NCBI GenBank assembly: GCA_963710575.1
Contig: CAVQAL010000010.1
Coordinates: 150,531-214,530 of the forward strand
Length of the DNA stretch: 64,000 nt
Source of the DNA: an uncultured delta proteobacterium
GTDB lineage: Bacteria > Desulfobacterota > Syntrophia > Syntrophales > Smithellaceae
Direction: 5' to 3'
Each line of letters begins with the position of its first letter. The stretch's first letter is position 1. The notes under the pieces are model-generated. The model was not told where the DNA came from. It made no database searches and saw nothing but the letters and a program-made list of their open reading frames with translations. This document shows positions 1 through 64,000 of the stretch, in pieces. The translations under genes and the position numbers were made by a program.

Positions 1-1844
1 GCGGTGCGCTTGGCCATCTCTTCATAAGTAAGCCCGGCGGCTCCCATTCCGGTAATGAGTTTGCCCATAAGCGGGAGATAAGGCTGAAGCTCTTCCGGCA
101 CGTGCGCGATATCAAAGGCCAGATCCACATAAGCAATACCGTTGGTAAACTGGTCATGTTTGAGGGTTGGTACACCTCCGGTTAGAGTGTTTTGCGTCGA
201 AATGATTTCTATGGATCGCGGAATATCTTCGATCTTTAACTTGGGTATGGTTGCCGCTGCCTCCGGTGAATCCGGTTCCGATTGAAATTTCTTCAGTTGT
301 GCCGCCTGAGCGTTTATTTGCGTCAATTCGTTTTTTGTCAGCGATGATTTCAATTTGGCCATTTTATCCTGATAGGCTTTTTCTTTCTTCTCGTTGAAAT
401 CGGCATCCGGTTCCATAATCGCCAGGATTCGATGGGGATTATCCAGCAACCATTGTTTCGTCATCTTTTGAAATATCTGAGGATCATCTGTCCAACGCCG
501 GCGGATATCTTCTATTGCCCGGGGAAAATCCAATCCGATTAAGGGATCGCCGTCATAGAGCCATGTCTGAAACACGTTGCCCATTAAAGAAATGCCGTAA
601 GGATAAGAGCCGCGAACTACTTCTTTGCCGTGAAATTCGATTTGATGCAGGACGCCTTCCACCAGTTCTTTATCAAAGCCATTGGCCACAATAATTTTTA
701 TTGTATCAAAAATCAACTGTTCGATATTTTGCACGTCCGAACTTTGCGTATTTCTTAAACCTGCGCAAAACATTAATTGCTTCAAATCAGCCTCAATGCC
801 GCTTATCGGAGTGAGGTCTTCGCCCAAACCGGAATCAATCATCGCTTTGCGCAAAGGACTGGCCGCGCTGCCCACAAGAAGCGCGGCTATGATTTCCAGA
901 ATAAGTGAAGTTTCATAGTCGGTGTTATCGGACATCATCCATGCAATGTTCACCATCGTTTTATGGTCGATGGGTTCATCTTTTCCTATGGGATAAGTGC
1001 TCCGGATAATGCGGGGTGCAGTCAGACGTTCCTGGCTTTTAATGGAGGAATCTATATTTACACGATCAAAACCAGCAAGCATTTCGGAAAGAAATGCGAG
1101 ATGCTCAGAGGTAGTGATGTCACCGTAAATAAAAAATCGCGCGTTGGTCGGTGAATAATAAGTACGATGAAATTCCCGAAACTGTTCATACGTAAGCGTG
1201 GGAATCACATCGGGATCGCCGCCGGAATCAAAAGCGTAAACGCTGTCGGGGTAGAGATTTTCCTGTATGGCTTTAAACATCAGTGAATCAGGAGATGAGT
1301 ATGCGCCTTTCATTTCATTGTAAACTATGCCGGAAATAATCAAATCGCTTTCTAAATCATCCGGCGAAGAAAATTCAAGGTGGTGACCTTCCTGCAAAAA
1401 AGTTTCCTTAAGCATGCGCGGGTGCAGTGCTAAATCGGTGTAAATATGGGCCAGATTGAAAAAATCAGCTTTTATCTGACTCGCTACCGGATAAATCGTT
1501 TTGTCCGGGTAAGTGAAGGCGTTGATAAAGGTTTGCAGTGTCGAACGCATCAATTCTTTAAAGACATCTTTCAGCGGATATTTTTCGGAGCCCGCCAGCA
1601 CGGAATGCTCCAGGATATGCGGCAGTCCCGTTGAATCAGCCGGCGGAGTGCGAAAGCCAATCGCGTATAAATTTTCACGGTCGAATGAATGCAGGTGCAG
1701 AACTTTAGCGCCTGTTTTTCTGTGTTCGATTTCGTAAGCGGTAACCCGGATTTCGGGAAATGCTTCCACGCGCAAAATTTTAAATCCATGTAATTCAGCA
1801 CCAGCTTGCAGTGTCGGCTGGGGGGAAGTTGTTTGATCGAACAT
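1..1844 (-). CDS. M16-family zinc metallopeptidase (PreP/insulinase-like); 3' part lies beyond window start
   Basis: Absent from the ORF track because it has no stop in the window. My translation from ATG 1844-1842 (AAGGAG about 9 nt upstream) reads MFDQTTSPQPTLQAGAELHGFKILRVEAFPEIRVTAYEIEHRKTGAKVLHLHSFDRENLYAIGFRTPPADSTGLPHILEHSVLAGSEKYPLKDVF, with the inverted zinc motif HxxEH (HILEH). The same frame is still open at bases 1-60 (..LITGMGAAGLTYEEMAKRT). Confidence 0.85.
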   Translation of the reverse strand, partial: MFDQTTSPQPTLQAGAELHGFKILRVEAFPEIRVTAYEIEHRKTGAKVLHLHSFDRENLYAIGFRTPPADSTGLPHILEHSVLAGSEKYPLKDVFKELMRSTLQTFINAFTYPDKTIYPVASQIKADFFNLAHIYTDLALHPRMLKETFLQEGHHLEFSSPDDLESDLIISGIVYNEMKGAYSSPDSLMFKAIQENLYPDSVYAFDSGGDPDVIPTLTYEQFREFHRTYYSPTNARFFIYGDITTSEHLAFLSEMLAGFDRVNIDSSIKSQERLTAPRIIRSTYPIGKDEPIDHKTMVNIAWMMSDNTDYETSLILEIIAALLVGSAASPLRKAMIDSGLGEDLTPISGIEADLKQLMFCAGLRNTQSSDVQNIEQLIFDTIKIIVANGFDKELVEGVLHQIEFHGKEVVRGSYPYGISLMGNVFQTWLYDGDPLIGLDFPRAIEDIRRRWTDDPQIFQKMTKQWLLDNPHRILAIMEPDADFNEKKEKAYQDKMAKLKSSLTKNELTQINAQAAQLKKFQSEPDSPEAAATIPKLKIEDIPRSIEIISTQNTLTGGVPTLKHDQFTNGIAYVDLAFDIAHVPEELQPYLPLMGKLITGMGAAGLTYEEMAKRT

Positions 1845-1910
1845 TCAATAGTGCTCCTTAATACTTTATTTATATCCGTGTACTTTTTTCGGTTGAGGCT
1901 CCGGTTAAAT

Positions 1911-2759
1911 TTACAAGGTCACGATTCCTCTGCCATTCAGTAAAGAAGAAATAACCGCCCAGATTAAAATTGCCACCGTAAGTAAAATGCAGGCATAGGC
2001 CAAAAGCTTGTTCCCGGCACTTTCCTGTTTATTGTCGTTATAACCCATCAGAAAAGCTATGAGTATTCCTGATAATATTCCGCCGCCGTGCGCCCAGTTA
2101 TTTATGCCGGGGAATATTAATCCGAAGAAAATTAACCCGGCGACCCAGCCCACTGCCTGCTTATATATGGCTTCTCCGTAAGAGCCGCCGCGGCTTTTGC
2201 CGTAATATATGATGGCGCCGATTAATCCGCAGATACTGGCGGAAGCTCCGATGGTGAAGGGAATGCCGAACAGGACGGAAGCCCCAAAACCACAGGCTCC
2301 GGTAATAATATATAGGTTGATAAAACGATGGAACCCGAATTCCCGTAAAACAAATGGTCCCAGTTGATAAAGCGCCATCATGTTGAAGCCAATATGCATT
2401 ATTCCGCCGTGCAAAAACGAAGCGGAGATTAATGTCCAGAAACGATGATATCCGATAACCGGAATAGTGCCGCTTGCTCCTAATAAAAAAAGACTCTGAT
2501 TTGACGGCGACAGAAAATTAAAAGAACCGCCGCCGGCCAAAATTCCTCTCGGATCCAACAGCAGCGACAGAACATAAAAAGCAATGTTAATATAGATAAT
2601 GGTTTTAATCGGATCGGAGCCGAGAAAAATCTTTCGAATAATACCCGCGCTATTGTGCAAACCGGGACGGATAAGTCCGCAATAAGGACAGGCAGGTTCG
2701 TCCATGCTGATCAGTTTGCGGCAATTGGGGCAGAGAATCGATTTTCTTTCTGAAGACAT
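1911..2759 (-). CDS. Rhomboid-family intramembrane serine protease with N-terminal zinc ribbon
   Basis: 282-aa track ORF. CPNC..CPYC ribbon, multiple TM segments, rhomboid signatures FLHGGIMHIGFNM, Ser box GASASICGLIG and His box WAHGGGILSG. Confidence 0.85.
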   Translation of the reverse strand: MSSERKSILCPNCRKLISMDEPACPYCGLIRPGLHNSAGIIRKIFLGSDPIKTIIYINIAFYVLSLLLDPRGILAGGGSFNFLSPSNQSLFLLGASGTIPVIGYHRFWTLISASFLHGGIMHIGFNMMALYQLGPFVLREFGFHRFINLYIITGACGFGASVLFGIPFTIGASASICGLIGAIIYYGKSRGGSYGEAIYKQAVGWVAGLIFFGLIFPGINNWAHGGGILSGILIAFLMGYNDNKQESAGNKLLAYACILLTVAILIWAVISSLLNGRGIVTL

Positions 2760-2890
2760 TAACGGCCTCGTAAAAAAACATTTTTAATAAAAACTTAATT
2801 AACAATATTACTCCGAGTTGTAAAGAAAAATACCATTCCGAATTGACTGTTGCTTTGACTATATGTTATCTATATGAAAGGAGGATTGTT

Positions 2891-4063
2891 TTGCAGCTCA
2901 AAGATCGCGTGACAATAAACATTGAATCAATAGCTTTCGGCGGAGAAGGCGTTGGCCGGATTGATAATTTTGTGGTTTTTGTTCCCTTTACCGCTCCAGG
3001 CGATGAACTGACGATTGAAATAACTCAGCTGAAAAAGAAATTTGTCCGCGGTAGGATATTAAAAATAATCAAACCATCACCGATGCGAGCAACTCCCTTG
3101 TGCAGTTATTATGAGAACTGCGGCGGTTGTTGCTATCAGCACTTAAAATATGAACATCAATTGGAAATCAAAAAAAAGCAGGTCCAGGAAGCTTTTTGGA
3201 AAATCGGCAGAATGGCATTTCCGCCTGTTTTGGAGCCAATAGCCGCGCCAAAGATTTATCACTATCGAGGGAAGGCCCAGTATCATGCTGAGGTCTCATC
3301 CAATGGCTGGGAAATCGGTTTTTTGGATATTTCCGGCGGCAAGCTTTTAGACATCGAACGCTGCGAAATTATGGAGGAAACAATTAATGAAAAAATGCCC
3401 GTTCTGCGGAAAAGCAAGCAGTTGCGCGGTTATGATGATGCGCAACTGACAATTTGGTCAGATTTTTTCGCTGCTCAGGAGAGCGAGAACGAATCAATTG
3501 CCAGAGTAGTGAAAGGGAAAAATTTTCTTGTGCCCCGCGATGGATTTTTTCAGGCCAATTTATATTTGACAGATAAATTAGTCGATGAGGTTTGTCTTCT
3601 GGCCGCAGCGAGTGAAATAAATACTCTGCTTGATGCCTATTGCGGCAGCGGACTTTTTTCCATTTTTCTTTCATCTTGTGCCAAACATGTTATAGGCATA
3701 GAAATAAATGAAAAATCAGTAAAGTACGCGCGAATAAATGCCGAAAATACCGGTGTGAAAAACGCAAAATTTATTCATGGGGATATTGAAAATGTATTAC
3801 AGGAAAAATTTCTGCCGCAGGGGAATAAAATCGATTTGATTGTCCTTGATCCTCCCCGTACAGGTTGTGAAAAAACAGTGTTAAAGGCAATGATAGATTT
3901 ACAGCCGCAAAAAGTTATTTATATTTCCTGCAATCCTGTCACGCAGGCGCGAGATATTAAATATTTAAATGAATACGGTTATAATCTGCAAAGTCTCTTG
4001 CCTGTGGATATGTTTCCGCAGACAGAGCATATTGAAGTTATTGGATTTATTGAAAGAAGATAA
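2891..4063 (+). CDS. RlmD/RumA-type rRNA (uracil-5)-methyltransferase (TRAM + Fe-S cluster + SAM MTase)
   Basis: TRAM-like N-terminus (IAFGGEGVGRIDNFVVFVPFTAPGDEL), Cys cluster CSYYENCGGCCYQH, SAM motif LDAYCGSGLFS, DPPRTG, and C-terminal ISCNP..DMFPQTEHIEV. I moved the start from the track TTG at 2843 to the in-frame TTG at 2891, which lies 6 nt after AAAGGAGG. Confidence 0.85.
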   Translation: MQLKDRVTINIESIAFGGEGVGRIDNFVVFVPFTAPGDELTIEITQLKKKFVRGRILKIIKPSPMRATPLCSYYENCGGCCYQHLKYEHQLEIKKKQVQEAFWKIGRMAFPPVLEPIAAPKIYHYRGKAQYHAEVSSNGWEIGFLDISGGKLLDIERCEIMEETINEKMPVLRKSKQLRGYDDAQLTIWSDFFAAQESENESIARVVKGKNFLVPRDGFFQANLYLTDKLVDEVCLLAAASEINTLLDAYCGSGLFSIFLSSCAKHVIGIEINEKSVKYARINAENTGVKNAKFIHGDIENVLQEKFLPQGNKIDLIVLDPPRTGCEKTVLKAMIDLQPQKVIYISCNPVTQARDIKYLNEYGYNLQSLLPVDMFPQTEHIEVIGFIERR

Positions 4064-4209
4064 AGACAGAAAAACTATCTGCAATAAGTTTCAAAAAAAT
4101 TCTATAGAGGGAAGAATTAATCTTATAAGTAATAATATTTATAGCTTTAAACTGAAAAAATTGTTATTTCTGGACATGAACTACTTAAAAAACACAAGGA
4201 GAGGGAAAA

Positions 4210-4710
4210 ATGGCGTCGAAAAGTAAGAATGTAAGAATGGAACAACTTCGTATATTTGAAAAAAAACTGGTCCTGCGTTTGGAGCAATTAGCCAATAAAG
4301 GGATCAGCAAAGAGAAAGCTCTAACCGACAGTCTTGTTAAGAGCCTGAAATCAAAAATTAGAGAAACTAATGTAAGAATTGCAGCGTTTGAGAAGTTTGT
4401 TAAGTTGACCGAGAAATTAGCGCAAGATAAAGTACAAAAGTTAGCCAATTTAGCGGCAAAGAAAGAGGAAAAATCAGAATCGGCGCAGGAAACAAAAAAG
4501 GATGAATCAAAACCTAAAAAGAAGGAAGCTGTCGCTGATAAAGAACCAAAGAAACAACCGGCTGACAAAGCTGAAAAAGCGCCTAAAGAACCTAAAAAGC
4601 AAGCTGATGCCGCCGCAGATGAAGCAACACCGAAAAAACCAAAGAAGCAATCAACTGAGGCGGATGAATCAGCGCCTAAGAAACGAGCAAGCAAGAAAAA
4701 AGAAGAATAA
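4210..4710 (+). CDS. Small Lys/Ala/Pro/Glu-rich protein: coiled-coil N-half with a histone-H1-like basic low-complexity tail; function unknown
   Basis: 166-aa ORF with AAGGAGAGGG just upstream of the ATG. The C-half is KKxE/KPKK/AA low complexity. The antisense ORF 4185..4694 is its shadow. Confidence 0.6.
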   Translation: MASKSKNVRMEQLRIFEKKLVLRLEQLANKGISKEKALTDSLVKSLKSKIRETNVRIAAFEKFVKLTEKLAQDKVQKLANLAAKKEEKSESAQETKKDESKPKKKEAVADKEPKKQPADKAEKAPKEPKKQADAAADEATPKKPKKQSTEADESAPKKRASKKKEE

Positions 4711-4730
4711 GATAAATATAGAGATCACTA

Positions 4731-4765
4731 AAAAGGGCAAGCTTTTTCTAAGTTGCCCTTTTTAG
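4731..4765 (+). terminator. Rho-independent terminator after 4210..4710
   Basis: AAAAGGGCAA (4731-4740) pairs with TTGCCCTTTT (4753-4762), with a T-run following. It starts 21 nt after the stop codon. Confidence 0.75.
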
Positions 4766-4773
4766 TTGTACAG

Positions 4774-4849
4774 TGGCGTCCCCATGGGGAGTCGAACCCC
4801 AGTTACAGGCGTGAAAGGCCCGTGTCCTAGGCCTCTAGACGATGGGGAC
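4774..4849 (-). tRNA. tRNA-Glu (anticodon UUC), CCA encoded
   Basis: The reverse complement reads GTCCCCATCGTCTAGAGGCCTAGGACACGGGCCTTTCACGCCTGTAACTGGGGTTCGACTCCCCATGGGGACGCCA. Acceptor stem is GTCCCCA/TGGGGAC, the anticodon loop is CTTTCAC, and the T-arm GGGGTTCGACTCCCC is present. It is close to the canonical bacterial tRNA-Glu. Confidence 0.95.
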
Positions 4850-4876
4850 ATCCGGATAGCCTTATGTGAATTGCGC

Positions 4877-4905
4877 TTTATATATTGTTAAAATTAGAAT
4901 GTCAA
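4877..4905 (-). promoter_or_regulatory. Sigma70-type promoter for tRNA-Glu
   Basis: On the minus strand: TTGACA (4905-4900), a 17-nt spacer, then TATAAA (4882-4877). This lies about 25-30 nt upstream of the mature tRNA 5' end. Confidence 0.7.
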
Positions 4906-5035
4906 GCTTTGACTCAACAAATACCTGATAATAAAAAAGCTTTAATATCAACCATTTTGTTGAATCTAGATATTTTGGGGAGAAATACTCAAAAAAACAT
5001 TTTTGCTGGCATCGAAAAATGAAAACTTACAGATG

Positions 5036-5070
5036 TTGAACGTCACTCTTTTTAAAAGAGTGACGTTCAA
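5036..5070. terminator. Perfect 15-bp hairpin downstream of the minus-strand gene 5166..5870 (possible terminator)
   Basis: TTGAACGTCACTCTT / loop TTTAA / AAGAGTGACGTTCAA. No clean U-tract follows on either strand. Confidence 0.45.
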
Positions 5071-5165
5071 TCAGCTACCGGCAAGCCACAATTATATAAA
5101 ATAAAATTTAAAAGAACCGCTATTAACCGGATAATACTGCTCTGGAGTATATGGTAGCAGTATCA

Positions 5166-5870
5166 CTATTTTAAAAATCCGTTCTTAATGCCTTCCTCGA
5201 TAAGTTTATTGTATTTAGATGTCTTGGCGGCTTCAATGTATTTAGGATTTTTCACCATTTTCATTAATTTCTTTAAAGATTTGATGGGTGTATCCTTGAT
5301 CTTTCCATTCGCAATGCCTTTGGGCAATCCTGCGCCAAGATCCGGATCTATCATGAAAGTTACCCTGGTGTGTTCCCGGTCAATCCAGTCCAATGTCCAT
5401 ACTGAATGGAACGAAGGCATTCTGACATATCCTTTGCCGGAATCGTAGGGAATTTCATTGGTTAAATCGGCATAAATAATATCCTGACCTTTTGAGGGAT
5501 CCATTATGGTTTTAGATTTCAGAACCATATCTCTATCTGTAAATAGTTGAATATGTTGACGGAGCCAGAATATTAAAACATCATTTTGCTCGTCTACTAC
5601 TTTCAATATTTTTGTTTCTTTGCAATCTTCCATCCATTCCGGATAATTTTCGATTTCTCTGAGGACCACGCCAAGGACTTCTTTTCTGGCAGGGATAACG
5701 CAGGTAGTTTTAGCGGCGACATAATCTTTGCCGGCAACTAAACTTGTATATGTTTGGCATCCATCATCAGTGTCGACAAGTTTCCATTGATACCTGTCGG
5801 CGGCAAAACTGGTTGAGGCAACAATTAAAAGCATCAGTACTACGTTAATGATAAAATTTCTTTTAGTCAT
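5166..5870 (-). CDS. Secreted START/SRPBCC-like lipid-binding domain protein
   Basis: 234 aa. Signal peptide MTKRNFIINVVLMLLIVASTSFA. START-like pattern (..IENYPEWMEDC.., ..FTDRDMVLKSK.., ..VTFMIDPDLGAGLP..). GGAGG lies upstream of the ATG. Confidence 0.55.
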   Translation of the reverse strand: MTKRNFIINVVLMLLIVASTSFAADRYQWKLVDTDDGCQTYTSLVAGKDYVAAKTTCVIPARKEVLGVVLREIENYPEWMEDCKETKILKVVDEQNDVLIFWLRQHIQLFTDRDMVLKSKTIMDPSKGQDIIYADLTNEIPYDSGKGYVRMPSFHSVWTLDWIDREHTRVTFMIDPDLGAGLPKGIANGKIKDTPIKSLKKLMKMVKNPKYIEAAKTSKYNKLIEEGIKNGFLK

Positions 5871-6110
5871 AAAATCCTCCTGTTTTTTTGATATTTTTCT
5901 CTGAACATGGTCATCATTTTGACGCCCAAATAACGTGAAAACCTATTGCATGTAGGAAATGATTTGTCAAGAAATCTACAGACCGGGTTAAACCGTAATA
6001 TCAGTTGAGGTTGAACCTTAATATCCGTTGTGGTATAAAAAGGCTACTCATTTACTTTATGCATTGCAAGTTGATTTCTAAAATATAAAAATTAAGGAGG
6101 TCTGTGCGCG

Positions 6111-6470
6111 ATGTCAGAAGAAACCCATAAAAAAGAACATGATGAAAAACACCTGGATAAGTTGACCATTAAGGAATTGCGGGAGATTGCTGCGGAGATT
6201 CCCCATGAAAAGGCGGTTCATGAAATGAAGAAGGATGAACTCGTTGCCTTCATCAAAGAAGCGCGGGGCATCAAGGACGAAACACCTATCAAGAAAAAGA
6301 AACATATAGGCAAAATCAAGATGACCAAATCTGAGATCAAGGCAAAAATCCGTGAGTTGAAGGTCTTGAGATTGCAAATGCTGGAGTCCAAGGAAAGCGA
6401 AAAAGCTTCTCGACTACGGCATCAGATCAGTCAACTGAAGAAAAGATCAAGACGCCTTGTTGCCATCTAA
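6111..6470 (+). CDS. Small basic protein with Rho-N/SAP-like helix-extended-helix motif
   Basis: 119 aa. LTIKELREIAAEI..KKDELVAFIKEA resembles the Rho termination factor N-terminal (SAP-like) motif. AAGGAGG RBS. Confidence 0.45.
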   Translation: MSEETHKKEHDEKHLDKLTIKELREIAAEIPHEKAVHEMKKDELVAFIKEARGIKDETPIKKKKHIGKIKMTKSEIKAKIRELKVLRLQMLESKESEKASRLRHQISQLKKRSRRLVAI

Positions 6471-6525
6471 TACCAAGTTGCTTTTAAAAAATTAAACTAT
6501 GAATTTTTGAAAACTTACTTGGTAT
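6470..6525 (+). terminator. Long imperfect hairpin overlapping the stop of 6111..6470
   Basis: ATACCAAGT..(6470-) pairs with ..ACTTGGTAT (-6525). The AT-rich arms extend the pairing imperfectly. Confidence 0.35.
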
Positions 6526-6670
6526 TATACCCGGTAGATCAACCTTTTAATATCCGATAGATAATTGGTATAAACTGCGGAATCGGCGGAAAAGCATAAT
6601 TAAAATATTTCCGGCCATTACACTATCAATACTCTAAGGATAGATCATTGAAAGTTAGAGTGGGGCATAA

Positions 6671-7531
6671 ATGAGAGTTTATTTCAGTTTTATCTTTAAA
6701 TGTAAACAATCTCAGGCTAATCCATATTTTAAATTGCGCAATAAACAGCAGAGAAGTGACCGTTTAAGAAGAATCCTGGCTGTAATTTCCCTTGGCGTGG
6801 TCTTCTGCAGTATTTTAGTCTTTGTACCCAAATTAGCTTGGGCCGGCCCGCCATTTGTCACCGATGACCCGGAACCTGTTGAATTCCGGCACTGGGAAAT
6901 ATACCTCGCCGCGCAATACAAGCATGATCGAGATCAGGATTCCTCGACATTGCCTCACCTCGAAATAAATTATGGCGCAATACCGAATCTCCAAATCCAT
7001 TTAATCGCGCCCCTTGTCTATGTGAAGCCGGAAGGATCAAAGTCGCAGTATGGTTATGGAGACACGGAGTTGGGTGTCAAGTTTCGTTTTATTAAGGAAA
7101 CGGATTATATTCCGCAAGTGGGAATATTTCCCATGGTTGAGCTTCCCACCGGTGACTCTGATAAAGGTTTGGGAAACGGCAGAACACAATATTTCCTACC
7201 CATCTGGTTACAGAAAAGCTGGGGGCCATGGACAACCTATGGAGGAGCGGGATACTGGATTAATCCCGGTGAGGGGAATAAGGACTGGTGGCAATTCGGA
7301 TGGCTAATTCAGCGGGAAATTACTAAAACACTGACTCTGGGAACCGAACTCTATCACCGAACAGCAAACACCGAGGACGGCAAAGATACTACGGGGTATA
7401 CTTTCGGCGCCATTATCAACGTTACCGAAAATCATCACATTCTGCTTTCTGCAGGACAGGATATTAACGGTCCCAATTACCTCTCTGCTTACATCGGTTA
7501 TCAATTCACATTTGGTCCAGAGAACAAGTAA
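6671..7531 (+). CDS. Outer-membrane beta-barrel protein (MetA-pathway/transporter-like family)
   Basis: 286 aa. Signal-like ..VFCSILVFVPKLAWA, conserved PPFVTDDPEP start, alternating beta-strand pattern, aromatic C-terminal strand YIGYQFTF. Confidence 0.55.
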   Translation: MRVYFSFIFKCKQSQANPYFKLRNKQQRSDRLRRILAVISLGVVFCSILVFVPKLAWAGPPFVTDDPEPVEFRHWEIYLAAQYKHDRDQDSSTLPHLEINYGAIPNLQIHLIAPLVYVKPEGSKSQYGYGDTELGVKFRFIKETDYIPQVGIFPMVELPTGDSDKGLGNGRTQYFLPIWLQKSWGPWTTYGGAGYWINPGEGNKDWWQFGWLIQREITKTLTLGTELYHRTANTEDGKDTTGYTFGAIINVTENHHILLSAGQDINGPNYLSAYIGYQFTFGPENK

Positions 7532-7578
7532 TAGCATGGCGTAGAAGAAGGAAAGCAAACGTTAATAATAAATTGTTT

Positions 7579-8805
7579 CTATTTGGGCAGAGACTTCGTC
7601 TGATTTCCCGATACCGGCGAAATCAGATCTTTCCCGAATATCCAGAAATAAATAGTCCCGATAAGTCCGCAGGCAAAGGCGGTAAAGAAGTTTACCTGAG
7701 GTGATATTTGCCACAGGAATGCCCCGCCGAAAGCTCCGATGGAGACAATGATATCCCGAATTAAATAGTATAGCCCGAACATTCCGGCCTTTTTGTCTTC
7801 CGGCGCCAGATCCATAATCAACGCTTTGCGCGTCGGCTCGCCAAATTCTTTGAGACCGCGGATTATAAAAGCCACAACCATCATCCAGAAAGAGTGCGCG
7901 AAAAAGATGACCAGCGGGAAAAGAGTAAAGTTGAAAAATGTTATCACGACGAAAGGTTTTTTCGTGGAACGGTCGGCCATGTAGGCCACCGGCAAATAAA
8001 CCAACAAGGCCGTAGCCATTTCTATAGCGGTGAGAATTCCAAACTCGGTAGCAGTGATGCCATTATCTTTTATGCACCAGACAACCACAAAGGCATAAGG
8101 AATCTGCTCGGCAAAACGGATAAGAATATCGGAAACAAGCAAATTGCGCAGCGAGGGATTCATATACCGCCAGAGGCGTGAAGGATGCTTCTCGGCCACT
8201 CCCCGCGCGCCTTTATCATCCTCAATCATAATTTGCTGCAGAAAAAGGGAAACGATACCAAGAATGAAAGCCCCTACGAAAGCCAGCCGCACGCCTGTTT
8301 TTTCTCCATAAATGCCGATTAAAACTCCGCCGATGATTGGTCCCAGAGCCATGGGCAGCCGCCGGACAAGCGAATGCAGCGAAACGCCCATGGTGCGTTT
8401 ATCCGCCGGCAGAACGCGGGAAACAAGGCTCATGGTTGCCGGAAGCGATATCGCCGACCAGGAAAGAAAGAATATTGCGCCGACAAGCACCGCCTGCCAG
8501 TAGGGGAAAATAATGACAATGGCGTAACCAAACAGGGCGACTAAATTGAAAACCAGCAGAGCTTTTTTGTAGCCCAGACGGTCGCTCAAATAGCCGCCGG
8601 GGAAGGAATAGAGAGCGGAAAGGAGATTAGTCATGCCGTTGAGCAGGCCGATGGTAATTGCGCCGCCACCAAGAGCCATAAGATAAATCGGCAGGAAGCG
8701 TTCGGCCATTTTTTCCCCCAGGCCGACTAGGACGACCATGGCGAGCAGGGCCACCATACTTTTTCTAAGGCCGAAAAATTCAGCTATTTTTTCCCGTAAG
8801 CTCAT
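7579..8805 (-). CDS. MFS transporter
   Basis: 408 aa with about 12 TM segments. MFS motif A-like GGYLSDRLGYKK. Confidence 0.8.
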   Translation of the reverse strand: MSLREKIAEFFGLRKSMVALLAMVVLVGLGEKMAERFLPIYLMALGGGAITIGLLNGMTNLLSALYSFPGGYLSDRLGYKKALLVFNLVALFGYAIVIIFPYWQAVLVGAIFFLSWSAISLPATMSLVSRVLPADKRTMGVSLHSLVRRLPMALGPIIGGVLIGIYGEKTGVRLAFVGAFILGIVSLFLQQIMIEDDKGARGVAEKHPSRLWRYMNPSLRNLLVSDILIRFAEQIPYAFVVVWCIKDNGITATEFGILTAIEMATALLVYLPVAYMADRSTKKPFVVITFFNFTLFPLVIFFAHSFWMMVVAFIIRGLKEFGEPTRKALIMDLAPEDKKAGMFGLYYLIRDIIVSIGAFGGAFLWQISPQVNFFTAFACGLIGTIYFWIFGKDLISPVSGNQTKSLPK

Positions 8806-8985
8806 TTCACTATACTGCCGGTTCAGTTTTAATGTATTGAGTTTATATCTCTAGGCGACAAATTGGCCGCAGCTTATCAAGTCCTGCAAAAGAGGTGCTT
8901 CCGTAAAGGTAATAAAATACGTGAGAACGCCGACAACAGAGGCAAAGAAATTGGCCCACAGCGAATTGCCGTCTATACATAGAGA

Positions 8986-10026
8986 TTACTTCTTTCCTGC
9001 TGATATATGCGTCTTTAATGTAGCCAATCCATTCCATATTTCATCATCGCCGACGAATTTTCGGACATCCGTGGCTGAATATCTTATGGTACCTGTGGGT
9101 GTGGCCTTAATTTTATTTTTATTAATGATTGCGCTGAGTATCGGGAAAATTGATTTTTCGTCCATTATTTTCCATGAAATTTTCTGCTCATTCAAATAAA
9201 CGACCAAAGCATCTTCTGTCTGGATGTGTCTGTCTTGTGCCGCATCAAAAAGTATTTTGCGGACGTGAAGAATGTTATTGGTGTCCGAATTGGCATTTGC
9301 CGCATAAAGATAATATTTGGCGTAAATAGGTGTGGCGGTATGAAAAGGTACATCAATAAAAGTTAATTTTATCTGGCCGGTTGTCAGCAATTCCTTCAAT
9401 AATGGTTCTGCTTTTGTATCAATACGTCGGCAGGGCGGACAGAAATAGTCGGCAAACATAACAACTTCATAATGTCCTTTGCCCAGCGATGGAACTGAGC
9501 CGGTTGAATCCATTCCATAGGCAGGCGTAACGGAACCTGAAAAAGTAAATAAAACAATTAAGTATCCCAATAAGCTGAAAATCAGCAACGGCAATTTCTG
9601 AATTCTGAACATAGGAAAATCAACCTCCCCGAAAAAATATAGCCACATCCGGCGGCGTTTTTTACGCCAGGCGGAAGGAACTTCATAATTAATTATAAAC
9701 GACAAAATCAACATTACCGAGAACGCAAGACAGAAAGGGCAATAAACGTCGTTTTGCACCTGAAAGGCATACAGATGTACTTCCACGCCCAGCCCCGCGG
9801 CCAGAAGCGCCCTCACAAAAGAAGTTTGTCTGAAAGCCGCGAAGACGATTATAACCGCCATATAAGCGATGCCGACCCATTTGAGATCGATTCCCCAGAT
9901 ATCGCCTTTCAGATAACTGCATGCCGTATCGCAGTAGTCATAATACGCCATGATGCCGACGCCGATAAGCGACAGCGCGATTGTGATAACGTCGCGATAT
10001 TTTTTTATGGAATCTTTTATGATCAT
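8986..10026 (-). CDS. VKOR-like membrane domain fused to a DsbA/thioredoxin-like domain
   Basis: 346 aa. The N-terminal TM domain has a loop Cys pair (YCDTACSY) and an intramembrane CPFC. A further TM is followed by a thioredoxin-like domain with FADYFCPPCRR. Confidence 0.6.
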   Translation of the reverse strand: MIIKDSIKKYRDVITIALSLIGVGIMAYYDYCDTACSYLKGDIWGIDLKWVGIAYMAVIIVFAAFRQTSFVRALLAAGLGVEVHLYAFQVQNDVYCPFCLAFSVMLILSFIINYEVPSAWRKKRRRMWLYFFGEVDFPMFRIQKLPLLIFSLLGYLIVLFTFSGSVTPAYGMDSTGSVPSLGKGHYEVVMFADYFCPPCRRIDTKAEPLLKELLTTGQIKLTFIDVPFHTATPIYAKYYLYAANANSDTNNILHVRKILFDAAQDRHIQTEDALVVYLNEQKISWKIMDEKSIFPILSAIINKNKIKATPTGTIRYSATDVRKFVGDDEIWNGLATLKTHISAGKK

Positions 10027-10303
10027 TAGTGATAGTACCCTCAGCGCGTCTCGTTATATCTTATCTTTAGAAAAAAATCTTTTTAAATTTTAAAACCACA
10101 TTGACTAAAGTAATGAGCGCCGGAACTTCAATAAACAAGACGATGTCCTCATGTTTGCAATATGGCTAAATAAAAATAAGTATCAACAATTCTTTTTTGT
10201 AAAGTTAATATATGAAAGAGTAAAAAAAAAGCAATAATGTTCTTGACGGTTATTTCTTTCTTGTTATAGATTTGTTCCGGTGCATAAACAGGATGAAAAA
10301 ATA

Positions 10304-10759
10304 ATGGCTAAAATATTAATCGTTTATCATACACAGACAGGAAAAACTGAAAAGATGGCAAATGCCGTAGCCGTTGGAGCGAAGTCTATCGAAGGAGTAG
10401 AAGTAATTTTGAAGAAGGCCGGGGACGCCACGCTGGAAGATTTATTGACGGCAGATGGATTCGCTCTCGGCACACCTGAAAATTTCGGTTACATGTCCGG
10501 GATGGTGAAGGATTTTTTTGACCGCACTTATTACGGCGCACAGGAAAAAGCTTTCCGCAAACCTTTTGTCGTTTTCATCAGCGCGGGTAATGATGGAACC
10601 GGGGCGCTCAGAGCAATCGAGCGCATTGCGCTGGGATATAAATTCAAAACAGTTTACAAACCGGTTATTGCCAAGGGAGCGATTACGGAAGAAATACTCA
10701 ACCAATGCCATGAACTTGGCGCTACCATTGCCGGCGGCTGCCAGATGGCCATCTATTAA
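10304..10759 (+). CDS. Flavodoxin-like FMN protein
   Basis: MAKILIVYHTQTGKTEKMA matches the flavodoxin phosphate-binding loop. I moved the start from the track GTG at 10280 to ATG 10304 (AGGA upstream). Confidence 0.8.
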   Translation: MAKILIVYHTQTGKTEKMANAVAVGAKSIEGVEVILKKAGDATLEDLLTADGFALGTPENFGYMSGMVKDFFDRTYYGAQEKAFRKPFVVFISAGNDGTGALRAIERIALGYKFKTVYKPVIAKGAITEEILNQCHELGATIAGGCQMAIY

Positions 10760-10815
10760 CTTTTTCCATTCAACAATGACAAGAGTATGGTTAAAAGCAC
10801 AGTGCTACCCTCGCA

Positions 10816-10839
10816 AGCGGCGGAAATATTTCCGCCGCT
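10816..10839. terminator. Bidirectional terminator hairpin between convergent flavodoxin and dodecin genes
   Basis: Perfect 24-nt palindrome AGCGGCGGAAAT|ATTTCCGCCGCT. Confidence 0.65.
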
Positions 10840-10909
10840 GTAATAGTTTTAATTATTGGATTGTCTCCAGCGTCCGGCGCGGCATTGGCGCTTGAGAACT
10901 GAAATTCTT

Positions 10910-11116
10910 CTAAGGTGTGTATTTAAAAGACACTCTTAGTTTGGCGCGATATTCTACCACTTTGCCTTCTTCAATTCTCATATCGAGTTCCTTGACTTCC
11001 GCAACCCTGACTTCCTTCAGACTTTTTGCCGCCAGTTCAACAGCTTTTTTAGCAGCGTCTTCCCATGATTTTTCACTGCCCCCGATAATTTCGATGACTT
11101 TATAAATGCTGCTCAT
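10910..11116 (-). CDS. Dodecin-family flavin-binding protein
   Basis: 68 aa. MSSIYKVIEIIGGSEKSWEDAAKKAVELAAKSLKEVRVAEVKELDMRIEEGKVVEYRAKLRVSFKY is the typical dodecin length and pattern. Confidence 0.8.
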   Translation of the reverse strand: MSSIYKVIEIIGGSEKSWEDAAKKAVELAAKSLKEVRVAEVKELDMRIEEGKVVEYRAKLRVSFKYTP

Positions 11117-11699
11117 AATTCTTCTCCTTTCTGTTTAATGAGTTGAAAAGAATAAACGTTTCACACCAGCTTTTCAGCCGATAATAATGGATAACACAAG
11201 CAGTCCATTAAACCGATTATGGTAAAAAAACAGCATCCGAATCATATAAGCAAAGCAATGGCAAAGACCAAATGAAAGCAAACTGAACAAACAATATAGC
11301 GATGAGAATATCTATTTTGAAATCAGATAATACCGTTGAGGATCAAATCACACAGGTGAAGGAAAAATTACTCAGAGAAATAAAAATAACAATTCATTTG
11401 TTTAATTATATCTCTTTTTTAAAAAATATCAATCAGAGAATATGAACTATTTGCTACTTATAACAAGCCGAGCGGTTGATATTTATAGAGGAACAATGAT
11501 CGCTGGTCAGTCATGATATGCCTCTGTTTTGATTCCTTTTTCGTATAAATATCTTATAATAAGGCATTAATTAAGGTGATGCCGGGCATCATTATCAATA
11601 ACTGTGTGAAATGGATTGTAGCGGCTTTTATCACATAGGGACGTATTGTCCGTTTCGTTCCTATTTATGAAGCGGAACCTATTTCTGAACAAGGCTGTC

Positions 11700-13352
<1,653 letters not shown>

Positions 13353-13451
13353 TCAAACTCTCCATGTATATTATGATGTGTAAAAGCATCAAAGTTACCC
13401 AGCCGTTCATCTTTCAATGGGTAGCTCTATTTCCCCGATATGGCCCATTGT

Positions 13452-16400
13452 TTAATTCTGCCGGCCAGTAACTTCCACCGGCTCGCTGAACAAATCAATA
13501 AGCGGTATTTTTTCCAGATAATTATCATCCCAGACAACGTTATATTCATTGACCAGATTCCGGATATCATTGTAACGGTAACCCAAAACTTCTTTCTTTT
13601 TGCCTGCAGACAGAAGTTCATTGTAGTCCACATGGAGCAAAACGAGATTGCTGACAAATTCATTTTCTCCCCAAATAGGTAAGATAACGATCGCTGCTCC
13701 ATCCGCTTTGCCTTTCCCGATATAAGCATGTCCTGTACTGACAATAGTCCTTTTCGTGCCCATCAACATTGTAGAAGATTCCGCCCGCGATTTCATGTCC
13801 TTGGCCACTCCGCCCTTTTTGCGTATCGTAATGGTCGAACCTTCAGCGGGATTGCCCTGCGCATCAAGATTGTTAATAGCATAAATGGTGTATCCCCGCA
13901 CGGTGGAAATGGCCGGCTGGATTCTGCTTACAGTCAGTACATTTCTGTAGGTCAGATCTTTGGCGGCAAATTTCAACTTCTCCAGCAGGTCGAAAATAAT
14001 TCCTTTGAGTTCCTTTTCTTTGCGGCTTGTGCCTACGGTAACCGTTTTGGCCTGATGACGTATCGCGTCTATGGGTCTCGTCAATTCATCAACCGCTCGA
14101 CCCAAGGTAACATCCAGAAGATCGAGAGGAGAGGCAAAATCTTCATCAGTCTTAAATTCATGGCGAAAATCTTCCAGCGGTAATTTGCCTGCGGCGTACT
14201 TCGCCAGAAGCACGATATCCGAAATTGTCCGGACGCCCAGCAAATTGAAAGCCCCATCATTGCGATGATGATTGAAATTATGATAGAACTCATTAACGAT
14301 GCGGCGAAACTGAGCATCCGCAATTCTTTCATAAAGAGAATAATTCATTTTTAACTGACGGGCCATAGCCAGATTAAGATCATTTCTGAATTCCCGAAAG
14401 ATAGCGCTTCTTCGTCTATGGCGCAGGCGGCATAATAACCCCATAGATGTCCCGCCATGGTATTGATGATCACTGGCAGCGGCATGGCTGCCACCGGGAG
14501 AGAAATTACAGCATCGGCAATCTTATCGAAACGATCATCACCTTCATCGGCAAAAACAATGACCGCGGCCTTATGCGCTTTAAATATAGCCACATCCTTG
14601 GCGATATCTTCCGCGACTGCGTCTAGGACTGCCGGCGGCGCAAACCAGAATCAAAGGTTCCGCCGATAGATCAATGTGTTTTTTATTTTCAATAATATCG
14701 GAGGAAATAGTTTTGTAACATAATTCACTTAGTTTGATTCGAATCTCATCAGCCGCCGCTTTGTTGGGCCCGCTGCCCACTATCGCCCAGAATTTCTTTG
14801 CGGGGGCTTTTTTCACACAGGCGGAAATTTGATTCCTTCTGGCAAAAACTCTCTCCATCAGCTGAGGCGCTCCTTCCAGATTACGTAATTCCGCCGCGAT
14901 GTAATCATCCCTGCGGGTGCCTAAAAGCTGAGCAAAGAAAAGGGCCAGAACATGGCCGGCAATAATTTGGGAATAAAAGGCTTTGGTGGAAGCAACCGAC
15001 ATTTCAATATCGCGTCCATCACTAGTGTAAAATACGCCATGCGATTTGGCGGTGATGTCCGATTGCCTCCGATTGACGATGGAAATGATAAAAGCGCCGC
15101 GCTCTTTGGCCATGGCTACGGCGCGATTTGTATCTGTTGTTGTTCCGGACTGGGTAATGGGGATAACCAGAGAATCGGATAAATCATCCTTTAAGAAAAA
15201 TCCGCTCAGTTCGGAAGCCACTTTGCACATTATATTAATGTTCTTGTTTTTTAAATAACGTTCCAAAGCGTCAGCCACTGCCGCACCGGCGACAGCTGCC
15301 GTTCCATGACCAATGACAATTACATTTTTGATCATACCGTTTTGGAGTTTTAAGCGAACATCTGCCGGAACAATATCTTCACCTAAATTGAAAATGACCT
15401 GCGGCAAAGAATTGTCCTTGGCGGTGAGAAGATATTTACCCCGCAGGGTCCTTTTAATCGAAATTGCAGATTCGGAAATTTCCTTGAGAAAGAAGTGGGA
15501 ATGATCGCCACGGTCAATATCACGCGTTGTAATTTCCGCTTTCTGTAAACCACTATCTTTTAAATTAATTTGGGTGCCATCGTAATAGTAGCCTCTTGCT
15601 CCTTCCAGACCTCCCGATGAGGCTTGATTCAAGATAAATATTTGGCCAGTTGTCCTGCTTTCACCACTTGCGGCTTCTTCACCATTCATTTTGATAAAAT
15701 GAGGCGTCACTTCCACCAACCCATAGAGTTCCGAAGAAAACATGTATTGATCAGAACTGATCCCTATATAAATGGATTGGCCGCTGCCCTTGAGCGCTAG
15801 AAACATTTTGCCTGGTTCGAGATCACTAGACATAGCTATCGCGTGTGAACCTTCAAAATCATTCAAGGCTAAGCGAAACGATTCGGTAAGATCATTACCG
15901 GCTTTCAAATATTTCTCGATTTGCAGGGGAATAATTTTTGTATCAGTTGTAACTTCCGGAGCAATCAGCTCCTTATCTGCTGAAAGCCCGGATCGTAATG
16001 CAGGGTAGTTGTCAATATCGCCATTTAAAACAACATTAATATGCGCTATGGAACTTTGATAAAAAGGAAAGTATGGATTTTTTTGATCAAGTTTATAATT
16101 ATTGACCGGATGACAATTTTCTTCTGTTATAGAACCGACAGAAGCCCAGCGGGTATGTGTTAGTGCCGTTTCGCATGTCGTGTCCATTTGAGCAAAATAT
16201 TGGAAGATTTTATCATTTTTAATGATTTGTCTTAAATCTCTGACATTGCGCCCCAGTTCGCCGACGATGGAAAATGTTTTGTAGGTAAAAGTTACGGTTG
16301 TTCTTTTTTCATCAGTGTAAAATACATGAGAAGCAATCCCGATCGAACCGTTTACAATATCTCCTTCCTGTGACCGCGTTAAATAATCTTCGTATAAGTC

Positions 16401-17165
16401 TTGTTTTCTCAGATTAAGCAATATGCTTTCCATGTCTTTTTCTTTTTCCAGAGTAAAGACAATTTGCAGTCCGGCGGAATCTCTGCCCCGAACTTCCAGA
16501 CGATCCAGCGCATTGAGCAATAAATTGATTTGCCGGTATTTTTTGAAAGCCGCCGGATTGATTGCGGTTGCTTTTTTCTCGCCGGAAAGATCGAGAATTT
16601 TTGCAAAATTAGCCAGGACATCTTTCTCTAAAATCCACTGGATATCTTTGAGGAGAACAATCCGGCTGTTAATAATTTCCAGATCTGCGGAAGAAAATTT
16701 GGCGGCGTTATCTTCCAGCATTTTTTCTTCTTGGGCTAAAAACAATCTCATTTTTTCAACCAACCCGAAAAGCTTTTTGGCTCTTCCGGTCTGGAAGAAA
16801 AGAATTTTTTGCGTACTTTCCCGCTTCAGATCCAATGCGGTTTCTTCCATGGAGTTGAGTGTTTCTAATCCACTTAAGTATGCTTCAGTGGTAATCTTTC
16901 CGGTCAAAGCATTTTTTAAATCGGAACTTTTTATTTTTTCCCACAGAGACGTAAACGCTAGATCGTCAGTTAAATCTGTGGATTTTTTATTGGATTGGAA
17001 AGTCATTAATCCGGCAAAGCCGCAGTTAAGTTGGGAAGTCATAACCGGGAAAAAAATTATTGCCGGAGCGGAAACGTTTGTTGGGTGTTTGCCTATAAAG
17101 ACTTGACAGACTGCAAGAAACCGCCCTATATTTTTTATGGTATTGAGGATTCGCGAGATAAACAT
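13452..17165 (-). pseudogene. Giant GlmS-like class-II glutamine amidotransferase/SIS protein (about 1237 codons), interrupted by two compensating frameshifts (or sequence errors)
   Basis: Track ORFs 14580..17165, 14351..14593 and 13452..14444 read as one protein. In order: LNCGFAGL (Ntn-Cys box), an insert of about 190 aa, LEVRGRDSAGL, HTRWASVG, two SIS-like regions (VIVIGHGTAAVAG; WAIVGSGPNKAAADE), a GlmS-tail-like IRHQAKTVTVGTSR, then about 200 extra residues. The first and third ORFs share a frame; the middle one does not. Confidence 0.65.
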
Positions 17166-18448
17166 TATTTTTCTTTCTGCCTATGAGTGTGAGAATTATT
17201 TATACACTTCGTCATAATGTTCTCAGTAATATCTTTTAACCAGTCAGTGCCTTCACGCGTTTGCGCAGGCGTTAACAACTGTATTGCTTCCAGATAAGAG
17301 TTGCCTTTATTGGACAAACGCTGCATTCTTTTTAAGAAGGAATCTCTTTTCTTCCGCCCGATTTTTTCTTCATTATTGCCGGAAAGATATGCTTTCATTT
17401 GCGGCCAATCCTGCAAAAACTGTTTTTGAGTATGCGACACGCTGTCCGGGTATATTTTTTTCATTTTTTTTGTGACTATTTCCATGGAAGTTTCCATGTT
17501 CTGTGCAAACAGGCTCAGTTGTTTGATTCTTTCAGAAATGGCTTCATTTAAAATTTTGCAGGCTCCGGAATAAATGGCATCGCCATACGTTTCTCTTATA
17601 AAAAACTCGCGGCGCACGTATCGATACCATTGTTTTAAGGCCGATAAACTAGCGATATACTCTATATTACGCTTAACTTTTCGAATAATATCGCCTCCGT
17701 AGGCTCCGGCAACAAACCCTTTTTTCTTTTCCAGGAAAGCTGGGGATGACCAAAGTATTCCTTCAGTCTTAAAATCCTGCCGGCAAATAATACCCGCGGG
17801 AATCACCGTTCCATAATCAATTTGCACCGGCCCCACAATGCCACCCTGGCCGCCCAGGAATATCGGTGGTTCCCGCAGCATGACGCCGCGCGGCACATCA
17901 CCGATTAGAGAAGGAGTCGCTTTGTCTTGCCTGGGAGTATAATTGAAATGGATATAGGAACTGCCCACTTCACTATGATTCCTCCGGCTAGTCCCTCCCG
18001 CCATCAGGCAATCACAAAAATTAACCAGGCTTCCCAACTGAACAAAAGGGAAAAGGATTGTTTGTTTCAAGCCGACACAGTGGTTTCCGCCGGATTCTTC
18101 TTCCAAAAGGCAGCCGGTACGAACCTGTGCGTTGCTGCCCATTGTCGCTTTATTCAAAAAAACAGAATTGGTAAAATATCCGCCCCTTAATTCAACCGAT
18201 GCGCCCAGTTGACAATCAATTAAAGTAACCGGCGCTTCATATCCCAGTTTTACATCTTGGGCAATCAATGTATTTTCGCCGTAAATTCTTGCTGCGCCAT
18301 AAATTATTGAAGAACCGGCAATCCTCTCCAGATTTACCTCATCGCCGATTTCCACAGAAAAAGGGGTCGTCATCCGGACCCCTTTTTTTAAGAGACAAAT
18401 TATCTTTTGAGGTAGAGTTACAGTTTTCTTAATGGTTCCAATAGTCAT
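17165..18448 (-). CDS. Left-handed beta-helix (hexapeptide-like) protein with helical C-terminal half; sugar-nucleotide transferase-like
   Basis: 427 aa. The N-terminal 250 aa or so show the short-repeat, Gly-turn pattern typical of LbH proteins. Its stop overlaps the downstream start (TAATG at 17165). An alternative start is ATG 18373. Confidence 0.45.
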   Translation of the reverse strand: MTIGTIKKTVTLPQKIICLLKKGVRMTTPFSVEIGDEVNLERIAGSSIIYGAARIYGENTLIAQDVKLGYEAPVTLIDCQLGASVELRGGYFTNSVFLNKATMGSNAQVRTGCLLEEESGGNHCVGLKQTILFPFVQLGSLVNFCDCLMAGGTSRRNHSEVGSSYIHFNYTPRQDKATPSLIGDVPRGVMLREPPIFLGGQGGIVGPVQIDYGTVIPAGIICRQDFKTEGILWSSPAFLEKKKGFVAGAYGGDIIRKVKRNIEYIASLSALKQWYRYVRREFFIRETYGDAIYSGACKILNEAISERIKQLSLFAQNMETSMEIVTKKMKKIYPDSVSHTQKQFLQDWPQMKAYLSGNNEEKIGRKKRDSFLKRMQRLSNKGNSYLEAIQLLTPAQTREGTDWLKDITENIMTKCINNSHTHRQKEK

Positions 18449-18465
18449 AAATGTTTTTTAGACGG

Positions 18466-18801
18466 CTATTTATTATTTTTTCCACAGCTAATACCTAGTT
18501 TAGCCATTTTGTCGGTAAAAGTGTTGCGGCTTATGCCTAAAAAAACTGCTGCCGAACTTTTTACGCCATTTGACCGGCGCAGAGCAATTTTAAATAGACC
18601 CTTCTCCACCATATTCATAACTTCTTCGTAAAGCTTGCTTTTGCGATCACCGGAAGAAGATAAAATTATGGCAATATCTTCCAGTTTTTTCCCCATTATT
18701 TCTTCGACAGCCGCATAAGGGGTTGCCTTCACATTCATAACAATTTCTGATTTATTCTGCTTTTTCGACCGCATTTTTTGAAGCTTACTCCTTTCGGACA
18801 A
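18466..18801 (-). CDS. Small Fis-type helix-turn-helix DNA-binding protein
   Basis: 111 aa. C-terminal ..ALRRSNGVKSSAAVFLGISRNTFTDKMAKLGI matches the Fis/NtrC-type HTH pattern. It is the first gene of the 18801-13452 minus-strand cluster. Confidence 0.55.
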   Translation of the reverse strand: MSERSKLQKMRSKKQNKSEIVMNVKATPYAAVEEIMGKKLEDIAIILSSSGDRKSKLYEEVMNMVEKGLFKIALRRSNGVKSSAAVFLGISRNTFTDKMAKLGISCGKNNK

Positions 18802-18841
18802 AATTTACTAAAAAGACAAAAAATATATTTAAAAAACATGA

Positions 18842-19372
18842 TTAATCGCAAATGTAAGCTGATATCAATTTTAAAATTATAAAGGCAACACTTATTAACA
18901 CAGCGAACCAACACATAACAATCAGAGAACGTCGTTCGACAGGATGATCTAAATAATTCTTAACTTCCGTCTCAACTCTTTCATTGCCTAGTTTATCCAC
19001 AAGAGAACGAATAAGTAAAGCATGGTTTTCTAATAAGTTGGAAAAAAAATAAAAACCCTTGGTTGTTGTTAGTAGAAAATAGATTTTATTGCGCAGATTA
19101 ACAACATCTAAATGTGTAATTTCCGTCCAGACAAATTCTTTTGTCCGGAAAAACTTCTCTATTTTTAAGCTCTCGTTAGTTATAATAATTTTTCTCTTTG
19201 TTGCTTCAATAGCAATAATCAAGGTACTGGCAAAGGAAACAGCCAGAACAATTTTCTCCCACATTTGACCTCTAAATAAACTGAGTAAAAACAAAAAGAA
19301 AAGAAGAACAACAATTGTATTGAAAGGTGCGAGGAATGCTTGCTTGATTTTAAAAATATTTTGCTCCATCAT
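18842..19372 (-). CDS. Membrane protein, TM pairs flanking a PH-like segment; function unknown
   Basis: 176 aa with two N-terminal TM segments and one C-terminal TM segment. No catalytic motif recognised. Confidence 0.4.
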   Translation of the reverse strand: MMEQNIFKIKQAFLAPFNTIVVLLFFLFLLSLFRGQMWEKIVLAVSFASTLIIAIEATKRKIIITNESLKIEKFFRTKEFVWTEITHLDVVNLRNKIYFLLTTTKGFYFFSNLLENHALLIRSLVDKLGNERVETEVKNYLDHPVERRSLIVMCWFAVLISVAFIILKLISAYICD

Positions 19373-19904
19373 TTAGCTTCCTGATTTAATGTGATTTGTT
19401 ACCAAAACTATCAAATATTGTTTTTCTGTATGGTTTCCTTTGCATCGAACCACTGGTCTTATACCCTCTGATGGAGCTGGAGAATTCCAAGTCGCGGGAT
19501 TGAATCAATTGATTTTAGAGAACTTTAGCATAGGCCAATTAATGAGTCAAGAAACGTAAATATTTTTTTGGAAATTTTTTTGGTTTGTCCTGATTAAGAG
19601 TCCTTGTCTAGGGTTTACTCCCTTCATTGTTGTTAATCACGGGTATGAATCTCAAGGCAATTCCTTGTTCCAATTTCGTTCCATATTGTTATATTCTGAT
19701 AATTATGGTATATTTTAAAAGATAGTTACAATTTTGTTACTGCCCGAATCCATGTAGATATATAGTCGAAATCATGTGGCACTGCCAAAAATCACGGCGG
19801 TTAAGGGAAATAGCAGATCTCAACCCAATAGCATCGCAAACAACAGGTTTGCTTGGCTTGATAAAAGTAAATCGGACAATTAACCATAAATCATTAGGTA
19901 CATC

Positions 19905-22484
19905 ATGAAGCTGAATCTGTTGACACTGAAGTTTTCAGGGGAATCATCAACCCTCGAAGCGCCATTTCTGAGAAATTACTTCCGGGTGTCACTTCCCCAA
20001 GTCCGCCTATCTCTAATATTGGGAGCGTTTGTTTACGCTGCTTTCGGCAATTTGGACGCGTTACTAATGCCCGAACAGAAATCCACCATATGGTTTATTC
20101 GTTTTGTTGTCACTTGTCCTGTGTTTATAGGTACTTTTCTAATGTCGTTTTCCAAGTCCTTTGAACGATATATGCAACCTCTTCTGATGAGTAATCTTAT
20201 TCTGGCCGGTGCTGGCATTGTCGATATGATTATAATTGCTCCAACACCGATCAATTATTATTATTATGCCGGCCTTATACTTGTTTTCATGTGGGGGTAC
20301 ACTTTCGTTTGTGTTCGGTTCCTCTGGGCTTCATTAGCCGGATGGGTGCAAGTGGCATTATACGAAATTGCCGCTATCTGGATCAGTCCAATGCCCTATA
20401 ACGTTCTGATCAGCAACAACTTCTTTTTCATCAGCGCAAATGCCATAGGAATGCTTGCCTGTTATTCCATTGAATTTTATGCCCGGCGTGATTATTTCCT
20501 GACTCGACAGTTGGAGCTTGAGAGGGAAAAGATTAGTCAGATTAATCAGGAACTAGAAAGGCGTGTGGAAAAAAGAACAGCGGATTATCGGATCATTAAT
20601 CGAGCGCTGGAAAAGGAAATTGCCGGACACAGGCAGGCGGAGTCCCAAAGGGAGGCTGCACTCGAAGCGTTGCGGGAAAGCGAGGAGCGGTATCGGGTAT
20701 TGGTGGAAGATGCGAACGATATGGTTTTTAGGACGGACAAAAACGGACTTTTCACCTTCGTAAATTCGTCGACGATACGTATTACAGGATACGAGGAAGA
20801 GGCTATTATTGGGAAGCATTATCCTACATTTATCCGTTCGGATATGCGTGATGAAGCCGTTAAGTTTTTCGGCCGTCAGTTCGTAAAGGGGATTAAAAAT
20901 ACATATTCAGAATATCCCATTATTACAAAGGATGGCAGTGAAGTTTGGCTTGGACAGAATACCCAGCTGATCATGGAAGATGGCAATGTTACAGGCTTTC
21001 AGGCGGTGTCCCGCGATATCACCGAACGCAAACGGTTGGAAAAGGAATTGAAGCACAGCGAAGAAAGATACCGTGAACTGAGTATTATCGATGACCTCAC
21101 CCAACTTTATAATGCCAGGCATTTTTACCAGCAGCTTAAAATGGAAATCGACCGGCTGGACCGCCATGAATATCCATTAACCCTTCTCCTGATTGATTTA
21201 GATGATTTCAAGGTGTTCAACGATACTTACGGCCATATTGAGGGAGACCAGGTCTTATTACGGCTCGGCCAGATAATAAAAAGATGTCTTCGCAAGGCAG
21301 ATTCCGCCTATCGTTATGGCGGTGAGGAATTTACGATCATTCTGCCCATGACAACAAGCGAAGAAGGCATCGTTATTGCGGAAAGAATCAAAGAGGAATT
21401 AAAAAAAGAGAATTTTTCTCCAGTGCCTGATAAACACGTCCATCTTACAGTAAGCATAGGGCTTTCGCAGTACAAGAAACAGGAAGACATGAAGGTCTTT
21501 GTTAGCCGGGTTGATCATCTCATGTATCAGGGTAAAAAGGACGGAAAAGACAGGATTTGTTCAGAGTCATATCTTCAAGAGAGAAGAAATAACGAAGTGA
21601 AGAATATAAAAAATTACCTGATGTCGTTTGTGGAACGGGGAGGCCCTGAACCAAGTGAGTATATTGAGCTCAACGATCACTTTTATTCTATAAACTCCAT
21701 GCTTAAAGAGAGTAAGATTTCTCGCGCTCAAATCAGGGAGTTGTGGGCGGCTTGCGGGGAAGCCTTTTCGGAAGGTACCATGCAGGGATTTGTGTGCAAA
21801 AACCCCCATGGTTATCACGGTGATTATGAAATAATGGATAAAATTTATATGGAATGGATTTCATCTCAAAAACATCTTGAAAATTGGGATAAGTTTTTTC
21901 ATTGGCAGGCTGCACCCAAAGCGGTGCGAAACAGGAAAGAATATTTTAAGAGCCTATTATCTGAAATTGACAAATCACCGGTTATAGAACCGGCTGTGTT
22001 AAATATAGGTAGCGGCCCATGTCGTGATATTTATGAATACAAATGTGAACATCCACTTTCAAAGATACATTTTGATTGTCTGGATGTGGATTCGAATGCC
22101 ATAAAATATGCCAAACAACTGCTCAATGGTTCGGATGTTACTTTCTTTTGTGAAAATGCGTTTCGTTTCCGTTCGGAAAAACGATACGACTTAATCTGGT
22201 CTGCGGGATTTTTTGATTATCTTGACAATGAAAAGTTTATATTCTTACTGCGCTCATTAATGAAAATGTTAACAATAAATGGCAAAATGACTATTAGCAA
22301 TTTTTCAACATTAAATCCATCAAGAGATTATATGGAATTTGGGGAATGGTTTTTATTTCATAGGGACATGGACAATTTGACTGAATTGGCCGGTAAAGCG
22401 GGCGCTGATCCTTGTTCAGTTTCAATTGAATCCGAGGAAACAGGGGTTAATCTATTCTTAACAATAGGCAATAACGACGTATAG
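19905..22484 (+). CDS. Membrane sensor: multi-TM domain, PAS, GGDEF diguanylate cyclase, and a C-terminal class-I SAM methyltransferase-like domain
   Basis: 859 aa. About 6 TM in the first 190 aa, a coiled coil, a PAS-like region (ERYRVLVEDANDMVFRTDKNG..), GGDEF with YRYGGEEFTIILP, then LNIGSGPCRDIYEY .. DLIWSAGFFDYLDNEKF (MTase motifs I and post-II). Confidence 0.85.
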   Translation: MKLNLLTLKFSGESSTLEAPFLRNYFRVSLPQVRLSLILGAFVYAAFGNLDALLMPEQKSTIWFIRFVVTCPVFIGTFLMSFSKSFERYMQPLLMSNLILAGAGIVDMIIIAPTPINYYYYAGLILVFMWGYTFVCVRFLWASLAGWVQVALYEIAAIWISPMPYNVLISNNFFFISANAIGMLACYSIEFYARRDYFLTRQLELEREKISQINQELERRVEKRTADYRIINRALEKEIAGHRQAESQREAALEALRESEERYRVLVEDANDMVFRTDKNGLFTFVNSSTIRITGYEEEAIIGKHYPTFIRSDMRDEAVKFFGRQFVKGIKNTYSEYPIITKDGSEVWLGQNTQLIMEDGNVTGFQAVSRDITERKRLEKELKHSEERYRELSIIDDLTQLYNARHFYQQLKMEIDRLDRHEYPLTLLLIDLDDFKVFNDTYGHIEGDQVLLRLGQIIKRCLRKADSAYRYGGEEFTIILPMTTSEEGIVIAERIKEELKKENFSPVPDKHVHLTVSIGLSQYKKQEDMKVFVSRVDHLMYQGKKDGKDRICSESYLQERRNNEVKNIKNYLMSFVERGGPEPSEYIELNDHFYSINSMLKESKISRAQIRELWAACGEAFSEGTMQGFVCKNPHGYHGDYEIMDKIYMEWISSQKHLENWDKFFHWQAAPKAVRNRKEYFKSLLSEIDKSPVIEPAVLNIGSGPCRDIYEYKCEHPLSKIHFDCLDVDSNAIKYAKQLLNGSDVTFFCENAFRFRSEKRYDLIWSAGFFDYLDNEKFIFLLRSLMKMLTINGKMTISNFSTLNPSRDYMEFGEWFLFHRDMDNLTELAGKAGADPCSVSIESEETGVNLFLTIGNNDV

Positions 22485-22599
22485 AGGATCACATAACAAC
22501 CGTCGCACTTATTTCATTATCGAAAGGGGACTAATTAATCAAATAAACCATTTCTTTAAGGAAATGTCTTGATATAAAGATTTAGATTCGCTAGTATTT

Positions 22600-22722
22600 A
22601 TACCAATTTGCTTTCTGCGGCTAACTTTGTTGGCAGCGTCGTCGGCTTCCTCAACGTACGTAAAATACGCCTGCGGAGCTTCCTCCTTGCCGCCGCGTTA
22701 TCCTTTGAAATCAAAATGGTAT
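22600..22722. repeat. Palindromic intergenic repeat, copy A (core CTCAACGTACGTAAAATACGC at 22650-22670)
   Basis: Terminal inverted repeat ATACCAATTTGCTTTC / GAAATCAAAATGGTAT (14 of 16 complementary). Shares its core and flanks with 40908..41022, and its core with 39332..39458. Confidence 0.6.
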
Positions 22723-22745
22723 TATGTTTTTTTGAAGAAGGCTGA

Positions 22746-23417
22746 ATGTTCGTTAAAGTAATCAGTATGAGCGTCATTGGCATGGAATCATACCCTGTGT
22801 TCGTAGAGGTGGACACATCCCAGGGTCTGCCACAATTTGCCACTGTCGGTTTGCCCGATGCTTCGGTTAAAGAAAGCAGGGATCGAATCAAGGCTGCCAT
22901 AAAAAATTCCGGTTACCGTTTCCCCCGCAGTCATGTAACTATTAATCTGGCTCCCGCTGATATAAAAAAAGAAGGAACAGGTTTTGACCTTCCCATTGCT
23001 GTGGGCATCTTGGCAGCGGAAGAATTAATTAAAGAAGCCGCTTTGCAGGATTGTTTTTTTATTGGTGAACTTTCTCTCGATGGCAGCATTAAAGGCGTAA
23101 ACGGCGTTTTACCGGCCGCTTTTAAAGCAAAAGAAATCGGCATCAAGTCGGTCTTTGTTCCCGAAAAAAATGCCGCGGAAGCGGCTATGGTGGAAGGGAT
23201 TAACGTCTTTCCGGTGAAAACACTGCCGGATGTTGTGGAATTTTTAGAAGGACGGAGTAATATCGAGCCTGTTTCTTTGGACATAAGTAAAATTTTTCAA
23301 AAAACCCGTAAATATGAGGTCGATTTTAATGAAATAAAAGATCAGAAGCAGGCAATGAGAGCGCTGGAAATAGCGGCGGCTGGCGGCCATAATGTGATTA
23401 CATTATATTCAGTTTAA
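22746..23417 (+). pseudogene. comM: comM/yifB 5' fragment (Lon-protease-like N-domain up to ..AAAGGHNV), truncated by insertion
   Basis: MFVKVISMSVIGMESYPVFVEVD..GLPDASVKESRDRIKAAI..INLAPADIKKEGTGFDLPIAVGILAA..ALEIAAAGGHNV, then 6 foreign codons and a stop. The continuation [10 protein letters not shown].. is at 36293. Confidence 0.9.
23396..23407 (+). repeat. Left junction repeat GATTACATTATA (candidate att core)
   Basis: Matches GATAACATTATA at 36281-36292 in 11 of 12 positions. It sits exactly where comM homology stops. Confidence 0.55.
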
Positions 23418-23551
23418 TCAAAGAACATTCAAAGCAGCTAACCAGCTGCATGGATTAATGATTTCCTTGGAAAGTATAACTACGAAATAAACATAATGTC
23501 AATCTTAATAAAAAATTTTGAAATGTAAGGCAAAAAGTTTCTTCAGGCACT

Positions 23552-23579
23552 TTGATTCAGTCAACGTATATTGTAAAAT
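23552..23579 (+). promoter_or_regulatory. Candidate promoter of the Rep-like gene
   Basis: TTGATT (23552-57), a 16-nt spacer, then TAAAAT (23574-79). Confidence 0.4.
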
Positions 23580-23594
23580 CTAAACATTAAAAAA

Positions 23595-23656
23595 CCGAGA
23601 CGCCCCTATGCATAGGGGTCACGAAGCGAAGACCCGAAAACTTCGCTTCGTCTCGG
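23595..23656 (+). other. Three-way (Y-shaped) hairpin structure upstream of the Rep-like gene: candidate origin or nick site, or a structured 5' leader
   Basis: Outer stem CCGAGA/TCTCGG encloses hairpin 1, the perfect palindrome CCCCTATGCATAGGGG (23603-18). It also encloses hairpin 2: CGAAGCGAAG / 9-nt loop / CTTCGCTTCG (23622-50). Confidence 0.5.
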
Positions 23657-23682
23657 AAGTAATCTATTCGGGAGATGAAAAA

Positions 23683-24885
23683 ATGAAAGTTAACGAAAAA
23701 GAAGCTTACCATTTCGACAGAATCCACATCAACAGCAAGATTGAACCAGAAATATTGAATCAATTATTGCCTATTGCTGAATTAAAAAAGCACTGCAAAG
23801 GATTTGAAATTTATAAGTCACACCCCTTGTTGCTTAAACACAAGTCATTGATGCAGATTACTGCACCGACATTTAAGACAATTATGATACTTCTGGAGTG
23901 CGAGCGACTGATTGGTGATGATTATATTTTTACCAAGATAGAAATTGCCCGTGACATATTTTTTGGTTCCGAAGGGGAAGCTGAAAGAGTATGTTATCAG
24001 CAATATTTGACAATTAGAAAAAAATTTTCTAACGGCTTCGTCTGGGTTCAACGCAAGAAGAAGTCGCACAAAAGATGGTTGAGGGATTATTTTGTAAGGG
24101 GGCTCTTTTCTGACGCAACCTACTACGCTGTCGATTTTAGGCAAATGGAAACAGATGAGCAAGAAAAACCACAGATAGAAGGAGTGAAGGTAAATCGGCT
24201 ATTGCCTGATGCAATCTGCGATGGTGTGTATTATAAAGACAAGGAAGAGGATGAAAAAAAGAGAGCGCACAGAAGATGGTTGAAGGAACGCAGGAAAAGA
24301 GCTCTTCTTTCTGAAGCAACTCTCACTGAAGAATTTAGAAGAAAAAAATATGGTCAGAAAAAAAAGTCTAAACCGCTTAAGAGTTATAAGCTTTATCCAA
24401 GACTATCTAAAATAAATGGTCGTCCTTGTGTTCATGGAGAATGGCAAATTAATTCAACTACATATATTAAGGACATTACAGGTGTAGAGAAAATATCTGA
24501 TCTATTGACTTTCGATTTTGAAGGCTTCTTCAAAAAAATGGATGCTCGGTATATTGTACACGAACGGATAAACCTTAAGGCTCTCGGAATCTTTTTGATC
24601 GGGTATAATGGTAGGAGAACATTGACAGAGCGACAGAAGATGTATGGTCTTGGGCTTGCAGCACAAACTTTTTGCAATCACTTTAACGTGCAAACATATT
24701 CAGAGCTTGTATTGGCATTGAAAAAAGAAATATTGGAAGCGAAAAAGGCAGTAGGAAAAAAATCTCTTTGGCATCAACGGATGCTTGGTTTGAAAAACTT
24801 TAATCGGTTCAAAGTCGCGTATACGCCTTATAATAATAGTAGTATTATTCTTTTTAAACCTTCATTCTACTGTATTTACAGATGA
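23683..24885 (+). CDS. Rep-like protein (possible replication initiation factor family); function not firmly assigned
   Basis: 401 aa from ATG 23683 (GGGAG RBS). The track start at 23608 would translate through the hairpins. FTKIEIARDIFF and KLYPRLSKINGRPCVHGEWQI resemble blocks of phage/plasmid replication-initiator families. This rests on my recollection only. Confidence 0.4.
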   Translation: MKVNEKEAYHFDRIHINSKIEPEILNQLLPIAELKKHCKGFEIYKSHPLLLKHKSLMQITAPTFKTIMILLECERLIGDDYIFTKIEIARDIFFGSEGEAERVCYQQYLTIRKKFSNGFVWVQRKKKSHKRWLRDYFVRGLFSDATYYAVDFRQMETDEQEKPQIEGVKVNRLLPDAICDGVYYKDKEEDEKKRAHRRWLKERRKRALLSEATLTEEFRRKKYGQKKKSKPLKSYKLYPRLSKINGRPCVHGEWQINSTTYIKDITGVEKISDLLTFDFEGFFKKMDARYIVHERINLKALGIFLIGYNGRRTLTERQKMYGLGLAAQTFCNHFNVQTYSELVLALKKEILEAKKAVGKKSLWHQRMLGLKNFNRFKVAYTPYNNSSIILFKPSFYCIYR

Positions 24886-24900
24886 ATCTTCTTTGAATTA

Positions 24901-25265
24901 GATTGGTATTACATAATGGTAAATATGATTGGTATATTGTTATTAATAATTCCTTCTTATGAGACATTTAATAGGAAAGAATTCTTTGTTTGTATGAGTA
25001 TTGATACCTCAGTTTGTTCTAAAAGAACTCTTAGCTTTGGTATTTGATACAGATCATCTCTGGCATTTGTAGAAATGATTTATTGATGTTTGATTATGGA
25101 AAATTTCTTTTCTTCTGGTAACGCTGCTATAATAAATAATTGGTTTCATCTTGATGGTATTTTTATATAAAAGAATTTTGGAATTATCTGAATAATGGTA
25201 TCTCTTTTTTTTCAATCGACTCTGCTGGAATATAAATAATTGCTGAAAAGTCGATAATGGTACTC
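24901..25265 (+). repeat. Iteron-like field downstream of the Rep-like gene
   Basis: Eight same-strand TGGTA cores at 24904, 24917, 24930, 25038, 25116, 25155, 25196 and 25258. Extended forms are GATTGGTAT (24901, 24927) and ATAATGGTA (24913, 25192, 25254). The region is non-coding and AT-rich. Confidence 0.55.
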
Positions 25266-25487
25266 TTATTTAATCTGTCTTTTTGACAGCAGCTCTCTTT
25301 CTTGCTTCTCTTGCTTGTGAAAAAGTGACAAGCTTCCTGTCATCAAACTGGCGTTTATTTCTCGTTTAAATGCCCCTAGAAGCTTAGATGTCATCATATA
25401 CGAAGCGATATAGGCGTTGAGATTTCGTGGTATTTGGCATTCTGTGAGGTAGAGTATAGGGAGACTTGAACTAAAAGACAGGTACAA
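25266..25487 (-). CDS. Hypothetical small protein (last ORF of the minus-strand operon); doubtful
   Basis: 73-aa track ORF with a TTG start and no clear RBS. An internal ATG would give a 43-aa basic peptide. Confidence 0.25.
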   Translation of the reverse strand: MYLSFSSSLPILYLTECQIPRNLNAYIASYMMTSKLLGAFKREINASLMTGSLSLFHKQEKQERELLSKRQIK

Positions 25488-25512
25488 AACAGAAATTCCT
25501 GTTTAGTTGTAA

Positions 25513-25932
25513 TTAAATTTCTTTAAAGCGACTATTCCAAGTCTTGAATTTATTTTTACAGTAATTTTCCAGCGATTGAAAACTGCCAAAATATTGCATT
25601 GATGTTTTTGAAATAGGATTTTTATATTCGCACTTTTCAATAGAATGTTTACGGCAAGTTATAGGCCGATTCTCATAAATAGAACATTTTCCGTTGTATT
25701 TTAAATGAACACAAGAATTATAGATAAGTAAATACCAACCAGAAGAATCTTTAAATGCCTTTATGTTTTTATGCAATAATTGCCACAATAAACCGTCAAA
25801 GTCGTGGATTGTACGAGGGGGATGTATTTTTTCTGTAATGTATTTGCAGCACAATTGATTGCATTTATTACATTGCGATAATAACTTTTTCTCAAGAGCA
25901 TTCTTCTTCATAATAATTTCGGAACGACGCAT
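25513..25932 (-). CDS. YkgJ-family Cys-cluster (CxxCxxCC-type zinc/iron-chelating) protein
   Basis: 139 aa. QCNKCNQLCCKY plus the distal CVHLKYNGKCSIYENRPITCRKH pattern typical of this family. Confidence 0.65.
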   Translation of the reverse strand: MRRSEIIMKKNALEKKLLSQCNKCNQLCCKYITEKIHPPRTIHDFDGLLWQLLHKNIKAFKDSSGWYLLIYNSCVHLKYNGKCSIYENRPITCRKHSIEKCEYKNPISKTSMQYFGSFQSLENYCKNKFKTWNSRFKEI

Positions 25933-26345
25933 GAACTAATTGTAAGCAGTTCAACTACAGCCCATGCAAAGCAAACAATTGTTAGTATATCAAATGCGAC
26001 ATCTATCCATATTACATTTTCATGAGATGCAAAATATTTATATACCGGATGACAGTCTTTACCATGCATTAATGTACATTCATCGCGATAGTACGCAGAC
26101 CATGATATGAACTTGTTCAGGAAGCTAATGAAAATCTGGCATGCTACACCAATGAGAAATAATCTTATTATGAAATTAATGTTCGGTGATTTGAGCAAAA
26201 ATTCTTTTGCGTCTTTGCTCGTTATGAATATTGCAGGAACTGCGATTCCGAATGCTACAAACCACGAGCGAAGTGTTTTATTATATTCGTTGTAAAGTGC
26301 CAGATTGGCATCACGACTAGCTTTAAGTTTCTCTAACTTTTCCAT
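25908..26345 (-). CDS. Small membrane protein (about 3 TM), unknown function
   Basis: Start taken at ATG 26345 (MEKLEKLKASRDANLALYNEY..), which overlaps the stop of the upstream small ORF (TAATG). Its 3' end overlaps the YkgJ-like start by 25 nt. Confidence 0.5.
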   Translation of the reverse strand: MEKLEKLKASRDANLALYNEYNKTLRSWFVAFGIAVPAIFITSKDAKEFLLKSPNINFIIRLFLIGVACQIFISFLNKFISWSAYYRDECTLMHGKDCHPVYKYFASHENVIWIDVAFDILTIVCFAWAVVELLTISSCVVPKLL

Positions 26346-26485
26346 TATAACCCACCCCCAACTGGAATAACAACGCTTAATAATTTCCACCTGACATCGG
26401 AATGAAATCGGATACCTTCTGCAAGTTCGTGATATTCAGCAAGCAAAACTTCCTTGTCGGGAACAGATTGTACTTTGTTTACCAT
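26345..26485 (-). CDS. 46-aa ORF not in the track, unknown function
   Basis: ATG 26485-26483 is preceded by AGGAGAG. Translation is MVNKVQSVPDKEVLLAEYHELAEGIRFHSDVRWKLLSVVIPVGGGL. Its LLAEYHEL..W..L..V.P segment resembles the N-terminus of the next protein (LALYNEYNKTLRSWFVAFGIAVPAIF). Confidence 0.4.
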   Translation of the reverse strand: MVNKVQSVPDKEVLLAEYHELAEGIRFHSDVRWKLLSVVIPVGGGL

Positions 26486-26578
26486 TTTACTCTCCTGTTA
26501 AAAGGAATGGGCTAACGTTCGGATCAGCGGTGGCTGAAAAACATCCAGTGAATACCATGGTTAGGCTTTTTACTGGTC

Positions 26579-27154
26579 TTATAGAGAGTTGAGAGTTTCA
26601 TAATCTTCTCTTGCAAGTATATCCAATCTGTTATTGATTCTTTCAACTAAATCAGGGTCTCTATTTTCAATTATGAATTGTTTGAGCTTCTCTAATGCCT
26701 CAAAAACGTCTTTTGATAAGACATCTACATTTAAGTTTGGGATACCTGAACTTTCAAATATTAATGGGTATCTCGAGCTAGCTTTTGCGATTCCAGAAGC
26801 TTTTGGGAAAAATTGATGAATTAATCCATGCCTAAATAATTTTACAATTTTCTCACAATTGTCAGAGTATATTTGGGGGAATAAACCGATTCTTTCTGAC
26901 ATCAGATATTTGAAGTTTCCCATCGTATCAGTTTTTCTTGGAGTTGCATCATCTCGGGATAGATAACCAAATAAATCAATGACAGCAAAAAGCATCATTG
27001 CAAGTGGCACTGTACAGCCACGCAAGCCAGTTTCTTTATCAGGTCTGATTTCATTTGTGAGTTTATCAATATCTTGCAAAATATACATTGAAACTTCACT
27101 ACTAAAGAATCCTAATACTCTTTCTTTAGACGGTGAGTTTTCGGAGTTTGTCAT
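26579..27154 (-). CDS. Hypothetical 191-aa protein with an Rx4H motif (FRHGLIHQF); possible HEPN-like fold
   Basis: Track ORF with GAGGAG upstream of the ATG. The only recognisable feature is the R-x4-H motif in a predicted all-helical protein. No homology could be verified. Confidence 0.3.
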   Translation of the reverse strand: MTNSENSPSKERVLGFFSSEVSMYILQDIDKLTNEIRPDKETGLRGCTVPLAMMLFAVIDLFGYLSRDDATPRKTDTMGNFKYLMSERIGLFPQIYSDNCEKIVKLFRHGLIHQFFPKASGIAKASSRYPLIFESSGIPNLNVDVLSKDVFEALEKLKQFIIENRDPDLVERINNRLDILAREDYETLNSL

Positions 27155-27194
27155 ATAGTGGTCTCCTCATGTGACGCTCTCGAAATATTTGTTT

Positions 27195-28231
27195 TTAATC
27201 TTTCAACAGTTCCAATACCTGATCAATGGGAACAGCCACTGAATAGCCCGAATTCTGAGTCTCGTGACTACCTTCATTTGTGAATGGAATAAAATTTGTT
27301 ATCAACCCAATACCATTAAAGTATTTATTTGGGAATTTTTCGTCAACCTCTATGACTATTCCCCCGCTCGTGCCTTGGTATGTCGGACAGTCTAGAATGA
27401 TTGTCTTTAATTTATTATTCTTTCCTGCGACAATACCTTTTCTCAGTAATGGTAGCTTAATATCCAGAAAAGCATTGTTGTTACTGATAGACGTCGGATA
27501 ACCAAAGACAAATACGCCATTACCCTCCAAAACATCATCGAAGAGTTTTAAGGTTGTTGCTGCATCTATGCCAAGGACGCCTGTTCCTTTTATCATTTTC
27601 AATCCATCCTCCTGTCTGATCACTTGTTCCCCTGATTCCAGTTTCACAAGCGTCCGATCCTCACCACGGCTACGTCGCTGTTTGGGTGGTACTTCACTTT
27701 GCCTTCACTCAAGAGCTTTTGTAATTGAATTTCAATTTCATTGCTTTCGCCTTTGCTGAAATCTTTTGGGTAAGAGAATAAATTTGCTATCTTGTCCTTT
27801 AATTGAAGAGTTTGTGATTTTTTGTAAAGTTGTTCTACAGCTTGTGCGAACAACGGCTCTTTTGATGTGTTTTGAATTAGCTCAGCTTTGTCTTTTTCTG
27901 ACATAACGCCGTCAAACCTGAGTTTATTTTTCTCGAAATTATAATGTATTCTGTATAAAAGATGGTAAGGGATCGTTAATCCCTTAGGTAAGACCTTAAG
28001 ATCCGTAGAACTCTCATAAAATAGAACGTGTCTTGCGGCGACAAAATAGATAATGTTATCTTTACCTAAATAGAAACCGCTTCCTGTGTTCATTTTTCCT
28101 TTTAATGGTGCACCTAGGTATAGCACTGGATAACTCAGATTGTCATCTGGTAGAGCCCTCAACTTGTTTGCATGCACGGACGGAATAAGAACCATGAACA
28201 CACCTAGACAAGCTATTAGTTTTCTTACCAA
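27195..28231 (-). pseudogene. Trypsin-like (S1/Trypsin_2) serine protease with signal peptide, split by a frameshift at about 27645
   Basis: ORF 27644..28231 carries the signal peptide and the His box (IYFVAARHVL) and Asp box (DVAVVRI). ORF 27195..27647 carries the Ser box (QGTSGGIV). The ORFs abut at cgcTTGTGAaac. Confidence 0.7.
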
Positions 28232-28676
28232 AGAATTATCATTATTTTGCCCTCCAGTTCACACCTCAATTAATATATAAACTTTGCTTTTTCCGATAAG
28301 TTATGTGTCATAATAGCACTATTCATTCTTTTTAAAAGAAGGAAACTACGTTATCTAATTTACTACGGATTGAAATGTTGTATTTTTGATGAGATTGGCG
28401 ATTTGGTGATTACAGAAAGTAATCTTTGTTTTTATTTATTCATACCTAATTCAACAGATATTTTCGATAAGTTCTAAACTAGAGAAAACAATCCATGTAC
28501 TTGATATTATGTAATATTCCGGTTGACATTACGTTCTTCAGGCATCAAACTTAATACATAATAGAGAGATTCTTTTGAGTATCAATCATTTGGAAGAAAA
28601 AAACCTAATGATTTGAGGTGAAAACCGAACAGAAAACTCAATAGAAAATTTTATAAAAACGAAAGGAGAACAAAAA

Positions 28677-29397
28677 ATGAATACTGAATTAGGAAATGTT
28701 ATCAGTTTCCCTGCGAAGACAGAAAAGCGAAACAGGGCAAAAAGAGACGGCAGCAGAGTGAAGAACATTGACGGTGTTAAGTATTTCAATGACAAACAGA
28801 TCAAAATGATCAGGCGAGCTGTCAGGGATCAAGCTGAGGTTGATGAGAAGAAAGGTAATGTGACGGGGATTAAAGAATGGATGGTTATTGATCTTCTGAC
28901 AAGCACAGGGCTTAGAGTTTCGGAATCAGCAAATTTAAGATGTGGAGATTTAAAGCTCGGTTACTCAGAAAGCAAGATATTTGTTCGTGACGGTAAAGGG
29001 CATCAGTCTGCTCATGTCATCATTCCCGACACGCTTAAAAAGCATTGTAAAGCGTTTTTGAGCTGGAAACAGCAGCAGGGTGAGTCTGTTGGCGATGATG
29101 ATTTTCTGTTTATTGGTCAGAGAGGGAATTGGACAAGTCCGGCTATTCAGCAGATCGTGAAGAAATACCTGCGGCAGCTCGGTCTTTATGAACGTGGAAA
29201 GTCTGTACACTCCTTAAGGCATTCGTACGCTGTTGGAACTTTACTCGAAGATGAAGGACTTGAGGGCGGTGCAAAAGCAACTCAGGCACATTTCAATTCA
29301 GTCAACTTTAATTTACGCGGATATAACAGACAAAACGATGGGAATCAAATCAAAGGACTCTGGAACTGAGCAATATTGTCAAACTGTTTTTAAATAG
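28677..29397 (+). pseudogene. Tyrosine recombinase (phage-integrase family) with a frameshift near 29245
   Basis: Track ORF 28677..29369 reads ..HSLRHSYAVG, then nonsense. Shifting frame after GTTGGAAC gives LYSKMKDLRAVQKQLRHISIQSTLIYADITDKTM..VFK*, containing the catalytic-Tyr box, with the stop at 29395-97. Confidence 0.75.
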
Positions 29398-29885
29398 ATG
29401 TAAATACGAAACTTGATGAATTGTCGTCTCTTGCCGCGGAAACAATTACACCTGAATTTAAACGTTTTGGCATTGAGATTATTAATTTCAATATAGAACG
29501 TATTTCGATTCCAGACGACGAGTTGAAAAAATTTCAGGAAATTCTTGGCAGAAGGATGGAAATCGAACAAATCAGTCAGGCTAAAGTGGGTCAGGCTTAT
29601 GTTACCATGAGAACCTTTGACACGCTTGATAAAGCTGCAGAGAATAGCGGTGCAGCAGGTGGTATCATGGCAGGTGGACTTGGATTAGGTGTGGGACTTG
29701 GAGCTGGGGTGCCAATAGGTCAGCAAATGGGACAATCTATGGACATTAAACCACAAGGGCAAGATTCACAGAAAGCAGACGATGACATGACGAGACTGCA
29801 GAAAGCAAAGCAATTATTGGATGCAGGATTAATTACGCCTGAGGAATTTCAGGCAAAGAAAAAGGAAATACTGGATAAAATATAG
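29394..29885 (+). pseudogene. 5'-truncated SPFH/Band-7 (YdjI-like) gene fragment with a Gly-rich linker and C-terminal SHOCT motif
   Basis: The open frame starts immediately after a stop at 29391-93: IDVNTKLDELSSLAAETITPEFKRFGIEIINFNIERISIPDDE.. (SPFH C-terminal part), then GAAGGIMAGGLGLGVGLGAG, then LQKAKQLLDAGLITPEEFQAKKKEIL (SHOCT-like). No N-terminal half exists upstream. Confidence 0.6.
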
Positions 29886-29890
29886 CCTAT

Positions 29891-30648
29891 ATGAAAACTG
29901 ATAACATATCAAAAGCATCAATTGTTGGTTTTTTTATAACGGCAATCACGGTTGTGATATTGCCGCTCCTCATAATACCTGCCGAACATAGATCAGAGTA
30001 TTTCTGGTTTAAGATTCTCTGGGTTGAAGTTCTTGCCGCTTTAGCATGGGGATACTTAGGTGGAGGCATGCAATCAATCCTATATTCCTCCACGCAAGGC
30101 AACAGATCGGCTGCTTTAATACCTGCTTTGGGCATAACGGTTTTCTTTTATATAGGATTCAGCTTAATCTTTTTGCTATCCAGCTCTTATAGTTCCGATA
30201 ATTCCTGGTTAAATCGATATCATTTGGCACTGCAGGTCTTTATAACTTTTCTATTTTGATCACTAATATTGGTCTTTATACTATTGCAATAATCACTTCA
30301 AAAGATTCAAAGACTTTTTCATCAGAAGTAAAAACCCCTGAACAATTGGCTGTAATGCTTCAGTCGGAGGAAACACGGCTCTCAATAATTCCAGAAGCTA
30401 CAAAAGAAGTAAAACTTTTAATCCAATCATTAAAATCTCTAAGAGAGAAAATATCATACTCTTTGCCCACTATTCAGATTATGGGAAATGATCCTCAGTA
30501 TATCGATTTTGTGGGACAAGTTAACACATTTATTGGCTCTGTCAAAAATTGTAGTGATGAGTTGGCATTAAAGAAAAATGGTCTACGAGAAAAGGCAGAA
30601 TCTTTATTACGCCATGTTGATGTGATAGCTGCAAACTCAAAAAAATAG
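29891..30648 (+). CDS. 5-TM membrane protein with a cytoplasmic helical tail, split in the track by a frameshift in a T-run (30254-30257)
   Basis: ORFs 29891..30259 and 30256..30648 overlap at cTATTTTGAtc. Joining them gives one continuous TM helix ..LALQVFITFLF-LITNIGLYTIAIIT... Confidence 0.5.
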
Positions 30649-30661
30649 GAAGGTATGAATT

Positions 30662-31021
30662 ATGGGGCAATGTCCTTATTGCAGTAACCAGATTAAAGAC
30701 GGTGAGCGTTTCTGTCTGGGTTGTGGAAGGCAATTGGATGTAGGAGGGATTACAGAAGAAATTAAATCAGGAGGTATTTCTGATCTTAAAAAATGTTTTG
30801 GTTCATTTCCAGTAACACAGATCGATTGCTATCTTTGTGCTGATGAACAGAAATGTGCTAACTTTACTGCTAGCATAAAACAAGATAAAATATTGTCGAA
30901 ACTTAATAAAATCGATGACATTAATAATTCTCTGGCAAATATGAATAATACCTTAGCAAATATGAACACGTATCTCAAATCTATAGATGCCAATATTGTT
31001 TTATTGACTAGAAAGAAGTAG
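30662..31021 (+). CDS. Zinc-ribbon protein with a coiled-coil, Asn-rich C-terminus
   Basis: MGQCPYCSNQIKDGERFCLGCGRQL (CxxC..CxxC). C-terminal NNSLANMNNTLANMNTYLKSIDANI repeats. Confidence 0.6.
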   Translation: MGQCPYCSNQIKDGERFCLGCGRQLDVGGITEEIKSGGISDLKKCFGSFPVTQIDCYLCADEQKCANFTASIKQDKILSKLNKIDDINNSLANMNNTLANMNTYLKSIDANIVLLTRKK

Positions 31022-31031
31022 GTAAAATTGC

Positions 31032-31856
31032 ATGGCTTTGTCAGCTCTTAATTGTCCGAATTGTGGTGGTCCTGTTCAAAAAGATGATAAAAACTGTAGA
31101 TATTGCAATGCATCAATTAACTTTAGTCCTGACTACAAGCAAGTCAAACTTGTTGGCTTCCCTTGTCCAAAATGTGGAACCCCCGCAGAAAAAGGTGACC
31201 GTTTCTGTTCAAAATGTGCAGCAAGTCTTATAGTAAAATGCCCTTCTTGCAGACATGATGTTCCTCTTACTTCGGTGTTCTGTCCAAATTGCCGGGTGAA
31301 TTTTGCAGTTTCACGACTGATTGAAGATGCAAAGCAGAAGAAAAGTTCAGTGAATGATTTATGCACTAAAAAAGAACAACAGGTTCGCTATGAACAGTAT
31401 GAATTCATCGGGAAAATACGCCTTAAAATTAATAAACGAGCTGACACCTTGTTTAATGAGGCACAGGCAATCGGGGATCAAACCATGTGGATATTATTAG
31501 GCTTAGCATTAGGCTTCGTTTTAATATTAATTGTTTCTGGAATGCTCTCAAAATTATTTTCTAACGAAAATCAAGGCTTATTTTTTCTGATCATATTGGG
31601 CGTTTTGTCTGTTCTGGCTTGGAATTTCTACCCTCCTATTGTTAAAACAAAAAGACGTAAAAAGATGTTAGAAGAAATAAAAGATCTGAGAGATGACAAT
31701 ACTTGGACTAACTATTTAAACAGTCAGGAATTATCTTCCATGAAGCAAAAGGAAAAAGAAACAGAGGATAAGATAGCGGCGCTGAAAGTTGAAGCAACAC
31801 AGGAAATTCAGAAAATAGATGAATGGCTAAAAGATGCCGTGGCATCTATTCATTAA
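31032..31856 (+). CDS. Triple zinc-ribbon, 2-TM, coiled-coil membrane protein
   Basis: CPNCGG..CRYC, CPKCG..CSKC and CPSC..CPNC ribbons. TM segments MWILLGLALGFVLILIVSGML and GLFFLIILGVLSVLAW. Charged helical tail. Confidence 0.6.
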   Translation: MALSALNCPNCGGPVQKDDKNCRYCNASINFSPDYKQVKLVGFPCPKCGTPAEKGDRFCSKCAASLIVKCPSCRHDVPLTSVFCPNCRVNFAVSRLIEDAKQKKSSVNDLCTKKEQQVRYEQYEFIGKIRLKINKRADTLFNEAQAIGDQTMWILLGLALGFVLILIVSGMLSKLFSNENQGLFFLIILGVLSVLAWNFYPPIVKTKRRKKMLEEIKDLRDDNTWTNYLNSQELSSMKQKEKETEDKIAALKVEATQEIQKIDEWLKDAVASIH

Positions 31857-31967
31857 ACCTATCAATAAAACTTGTTCTAACGACGGATATTAGAGTTTAA
31901 TATTCATTAGATTTTTTTATTACCAAACTCTATTCTCAAGGGTATTTATAAAAGGAAAGGAATATAT

Positions 31968-33032
31968 ATGGCATTCAAGGTTGCCAAATGTCCTAATTGT
32001 GGTGGTGATCTTCAAGTACCAGACGAAAAAAATACTGTAAAGTGCATGTATTGCGGCAGTGACATAATTGCTCGGGAGGCAATAAAGGCTGCTGCTGCCG
32101 GTGTCAATATTGAAAATTTGTTAAGTCTTGCAAAAGCAGCCTTTGAGGCGAAAAACTATCAAGAAGCTTTTGATTACTACACAAAGGTCTTAGAAGTTGA
32201 TGCACATAATTATGAAGCATGGTTAAGCAAAGGATGTTCTGCAGGTTGGTTATCTACATTATCAAATTTGAGAATGCCCGAAATGATCACAGCGTTTGGA
32301 AAAGCCATAGAATATGCACCTATGGATAAGAAAGATGAAATAAAGATCTTAGGTTGTGATCAGATGCAGAAAATATTGCTGGCATACTTCAATGTTTCGA
32401 CAGCAAATTATGTTGAGAGGACATACGCTCTCGAAGCGTGGCGGTGTGCTGGTGACGCATCGAAGGATCACATTCAACATTGCACGGAAATTATTTCGGC
32501 TTTTGAATTAGCCCATAAATTATTACCAGATGATAAGGTTATATTTGAGAACATAATTTTTATGTGCAATACTGCTCTCAACGCGGAAAATGTTATGTCA
32601 CATTTCATCTTATACGATCAATATTCCACAATACTTAAGATGAAAAGAGATATCTATGTTGGTAAGATGAAAGAAATTGATCCGTCCTATGTTGACACAT
32701 TCCCTCAACTAAAAAAAGCACAGGAACCAGTGTTAAAAACTCCTGATCCACCAAGAGTCAATGAGAAGAAATCTAATTGTTTCATAGCAACTGCGACAAT
32801 GGGAGATGCTAATCATCCTATTGTAGTCTTGTTAAGGGAATTTAGAGATTTGTGGCTTTTGAAAAAGAAATATGGCAAAATATTTATCAAATTCTATTAC
32901 AAAATCGGTCCATATCCCGCAATGATTATAAATAAATATCCGTATTTAAAACGAATCAGTTATATGATGATTGTTCGTCCTGTTGCTTATGTTGCAGATC
33001 TGTTACTTAAAATCAACATACGAAATGTATGA
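31968..33032 (+). CDS. Zinc-ribbon + TPR-like + hydrophobic C-terminal module beginning CFIATATMGD
   Basis: MAFKVAKCPNCGG..CMYCG is paralogous to the N-terminus of 31032..31856. A TPR-like segment follows (NYQEAFDYYTKVLEVDAHNYEAWLSKG). The C-terminal CFIATA.. module resembles the CFIATAAYG-type tail seen in diverse bacterial proteins (from my recollection). Confidence 0.55.
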   Translation: MAFKVAKCPNCGGDLQVPDEKNTVKCMYCGSDIIAREAIKAAAAGVNIENLLSLAKAAFEAKNYQEAFDYYTKVLEVDAHNYEAWLSKGCSAGWLSTLSNLRMPEMITAFGKAIEYAPMDKKDEIKILGCDQMQKILLAYFNVSTANYVERTYALEAWRCAGDASKDHIQHCTEIISAFELAHKLLPDDKVIFENIIFMCNTALNAENVMSHFILYDQYSTILKMKRDIYVGKMKEIDPSYVDTFPQLKKAQEPVLKTPDPPRVNEKKSNCFIATATMGDANHPIVVLLREFRDLWLLKKKYGKIFIKFYYKIGPYPAMIINKYPYLKRISYMMIVRPVAYVADLLLKINIRNV

Positions 33033-33181
33033 GTAAGATCGATTGCCTGAAGCAGATTGTTCATCGCTTGTAAAGGAAAGATGGCAGACAGCATGAATAA
33101 TAAAGATTTATATTCAACATACCAGCGTGTTAAAAAGAAATGCTGTCAAGAACAACTTGGTAAATCAAAGGGAGGGGAGAA

Positions 33182-33979
33182 ATGAACGAAAAGCCAATAT
33201 ACAAAAATTGGTGGTTTTGGGTGATTGCTATATTTGTCGTCTCAGTAATATACAATTTAATAGTGCAACTTGAACAGCAAGTAGTACCATCAAAACCTTC
33301 GCCACAAGTCAGTGAAAAATTAAAAATTATTTCATCAGCAGAGCATTTATCTAATGCTAAAAAATCGATAGAGATGAAAAATTTCGTCGCAGCAAAAACT
33401 AACCTTGATGCAATAACAAAAGACTCTCCAGAATTTTCTGAAGCAACGATACTTCTGAATCAAGTAAATGAAGATCAGAAAAGGCAGGCTTTAGAAAATA
33501 AGATAACATCTGATGATAATACTTTAAAAGAAACGGAAACGAAAATTAATAATCTGAGGATCAAACTCAAAAAATATTATGCTACTGCCGATGATGTAAA
33601 AGATCTCATACAAGATGTCACTTTATTAACAATAGCTGAAAATGCATATAAAATTGGCAAGAGCGATGCTGAAAAACGGCTACATTCAAAAGCAGCGACC
33701 TTGCTACCAAAAGCTCAGCAAACACTCCGTGAAGCTTACGCCTCCTCTGTAGAAGAGATTTTCATGAAGACAGGGATTAATGCAAGTGTAAAAGCAGTAG
33801 GCAATGGCAAGAAAACGCTTCGGATTACATTCGCACTGATGTCACAACCTCTGGTCTATAAATTTCAGAACGAAATTAAAATCGATGAACAAGCAAGGGA
33901 TGTAGGCTTCTCAAAGTTGGTTTATACAAATGGCTTTGAAAGCTCTTTAGGCAGTACGTGGACTGTCAACCTAAAATAA
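33182..33979 (+). CDS. N-terminally anchored hypothetical protein (helical region plus a small C-terminal domain)
   Basis: 265 aa. TM WWFWVIAIFVVSVIYNLIV. GGAGGGGAG RBS. No motif recognised. Confidence 0.5.
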   Translation: MNEKPIYKNWWFWVIAIFVVSVIYNLIVQLEQQVVPSKPSPQVSEKLKIISSAEHLSNAKKSIEMKNFVAAKTNLDAITKDSPEFSEATILLNQVNEDQKRQALENKITSDDNTLKETETKINNLRIKLKKYYATADDVKDLIQDVTLLTIAENAYKIGKSDAEKRLHSKAATLLPKAQQTLREAYASSVEEIFMKTGINASVKAVGNGKKTLRITFALMSQPLVYKFQNEIKIDEQARDVGFSKLVYTNGFESSLGSTWTVNLK

Positions 33980-34229
33980 CTTAGCTAACATTTCATTGCA
34001 CGTTACTCTATTTCAATCGACAATCTTTAGTTTCATGAATCTATTGACTTGCTGGCGAAAGTAACAAGCACCTTTCTTCCGGTTTACATTTCTGTTTTCA
34101 GGCATTAGTCTTCTTATCAAAAGAGAAACAAAATTTTCGCATCAAAAATAACAGCATTTTTATAAAAATAATTCGGCTCGATTAGAGCAACAGGGGTGTA
34201 TAATGTAAGTGAGGGAGGGGATATTTATT

Positions 34230-36278
34230 ATGAGAAAGATAAAAAATTTAAAAGCACCTAAAGAAAATATGCCGGGACAACGATCTACTGAACCGCTGAG
34301 AGTTAATGAGGAATACGAAAAACCTTCAAAAGCATACAGTTACATAAGATTTTCTACGCCGGAACAACAAAAAGGGGATTCTCTTAGACGACAGACTGAG
34401 CTTTCAGAGAAATGGGCTAAAGATCAAGGTCTTGTATTAGATGACAGTTTAAAGCTTCAGGACTTAGGGAAGAGTGCATTTTCTGGAAAACATAGAAGCG
34501 ACGGGGCACTTGGACAATTTTTGAAATTGGTTGAAATGGGCAAAATCAAAAAGGGATCCGTACTTCTGGTTGAATCTCTTGATCGTCTCTCTCGTGAAGA
34601 GATCACCATAGCACTGAAACAATTTCTGGCAATCATTGATAAGGGAATAAAAATTGTAACTCTTATTGATAACAAGGAATACACTCAAGAAACAGTTAAT
34701 ACAAGTTTTAGTGAACTTATTGTTTCACTTACGATCATGGCACGTGCGCACGAGGAATCAAAAACAAAATCTATGCGACTAGGAAAAGCATGGGAAGGCA
34801 AAAGGAAAATTGCAAGCCTCAAGAAACTCACCGCTCGATGCCCTGCATGGCTTAAACTCAATGACACAAAAACTCAGTTTGACATTATTGAAGATCGGGC
34901 GGGAATAGTTGGTAAAATATTTGACATGAAACTTTCTGGCAAAGGTGCAACAGCAATTATACGTGAACTCAATAATACAAATGGAATTTGGATGCCAAAA
35001 AGTAAGGATAAAAGAAAGCTAGTAGTGGGATGGCGGGAAAGCTACGTCAAAAAAATCCTTAAAAATAGTGCTGTAATCGGTGAATATCAACCACATCAAT
35101 TATCGAAAGGTAAAAGAGAACCTGTCGGAGACCTAATGATTGATTACTATCCTTCAATAGTTGACAAAGACGTTTTCTATCGGGTTCAGGAACAGCTTAG
35201 ACAAAACACTTATAAAGGTGGACAAACTGGCACAGTCTCAAACCTCTTTTCTCATATTGTAAAATGTGGTTACTGTGGTGGCTCTTTTGCGTATATTGAC
35301 AAAGGAGATGCTCCGAAAGGTGGTCAATATCTTGTTTGCGATAGAGCGCGCCGGGGATTAGGTTGTTGCAAAACATCGGTAAAATATAGTGAGATTGAAC
35401 GTCTGGTTCTTACTTATTGTAAAGGACTTCATGCGCAAGACATTTTGGACAAGAATGATGAAACCGCCATTAATCTATTAAAAATGAAGCATGAAGGGGT
35501 AATGGGTAAATTGATATCAATTAGCAAAGAGATTGAAAACATTGCCGACAGCATTACCTCAACCGCAGATAAAAGGGTTCGAGAAATACTTGAAAAGCGA
35601 ATGACAGAGCGGTTTGATAAACAAGATTATTTAAACAAAGAGAAAGATCATCTGAAACAAGAAATTGATACTGAATCTAGGACTTTTGAAAATGCGCAAT
35701 TGACATTAGATTCCCAAAGGGAACTTATGACGTTACTAGAAAAAGAAAAGACAGGTAAAAAAATAATTGACTTAAGACTGAAGCTCCGGAATGAAATAAG
35801 AAAACTTATTGATAGAATTGTAATCTATCCTGTAGGCCTTCATTTTGTTACTCACGAATTCGCTCAAAAAGCATTAGAGGACTTGTCAGAGTTTTTCCAA
35901 GAAGGAACTAAGGAATATTCGGATATTAAGAAATATTATCATGATCGTCTTGAACACCCAAAAGAATTTCGTTTATTCAAAATCTTTTTTAAATCAGGTA
36001 GCGTTCGTACTATTTATCCAACGCGAGAGAAATTTGGCATTCCTTTAAGCCTTGATTTCGACAATGAAGAAAAAGTTATTTATCTTCAAAATCTAGGACT
36101 AGATGGAAGAGTGATTTCTGAAATATATGATGATGGAGGATGCACAGTAAAGCACTACAAAAAATTAAAAGGAACAGATGGAAAAGAGGTTTTTCAAGAA
36201 ATTATTGATACCGAAAGCAAAAAGAATAAGGTAATAGCTAAAGAGGCATTACGATTTGCACAAGGTGTATTTAAATAG
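34230..36278 (+). CDS. Large serine recombinase (resolvase domain + recombinase domain + zinc ribbon + coiled coil)
   Basis: [20 protein letters not shown] (catalytic Ser box), [10 protein letters not shown], recombinase-domain block [20 protein letters not shown], and zinc ribbon [18 protein letters not shown] moved the start from GTG 34209 to ATG 34230 (GAGGGAGGGG upstream). The stop at 36276-78 lies 2 nt before the junction repeat. Confidence 0.9.
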
Positions 36279-36280
36279 GA

Positions 36281-36292
36281 GATAACATTATA
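36281..36292 (+). repeat. Right junction repeat GATAACATTATA (candidate att core)
   Basis: Matches 23396-23407 in 11 of 12 positions. It is immediately followed by comM sequence ATGATCGGTCCGCCCGG. Confidence 0.55.
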
Positions 36293-37168
36293 ATGATCGG
36301 TCCGCCCGGTTCCGGTAAAAGCATGCTGGCGAAAAGACTGCCGACTATTTTGCCCGATCTTTCCTTTGATGAAGCTGTTGAAGTAACAAAAGTATTTTCC
36401 ATAGCCGGTTCCTTAAATAAAGATGAAATGTTAATCGCTGTGAGGCCGTTTCGTTCACCGCATCACACGATATCCGATGCCGGTCTGGTTGGAGGTGGCC
36501 AGACACCGCGCCCTGGAGAAATAAGTCTCGCTCATTTGGGTGTCCTTTTTCTGGACGAACTTCCCGAATTCAAGAAAAACGCGCTGGAAGCCCTACGCCA
36601 ACCGTTGGAGGACGGCACCATAACAATTACGCGTTCTTTGGTAACAGCTTCTTTCCCCGCGAAATTTATGCTGGTGGCGGCAATGAATCCCTGTCCCTGC
36701 GGTTATTTTGGCGACCGCGTCCACACCTGTCGCTGCAGCCCTCAGCAAATTCGTCAGTATCAATCTAAAATATCGGGGCCGCTGTTGGATCGAATAGATT
36801 TGCATATCGAGGTGCCTTCAGTAAAATACCGCGCTCTGTCCGGTAAAGAAATGGGCGAATCTTCCGCAACAATCAGAGAGCGCGTAAACAAAGCGCGTGA
36901 TCTGCAAAAAAAGCGTTTTGGCCATAAAGGCATCCTTTGTAATGTCCGGATGACGGAAAAGCAAATTCGTAACTTCTGTCCAATTGACGAAGAAGCGCAT
37001 AAGCTTATCGAAATGGCCATTGAAAAACTGGGGCTGAGCGCCCGGGCGGTAAACCGGATATTGAAAGTCTCCCGCACTATCGCCGATCTGGAAAACAAAG
37101 AAAATATTGAACCTGCTCATGTTGCCGAAGCAATTCAGTATCGAAGTCTTGATCGCAGTCTAATTTAA
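36293..37168 (+). pseudogene. comM: comM/yifB 3' fragment (AAA+ Mg-chelatase-like ATPase domain and C-terminal domain)
   Basis: [21 protein letters not shown] (Walker A), [10 protein letters not shown] (Walker B), ..NPCPCGY..C.C.. and C-terminal ..[13 protein letters not shown]. It continues the fragment that ends at 23400. Confidence 0.9.
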
Positions 37169-37260
37169 TGATATGTTAAAGAAAAAATTTTAATGCCAGA
37201 CCGGTGTCCGCGGTATTGAAAGGATATAAGCGAGGCTACAGCCTGATGAAAGAGGTATTT

Positions 37261-38349
37261 ATGGAAATTAAAATAAAGAAAGCGCCACTGAAAAAAAGAA
37301 AAGATAAACCTACTGATGAATCCAAGCTTGGTTTTGGTAAGATATTTACCGACCACTTTTTTAACGTTAAATATAAAGAAGGCAGGGGTTGGTACGAACC
37401 TATAATCGAACCTTATCGTTCCTTGCAGTTAGATCCGACAGCAATGTGTCTGCATTACGGGCAGGAAATATTTGAAGGACTGAAAGCTTACAGGGGGCAG
37501 GATGGGGCAATTTATCTTTTCCGTCCGCAGGAAAATATTAAGAGAATGAATTCATCCGCGGAAAGACTCTGCATGCCGCCTATAGATGAAAATCTTTTTA
37601 TGGAAGCCATGAAAAAACTGGTTATTCTGGAAAAGGACTGGGTTCCCCGCGGGGAGGGCACCTCTTTATACATCCGTCCAACCATGATTGCCACTGAAGC
37701 AGCTTTGGGCGTTCATCCGGCCAATGAATATCTCTTTTTTATTGTGGTGGGGCCGGTGGGGACTTATTATCCGCAGGGATTTTCGCCAACGAAGATGTTT
37801 GTGTCGCAGGAGCATGTGCGCGCGACAAAAGGCGGCACCGGAAACGTCAAGGCGGCGATCAACTACGCTGCCAGCCTTTTTGCTACCCGCATTGCCACCG
37901 GCAAGGGATATACTCAGGTTTTATGGCTGGACGCCATTGAAAACAAGTATATTGAAGAAGTGGGTACCAGCAATATATTTTTCATTATTGGCGATGAACT
38001 GATTACGCCGCCTCTGGCCGGAACAATCCTGCCGGGAATTACCCGCAATTCGGTAATCAAATTGGCCAGACATTTAAAGATTAAGGTTGATGAGAGGCCG
38101 ATAACGATTCACGAAGTAATCGAATCATCTAAAAACGGAAAGCTTCAGGAAGCTTTTGCTTCGGGAACTGCGGCAATTATCTCGCCGGTTGGTCAGATTC
38201 ATTTCAGCGGCAGAGATTATTTAATCAACGGCGGGAAAACAGGGCCGCTGGCGGAAAAGCTTTACAACGAAATCCTGCAAATTCAATACGGATTGAAGGA
38301 AGATCCATTCGGCTGGCGCGTCAAAATATTAGACGGGAAAAAAAGCTAA
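37261..38349 (+). CDS. ilvE: Branched-chain amino acid aminotransferase (class IV)
   Basis: FGKIFTDHFF..LHYGQEIFEGLKAYR..GGTGNVKAAINYA..GITR pattern. Start taken at ATG 37261 (AAGAGG upstream); the track GTG at 37204 is less likely. Confidence 0.88.
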   Translation: MEIKIKKAPLKKRKDKPTDESKLGFGKIFTDHFFNVKYKEGRGWYEPIIEPYRSLQLDPTAMCLHYGQEIFEGLKAYRGQDGAIYLFRPQENIKRMNSSAERLCMPPIDENLFMEAMKKLVILEKDWVPRGEGTSLYIRPTMIATEAALGVHPANEYLFFIVVGPVGTYYPQGFSPTKMFVSQEHVRATKGGTGNVKAAINYAASLFATRIATGKGYTQVLWLDAIENKYIEEVGTSNIFFIIGDELITPPLAGTILPGITRNSVIKLARHLKIKVDERPITIHEVIESSKNGKLQEAFASGTAAIISPVGQIHFSGRDYLINGGKTGPLAEKLYNEILQIQYGLKEDPFGWRVKILDGKKS

Positions 38350-38598
38350 AACAGGGATTTTTTAAAATTCCTCTTGTGTACAGGCACTTGGATTTGTATT
38401 CCACAAAATTGTGGAAATGCTTGTTGATAACATTGTTGATAATCTTCGTAAGTGCGTAATTGTTACGATTTTACACCAAATTGCCTAAGGTTTGAGCAAC
38501 TTAAATATTCAATATAATCAATTACTTATTAATATAACGTTTTATCATCGTCACTTATATTGCTTGGATAAAGACAGATATAAACTTCATAGGAAAAA

Positions 38599-39333
38599 GT
38601 GTGCCAGATGTGGCCGGTTTTTTATAAAAAAATGATAAAATTTTTTTTCAAAAGAAATAAGCTATTTACGTCAGCAGTGATTAATCTTTGCCTTATTTTA
38701 TCGATGCTGGCGCGACCTACTTTTGTTTTTTCTGAGGAACCACCTGCTGTTGGCGATACAGTGCAAAAGCTTCAGAGCTCTTATGAGAAAACAAAAGACC
38801 TGAAGGCTGATTTCGTTCAGGAAGCAATGATAAAGTTGATCAAGAAAACTCAAAGGGAAGAAGGCAAAGTTTTTTTTAAGAATCCAAAGAACATGCTTTG
38901 GGATTACACAAAACCCCAGGGCAAAAAACTCATAATTAATAGTCAAAAGTCGTGGCTTTACCTTTCCAAAGAAAAGGTTGTCTACACGCAGAAATCAGAA
39001 AGTATTTTCCAATCGAAGTTTCTGATTAACTTTTTTGCCGGGTCGGGAAAATTTAAAAATGATTTTGTAATAAAATATGCCGAACCCAAAGCTTATGACA
39101 AGGACGGAAATTATATGCTTGTGTTGACTCCCAGAGAAAAGACGGCGGCCTGCAATTCAGTGAAGCTGACAATTGACAAAAATAATTTTTATATTTTGCA
39201 GGTGAGCTTCGATGATGTTATGGGCAATTCTACCACGCTGAAATTTTCCAACATTTTCGTCAACACGGGACTGGCGCAAAAGATGTTCCAGTTTAGGCCG
39301 CCGGCGGGAGTCGAAGTTTTTGAAATGCCCTGA
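38599..39333 (+). CDS. lolA: LolA-like outer-membrane lipoprotein carrier protein
   Basis: 244 aa. Signal peptide ..INLCLILSMLARPTFVFS and LolA-like LKADFVQE..GKVFFKNPKNMLWDY.. pattern. The true start may be ATG 38608 or 38632. Confidence 0.7.
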   Translation: MCQMWPVFYKKMIKFFFKRNKLFTSAVINLCLILSMLARPTFVFSEEPPAVGDTVQKLQSSYEKTKDLKADFVQEAMIKLIKKTQREEGKVFFKNPKNMLWDYTKPQGKKLIINSQKSWLYLSKEKVVYTQKSESIFQSKFLINFFAGSGKFKNDFVIKYAEPKAYDKDGNYMLVLTPREKTAACNSVKLTIDKNNFYILQVSFDDVMGNSTTLKFSNIFVNTGLAQKMFQFRPPAGVEVFEMP

Positions 39334-39458
39334 GGGGCTGTCCAAAAACGCTCATATGCGGCGTTGCGCTGCAAACCGCACCGCTCAACGTATGTATAAT
39401 ACGCCTCGCGGTTCTGTTTTTGCGCGCCTTGCATCTGAACATTTTTGAACAGCCCCTC
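39332..39458. repeat. Palindromic intergenic repeat, copy B (core CTCAACGTATGTATAATACGC at 39384-39404)
   Basis: Terminal inverted repeat GAGGGGCTGTCCAAAAA / TTTTTGAACAGCCCCTC (16 of 17). The whole 127 nt is an imperfect palindrome centred on CGTAT-GTATA-ATACG. It starts at the lolA stop codon. Confidence 0.6.
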
Positions 39459-39479
39459 AAACAACATATATTAATTGTT

Positions 39480-39917
39480 ATGACAATAACACCGAAAAAG
39501 ATATCAAAAAGAATTAAAAGCTTCATTAATACTCTAGGCAATATTGGTGATCCAGAGTATTTACCTTTTATCCTCTGTTCAAATAAATATCTTCCGCAAC
39601 ACTGTTTATCAAATTGTGAAGCAGAGTCGCATTTTACTGGTTGTCCTATTGTTTTTGGTTGGGTTATTTGGGAAGATAAGAAGGCAAGAAATATTATGGC
39701 TGAATTTCACGCTGTTATCAGACGAAAGAATAAACATATAGATATCACATCTAGAGTTGACGGTGAAAACAGGATATTATTTGTACCAGACAGAGTGAGG
39801 ATTGCTACGAGATTAAACGAGCGTCAGTGGAACACATGGGAAAATCATAGAGACAATATGCATACGCAACCGTGTATAATTACGAACTCACATGATGACA
39901 AATTATTTTTGTCATAA
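39480..39917 (+). CDS. Hypothetical Cys-rich 145-aa protein
   Basis: Track ORF 39420..39917, trimmed to ATG 39480 so that it does not read through repeat B. No motif recognised. AT-rich. Confidence 0.4.
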   Translation: MTITPKKISKRIKSFINTLGNIGDPEYLPFILCSNKYLPQHCLSNCEAESHFTGCPIVFGWVIWEDKKARNIMAEFHAVIRRKNKHIDITSRVDGENRILFVPDRVRIATRLNERQWNTWENHRDNMHTQPCIITNSHDDKLFLS

Positions 39918-39976
39918 AAAAGGCAATCCAGCCAATCGCTACGCTTCGACTTATTTGTTCAAAGGAGTCATCTCAA

Positions 39977-40891
39977 TTAATCAAACGGATTATCACGGTC
40001 AAAATCCGGTGTCCGTTCGTAGTCGTTGACTTCCTGAACAAAAATATTATCGAAACCCAACTTTAGTGCATAATCCGTGACTTGTTCATATTCACTTTTG
40101 GTGATTCTGCATCCTAAACTTGGGTGATGGCGCACCTTGGCAATCGGTGTGTATTGAGACATCAGGCTTAGTTGAACGGATGTTGATATTTCCTTTTTGA
40201 TTAGCTTTAAAACCTCTTTAGAGTTTTCTATTCTGCCGGGTAAAACCAAATGGCGAATAATTATTCCCCTTTGAGCGACGCCGTTTTTCAATTCCAGATC
40301 ATCGCCAACCTGATTCACCATTTCTTTTAAGGAATCCAAAGCGAAACGGGGATAGTCTGGTGCGGTAGAAAATTCCACAGCATCTTCTTCCAGACCATAT
40401 TTAAAGTCCGGCAGATAAATATCCACCATGCCATCGAGCAATTTGATAACTTCCGAATGTTCATAGCCGCCGCAATTGTAAACAAACGGGACGGTAAGCC
40501 CCTGCATGCGCGCCATGCACAGAGCCTCCATTACCAGAGGAGCCTGCGGTGTGGGCGTGACCGGTTCGACATTGTGACAGCCTTTTTTTTGAAGATCCAG
40601 CATGACCTTGGCCAGTTGCAAAACCGTCAGGTTGCGCCCCTGAGCGCTGTGTGAAATCTGATAGTTCTGGCAATAGATGCAGCCCAGATTGCATGAAGAA
40701 AGAAAAATTGTCCCGGCGCCACGCGTTCCGGAAAGAGGAGGTTCTTCGCCGTGATGGGCCAGTGCGCAGTCCATAACAATATCGGCAGGCAGACGGCAAT
40801 AGCCCAACTCGCCTTTTGTCCGATCAACTCGGCAGGCGCGCGGACAAAGCGTGCAGGATTTGTAGAGATCCAGAAGGGATTGAATAATCAT
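39977..40891 (-). CDS. Radical SAM protein (PflX/activase-like)
   Basis: 304 aa. CNLGCIYCQN (CxxxCxxC) plus an N-terminal CTLCPRAC..C cluster. Confidence 0.8.
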   Translation of the reverse strand: MIIQSLLDLYKSCTLCPRACRVDRTKGELGYCRLPADIVMDCALAHHGEEPPLSGTRGAGTIFLSSCNLGCIYCQNYQISHSAQGRNLTVLQLAKVMLDLQKKGCHNVEPVTPTPQAPLVMEALCMARMQGLTVPFVYNCGGYEHSEVIKLLDGMVDIYLPDFKYGLEEDAVEFSTAPDYPRFALDSLKEMVNQVGDDLELKNGVAQRGIIIRHLVLPGRIENSKEVLKLIKKEISTSVQLSLMSQYTPIAKVRHHPSLGCRITKSEYEQVTDYALKLGFDNIFVQEVNDYERTPDFDRDNPFD

Positions 40892-40907
40892 CGCAAACCA
40901 TCTTATT

Positions 40908-41022
40908 CCATTTCCAAATCAAGTGCTACCTTTGTTGGCGTCGTCGGCTTCCTCAACGGATGTATAATACGCTTCGTTGCCTCCTCCTAGTCGCCGCGGT
41001 ATCATCATTGATTTAGAAATGG
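40908..41022. repeat. Palindromic intergenic repeat, copy C (core CTCAACGGATGTATAATACGC at 40952-40972)
   Basis: Terminal inverted repeat CCATTTCCAAATCAA / TTGATTTAGAAATGG (14 of 15). Shares CTTTGTTGGC..GTCGTCGGCTTCCTCAACG and ..CCTCCT..GCCGCGGTATC with copy A. Confidence 0.6.
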
Positions 41023-41032
41023 AATTAAACCT

Positions 41033-42100
41033 TTATAATTTTTCAACCACGTCTCTGATCTTGCCACTCTCCACCAGTTCTAGAAAATCTTCGCCCAGCG
41101 GGGCGGATAACTCTACAGCTTTGCGCCAGCTTTTAATTCGTGTCTCCTGATCGTTAATTAATGTAACAAGATCAGTACGGTCGGGCACTTTTCCTCCCGG
41201 AAGATTTTCGATAAAGTTTTGTGAGGGAAAGACCATTAAAACATTGCTTAATGTTTCCGCGTCCGGCACGCGGCTCACTATTTTTTTATCCAGCCAGCCC
41301 GGAATGATTCGTTCCTGATGATGGAAAAAAAGTACTATTTCATTTTCTTTAGCGGCAAACTGGTGCGTAAGATGGTAATCAATAAGCCCGCCATCTCGAT
41401 AAACGCCGCGCGGAGCTCCATAAACATCACACACACCGTTAATGACAAGAGGAATGGCGCCTGAAGATAAAACCGCGTTTTTAAAATTAACTTCATTTAT
41501 CTGAACGTAATTGCCGCGGAATTGCGGTTGAAAACAAAAGGACGGCGGCTTGGATCCATTATAAAACACAACCCTTTCCGCAAAGCGGTAGATATTATTA
41601 CGGTTGAAATAATTAAAGATATAACAGGTTATTAGACCAAGCTTTTGCACCCAGTGATTTTCAAAAGCCACAAGGCCGCGCGCCCGGGCGGTAATTACAA
41701 CAAGCCGGTATTTTTTATTAGCCAGAGCAAAAGGCAGCGCATCGTCTTCCAGATATTCATTAATGATGCCGGTAATTTTCTCCAACACTGTTGCCGGTGT
41801 ATCTTTCTTGGAGTATCTTACGTTGATATACGCATCCAAGAGTTTATGATAAGATTTAATAGCCTCCGGCTGCAGCCATGCGGCAAAGCGAAAAGCGCCC
41901 GCAGATGAGCCAACCAGATGCACGGTGTTTGAGCGTCCTAAAATGCCGCTTTTAAGGAGGGTTAAATCAAAGCCGCTGGCAATCAGCCAGCGTGGCCCTA
42001 CCGCCGGTCCAAAATAAGTGGAAACAGAATCAAAATTAAATCCGCCATCCTTGATGATTTTATAAATTTGACTTCCAGCTTTTATTCGTATTCGGCTCAT
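41033..42100 (-). CDS. Patatin-like phospholipase family protein
   Basis: 355 aa. GxSxG-type VGSSAGAF nucleophile elbow and a distal YRDGGLIDY (DG[GA]) motif. Confidence 0.6.
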   Translation of the reverse strand: MSRIRIKAGSQIYKIIKDGGFNFDSVSTYFGPAVGPRWLIASGFDLTLLKSGILGRSNTVHLVGSSAGAFRFAAWLQPEAIKSYHKLLDAYINVRYSKKDTPATVLEKITGIINEYLEDDALPFALANKKYRLVVITARARGLVAFENHWVQKLGLITCYIFNYFNRNNIYRFAERVVFYNGSKPPSFCFQPQFRGNYVQINEVNFKNAVLSSGAIPLVINGVCDVYGAPRGVYRDGGLIDYHLTHQFAAKENEIVLFFHHQERIIPGWLDKKIVSRVPDAETLSNVLMVFPSQNFIENLPGGKVPDRTDLVTLINDQETRIKSWRKAVELSAPLGEDFLELVESGKIRDVVEKL

Positions 42101-42280
42101 ATTTATTCAGGCAAAGACCTTGACACGTAAACTTTTGTTTTGTAGATTGACATCAGTAATGCTTATTGTTAAAGGTTGAAAACAATCAAATTCTTTAAAT
42201 TTTGCTATCTGTTTGAGTGGGGCAGTTTTTATCAATAATTGGAGAAAATGCAAGAAAATTTATTTTTTTAAGGATAAGCG

Positions 42281-43537
42281 GTGGATATAAAAAACTCAAT
42301 AAAACAAATTGCTCAGGACGCAGCATTCGCGGCGCGGAAACTTTCCCGCGTGACGGAGGCAGAAAAAAATAACGTTCTTTTGCAAATGGCGGATGAACTT
42401 GAGCAGAATTGTAAATTTCTTTTGGTGGAAAATGCCAAGGATGTGGCCAGTGCGAAAAAATCGGGCATCTCCCGCGCCATGCTGGAACGCCTTACATTGA
42501 AAAAAGCTACAATTGAACAAATGGCAAAAGGACTGAGAGAAGTTGCTGCCTTGCCTGATCCTGTAGGTAAAGTAACTTCCATGTGGCGCAGACCCAACGG
42601 GCTTTTGGTCGGCAAGATGCGTATTCCTCTGGGTGTCATTGGCATAATTTATGAGTCCCGCCCCAATGTCACGGTTGACGCTTCCGCTCTTTGCCTTAAA
42701 TCGGGTAATGCTGTAATTTTGCGGGGAGGTTCCGAATCAATCAAATCCAATCTGGCCATTGCTTCCGTTCTGCAGGGAGTCCTGCGGAAAACGTCTTTGC
42801 CCGTAAATGCGATTCAAGTCATTCCGCTGACTGACCGCGAAGCTGTTTCGGCACTGCTGCAATTGGATGAGTACATTGATTTAATCATTCCCCGTGGCGG
42901 AGAGGAATTGATTCGCGCTGTGGTCGCCCAATCTAAAATTCCTGTAATCAAGCACTACAAGGGAGTCTGCCATATTTTTGTGGACGCGCAGGCCGATATG
43001 GACATGGCCGTCAATATTTGCTTAAACGCCAAAACCCAGCGTCCAGGCGTGTGCAATGCTCTGGAAACAATGCTTGTGCATAAAGATATTGCCGGTAAAT
43101 TTCTGCCGCTGGCGGCAAATAAATTAAAAAAAGCCGGCGTTGTGATAAGGGGATGTGAAAAAACAAAATCGATCTTGAAAAAAATTGAAAAAGCCAACGA
43201 AAGTGATTGGTACGCGGAATATCTCGATTTGATTCTGGCCGTAAAGGTTGTCGATGATATTGATGAAGCTATCGCTCATATTGAAAAATACGGGTCTTTA
43301 CATACGGAATCAATAATTACGAATGACTATGCCAATTCGCAACGCTTTTTGAATGAGGTCAATTCTTCAACCGTGCTGGTCAATGCTTCGACCCGTTTCA
43401 GCGACGGCTTTGAACTGGGACTGGGGGCTGAAATAGGCATTTCCACGACAAAGCTACATGCGTTCGGCCCTATGGGTTTGGAAGAATTAACAACAACAAA
43501 ATTTATAATTTACGGCAACGGACAGGTGCGCACATGA
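42281..43537 (+). CDS. proA: Gamma-glutamyl phosphate reductase
   Basis: 418 aa. ..[39 protein letters not shown].. pattern. GTG start. Confidence 0.92.
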
Positions 43538-44184
43538 GATGGGGACTTTTAGGCGGAACGTTTGATCCGATTCATTTCGGTCATTTACGGGGCGCGGAAG
43601 AAATGCTGGAAATCTTTAATTTGAACCGTATTATTTTTGTTCCTTCATCCCGGCCGCCGCATAAATTGGAAGCGGAAATCACGGCTTTCAATCATCGCGA
43701 GCACATGATTCGTCTGGCAATCGAAGACAATGTTAATTTCTCTTTTTCCGATGTGGAGAATTTACGCGCCGGGAAATCTTATTCCGTGGAAACGGTTGAA
43801 TACATTCTCAAAAAGTATATGGAAGATTTAGAACTATACTTCATTGTCGGGCAGGACGCTTTTCAAGCGATAACTACCTGGAAGGATTGGGAGAGACTTT
43901 TGCTGTTGTGCAATTTTGCCGTAATGACCCGTCCCGGCTATGAAAATGTTAAATTGGATGGTATCCTGCCGAAAGAATTTACCGCACGATTTACTTACGA
44001 TGAAAAAATTGATGGATTTAAAGGCCCGACCGGCCACACCATATATTTCCGTCATGTGAGCTTTTTGGACATTTCTTCTTCTCACATGAGAGCAATGATC
44101 AAAGCGGATAAATCCATAAGATATCTTACGCCGGATAAGGTACGCCAATATATAACCAAGAATTCTTTATACAAAAAATCCTGA
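43534..44184 (+). CDS. nadD: Nicotinate-nucleotide adenylyltransferase
   Basis: [14 protein letters not shown] (HxGH-type nucleotidyltransferase motif) and ..ISSSHMR.. (ISST-like). Overlaps the proA stop by 4 nt. Confidence 0.9.
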
Positions 44185-44236
44185 GAATACTTAAATAAAC
44201 ACCAAAATAAATGTAAAATTTTTGAAGGAGAAAAAT

Positions 44237-45037
44237 ATGACATATAAATTTATTGAACTGGAAATTAAGGATTACATCGCGACAGTAACTTTGGCCAGGG
44301 TGGATGCCCTGAATGCTGTGAGCTTGGAGTTTGCTTCGGAGATTGCCGATGTATTCAAAAAAATGGGAGCGATGGATGAAGTAAGGGTAATTATTCTGCA
44401 AAGCAAAGCCAGAATTTTTTGCGCCGGTCTCGACTTGAAAGACGCCGCCTCGAATTTCAGTGATTCGGCCAGAGGCGCTTTCGATGCCATAAAAAAATCC
44501 CAGTCATTGTTTGATTGCTGCAATGCTATTGAGGAGTGTCCTAAACCGGTAATTGCGGCCGTGCATAGCAAGTGCATCGGCGCCGGGCTTGATATGATTT
44601 CCGCCTGCGATATTCGCCTCTGCAGTGAAGACGCGATTTTTTGTCTTAAAGAAGCCAACATTGGATTGGTTGCCGATATGGGTGTGCTACAAAGGCTTCC
44701 CCTGATAATCGGTCAGGGATTTGCCAGAGAGATGGCCTATACAGCGGCGAACTATTCCGCGCGGAAGGCCGAGAAAATGGGTCTTGTCACAGAAGTTTAT
44801 GCTGATAAAGACGCTCTTATGTCAGCTGCACTACAATTAGCGAAGCAGATAACCGCAAATGCCCCCCTTGCCATCCAGTGCACAAAAGAGGTTCTTAACT
44901 TCAGCCGCTATACAAACGTTAATGAAGGCATGGCTTTGGCGATACAAAAGAACATGTTTTTAATGACAACAGTAGATCTGAAAGAAGCCTTTATAGCTTT
45001 TATGGAAAAAAGGGCGGCGGACTTTAAGGGAAAATGA
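44237..45037 (+). CDS. Enoyl-CoA hydratase/isomerase (crotonase) family protein
   Basis: ..ALNAVS..RVIILQSKARIFCAGLDLKD..AAVHSKCIGAGLDM.. Start taken at ATG 44237, 6 nt after GAAGGAG. Confidence 0.8.
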   Translation: MTYKFIELEIKDYIATVTLARVDALNAVSLEFASEIADVFKKMGAMDEVRVIILQSKARIFCAGLDLKDAASNFSDSARGAFDAIKKSQSLFDCCNAIEECPKPVIAAVHSKCIGAGLDMISACDIRLCSEDAIFCLKEANIGLVADMGVLQRLPLIIGQGFAREMAYTAANYSARKAEKMGLVTEVYADKDALMSAALQLAKQITANAPLAIQCTKEVLNFSRYTNVNEGMALAIQKNMFLMTTVDLKEAFIAFMEKRAADFKGK

Positions 45038-45114
45038 AGATATCAAGGATGGCTTTATCTTAAAGTAAAAAAAGAAGAGATTGTTCCTTAAACAGTCCAT
45101 GCAATAATTTCTCT

Positions 45115-45155
45115 CTCCAGACCTTCCTGATCTTTAAAATCAGAAAGGTCTGGAG
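45115..45155. terminator. Bidirectional terminator hairpin between convergent genes
   Basis: CTCCAGACCTTCCTGAT / loop CTTTAAA / ATCAGAAAGGTCTGGAG. 17-bp stem with one mismatch. Confidence 0.7.
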
Positions 45156-45164
45156 GGATATATG

Positions 45165-47174
45165 TCAGTTGGTGTATAGTTTTTCGATATCATCTTTGAA
45201 TTTTTCAAAGACGATTCTGCGTTTCAGTTTCAAAGTCGGTGTCAATTCTCCCGTCTCAACGCTGAATGGTTTATCCAGTACCTTATAATATTTTATCTGT
45301 TCGTAACGAGGCAATGTTTCGTTGACCTCATCCACTTGTTTCTTGATCATCGCTTGGATTTTTTCGTTCGAGATAAGGTCTTTATCAGAACATGCCGGAA
45401 TGCCGTTGTGTTTGGCAAAACGTTGAAGTTCCAAAAAATCGGGAACTATAAGAGCACAGATATATTTTCTCGCGTCGCCAAGGAGACACGCCTGTTCTAT
45501 ATAAGGCTTGGCGGTCAGCGCCAGTTCAATCGGATGAGGAGCAATATTCTTGCCGCCCGAGGTAACAAATAACTCCTTCTTGCGGTCGGTAATAAGAAGA
45601 AATCCGTCCTTATCAAATTCGCCGATATCGCCGGTCTTGAACCACCCGTCCTCGGTGAATGCTTCGGCTGTCGCTTCCGGCAGATTCCAGTATCCTTTGA
45701 ACACCTGGGGACCCTTGACAAGAATTTCTCCATCTTCAGCGATTTTTTCCTCTGTCCAGAGAGCCGGTTTGCCGACGGTTCCCGGCTTGATCTGCATTTG
45801 ATAGGCAACTGTATTATAAGCCAGCGAAAGTCCCAGCGAACGGAACGGATTGGTATAAGGCGACAACCCCTGTGCCTGCTTCGTAACCATCAGATCCACA
45901 GTCAAATCGATCATCTTATTGCCAAACCAGCCGGCCTTGGTGGGATCAAAGCTGCCGCTGAATTCCGGTTCATTGAAGTTGACTACTGGCGATGTTTCTG
46001 TAAGCCCGTAACCCTCGCTAAGCTGAATGCCCAGGGATCGGATAAACACACAAACATCTTTGGAGAGCTTGCCTCCGCCCGATGCGCCGAGCACGACGCG
46101 ATCCAGCCCGGCCGTCTTTTTAATTTTATTGAAAACAAGCTGGTTGGCCAGTGCGAATTGAAGCAAATCAATTTGACCCATTCTTGTAGCGGTTGCCATG
46201 GCATCGCAATACTTTTCACCCAGCTTTATTGCCCAATTGAAAATTGACCGGGTGGTCTTGTTCTGCCGAGAGACGATTGATTTTGTGGTGTCATATATTT
46301 TTTCCCATAATCGGGGAATGCTTATAATAACATTGGGTCTTACTTCCAGAATATTTTCCGGTATTTTCTCGAAACTTTCAGCAAAAACCAGGATCATTCC
46401 TTGTTGAAGTGCTCCCACATGATAGTCGGTTGTCCTGCCGAAAACGTGACATAGTGGCAGATGAACAAGGCTCGTCAGATGAAGTCCCCTTTCACGCTGA
46501 CGACGAAAGAGTGTGGAATTGGAACACTGATGAATATTGGACACCCAGTTTTTCTGGGTAAGGATGGCGCCTTTCTGCTTTCCAGTCGTTCCGGAAGTAT
46601 AAATTATGGAAGCGACATCTTCGGGGACGACAGTATTTATTTTATTTTCTACTTCCTGATCGTTTACCTTTTGTTTTCCTAACGCCATTACCTCTTCAAA
46701 GGTGTAAACACCTGCCGGTTTGGCGCCATCCCAGGGACTCATCGTTATAATGGTTTCTATGGGAATGCCCTGCGCCGTTGCCTTGAGGGCCATTTCTCCC
46801 TTTTCTTGAGTAGAAACTATGACCATCTTGGATCCGCTGTCCGATGTCATATATCCCAGTTCTTCCAGAGTTAATGTGGGATAAAGAGGGACGCCGACGG
46901 CGCCGCAGGCCTGGATAGCCTGATCGGCGATTATCCATCTGGGCCTGCTTTCGGAAAAGATAACGATGCGATCACCTTTATTTAATCCTAAAACCATCAG
47001 ACCCTTGGCCATATTTACAGCTTCGTCGCGAGTCTCTTTCCATGTACGGGAATGCCAATCGCTGCTTACGCGGCCCTCCCCATCGAACTTGCCCCGAAGT
47101 AGCTCAACCTGATCTCCATAACGCAATGCCTGATTATGGAATATTCCACATATAGTATCCATTCTGTAAGCCAT
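45165..47174 (-). CDS. Long-chain-fatty-acid--CoA ligase (AMP-binding family)
   Basis: AMP-binding motifs IIYTSGTTGKQKGA, GYGLTETS, and GWFKTGDIG..DRKKE. Start taken at ATG 47174 (AAGGATGG upstream) rather than the track start at 47246. Confidence 0.85.
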   Translation of the reverse strand: MAYRMDTICGIFHNQALRYGDQVELLRGKFDGEGRVSSDWHSRTWKETRDEAVNMAKGLMVLGLNKGDRIVIFSESRPRWIIADQAIQACGAVGVPLYPTLTLEELGYMTSDSGSKMVIVSTQEKGEMALKATAQGIPIETIITMSPWDGAKPAGVYTFEEVMALGKQKVNDQEVENKINTVVPEDVASIIYTSGTTGKQKGAILTQKNWVSNIHQCSNSTLFRRQRERGLHLTSLVHLPLCHVFGRTTDYHVGALQQGMILVFAESFEKIPENILEVRPNVIISIPRLWEKIYDTTKSIVSRQNKTTRSIFNWAIKLGEKYCDAMATATRMGQIDLLQFALANQLVFNKIKKTAGLDRVVLGASGGGKLSKDVCVFIRSLGIQLSEGYGLTETSPVVNFNEPEFSGSFDPTKAGWFGNKMIDLTVDLMVTKQAQGLSPYTNPFRSLGLSLAYNTVAYQMQIKPGTVGKPALWTEEKIAEDGEILVKGPQVFKGYWNLPEATAEAFTEDGWFKTGDIGEFDKDGFLLITDRKKELFVTSGGKNIAPHPIELALTAKPYIEQACLLGDARKYICALIVPDFLELQRFAKHNGIPACSDKDLISNEKIQAMIKKQVDEVNETLPRYEQIKYYKVLDKPFSVETGELTPTLKLKRRIVFEKFKDDIEKLYTN

Positions 47175-47483
47175 GATACCATCCTTTCTTTTGAACGATT
47201 TTTTCTTGTGCAGGCAACTACAATCAAACAAGAAAGAGCATTCCATTGCTCTTTAAGTCCATTTCTTGCGGCGCGCCCTTCACAATCTTTTTTTCAAAAA
47301 AATAAATTTCAAATTTAGTGAGACTCAAATTTTATAAGCGTAGCGTAATGAAATTTGTAAGTCGAACTAATGACACTTGCTAAGAACGAGCATAGCGAAG
47401 TTCGAAGCACAAGTGGAATTATCATGCATGCAAAGCATACAGTGGTATCCAATAGCTAAAAGCTATTGGAAATTATCCTGCGA

Positions 47484-47533
47484 AACCACGGGAATGAACC
47501 CCGCAGCTTGCTGTGGAGTTCATTCCCGTGGTT
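47484..47533 (-). terminator. 16-bp-stem hairpin overlapping the stop codon of 47520..48536
   Basis: AACCACGGGAATGAAC (47484-99) pairs with GTTCATTCCCGTGGTT (47518-33). There is no clear U-tract. A second hairpin, TCCAATAGCT/AGCTATTGGA, lies at 47448-47470. Confidence 0.35.
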
Positions 47534-48536
47534 TACCCTTATAAATATAACGCTCCAAAAGGCGGTTGTAGTTTGTCCAGTCGGAATCGGCATTGGTAGA
47601 ATCAGATATTAATGTTTGAAATGCGTTAAACTTGGCATCCAGATCATCAATGTAATGGACGACCAAGGCCTCCAGGGTTTTCGGGCGTTTAGGAGAACCG
47701 AATTCAAATTCTCCGTGATGACTTAAAATAATATGACGTAATTCCAACGCTAATTGCAGAGGGAAATCGGGGATGGTGTCTATTTTTTTATCGATCATTT
47801 CCACGCCCATGACAATATGGCCGATTAATCTTCCTTCATCGCTGTAGTCAATTATATGATCATAAGAAAATTCATATATTTTGCCGATATCATGAAGGAT
47901 ACCGCCGGTAATAAGCAAGTCTTTGTTGAGGGTTGGGTAATGTTCAGATACTTTTTCCAATAAGCGTACAACCGAGAGTGTATGTTCCATAAGTCCGCCT
48001 AAATAGATATGATGAAAACTTTTTGCCGCAGGCGCCCTCTGAAAAAGATCCGCGGTTTTTTGATCATGGAAGAAAGCTTGCAGTAAATCTTGGAGGGGTT
48101 TGGTCTGAATTTTTTCAACATAGGTAAGCATTTCATTAAACATGGCGACAACGTCGCCTTTGGCTGCGGGTAAATAGTCGGCAGGGTCTACATCTTCCCA
48201 TGCATTCTTTATAATTTTGACGATCGATATTTGAATTGAATTTTTATAATTGGCGGCTTTTCCTTCAATATAAATTATGTCGCCTTTCTTAAACTGTTGA
48301 TCTAATTCAATCGCGTTATCCCAGACCTTGCCATCGAGTTCGCCGGTTTTATCCTTCAGGCGTACGTTCAGATAAGGAGAGCCTTTCAGGGAAAAAGCCA
48401 TACTCTTTTCGGCAGCCAAAAAGGTGGAAGCTACCTTGTCCCCTTGTTTGATGTTTTTTAGATAAATTTCTTTAGTTTTCAAATTATTATTTGCCTTTCT
48501 TGAAAATAAATGTTCACCTTGCCGCCGCGAACACAA
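47520..48536 (-). CDS. OB-fold + HD-domain phosphohydrolase (YhaM-like 3'-5' exoribonuclease family)
   Basis: N-terminal OB-fold-like region (YLNVRLKDKTGELDGKVWDNA) and an HD domain (GGLMEHTLSV .. GGILHDIGK .. LSHHGE). My hand translation of the first 19 or so codons did not agree with the track, so the N-terminus is uncertain. Confidence 0.7.
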   Translation of the reverse strand: MCSRRQGEHLFSRKANNNLKTKEIYLKNIKQGDKVASTFLAAEKSMAFSLKGSPYLNVRLKDKTGELDGKVWDNAIELDQQFKKGDIIYIEGKAANYKNSIQISIVKIIKNAWEDVDPADYLPAAKGDVVAMFNEMLTYVEKIQTKPLQDLLQAFFHDQKTADLFQRAPAAKSFHHIYLGGLMEHTLSVVRLLEKVSEHYPTLNKDLLITGGILHDIGKIYEFSYDHIIDYSDEGRLIGHIVMGVEMIDKKIDTIPDFPLQLALELRHIILSHHGEFEFGSPKRPKTLEALVVHYIDDLDAKFNAFQTLISDSTNADSDWTNYNRLLERYIYKGKPRE

Positions 48537-48624
48537 ACGATCAGCGTAATATTGGGTCTTGTATAAAAGCTATACAGCTTTTACCACGTGCGTCACAGGA
48601 AGCAATGATTTTTTATTGTCTTGC

Positions 48625-49037
48625 TCATATTTTTTCCAATAAAAGGCGATGATCGCCTGCTCTTATGGTCAACTTGCTTGCATCAAAATATTCCATCAGC
48701 GGAATAATGTATTTGCGCGAAAGACCGGTTAGATCTTTGAATGTTGTCGGTGTCGCCTTGTCGTCTTTTGCTGGCATTGCTTGGTAATCGTCTCGCAATT
48801 TGTTCCGGGAGCCACTGGCGAAATAGAGCTCTTCATTGATTTTGATTAGATTGCCATCTTTAAGCATTAGACTGTCTGATCAGAAGCAATAGCAAATGAG
48901 GCAAAACCAAGTTCAATGGTAATGCCCCTTTATTTTTCTTCGTTCAAACGGTTGTTGTTAACCCCGGTAAGAGCTTTAATTAATGCGGTTTTTCCGTAAT
49001 CGACATAACCGGCTGTGTCGAGAACAAAATGTTTCAT
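48625..49037 (-). pseudogene. selB: selB (selenocysteine-specific elongation factor) relic: degenerate N-terminal G-domain stub fused to the C-terminal winged-helix end
   Basis: The minus strand from ATG 49037 reads [45 protein letters not shown].. This is a GHVDHGKT-type P-loop with both His replaced by Tyr, plus an in-frame TAA at 48930-32. About 50 codons later comes ORF 48625..48867, MLKDGNLIKINEELYFA..LTGLSRKYIIPLMEYFDASKLTIRAGDHR, which is the extreme SelB C-terminus. Confidence 0.7.
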
Positions 49038-49223
49038 ATATTTTCCCGGTTGATTTGATAATATATTGTGAAAAATAACAACTCCATTATTTTTTCACAA
49101 CATTATATTTACTATCAATATAAAATTAATAAAGTTTGCACCGAGTAGTGAGAAATATCAAATAATTTAATTCTTGAAAATGCCAGAGGGAATTGTTAGG
49201 AAACAAAATAAAAGGGATATTTC

Positions 49224-49637
49224 TTGCGCATACTTGGTTTGGATTACGGAGAAAAAAGAATTGGCGTGGCGATCTGCGATGAATTGGGGCTTACTGCTCA
49301 AGGTTTGCCGACCATAATAAGAAAAACTAAAAAACATGATTGGGAAATATTCGGAAGTTTGATCAGAAACTATAAAGTAGAGAAAATTGTGATAGGTTAT
49401 CCGGTAAGGCTGGACGGTTCAGAAGGTATCCAATGCGAAAAAGTAAATCGTTTTACCACTCTGCTGGAGGCAACATTTTCTCTTCCCGTTGTTAAATGGC
49501 CAGAAACTCTATCTACCAAAGAAGCTGAAGAAATACTGATCAACTCCGGTGTCCGTTGGGAAAAAAGAAAAAAAATGGTTGATAAACTGGCCGCCTGCCT
49601 GATCCTTCAAGGTTATCTGGATTCTATCGCTAAATAG
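49224..49637 (+). CDS. ruvX: Holliday-junction-resolvase-like nuclease YqgF/RuvX
   Basis: MRILGLDYGEKRIGVAICD.. and ..VIGYPVRLDGSEG.. TTG start. Confidence 0.9.
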   Translation: MRILGLDYGEKRIGVAICDELGLTAQGLPTIIRKTKKHDWEIFGSLIRNYKVEKIVIGYPVRLDGSEGIQCEKVNRFTTLLEATFSLPVVKWPETLSTKEAEEILINSGVRWEKRKKMVDKLAACLILQGYLDSIAK

Positions 49638-49662
49638 TCTGAAAATTAATTCCGCAAACAAT

Positions 49663-50736
49663 ATGAAAAGATTAAAACAAAAAAATACTGATAAAAAACC
49701 CGGCCCAACAACAAATAAGTTTTTTAAGATGCCCCTTTCTGTCGGCAGGGTAAGTCATTACGTTATTCTATTTCTTGCTGTTATTGTGCTCTTTTTTGTT
49801 CTATTGATAAATTATTCAGCCAGTTCCATTGATAGGAAAAATATAACTGTACTGGTTGATATACCCACCGGCTCCAGCTTTCTGAAAGTTACGGAAATAC
49901 TCAATCAAGTCGGGTTGATTAAATGCCGTGTTTTCTTTTACAGTTTGGCCATAATGAAAAATGCCAGACGCTCCATCCGTGCCGGCGAATATGAATTTAA
50001 CACTTCCCTGACTCCCGCAGCGATGATTGATAAACTGCTGCGCGGAGAAATTAAAATTCATAAAGTCATTATCCGTGAGGATTTATCTTTACGGGAAATT
50101 GCTGCGCTCTTGGATAAAGAAAAACTAATTAATAAAGACGATTTTTTTGCATTGTCCAGAGATGAAGATTTTCTGGAATCTTTGGGTGTAAAGGCGGACT
50201 CCATAGAAGGTTACCTTTTTCCGGAAACTTATTATTTTGACCGCTCAATGAGCACGCGCCAGATTATGAAAATAATGGTCAATCAGTTTTGGAAAGAAAT
50301 TACGCCGGAAATGATTCAAAGAACCGGAGATCTTCGATTTGATGTTCATCAGCTTGTAACCTTTGCTTCTATGATCGGCAAAGAATCAGGTGACGATGCG
50401 GAAAAACCCATGATTTCAGCGGTATTTCACAACAGACTCAAAAAGAAAATGCGCTTACAAAGCGATCCGACAGCCGTTTATGATCTGGATAATTTTGAAG
50501 GAAAAATCGTACGCAGTCATTTGAGAAGAAATTCGCCTTATAACACTTATATTATAAAGGGTTTGCCACCGGGACCCATTGCCAATCCGGGATTAGCTTC
50601 CTTAAAGGCGGCGCTTTATCCGGCACCCGTTAATTATCTTTATTTTGTTTCCAAAAAAGACGGTTCACACTTTTTTTCATCTTCTTTGAATGTGCACAAG
50701 CAAGCAATAAATCGCTATCGATATATCAATAATTAA
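49663..50736 (+). CDS. mltG: Endolytic murein transglycosylase MltG (YceG-like)
   Basis: N-terminal TM anchor and YceG pattern ..RAGEYEF..EGYLFPETY..ASMIGKE..LQSDPT..YNTY...GLPPGPIANPG. Confidence 0.9.
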   Translation: MKRLKQKNTDKKPGPTTNKFFKMPLSVGRVSHYVILFLAVIVLFFVLLINYSASSIDRKNITVLVDIPTGSSFLKVTEILNQVGLIKCRVFFYSLAIMKNARRSIRAGEYEFNTSLTPAAMIDKLLRGEIKIHKVIIREDLSLREIAALLDKEKLINKDDFFALSRDEDFLESLGVKADSIEGYLFPETYYFDRSMSTRQIMKIMVNQFWKEITPEMIQRTGDLRFDVHQLVTFASMIGKESGDDAEKPMISAVFHNRLKKKMRLQSDPTAVYDLDNFEGKIVRSHLRRNSPYNTYIIKGLPPGPIANPGLASLKAALYPAPVNYLYFVSKKDGSHFFSSSLNVHKQAINRYRYINN

Positions 50737-50915
50737 TTAATACAATAATTTAAAGTGCCAAGCCTTCAACAAAAAAGTATGTGAAAAATGCTTTAATTTG
50801 TGAATCAAAATTTTTGTTTCTGCCATTTTTTCAGTTCAAATTTATTTCCGTTTCTTTTTCTCTATTTTCCCAGTGATTTTAAGTTATTTAATCGAAAAAA
50901 AGTTAAATTTTTTGC

Positions 50916-50944
50916 TTGACAAAGACAAATGCCGCCTTTATAGT
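50916..50944 (+). promoter_or_regulatory. Consensus-like sigma70 promoter of the dcw cluster (Pmra)
   Basis: TTGACA (50916-21), a 17-nt spacer, then TATAGT (50939-44). Confidence 0.75.
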
Positions 50945-50951
50945 TGGCCCA

Positions 50952-50975
50952 GTGGAGTAAAGTGGTTTATCGTGG
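50952..50975 (+). promoter_or_regulatory. Candidate MraZ operator: three GTGG boxes at exact 10-bp spacing
   Basis: GTGG at 50952, 50962 and 50972 (aGTGGagtaa aGTGGtttat cGTGGagggg). They lie between the -10 element and the mraZ ATG at 50985. Confidence 0.6.
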
Positions 50976-50984
50976 AGGGGATTA

Positions 50985-51431
50985 ATGTCTGTATTTAGAG
51001 GTCAATATCATCACAATATTGATGAAAAGGGAAGAGTAATTTTCCCTTCCAAATTTCGTGAGATCTTTGCAGATGAGTACGACAACCGGATGGTTATTAC
51101 CAACTGGGATCAGTACTTGATGGTTTTCCCTTACGACGAATGGCTGGTCATTGAGGAAAAGGTAGCTCATCAATCCAAATTGCGCAAGGAAGTACGGTCG
51201 TTTCAACGTTTCTTTATGTCCGGGGCGGTTGATTGCAATCTTGATGGACAGGGACGCGTGCTTATCCCGCCGACTCTACGCGAATATGCCAAATTGGAAA
51301 AAGATATTGTTCTTGCCGGAATGCTGAAGGTAATCGAAATCTGGTCGAAAGATCGTTTTGAAGAGGAAATGAAGAAGGCCGGCAGTGAAATTGACAAGTG
51401 TACTAACTTCATAGCGGATTTGGGCATATAG
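50985..51431 (+). CDS. mraZ: Transcriptional regulator MraZ
   Basis: MSVFRGQYHHNIDEKGRVIFPSKFR .. LDGQGRVLIPPTLR (two DxxxR SpoVT/AbrB-like half-domains). Confidence 0.95.
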   Translation: MSVFRGQYHHNIDEKGRVIFPSKFREIFADEYDNRMVITNWDQYLMVFPYDEWLVIEEKVAHQSKLRKEVRSFQRFFMSGAVDCNLDGQGRVLIPPTLREYAKLEKDIVLAGMLKVIEIWSKDRFEEEMKKAGSEIDKCTNFIADLGI

Positions 51432-51434
51432 AAC

Positions 51435-52370
51435 ATGGTTGCCGACTTCTATCACGAGCCGGTAATGCTTAAAGAAGTTATTGATTCGCTTTTGGTTAGT
51501 AAAACGGGAATTTATGTGGATGGCACTGTGGGGGGCGCAGGTCATTCCTATGCGATACTTAAAGAAACAGAAGTATTTTTGGTGGGAATTGATTGTGATG
51601 ATCAGGCTCTGGAATTTGCGGAGTCGAAACTGGCGGAGTTTGGCTCACGCAAGATTCTGATAAAAGCTAATTTTGCCGATTTAGGCAAAGTACTGGAAAA
51701 TTTGAATATAGAGAAAGTTGATGGCGTTCTTCTGGATTTGGGTGTTTCTTCCCATCAACTGAATACAGCTCAAAGAGGATTTAGTTTTAATCAAGAGGCG
51801 CTGCTCGACATGCGGATGGATCGCAGCCTGAAAATAGGCGCTTACGATATTGTCAACAGCTTCGCGCAAAACGAACTGGAAAATATTATCAAGTTTTACG
51901 GAGAAGAAAAAATGGCCGCAAGAATAGCCAGGGCAATATCAAGAAAACGGCAGTTGTCACCCATTGAAACAACCACGGAACTTGCGGCGCTGGTTGCTTC
52001 GTGCATGCCCGCGAAATTAAAATGGCAAAAAATTCATCCCGCCACAAGAACCTTTCAAGCCATAAGAATCGCCGTCAACAATGAATTGGATAACATAAAA
52101 CCGGCAATTAACGCTGCTGCTGACGTGTTGAAACCCGGTGGCCGCCTTTGTGTAATTTCTTTCCATTCACTGGAAGATCGCATTGTAAAGAATGAATTTC
52201 GCGCTTTGGCCGGAGATTGTATCTGCCCCAGGGATATACCGTTTTGCGTTTGCCAAAGAGAAGCAAAGTTAAAAACCCTGACGAGAAAAGCAATAATTCC
52301 TGCGGCAGAAGAAATCGAAGCTAATCCACGCGCCCGCAGCGCTAAGCTGCGCGCAGCCCGGAGAGTTTAA
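51435..52370 (+). CDS. rsmH: 16S rRNA (cytosine1402-N4)-methyltransferase
   Basis: YHEPVMLKEVID..DGTVGGAGHS..DLGVSSHQL..SFHSLEDRIVK. Confidence 0.95.
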   Translation: MVADFYHEPVMLKEVIDSLLVSKTGIYVDGTVGGAGHSYAILKETEVFLVGIDCDDQALEFAESKLAEFGSRKILIKANFADLGKVLENLNIEKVDGVLLDLGVSSHQLNTAQRGFSFNQEALLDMRMDRSLKIGAYDIVNSFAQNELENIIKFYGEEKMAARIARAISRKRQLSPIETTTELAALVASCMPAKLKWQKIHPATRTFQAIRIAVNNELDNIKPAINAAADVLKPGGRLCVISFHSLEDRIVKNEFRALAGDCICPRDIPFCVCQREAKLKTLTRKAIIPAAEEIEANPRARSAKLRAARRV

Positions 52371-52371
52371 A

Positions 52372-52719
52372 ATGGCACCATCTGCGCAATCCGTTGAAGC
52401 ACGAGTTATGCCTCGTTTCCAGGAAGCAAAGGAATCTTCTTTCGGGATCAAGTATTCGACTTTTATTATTTTTGCCATAGTGTTCATGTTTGTTGCGTTG
52501 ATCTATGTCGGCTCGCATATTCACATGACGGAACTGGAATATAATATCGCTACAGAACTAAGTATCAAAGAACAAAAATTAGAAGAACAAAAAAAATTGA
52601 AGTTGGAATATGCGATGCTCAAATCACCGCAACGAATTGAAAACATAATGAGAAGCAAATTGCAGATGTCTTATCCTGATAATGATCAAGTAATTGTCTT
52701 AAAAAAATCGGGAGAATGA
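52372..52719 (+). CDS. ftsL: Cell division protein FtsL-like
   Basis: 115 aa with a single TM (FIIFAIVFMFVALIYVG) followed by a coiled coil. Position between rsmH and ftsI supports the call. Confidence 0.7.
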   Translation: MAPSAQSVEARVMPRFQEAKESSFGIKYSTFIIFAIVFMFVALIYVGSHIHMTELEYNIATELSIKEQKLEEQKKLKLEYAMLKSPQRIENIMRSKLQMSYPDNDQVIVLKKSGE

Positions 52720-52720
52720 T

Positions 52721-54694
52721 ATGGCGAGTGAATCAAAAAAATGGCTGAAAATCAGAATGGGCATCATTCTCACAATGTTCCTGGTTTTATTCATTGCTTT
52801 GATATCCCGTGCTTTTCAGTTGCAGGTTTTATCCGGTAAAAAACTGAAAACGTTAGCCCAAAGACAGCATACCACTGTGCTGCAATTACCGCCGGAAAGA
52901 GGCGTAATTTACGATCGCAATGGTGAAAAGCTTGCTGTATCAATCATGGCGGATTCCGTTTGTGCCGATCCTTCCAAAATTGCCGATCCTGCTAGAGCTT
53001 CCGGGCAAGTTGCAGAAATCCTTAATTTGGATAATCAGGCAGTCTTCAAAAAAATATCGACACCGAAAAGCTTTTGCTGGTTGGCCAGAAAAATTTCTCC
53101 TGAGCAGGCTGTTTCTGTAGGAAATGCAGACATCGAAGGAATTTTTCTAGTCAAAGAGCCGAAACGCTTTTATCCCAATGGCGAGTTGGCCGCGCATTTG
53201 CTGGGCTTTGTCGGCATGGATGCCGGCGGGTTGGAAGGATTGGAAAGTAAATATGATGAATCCTTGAAAGGAAAACCGGAAAAATTATCTTGGGCGCGGG
53301 ATGCCAAAGGGAAAAAATTGTTTTTACGTGTCGAAAAGAGTGAGACAAAAAAAGATGAAAACATAAACCTTGTTTTAACTATTGATAACCGGATTCAATA
53401 TCTTGTGGAAACCCATTTAAAAGAAGCTGTTCTTTCCAAAGGCGCAAAAGGCGGACTGGCCATTGTTATGGATCCGAAAACCGGAGAGATTTTAGCAATG
53501 GCCAACGAAATGGGATTCAATCCCAATAATGTCGAAGGGCTTACACCGGAAAAATGGCGGAACCGCGCCATTACCGATTATTTTGATCCTGGCTCAACTT
53601 TTAAACCTTTTTTAGTGGCTGGCGCACTGGAAGAAAAGATCATTAAGGAATCAGATAAGTTTTTCTGTGAAAATGGAAATTATAAAGTGGCAAATCGTGT
53701 TATTCATGAAGCAAACAAGAAACGTCACGGGGTTTTATCAGTTCCGGATATATTGAAATATTCCAGCAATATCGGTGCTGCAAAAATTGCGCAAAAGATG
53801 GGGAAAGAAAAGTTCTACGATTATATTGAACGTTTTGGTTTTGGAACTAAAACCGGTATCGACCTGCCCGGTGAGTCAGCGGGATTGGTAAGGCCGGTGA
53901 AAAATTGGGTGCCCGTTGATACGGCTATGATCGGTTTTGGCCAAGGTGTTTCGGTTACGGCGATTCAATTAATCTCCGCCGTGTCGGCCATTGCTAACAA
54001 CGGAGTTTTAATGAAGCCTTACGTTGTACGAGGCTTTGCTGATAAAGATAATCGACTCATTAAACTGTATACACCAACAGTAGTGCGTAAAGTTATCTCT
54101 CCCAATGTGGCAAAACGTCTCACCAATATGCTGACAGAAGTTGTCAGCGCTCCCGACGGCACCGGTAAGAATGCGCGCATTGTCAATGTTGCTGTTGCCG
54201 GCAAAACAGGAACTTCACAAAAATTCGATTTTAACCGCGGTGTATATTCATCGGAAAGAGTGCGCACATCTTTTATGGGATTTTTCCCGGCTGATAATCC
54301 GCAGGTTGCTATTCTGGTAATTCTTGATGAACCGCAGAGAGATAAGTGGGGCGGGGTGGCCGCAGCGCCGGTATTTAAAAATATCGGGGAGCAAATACTC
54401 AATTGCTTTAAAACAAATATCCGGGAAACCCCTGTTTTTGAAAAAGACACAAGTAAGGTGCAACTGGTTTCAGCGCAGCAAACGTTAATTCCGCAAAATA
54501 CGGCAGGCGATGATGAATCAAACATGCCTGATTTCTCAGGTTTGACAATCAGAGAAGCGATGAAAAAAGCAAAAGCCGAGTCAATAGAACTTAAGATATC
54601 GGGCAACGGCTGGGCAGTGCGCCAGTATCCGCAAGCCCACGCGCAGTTCGGGGATGAACGCGTGTGCAATGTTGTTTTTGAGTTAAACAATTGA
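52721..54694 (+). CDS. ftsI: Peptidoglycan D,D-transpeptidase FtsI (class B PBP) with C-terminal PASTA domain
   Basis: SxxK (GSTFKPF), SxN (YSSNIG) and KTG (AGKTGTSQ) motifs, with a C-terminal MPDFSGLTIREAMKKA..ISGNGWAVRQ PASTA-like module. Confidence 0.9.
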   Translation: MASESKKWLKIRMGIILTMFLVLFIALISRAFQLQVLSGKKLKTLAQRQHTTVLQLPPERGVIYDRNGEKLAVSIMADSVCADPSKIADPARASGQVAEILNLDNQAVFKKISTPKSFCWLARKISPEQAVSVGNADIEGIFLVKEPKRFYPNGELAAHLLGFVGMDAGGLEGLESKYDESLKGKPEKLSWARDAKGKKLFLRVEKSETKKDENINLVLTIDNRIQYLVETHLKEAVLSKGAKGGLAIVMDPKTGEILAMANEMGFNPNNVEGLTPEKWRNRAITDYFDPGSTFKPFLVAGALEEKIIKESDKFFCENGNYKVANRVIHEANKKRHGVLSVPDILKYSSNIGAAKIAQKMGKEKFYDYIERFGFGTKTGIDLPGESAGLVRPVKNWVPVDTAMIGFGQGVSVTAIQLISAVSAIANNGVLMKPYVVRGFADKDNRLIKLYTPTVVRKVISPNVAKRLTNMLTEVVSAPDGTGKNARIVNVAVAGKTGTSQKFDFNRGVYSSERVRTSFMGFFPADNPQVAILVILDEPQRDKWGGVAAAPVFKNIGEQILNCFKTNIRETPVFEKDTSKVQLVSAQQTLIPQNTAGDDESNMPDFSGLTIREAMKKAKAESIELKISGNGWAVRQYPQAHAQFGDERVCNVVFELNN

Positions 54695-54701
54695 GGAATA
54701 C

Positions 54702-56236
54702 ATGAAACTGAGTCAATTAATCAAGGATCTGGATATAATAAATCTCCCCGCGGATGTTACGGGAGATGTATCCACGCTTTGTTATGCGGCGGATAAATGC
54801 GAGGAGGGCTCCTTGTTTGTAGCCATCTCCGGTTTAAAACATGACGGTCATGATTATATTGCGGATGCGGCAAGTTGCGGAGCACGTTACATTGTTTATG
54901 AAAAAGATATTCAAATTCCCTTCGGGTTAAAGGCGATTAAAGTGGCGAGCAGCAGGCGGGCTTTGGGAAGGCTCTCTAAAAATTATTTCGATAATCCCTC
55001 CGCCACATTATGTCTCATCGGAGTTACGGGAACAAACGGTAAAACAACCACGACATATTTTCTGGAATCAATGCTGGCGCGGGCCGGATGCAAATGCGGA
55101 GTTTTGGGAACGGTAAATTACCGTTACAATAACAAAACATATCCTGCGCCCAACACAACTCCGGAATCATATGAAATGCAGAGGATACTGCGGGCAATGG
55201 CTGATGAGGGCATTACTCATGTCATCGCAGAAGTTTCTTCTCATGCCATTGACCTGAAAAGGATTGACGATTGCGATTTTGATTTGGGTATATTTACCAA
55301 TCTTTCCCATGAGCATCTTGATTATCATTTGACTATGGAAAATTACTTTCAGGCCAAGAAACGATTCTTTGCCGAAGTATTGCCGCAAAGCAAAAAGGTT
55401 CATCCGCAAAAAATGATAATTAACGGCGATGACAAATGGGGGCGAATTGTTTTAAAGGATGTAACGCTGCCCGCATTAACTTACGGTATGGAAAAAAATG
55501 ACGCAGTCAAGGCGGTAAATTATGAATTGTCTCTCGCCGGAATAAAAGCCGATATTGATTTGGCCGGAGAAATAATTTCCATTCAGACACCATTTGTCGG
55601 CAAGTTTAATATTTATAATATTCTTGCTGCTGCGGCTGCGGCAAAAGCTCTGCAAATTCCGAAAGCGTCGATTAAAGCGGGGATAGAAAATCTATCCTCT
55701 GTGCCGGGACGCCTGCAGAGAATCGATTCTTCTTCCGGGTTTACGGTTCTTATTGATTACGCGCATAAACCGGACGCCCTCAAGCAGGTGCTGCAAAATC
55801 TTGCGGAATTCAAAAAAAAAGAATTATCACCGTATTCGGTTGTGGCGGCAACAGAGATACCGGCAAGAGGCCGCTTATGGGTGAGACGTCAACATTTTAC
55901 AGTGATCTGACGATTATAACTTCGGATAATCCCCGGCTTGAAGATCCGCTGGCTATCATCGCGGAAATAGAGGCGGGAATTGATCGGAGAAAGATACAGA
56001 AAATAGCGCCCGGCAATTTGCAAGCAAAGGATGATATTCACTCCTATACGGTAATTCCCGAACGGAGAAAAGCCATTGAAATGGCAATAGATGCGGCCCG
56101 GCAGGGAGACATTATTTTGATTGCGGGCAAAGGGCATGAAGATTACCAAATTCTGGGAACAAACAAAATACCGTTTGATGACCGCATTGTTGTAGAGCAA
56201 ATTTTAAAACTTAAGGAGTCAAGTACAGTAAATTGA
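54702..56236 (+). CDS. murE: UDP-N-acetylmuramoyl-tripeptide synthetase MurE, reading frame broken in an A9 tract (55812-55820)
   Basis: ORF 54702..55910 has GVTGTNGKTTTT. With one extra A in caaaaaaaaag the frame continues KKKRIITVFGCGGNRDTGKRPLMGETSTFYSDLTIITSDNPR into ORF 55877..56236. Confidence 0.9.
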
Positions 56237-57684
56237 TAAATAATGATTCGCCGATATTTTCATTACATGATGTATTAAAAGCAACTGCCGGAATTTTAGT
56301 TTCCGGAAAACCGGAGAACACATTTTATGGAATTTCCACGGATTCGCGGCAGGTATTCAAAGGGAATCTCTTCATCGCCATAAAAGGGGAGAGATTTGAT
56401 GGCCATGATTTTGTGCAAAAAGCGATGGATCAAGGCGCCGCCGGCATTTTGGTGCACGATGAGAAGAAAGTTAATCAAGCTTCTGTGGATAAAGCTATTG
56501 CCGTAATTAAGGTTGCCGATACATTGACTGCACTGGGAGATTTAGCCCATGAGTGGAGAAAACGGTTTTTCATTCCAGTGATTGGATTAACGGGTTCTTC
56601 AGGGAAAACGACAACGAAAGAAATGATGGCGGCTATCATCGGTCGGAAGAAAAATATTTTGAAAACGGAGGGAAATTTAAATAATCTGATTGGATTGCCG
56701 CAGACGATATTTCGCCTTACCGCGGAACATGAATTGGTGATTCTGGAGATGGGCACGAATACCAGAGGAGAAATAAAGAGACTTACGCAAATTGCCGCGC
56801 CGGATATTGGCTTGATTACGAACGTCGGTCCGGCGCATCTGGCTGGATTTGGCTCCATGGATGTCGTCAGGGAAGAAAAAAATGATTTGTTTTTTAATAT
56901 GCCGTCTTCAGGCATTGCTGTCATTAATCTTGACGACAAAGCCGTTACAACTGCCACCGAAAAATGGAACGGCCGGAGAATTACTTTCAGCATGAGTCCT
57001 AATGCCGATGTCACTGTAAAAGATATAGAGAAAAATGGCATTAAGGGAGTGCGCTTTAACTTGATCATCGGCGGAAACACGCAAAAAGTGGAGATGAAAA
57101 TTGCCGGCCTTCATCATGTCTATAATGCAATGGCGGCCGCCGCCGCGGCTGTTGCCGTGGGAATAGACCCAAAGACGATAGCGGAAGGTTTGGCGGCATT
57201 CCGGCCGTTTAGTGGACGCATGGAGATGATCAGACTGCATAACGGCGCTTTTCTTCTGGATGATTCGTACAATGCCAACCCGGCTTCAGTGCGGGAAGCG
57301 CTGATGACGTTAAAAGATTTAAAGATCCACCATAATGGTTACGTGTTTTTAGGCGATATGCTGGAGTTGGGAGAAGAAGCTGGCGAAATGCATCGAAAAA
57401 TTGGAATGTTGATAGCGACTATTGGCGTCAACGCTCTTTTTCTTCAAGGAGATTTTTCCGAAGTTACCGCTGCCGGAGCGGCGGAAGGAGGCCTTTCACC
57501 CCAGAACATTTTCTTTTTATCTGATAACGAAAAAGGAATTGTTTACTTAAAAGAACACTTAAAAAAAGGAGATTGGATTTTAGTGAAAGGTTCACGCCGG
57601 ATGAAGATGGAAAAAATTGCGGCTCAAATATGTGATTCTTTTGGCAGTGATGAAATTAATGGAAATAATGAAACGATTCATTAA
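56233..57684 (+). CDS. murF: UDP-N-acetylmuramoyl-tripeptide--D-alanyl-D-alanine ligase
   Basis: [14 protein letters not shown], ..LEMGTN..GEI.., DDSYNANP. The TTG start overlaps the murE stop. Confidence 0.9.
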
Positions 57685-57701
57685 TCGGGAGTGAAGTAGA
57701 A

Positions 57702-58781
57702 TTGATTTACCATTTATTATATCCTTTACATACTACGTTTTCATTTTTTAACGTATTTCGTTATATCACATTCCGGACGATTTTTGCGTCAATCACGGCG
57801 CTTTTGATTTGCCTGTTCGTTGGCCCGTGGATGATTCAGAAACTGCAGGATATGCAAATAGGCCAGCAGATAAGAGACGATGGACCGCAAAGTCATCTGG
57901 TTAAAAAAGGCACTCCCACGATGGGAGGGGTGTTAATTATTTTTGCCGTGGTGATCTCTATACTGCTTTGGACAAATCTTTCCGCTAATTATGTCTGGTT
58001 GATATTGCTGGTGACGGTTGGTTATGGATTGATTGGATTTATTGACGATTACCGTAAACTTGCCGGTAAGAATTCCCATGGAGTACCCGGCAAAACAAGA
58101 TTGGCAGCGGAAATCGTGATCGCTCTGTTCGTCAGCATTATTCTTTATTTGAAACCCGGTTTCAACTCTCAAGTAACAATTCCTTTTTTTAAAACGATAT
58201 TGCCCAACCTTGGTTGGGGCTATGTTCTGCTTTCCACATTTATCATTATTGGCGCCGCCAATGCTGTAAATTTGACAGATGGACTGGATGGTCTGGCGAT
58301 CGGCCCCGTCATTATTTGTTTTGCCACCTATCTTCTTTTTGCCTACTTTGCGGGAAACGTGAAAGTGGCTTCGTATTTGCAGATTGTCCACGTTTCCGGC
58401 GCCGGTGAATTGGCGGTATTTTGTGGAACCATTGTCGGAGCGGGCCTTGGCTTTCTTTGGTTTAATGCTTATCCCGCCGAAGTATTCATGGGAGATGTCG
58501 GCTCCCTTTCGCTTGGCGGAGCGTTGGGCACGATGGCGATTATAACCAAACAGGAGATATTGCTGGCTATTGTCGGCGGCATATTTGTTGTGGAAACATT
58601 TTCGGTTATTTTTCAAGTTAGTTATTTTAAACTAACCGGAGGAAAACGCATTTTAAGGATGGCGCCTCTGCATCACCATTTCGAATTGAAGGGATGGGCG
58701 GAGCCGAAAGTAATCGTGCGGTTTTGGATCATTTCTATTTTATTGGCTTTAATGGCCATAAGTACATTGAAACTGCGTTAG
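57702..58781 (+). CDS. mraY: Phospho-N-acetylmuramoyl-pentapeptide transferase
   Basis: 10-TM pattern. ..KKGTPTMGG.., [32 protein letters not shown]. Confidence 0.95.
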
Positions 58782-58788
58782 AGGAAGC

Positions 58789-60132
58789 ATGAATCTTACC
58801 GGTAAAAAAATAGTCGTAATCGGCATGGGCAAAACAGGGATTGCCACAGCCAGGTTTTTAGGAAAACAAGGCGCAAAAGTAGCCGTTACGGATGAGCAAC
58901 CGATTGATAAATGGGGTGAGGAATTTGAACAAATTGCCCGGGAAAAATGGCTGGAAATCGGTGACTATAGTACTCGTATTTTAACGGGTGCATGCATAGT
59001 TGTTCCCTCTCCCGGAGTTCCTCCTGACAATGCTTTATTAGTTGAGGCGCTAAAAAAGAATATACCTGTTATGAGCGAAATTGAGATAGCTTACTTGGTT
59101 TTGAAAGTTCCGTTAATAGCCGTTACCGGTACTAACGGTAAGACAACGGCAACAACGCTGCTGGGCGATATTTTAAGATGTTCGGGAAAGAAAGTGTTTG
59201 TCGGCGGCAATATCGGCAATCCTTTGATTGAATACGTTGATGGTTCGCAGAAAGAAGATTTTGTTGTCGCTGAAATCAGCAGCTTCCAGCTTCAGTGGAT
59301 AAAAAAATTCCGGCCGTTTATTGCCATACTTTTGAATATTACCTGTGATCATATCAATTATCATGGATCCTTTGCGGAGTACCGACGCATCAAGACGAAA
59401 GTATTTGCCAATCAAACAAAAGCGGATTTTGCGATTCTTAATGCCGCGGATACACAGCAGGAAGATTTAGACAGAATAATTAATGCGCAGGTTATAAAGT
59501 TCAGTTCTAAAAGAGCGCTGCGAAAAGGAATATTTATTAAGAAGAATAGCATTGTTTTAAGAATGCCGGACGCGAACGAAGAACAATATCCTTTAAGCAT
59601 TATAAATCTTCCCGGATTGCATAACGTGGAAAACGTGATGGCGGCGATAGTGGCGGCGCGCCTCTGTGGTTGCAGCCAGAAAAATATCATCACGGCTGTT
59701 TCCGCATTTCACGGGTTACCGCATCGCATCGAATTTGCGGGGGAAAAGAATTCAATCAAATTTTACGATGATTCCAAAGGAACAAATGTTGGTTCCGTTG
59801 AGAGGGCGCTGGAAACATTTGCCCAACCTGTAATTTTACTCTTGGGAGGCCGCGATAAAGACGGTGATTTTGAAACCCTGAAACCATTGCTCGCGGCAAA
59901 AGCTAAAAAAGTAATTTTGTTCGGCGAAGCGCGCAATCGTATTGCATCTTTAATCGGTGAGGATATGCCGTTATTGAAAAAAGCGAAATTACGGGAAGCC
60001 ATTGAGAGTGCTTATAAAAATTCACAGCCCGGCGATATCATTTTACTTTCGCCGGGTTGTGCCAGTTTTGATGAATTTGCCAATTATAAAGAACGGGGCA
60101 ATTTTTTTAAAGATGTAGTGAGGAATCTTTAA
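58789..60132 (+). CDS. murD: UDP-N-acetylmuramoylalanine--D-glutamate ligase
   Basis: VIGMGKTG Rossmann N-terminus, VTGTNGKTT, LLSPGCASFDEF. Confidence 0.9.
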   Translation: MNLTGKKIVVIGMGKTGIATARFLGKQGAKVAVTDEQPIDKWGEEFEQIAREKWLEIGDYSTRILTGACIVVPSPGVPPDNALLVEALKKNIPVMSEIEIAYLVLKVPLIAVTGTNGKTTATTLLGDILRCSGKKVFVGGNIGNPLIEYVDGSQKEDFVVAEISSFQLQWIKKFRPFIAILLNITCDHINYHGSFAEYRRIKTKVFANQTKADFAILNAADTQQEDLDRIINAQVIKFSSKRALRKGIFIKKNSIVLRMPDANEEQYPLSIINLPGLHNVENVMAAIVAARLCGCSQKNIITAVSAFHGLPHRIEFAGEKNSIKFYDDSKGTNVGSVERALETFAQPVILLLGGRDKDGDFETLKPLLAAKAKKVILFGEARNRIASLIGEDMPLLKKAKLREAIESAYKNSQPGDIILLSPGCASFDEFANYKERGNFFKDVVRNL

Positions 60133-61239
60133 ATGGACGCTGCGGTTAAAAAAGAAGATAAATTGCCGGACATTATTTTGCTTTTAGTTACTTTAATTTT
60201 GGTGACTGTGGGCACGGCGATGATTTATTCGTCCAGTTCCATTATTGCGCTGGAAAAATTTAAGGACGGACAATATTTTTTAAAAAAACAACTCTTCTTT
60301 GTTTTTGTAGGCCTGACTTCCATGATTATTATGACCAGGATTCCTTATACTCAATTAAGAAAATGGGCTTATCCGGGAATCTTATTATCTTTTGTCTTAC
60401 TGTCGATGCTGCTTGTACCGCATTTGGGAATGAAACGAGGAGGGGCGACGCGCTGGTTGAACCTGGGCGGCTTTTCCTTTCAGGTAACCGAGATGGTTAA
60501 AATTACAATAGTAATTTTCCTGGCACACTTGCTGACCCGCAAGGCGCATCAGTTAAAGGATTTCAGCAAGGGCGTTCTCATTCCTTTAGTAATTACCTCC
60601 ATCATCATTTTACTGATTCTACTGGAGCCGGATTTTGGCACGGCTGTGATTATCGCCACAATTCTGCTTTTAATGTTGTGTATAGCAGGCTCGCAGATAA
60701 AGCATCTTTTATTTTTGATGGCGGCTTTTATTCCCGTCGGAGTGGTGTTGATTTTGTATAAGGGATACAGATTGACGCGTCTGACTGCTTTTCTGGATCC
60801 ATGGAAAGATGCCGACAATACCGGTTTTCAAATTATTCAATCGCTGCTCTCTTTCGGTTCCGGTGGAACATTTGGTGTGGGAATAGGAGACGGCATGCAA
60901 AAATTATTTTATTTGCCCGAGCCGCATACTGATTTTATTCTTTCTATCATTGCCGAGGAAAGCGGCTTTATTGGTGTGGCTATTGTAATAGTCATGTTCG
61001 CTATCTTTGCTTTGCGCGGCTTTATGATTGCGTTGAAGGCGCCCGATCTTTTCGGGACGCTGCTGGCTTCCGGGTTGACCATGGTAATTGCGTTGGAGGC
61101 ATTCATCAACATTGCCGGTGTAATGGGACTTATACCGCTAAAGGGTTTGGTGCTGCCTTTTTTGAGTTATGGCGGGACCGCATTTATCATGACCATGACG
61201 GCTGTAGGTATTTTATTGAATATTTCCACTCAGGCTTGA
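60133..61239 (+). CDS. ftsW: SEDS-family peptidoglycan glycosyltransferase FtsW
   Basis: 10-TM SEDS pattern (..LPEPHTDFI..EE.GF.G.., ..GLIPLKGLVLPFLSYGG). Position between murD and murG supports the call. Confidence 0.88.
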   Translation: MDAAVKKEDKLPDIILLLVTLILVTVGTAMIYSSSSIIALEKFKDGQYFLKKQLFFVFVGLTSMIIMTRIPYTQLRKWAYPGILLSFVLLSMLLVPHLGMKRGGATRWLNLGGFSFQVTEMVKITIVIFLAHLLTRKAHQLKDFSKGVLIPLVITSIIILLILLEPDFGTAVIIATILLLMLCIAGSQIKHLLFLMAAFIPVGVVLILYKGYRLTRLTAFLDPWKDADNTGFQIIQSLLSFGSGGTFGVGIGDGMQKLFYLPEPHTDFILSIIAEESGFIGVAIVIVMFAIFALRGFMIALKAPDLFGTLLASGLTMVIALEAFINIAGVMGLIPLKGLVLPFLSYGGTAFIMTMTAVGILLNISTQA

Positions 61240-61315
61240 TGAATGAAATGTTGAGGGAAGTTTAGCCATTTGCCCAAAGAAAAGTTAAAAGGTTTTGATT
61301 TTGTCTGGAATAAAG

Positions 61316-62401
61316 ATGCGCATTGTAATTGCGGGAGGGGGAACAGGCGGACACTTGTTTCCGGGAATTGCCATCGCTGAGGAATTTTTAAAGAGAGATG
61401 ATCAGGTAAGAATCATTTTTATCGGAACGAGAAAAGGCATTGAAAGCAAACTGCTGGGTCAGCTTGGTTATGAACTCAGAGAAATTGATATTGAGGGAGT
61501 TAAAGGTCGGGGGATTAAGGCATTGGTGAAAGGCGCTTATCAGATACCCAAGAGCATTTGGCAATCAAGGAGTATTTTGAAGCAGTTCAGTCCTCATATC
61601 GTTGTCGGCGTGGGTGGCTACGCTTCAGGACCGGCAGTGCTGGCAGCCCATTTTATGAGAGTACCCACAGTAATCGCGGAACAAAATGCCATCCCGGGTA
61701 TCACTAACAGGATTCTGGCTAATTTTGCGGACAAAATATTCGTAACATATGCACAAACCAGAACATATTTTCCGCAGGAAAAAGTGATTTTAAGCGGTAA
61801 TCCCATACGGGCGGCATTTGTTGTGGAACGCAGCAAGGAAAAAGAAAAAAAAGATTACCGGCAACTGCTGATTTTCGGTGGATCACAGGGAGCGGAGGCA
61901 ATCAATAAAAGCATCATCGATATGCTGCCGCAATTGCAAAGCATGAAAACCAGGATTCATATTTTGCATCAAACCGGGTCACGGCAAGCCGAAGAGGTGA
62001 AGAAGGCTTATGAGCAATCCGGCATTCAGGCGAAAGTTACGCCTTTCATAGTTGATATGGCCGGAGCTTATACGGACGCCGATTTAATCATTTGTCGCGC
62101 CGGTGCCACATCGCTGGCGGAAATTACCGCGGCGGGCAAGGCGGCTATTTTGATTCCGTACCCCTGGGCGGCAAACGACCATCAATTAAAAAATGCACAG
62201 GCTCTGGCTTTGGAAGGTGCCGCTGTCGTGATTCCAGAGAAGGAACTTAGCGGTGGTAAGTTATTTAGCGCAATTGAGAATTTATTGCGGAATGAAGAAA
62301 AACTGCGGCAGATGGAAAAAAATTCGTTAAGGATGAGTAAAGTTGATGCCGCGGCAACAATAGTTGACAAGTGTATTAAATTAATGGCGAAGAGAAATTA
62401 G
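61316..62401 (+). CDS. murG: Lipid II-forming GlcNAc transferase MurG
   Basis: MRIVIAGGGTGGHLFPGIAIAEE, ..LIFGGSQGA.., ..ICRAGATSLAEI... Start moved from TTG 61295 to ATG 61316. Confidence 0.95.
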   Translation: MRIVIAGGGTGGHLFPGIAIAEEFLKRDDQVRIIFIGTRKGIESKLLGQLGYELREIDIEGVKGRGIKALVKGAYQIPKSIWQSRSILKQFSPHIVVGVGGYASGPAVLAAHFMRVPTVIAEQNAIPGITNRILANFADKIFVTYAQTRTYFPQEKVILSGNPIRAAFVVERSKEKEKKDYRQLLIFGGSQGAEAINKSIIDMLPQLQSMKTRIHILHQTGSRQAEEVKKAYEQSGIQAKVTPFIVDMAGAYTDADLIICRAGATSLAEITAAGKAAILIPYPWAANDHQLKNAQALALEGAAVVIPEKELSGGKLFSAIENLLRNEEKLRQMEKNSLRMSKVDAAATIVDKCIKLMAKRN

Positions 62402-62441
62402 GCTTATATAGTTCATAAAGATAAAAAAACTGGCAGGATAA

Positions 62442-63854
62442 ATGAAAGTAGATAAAAAAAACAGCTTAATGCAGCGGAAAGTAAAATGTATTCACTTTGT
62501 CGGGATCGGGGGCATCGGTATGAGCGGGATTGCCGAAGTTCTGGTGAATCTCGGTTACCATATCAGCGGCTCCGACGTTCAGAATTCGGAAACAACGGCG
62601 CGACTGCAGAAGATAGGGGCGCAGGTAGTCATAGGACATGCGGCGGAAAATATCGGCAATGCTGATGTTGTTGTTACTTCCACGGCAGTAAAGGCGGATA
62701 ATCCGGAAGTTATAGAAGCGCACCGGAAGAATATTCCGGTGATTCCGCGGGCGGAAATGCTGGCGGAACTTCTCAAAATGAAATTTTCCGTTGCCGTCTC
62801 CGGCAGCCACGGCAAAACCACGACCACCTCAATGGTTTCTACGATCCTCGCGCAGGGCGGTTTAGATCCGACAATGGTCATTGGGGGAAAACTGGCAAGC
62901 ATCGGCAGCAATGCCCGATTAGGCGACGGTGAAATTATTGTGGCGGAAGCGGATGAAAGTGACGGCTCATTTTTAAAATTGTCTCCCACAATCGCCGTCA
63001 TCACAAACATCGACCGCGAGCATTTGGATTTTTATCCGGGAATTGCGGAAATCAAAGATGCGTTTCTTAAGTTTGCCAATATTGTTCCCTTTTACGGCTG
63101 CACGGTTGTTTGCAGTGACAATATACATGTGCGGGAAATAACGCCGTTGATTAAACGCAAAATGATTACTTACGGAATTGAGCTGCCTGCAGACTACAGT
63201 GCCCGGGAGATAAAATTTCTCAAAAGAAAAACCACCTTCGGTCTGGTTTATAAAGGGGCTGATTTGGGGATGGTTGAGTTAACTGTGCCAGGGCTTTTCA
63301 ATGTCTATAATTCTCTGGCGGCAATTGCTGTCGCCCGCGAGCTTAATCTGGATTTTGCAACCATCAAGGAGGGCCTGCAAAGCTTTTCCGGAGTCCAGCG
63401 CCGTTTGGAAATTAAAGGAAGGGTCGGCGATATCACCGTGGTTGATGATTACGGCCATCATCCGACGGAAATCAAAGAAACGCTGGCCGCTATGAGGCAA
63501 ATATGGAAGGACAGGCTGATTGTTGTTTTCCAGCCGCACAGATTCACACGGACAAGGGCGCTCTTTGATGAATTCACCAAAGCCTTCAGGAATGCGGACA
63601 TCTTGATTATGAATGACATATATCCGGCCAGTGAAGAGCCCATTGCCGGTATTAATTCCGCAGCGCTTTGCGAGGCGATCAGACAAACCGGGCAAACACA
63701 TGTAAAATATATTTCTAAGACGGAAGATATTATAAAATACCTCTTAAAGATGGTAAAAGCAAAGGATACTGTTGCTACCCTGGGGGCGGGCAGTATTTAT
63801 AAAATTGGCGAAGCTTTTTTAAAACAACTGGCGGCAGGGAAAACAAAAAAGTGA
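62442..63854 (+). CDS. murC: UDP-N-acetylmuramate--L-alanine ligase
   Basis: IHFVGIGGIGMSGIAEVL, VSGSHGKTTTTSM, DDYGHHPTEI. An alternative start is ATG 62469. Confidence 0.95.
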   Translation: MKVDKKNSLMQRKVKCIHFVGIGGIGMSGIAEVLVNLGYHISGSDVQNSETTARLQKIGAQVVIGHAAENIGNADVVVTSTAVKADNPEVIEAHRKNIPVIPRAEMLAELLKMKFSVAVSGSHGKTTTTSMVSTILAQGGLDPTMVIGGKLASIGSNARLGDGEIIVAEADESDGSFLKLSPTIAVITNIDREHLDFYPGIAEIKDAFLKFANIVPFYGCTVVCSDNIHVREITPLIKRKMITYGIELPADYSAREIKFLKRKTTFGLVYKGADLGMVELTVPGLFNVYNSLAAIAVARELNLDFATIKEGLQSFSGVQRRLEIKGRVGDITVVDDYGHHPTEIKETLAAMRQIWKDRLIVVFQPHRFTRTRALFDEFTKAFRNADILIMNDIYPASEEPIAGINSAALCEAIRQTGQTHVKYISKTEDIIKYLLKMVKAKDTVATLGAGSIYKIGEAFLKQLAAGKTKK

Positions 63855-64000
63855 TGGCCGGAAAAAATGAAATTAAAGAAGCTCTGGGTAATGTAATGGC
63901 AGGAAAGATATTATATGATGAACCGATGTCGCGTCATACATCGCTCAATGTTGGCGGCAAGGCGGATGCTCTCGTGTCGATAAAAAGTGAAGATCAACTG
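63854..64000 (+). CDS. murB: UDP-N-acetylenolpyruvoylglucosamine reductase, 5' end only (runs off the window)
   Basis: ATG 63854 overlaps the murC stop (TGATG). MAGKNEIKEALGNVMAGKILYDEPMSRHTSLNVGGKADALVSIKSEDQL matches the MurB N-terminal pattern (..HTS..GG.A..). Confidence 0.8.
   Translation, partial: MAGKNEIKEALGNVMAGKILYDEPMSRHTSLNVGGKADALVSIKSEDQL

Follow-up and report, generated by a model that had tools for sequence, protein, structure and literature searches.

Introduction

Replication modules in which repeats follow the gene of the initiator are known from the rep-ori of SaPI/PICI elements and from pMV158, with its 'bind' direct repeats, and the initiators of these systems are helicases or HUH proteins. 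In plasmids of the I-complex, which also have an antisense Inc RNA, a pseudoknot activates translation of the initiator gene (repZ/repA). Initiators of small Firmicutes plasmids, such as pT181 RepC, pC221 RepD/RepDE and pSTK1 Rep, belong to Rep_trans (PF02486). What defines Rep_trans and MOB_T enzymes (PMC6499999) is a set of three acidic, metal-binding residues, located in motifs N', I and IV, together with a motif III tyrosine that is catalytic. MOB_T relaxases, as in ICESt3, Tn916 and ICEBs1, have an N-terminal HTH domain followed by PF02486 (PMC6499999). Translation controlled by pseudoknots, both in I-complex rep leaders and in translational riboswitches, is treated in PMC8053102, PMC10724649 and PMC11625349.

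The region described here lies in a window of 64,000 nucleotides, the whole stretch of DNA that was analysed. We put at roughly 0.55 the probability that a 12.9-kb integrative element has here its module for replication or DNA processing, with an RNA leader in front of the gene and an origin behind it. The analysis shows the fold resemblance of the protein, the covarying RNA with its pseudoknot, the enrichment of a short repeat and the ends of the island; that the protein nicks DNA, in which direction the leader acts on translation, and that the repeats serve an origin are inferred.

An excisable island in comM

The gene comM is split in the window by a 12.9-kb integrative element (approximately 23399-36289), and the Rep-like module forms the left end of this island, inside comM. 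The comM/yifB 5' fragment (22746..23417, + strand) comprises the first ~219 codons and runs into the island up to a stop codon; it matches TIGR00368 (YifB, E = 5e-74) over profile positions 1-216 of 499 and contains the ChlI domain. The 3' fragment (36293..37168, + strand) encodes the AAA+ and C-terminal domains (Mg_chelatase and Mg_chelatase_C), and matches Mg_chelatase (E = 1.4e-83) over profile positions 27-205 of 207. When ...CATAATGTG-AT is joined to AATGATCGG..., the comM frame is restored and reads HNVIMIGPPG. The left junction, attL, was placed from the sequence at 23397..23398, and the right junction, attR, was placed at 36290..36291 from the restored frame and a contig end, with AT as the putative crossover dinucleotide in both. 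That contig (ENA metagenome contig_103122, 13,721 nt) covers exactly the island, from its start at 23398 to its end at 36291; relative to the window it has indels, with two gap openings, and the recombinase gene called on it encodes 567 aa.

A gene for a large serine recombinase with Resolvase, Recombinase and Zn_ribbon_recom domains occupies the right end of the island (34209..36278, + strand). Recombinase domains, a split target and a target that is restored by excision are therefore all found here, as in an integrative element with a large serine recombinase, and on these sequence features the island is one inserted into comM by that enzyme. The initial annotation had taken the island to be excisable, and the split comM, the recombinase and the metagenome contig with exactly the island ends bear this out. 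If this reading of the island holds, its exact ends and its putative crossover dinucleotide are known, excision would restore a competence gene, and excision, copy number and replication are measurable from existing metagenome reads.

A protein family with a predicted Rep_trans-like fold

The gene at 23683..24885 (+ strand) encodes a Rep_trans-like protein of an uncatalogued family. The 401-aa ORF reported initially is present, its length being 400 aa, or 401 codons with the stop codon. GGGAG precedes the start codon at 23683, and the mechanical start of the ORF, at 23608, falls within the upstream hairpin. The window protein has no sequence match in Pfam, NCBIfam, PHROG, PADLOC or the PDB. 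A word-indexed homologue search retrieved only three to four relatives, and the family became visible through an exhaustive HMMER search, which found at least 456 cluster representatives (clusters at 50% identity; E <= 1e-3). Its members are typically ~300 aa long, similar in size to the Rep_trans initiators. Homologues occur in Smithellaceae and Geobacteraceae MAGs. Homologues also adjoin integrases, tyrosine integrases among them, and HTH_17/AlpA excisionase-like genes in modules of the int-xis type; at one locus (L006) the homologue lies just beyond the last chromosomal gene.

The comparison with Rep families that had been suggested initially gave no support at the level of sequence profiles. 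None of 78 family members matched PF02486, even at E <= 1, and a Pfam scan of the same members gave scattered weak matches to unrelated families, each in at most two of them. A search of the PDB with the family profile found nothing and missed 4cij and 4cwe. With hhalign, the 78-sequence profile aligned to RepC with a probability of 1%, and to a seven-sequence Rep_trans alignment (a thin template made from plasmid records) with 0.3%, neither being significant; the sole local match sits exactly at IEIAxD / LDLAFD.

Structure prediction gave a different picture. An earlier model from three sequences was unusable (pLDDT 52.7), whereas the AlphaFold model from 78 sequences reached a pLDDT of 85.3 and a pTM of 0.77. 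In a Foldseek search of the PDB the Rep_trans initiators 4cwe, 4cij and 4cwc took ranks 1, 2 and 4, with probabilities of 0.85-0.96 and 331-397 aligned columns, compared with ~130 columns for all other matches. The best viral matches, in BFVD, were Inoviridae REP, the strongest structural match of all (E = 2e-5, probability 1.0), and G2P. TM-scores were below 0.5 in both structure searches, and Rep_trans and inovirus Rep were the only full-length structural matches in these two independent libraries. The Rep-like assignment thus finds support in a resemblance of the predicted fold, whose nearest neighbours are Rep_trans and inovirus Rep and which also recalls the MOB_T relaxases, but none in the sequence, where no method links the protein to Rep_trans. 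Unlike an inovirus, the island has no phage structural genes, the protein has no PHROG match, and neither the protein pattern nor the leader DNA pattern was found in 2.9 million viral contigs.

The family motifs follow the order of those in pT181 RepC: FDRIxIN ~ RIEFNPN, IEIAxD ~ LDLAFD, TxYFG ~ TKYFG, YxRxSK ~ IYNKK and HxEWRI ~ WRVEIE. By this comparison the acidic, T-x-Y-x-G, Y-x-(K/R) and (R/H)-x-E motifs are collinear with those of the Rep_trans initiators. Near-invariant positions are D12, E87/D91, Y148, Y238-x-R240 and H251-x-E253, for which the RepC counterparts, in order, would be E/D, D146, Y178, Y191-x-K193 and E214, an equivalence drawn by inspection and not from any significant alignment. 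The blocks noted in the initial annotation are all present, namely FTKIEIARDIFF (residues 83-94), KLYPRLSK (236-243) and CVHGEWQI (249-256); they fall on the best-conserved columns of the family. As picked initially, in two blocks with KLYPRLSK and CVHGEWQI taken together, they are the candidate catalytic motifs. Judged by the predicted model, the family looks like a remote offshoot of the Rep_trans nicking enzymes, with D12, E87/D91, Y148, Y238-x-R240 and E253 as candidate catalytic residues, and a nicking activity is predicted from this. It differs from Rep_trans proper in having no sequence similarity detectable by HMMER or hhalign, and in residing in integrated islands of metagenome-derived bacteria instead of small Firmicutes plasmids.

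The missing sequence link and the low TM-scores would also suit a protein that is no nuclease and has only the alpha/beta scaffold in common with these enzymes, acting as a DNA- or RNA-binding regulator or as a recombination directionality factor of the serine recombinase, and the gene does lie at the opposite end of the island from the recombinase. We regard this as very unlikely, given that the only full-length structural matches in two libraries were Rep_trans and inovirus Rep, and that the residues D, E, D, Y, Y-x-R and H-x-E, all invariant or nearly so, occur in the Rep_trans motif order. Homologues are also found alongside tyrosine integrases, and a role specific to a serine recombinase is therefore unlikely.

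The window member has an internal diverged duplication of 201 nt (24055..24320, + strand; repeat families D7 and D3, and family alignments). It gives rise to a Lys/Arg-rich insert of ~75-85 aa (residues ~150-232) that separates TYY from the YxRxSK motif, which is a further difference from the Rep_trans initiators. Low pLDDT values at residues 154-185 and 219-226 fall in this insert, and as it interrupts the candidate catalytic region near its centre, the window protein could be impaired.

Whether such an enzyme would serve vegetative replication or transfer is a separate matter. Like the MOB_T relaxases and the Rep_trans relaxases of streptococcal IMEs, it is encoded by an integrated, excisable element, its gene is immediately preceded by a structured region, and a dual role in transfer and rolling-circle maintenance, as described for those enzymes (PMC6499999, PMC9371924, PMC7563843), is possible. 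Integrative elements are mobilised by Rep_trans-type relaxases (PMC6499999, PMC7563843, PMC5704250). The protein might accordingly be a relaxase and the island an integrative mobilizable element, whose oriT is nicked for transfer by way of a conjugation pore that a co-resident element provides, rolling-circle copying being incidental. Genes for excision and integration are present in the island, but none for partition or a helicase was recognised, and the homologues lie in int-xis-type modules, all of which fits a relaxase. Most MOB_T relaxases carry an N-terminal HTH domain (PMC6499999), however, and the window protein has no HTH or PF02486 match in Pfam, its model beginning directly with the beta-sheet domain. 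Furthermore, no coupling-protein or type IV secretion domains were found among the island ORFs, and tblastn found no relatives among 72,556 plasmids. On balance we think a relaxase less likely than not. Two more differences from the MOB_T relaxases are that there are no conjugation genes nearby and that the structure 5' of the gene has the behaviour of an RNA leader and not of an oriT.

If the assignment to a nicking enzyme is correct, a sizeable family (at least 456 clusters at 50% identity) sits outside all domain libraries, and rolling-circle replication or mobilisation functions would extend to integrative elements outside the Firmicutes, where such elements are poorly annotated.

A probable three-way-junction leader precedes the gene

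The 62-nt three-way structure proposed initially at 23595-23656 was recovered by folding, with a minimum free energy of -34.7 kcal/mol (z = -4.3), and 0 of 200 shuffled sequences folded equally well. This leader (23595..23656, + strand), which is supported by the fold, by covariation across seven loci and by a covariance model, has an outer stem CCGAGAC / GTCTCGG (23595-23601 / 23650-23656) that encloses two hairpins. Hairpin 1 is GCCCCUA-UGCA-UAGGGGU (23602-23619), and hairpin 2 is GAAGCGAAG-ACCCGAAAA-CUUCGCUUC (23623-23649, loop 23632-23640).

A search beside homologues, as had been suggested, found the same architecture 5' of the gene in six other loci. In an alignment of the seven, made by hand to fit the structure, 95.4% of cells are paired and both sides have changed in 25 of 32 pairs, compared with 34-53% paired and 4-6 pairs changed on both sides in slid controls. 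Locus L030 is an independent seventh copy, found with a covariance model that did not include the pseudoknot described below. G-U pairs occur, one of them at the base of hairpin 1 in six of the seven sequences, and they restrict the fold to the sense strand. Of ~18 loci examined, 7 have the leader; elsewhere the gene directly follows another ORF. Against Rfam 15, only a tRNA reaches the gathering threshold within the window, and nothing overlaps 23595-23680 at E <= 5.

Three other identities were considered for the Y element and rejected. It is not an intrinsic terminator, as no T-run follows it. A guide or bridge RNA of the IS110 or OMEGA type was dismissed since the protein has no such domains and has a Rep_trans-like fold. 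Nor is it part of an att site, being 196 nt from the junction here and far from any junction in the other loci.

Predicted pairing of the leader with the ribosome-binding site

The loop of hairpin 2 contains CCCGAA (23633..23638, + strand), which pairs with UUCGGG (23667-23672) in a pseudoknot whose 3' strand (23667..23674, + strand) overlaps the Shine-Dalgarno sequence GGGAG (23670-23674). Across the seven loci, in the same hand-made alignment, this helix is 93.9% paired and five of its seven pairs covary, so that a conserved structure with compensatory changes, including those in the pairing to the ribosome-binding site, lies directly 5' of the ORF. The duplex in the window has a predicted energy of -9.6 kcal/mol. 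Cognate combinations of loop and tail form 6-7 bp (-8.1 to -10.6 kcal/mol), and non-cognate combinations mostly 2-4 bp (-2 to -7 kcal/mol). L030 retains the pseudoknot with a new sequence, even though the search model had none.

As the loop covaries with the Shine-Dalgarno segment, the Y element is best read as a translational-control RNA leader, absent from Rfam, and not as a nick hairpin. The initial annotation had left it as either, and of the two the leader is favoured by the covariation at the ribosome-binding site, whereas a nick site fares worse, with CT'AA not conserved in the loops.

The case for an element acting as DNA deserves to be set out in full. The sequence cut by Rep_trans and MOB_T enzymes is CT'AA, located in a hairpin loop above a G/C-rich stem (PMC9371924), and the oriT of ICESt3 lies directly upstream of the relaxase gene (PMC6499999). 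The Y element could similarly be a nick site (double-strand origin or oriT) that presents the point of cleavage in the loop of hairpin 2, like pT181 IR-II or the ICEBs1/ICESt3 oriT, or else a single-strand origin of the displaced + strand. The stem of hairpin 2 is indeed G/C-rich, with a length of 9-10 bp, CTAA is found in its loop (CCTAATC) in L006, L011 and L015, and the stem covariation and G-T wobbles would equally fit a displaced sense strand that is single-stranded DNA. The loops of the window (ACCCGAAAA), L008, L019 and L030 have no CTAA, however, only CC being conserved among the loops, and the CTAA of the other three is explained by complementarity to GAUUAGGAGG; in L018 the same sequence context as in the L006 type gives a plain hairpin that sequesters the Shine-Dalgarno sequence. 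Covariation between loop and ribosome-binding site, always at the Shine-Dalgarno sequence, has no rationale at the DNA level. The 13 wobble cells of the six-sequence alignment become A-C mismatches on the other strand, which argues against a double-strand cruciform, and many family members have no such element at all. A DNA site is thus unlikely, and the RNA leader remains our reading.

The leader resembles those of the I-complex plasmids in that a loop pairs at the ribosome-binding site of the initiator gene, and the translational riboswitches preQ1-II/III and SAM-II in having a pseudoknot that sequesters the Shine-Dalgarno sequence. Compared with the I-complex, the pseudoknot here overlaps the Shine-Dalgarno sequence and more likely represses translation. 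It also differs from both groups in its three-way junction, in the invariant CC of loop 2, in having no leader peptide, and in having no known ligand or partner and no Rfam family; no antisense promoter was found beside it. If correct, this is a new structured RNA with good covariation whose three-way junction pairs at the ribosome-binding site, and it offers a directly testable model of how the production of a DNA-nicking enzyme is restrained by its island.

An AT-rich stretch with TGGTA repeats follows the gene

Like the Rep_trans initiator genes, which have their own cis-acting DNA behind or before them, this gene is flanked by a candidate origin, an AT-rich non-coding stretch of 627 nt (24886..25512) with a GC content of 27-31% and nine same-strand TGGTA cores. 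The gene-free stretch probably extends to 25512, and no gene was called in it on two other contigs of the same element (L004 and L005). The claim of eight same-strand TGGTA cores in AT-rich DNA after the stop codon was confirmed: within 24886-25265 (380 nt, 27% GC) there are eight, starting at 24904, 24917, 24930, 25038, 25116, 25155, 25196 and 25258, compared with 0.56 expected (~14-fold), and none of 5000 dinucleotide shuffles reached eight. The ninth is at 25428, and all lie on the + strand (9 vs 0). The first begins 19 nt after the stop codon and opens a tandem of three cores 13 nt apart. The longer unit ATAATGGTA occurs three times and GATTGGTAT twice. At least three repeats in one orientation are thus present in AT-rich DNA adjoining a rep-like gene, as in iteron-type origins, and the stretch may be an origin.

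TGGTA was also looked for beside homologues, as suggested initially, and is absent there, no homologous locus showing the enrichment; the cores can therefore be put forward only as putative iterons. They may instead be sites of another factor, part of a 3' untranslated RNA, or remnants of slippage or duplication. Their core of only 5 nt with a weak flanking consensus, the position of the stretch as an AT-rich spacer between convergently oriented genes, and the form of classical Rep_trans origins, which have an inverted repeat beside the nick and not direct repeats (PMC9371924), all speak for one of these. Their strict orientation and roughly 14-fold enrichment, and the 13-nt tandem right behind the stop codon, speak against it, as does the position of the non-coding stretch, which is kept 3' of the gene in eight loci, the window included (446-820 nt). 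The stretch is AT-rich (24-33% GC) in six of the eight loci, those with measured composition. Sequence conservation among these stretches was not found, but some have repeats of their own, L019 with three copies of CATAAGGAT and one inverted copy, and L016 with four of CTTCCTT. We consider it possible, though less than probable, that the TGGTA cores are not sites of the Rep-like protein.

Short repeats of one orientation, in AT-rich DNA immediately behind the gene, recall the SaPI/PICI rep-ori and the pMV158 'bind' repeats, from which the window differs in its very short unit that is not conserved among relatives. No strong hairpin or CT'AA nic motif was found in the AT-rich stretch, and the island non-coding DNA as a whole has no CT'AA nic hairpin, in contrast to Rep_trans origins; a single weak match lies inside a gene, on the - strand. 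A weak inverted repeat, ATCGACT...AGTCGAT (25215..25255, + strand; repeat I2), lies between two copies of ATAATGGTA and has a DNA fold of -5.6 kcal/mol (z = -2.0); a nick or unwinding site here is speculative.

Proposed mechanism

In the replication or DNA-processing module that we favour, the protein would cut a single strand of the excised, circular element, using its tyrosine while its acidic residues hold a metal ion, and the nick would prime rolling-circle copying. The AT-rich stretch would be the likeliest location of the origin, with the TGGTA repeats as putative binding sites of the protein. The Y element would act at the RNA level, as the 5' end of the transcript, and through the pairing of its loop CCCGAA with UUCGGG at the Shine-Dalgarno sequence would set the level at which the nickase is translated, most likely keeping synthesis of a potentially harmful enzyme low until the pseudoknot is opened.

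A bolder version makes the Y element a dual-use switch, in which the RNA gates translation of the nickase and the same sequence, as displaced single-stranded DNA, is a recognition or termination site. The RNA switch might respond to a small ligand, to the protein that it controls or to an RNA acting in trans, and the copy number of the excised island would be coupled to initiator synthesis through one structure. We think this quite improbable. In a weaker form, the leader could represent a new riboswitch-like or protein-responsive class of RNA dedicated to a new rolling-circle enzyme family of integrative elements in anaerobic bacteria of the Desulfobacterota type.

Upstream of the leader, the promoter-like pair TTGATT-16-TAAAAT noted initially is present at 23552..23579 (+ strand) and agrees with the consensus at 9 of 12 positions. 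Alone it is not above chance, the region having 11 such sites compared with 7.7 +/- 2.9 in shuffles. A transcript from this pair would begin a few bases 5' of the leader.

The Rep-like gene belongs to an uncatalogued family with a predicted Rep_trans-like fold

The four features from which the initial annotation was built, namely promoter hexamers, a Y-shaped structure, an open reading frame (ORF) with blocks recalling replication initiators and a field of TGGTA repeats, are all present in the sequence, and its interpretation as a whole is partly supported. The Rep-like ORF (23683-24885, plus strand) encodes 400 aa and its start codon lies 8 nt past GGGAG; the longer mechanical ORF start at 23608 falls within the hairpin. 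As the region contains 11 promoter-like sites against 7.7 +/- 2.9 in shuffled sequences, the TTGATT-16-TAAAAT at 23552-23579 carries no weight alone.

The protein has no match in Pfam, NCBIfam, PHROGs, PADLOC or the PDB sequences, and a word-indexed homologue search returned only two relatives. Exhaustive searching with HMMER raised this number to 456 cluster representatives at E <= 1e-3 (116 at E <= 1e-30), and members of this family are almost all of ~300 aa. The comparison with Rep families suggested by the initial annotation gave no Pfam match for the window protein and none to Rep_trans, the rolling-circle initiators of PF02486, among 78 members, nor did any other Pfam family recur consistently among the 78. 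Conserved columns are D12, E87 and D91 (IEIAxD), T146-x-Y148 (TxYFG), D273, Y238-x-R240-x-S242-K243 and H251-x-E253-W, and both ORF blocks picked out initially fall among them. The window protein is atypical, as an internal tandem duplication of 201 nt, now diverged (24055-24120 versus 24256-24320) and encoding K-x-H-(K/R)-R-W-L ... L-(F/L)-S-(D/E)-A-T, has produced a basic, Lys/Arg-rich insert of ~75-85 aa that is missing from typical members. The insert separates TYY from the YxRxSK motif, within the candidate catalytic region.

The structure predicted with 78 sequences (pLDDT 85.3, pTM 0.77) was compared with the PDB using Foldseek. Rep_trans initiators (4cwe, 4cij and 4cwc) take the top three full-length places, at ranks 1, 2 and 4, with probabilities of 0.85-0.96 over 331-397 columns, TM of 0.37-0.43 on the target and a large rmsd; the remaining PDB matches cover only ~130 aligned columns. 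Of the viral models, an Inoviridae REP (E = 2e-5, probability 1.0) comes closest, together with a G2P. RepC of pT181 was taken from the plasmid record and then aligned with more distant Rep_trans proteins, and the invariant motifs RIEFNPN, LDLAFD, TKYFG, IYNKKxE and WRVEIE have counterparts in the same order in the new family (FDRIxIN, IEIAxD, TxYFG, YxRxSK and HxEWRI). Rep_trans and MOB_T enzymes, the latter being relaxases of Rep_trans type, are defined by three acidic residues (motifs N', I and IV) and the catalytic tyrosine of motif III (PMC6499999). The new family has candidate residues for each of these. An hhalign comparison of the new family with Rep_trans gave nothing significant, and its sole local match sits exactly on IEIAxD / LDLAFD. 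The initial Rep-like assignment is upheld by fold and motif order and not by sequence statistics; on that footing we read the protein as a distant, uncatalogued relative of the Rep_trans nicking enzymes, and probably itself an enzyme of this type. The protein family is new, and its enzyme fold is already known.

The Y-shaped element is a probable RNA leader

The 62-nt element at 23595-23656 folds at -34.7 kcal/mol (z = -4.3), a value equalled by 0/200 shuffles. Its outer stem encloses hairpin 1 (GCC...GGU, 4-nt loop) and the 9-10-bp hairpin 2, with a CAA-like junction between them. When looked for beside homologues, as had been proposed, the same architecture was found directly 5' of the gene in five loci (L006, L008, L011, L015 and L019), and a covariance model of the six sequences, with no pseudoknot included, recovered a seventh copy in L030 (58.6 bits) and no other over 174 kb of the window and loci. 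Rfam contains no matching family. The leader is missing where the gene closely follows another ORF (L007, L009, L010, L012, L014, L016-L018, L020, L022 and L031). In the seven-sequence alignment, which was made by hand and is to that extent biased toward structure, though its helices have no internal gaps, 95.4% of cells are paired and both sides have changed in 25 of 32 pairs; with partners slid by one to three columns as a control, 34-53% are paired and 4-6 pairs changed on both sides. G-U pairs, one of which closes hairpin 1 in six of the seven sequences, restrict the fold to the sense strand.

The decisive evidence is a fourth helix, in which the loop of hairpin 2 complements a segment ~25 nt downstream that closes with the two leading G of the Shine-Dalgarno sequence (SD). 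Five versions that differ in sequence all keep this pairing: window CCCGAA / UUCGGG-AG (23633-38 pairing with 23667-72), CCUAAUC / GAUUAGG-AGG (the loop as in L006, L011 and L015), CCAGUAA / UUACUGG-AGG, CCUGAU / GUCAGG-AGG and CCUGAG / CUCAGG-GAG. Cognate duplexes are of 6-7 bp and -8.1 to -10.6 kcal/mol, whereas non-cognate combinations mostly reach 2-4 bp and -2 to -7 kcal/mol, and shuffled loops match the observed duplex length in 0.7-4% of trials per sequence. Because pairing with the ribosome-binding site is meaningful only in RNA, the Y element is best read as RNA, and we place the probability that it is a conserved leader with an SD pseudoknot at about 0.75.

The initial annotation had offered a nick site as well as a leader. 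Enzymes of the Rep_trans and MOB_T groups cut at a CT'AA that a G/C-rich hairpin exposes in its loop (PMC9371924), and in ICESt3 such an oriT directly precedes the relaxase gene (PMC6499999). The hairpin 2 loop of L006, L011 and L015, CCTAATC, contains CTAA; CTAA is absent from this loop in the window, L008, L019 and L030. Since CCTAATC exactly complements GAUUAGG-AGG, and the same context is found in L018, we regard CTAA as a by-product of the ribosome-binding-site pairing and a DNA-level role on the displaced sense strand as unlikely. The RNA leader is therefore the part of the proposal that is retained; the motif is new and its regulatory logic already known.

In L018, which has no Y leader, a 9-bp hairpin (2308-2334, GCUGACCUC...GAGGUCAGC) sequesters the SD of an HTH_17 (excisionase-like) gene, the first of the operon holding the Rep-like homologue, and is a simpler route to the same end as the pseudoknot. 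A box, (T/C)(G/A)ACGTATA, occurs 29-36 nt upstream of the leader in four of six loci compared (window 23563-23569, L006, L011 and L015), with GATTCAG further upstream in three loci, and may be a conserved promoter element or operator.

Repeats downstream of the gene

The 380 nt past the Rep-like stop codon have 27% GC and contain eight TGGTA cores, all on the plus strand, against 0.56 expected (0/5000 shuffles had as many). The first three are at 13-nt intervals, and the extended units are ATAATGGTA (three copies) and GATTGGTAT (two copies). In two further contigs carrying this element, no gene is called across 24886-25512, so the non-coding stretch is probably 627 nt long and includes a ninth TGGTA. 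The repeat field described initially holds for the window, yet the enrichment, though strong, is absent at homologous loci and private to this element.

Gene-free stretches also follow the gene in L006 (675 nt), L008 (548), L011 (791), L010 (820), L018 (702), L014 (479) and L019 (446). Their GC content is 24-33% in six loci (window, L006, L008, L011, L014 and L019) and 49% in L010, and there is no sequence similarity among them. The L019 stretch has its own repeat, CATAAGGAT, in three direct copies and one inverted (1240-1249, 1483-1496, 1526-1535 and 1567-1578), and L016 has CTTCCTT four or five times, which hints that repeats at this position are element-specific. Between two ATAATGGTA copies of the window stretch there is just a weak inverted repeat (25215-25255, z = -2.0). 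An iteron or origin role for the TGGTA repeats is plausible, and the most economical reading would be an origin with element-specific binding repeats; the stretch is a tentative candidate for one.

The module lies at the left end of an island in comM

Relatives of the Rep-like protein come from metagenomes and from MAGs assigned to Smithellaceae and Geobacteraceae, and none was found in the plasmids and viral contigs searched. Their neighbours include tyrosine integrases and HTH_17/AlpA excisionase-like genes, and in L006 the relative stands immediately past the last chromosomal gene. This layout is that of a replication or mobilisation module of integrative elements. In most leader-bearing loci (L006 7486-7875, L011 319-735, L015 165-578 and the contig of P0009) a co-oriented Cys-rich ORF of ~130 aa, faintly matching zf-C4pol, occurs immediately upstream; the window has none, since its module directly adjoins the island end.

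Directly upstream of the module is the 5' part of comM/yifB (22746-23417), encoding the first ~219 residues of a YifB/ComM ATPase of ~500 aa, and the gene resumes at 36293 (to 37168), its halves being separated by 12.9 kb of island. The right end of this ordinary serine-recombinase island encodes a 689-aa large serine recombinase (34209-36278) with Resolvase, Recombinase and zinc-ribbon domains. From the junctions, the crossover dinucleotide would be the AT at 23397-98 (left) and 36290-91 (right). An AT-AT crossover would reunite the flanks as ...CATAATGTG-AT-AATGATCGG..., regaining the comM frame HNVIMIGPPG; the predicted attP is GGAGATAACATT-AT-TACATTATATTCAG and the predicted attB GGCCATAATGTG-AT-AATGATCGGTCC. 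A metagenomic contig (ENA ERZ25039480 contig_103122, 13,721 nt) corresponds to window 23398-36291, crossover to crossover. As it spans exactly this interval, it represents either the island excised as a circle or, in a presence/absence polymorphism, the branch that has the island, and under both readings the island ends are exact and mobility is recent. The boundaries in comM and this contig therefore make the Rep-like module the leftmost of the island. With the split comM and the recombinase they bear out the excisable island of the initial annotation, which might also replicate once excised.

The best promoter-like site of the region (23502-23473, minus strand, TTGACA-18-TATACT, 11/12) is directed outward from the left end and would run antisense to the comM 5' fragment when the island is integrated and to the recombinase gene if it is circular. 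Just upstream of comM, as chromosomal context, lies a gene (19905-22484) whose 859-aa product joins PAS-GGDEF to a C-terminal methyltransferase domain, an unusual combination.

Over 6 kb, 9 mismatches and 5 indels separate the window and ENA island copies. Furthermore, 833 nt of the ENA contig (L004 5992-6824) are missing from the window at 29387-29397, so that a Band_7/SPFH-SHOCT gene has lost its 5' half (337 aa in the ENA contig versus a 154-aa C-terminal ORF, 29421-29885, in the window). A trypsin-like protease gene (27195-28231, minus strand) is a single ORF of 358 aa in the ENA contig. The window has instead two ORFs that overlap in different frames, for which a frameshift or a sequencing error in one copy or the other could account. 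PADLOC gave no match for the cargo other than a weak PDC-M35A for the protease. Mid-island, a 230-aa ORF (28677-29369) matches a tyrosine recombinase over its catalytic part only (Phage_integrase, E = 2e-13) and is a second, possibly truncated recombinase beside the serine recombinase. Cargo at 30662-33032 comprises a series of zinc-ribbon/double-zinc-ribbon membrane proteins and a TPR protein.
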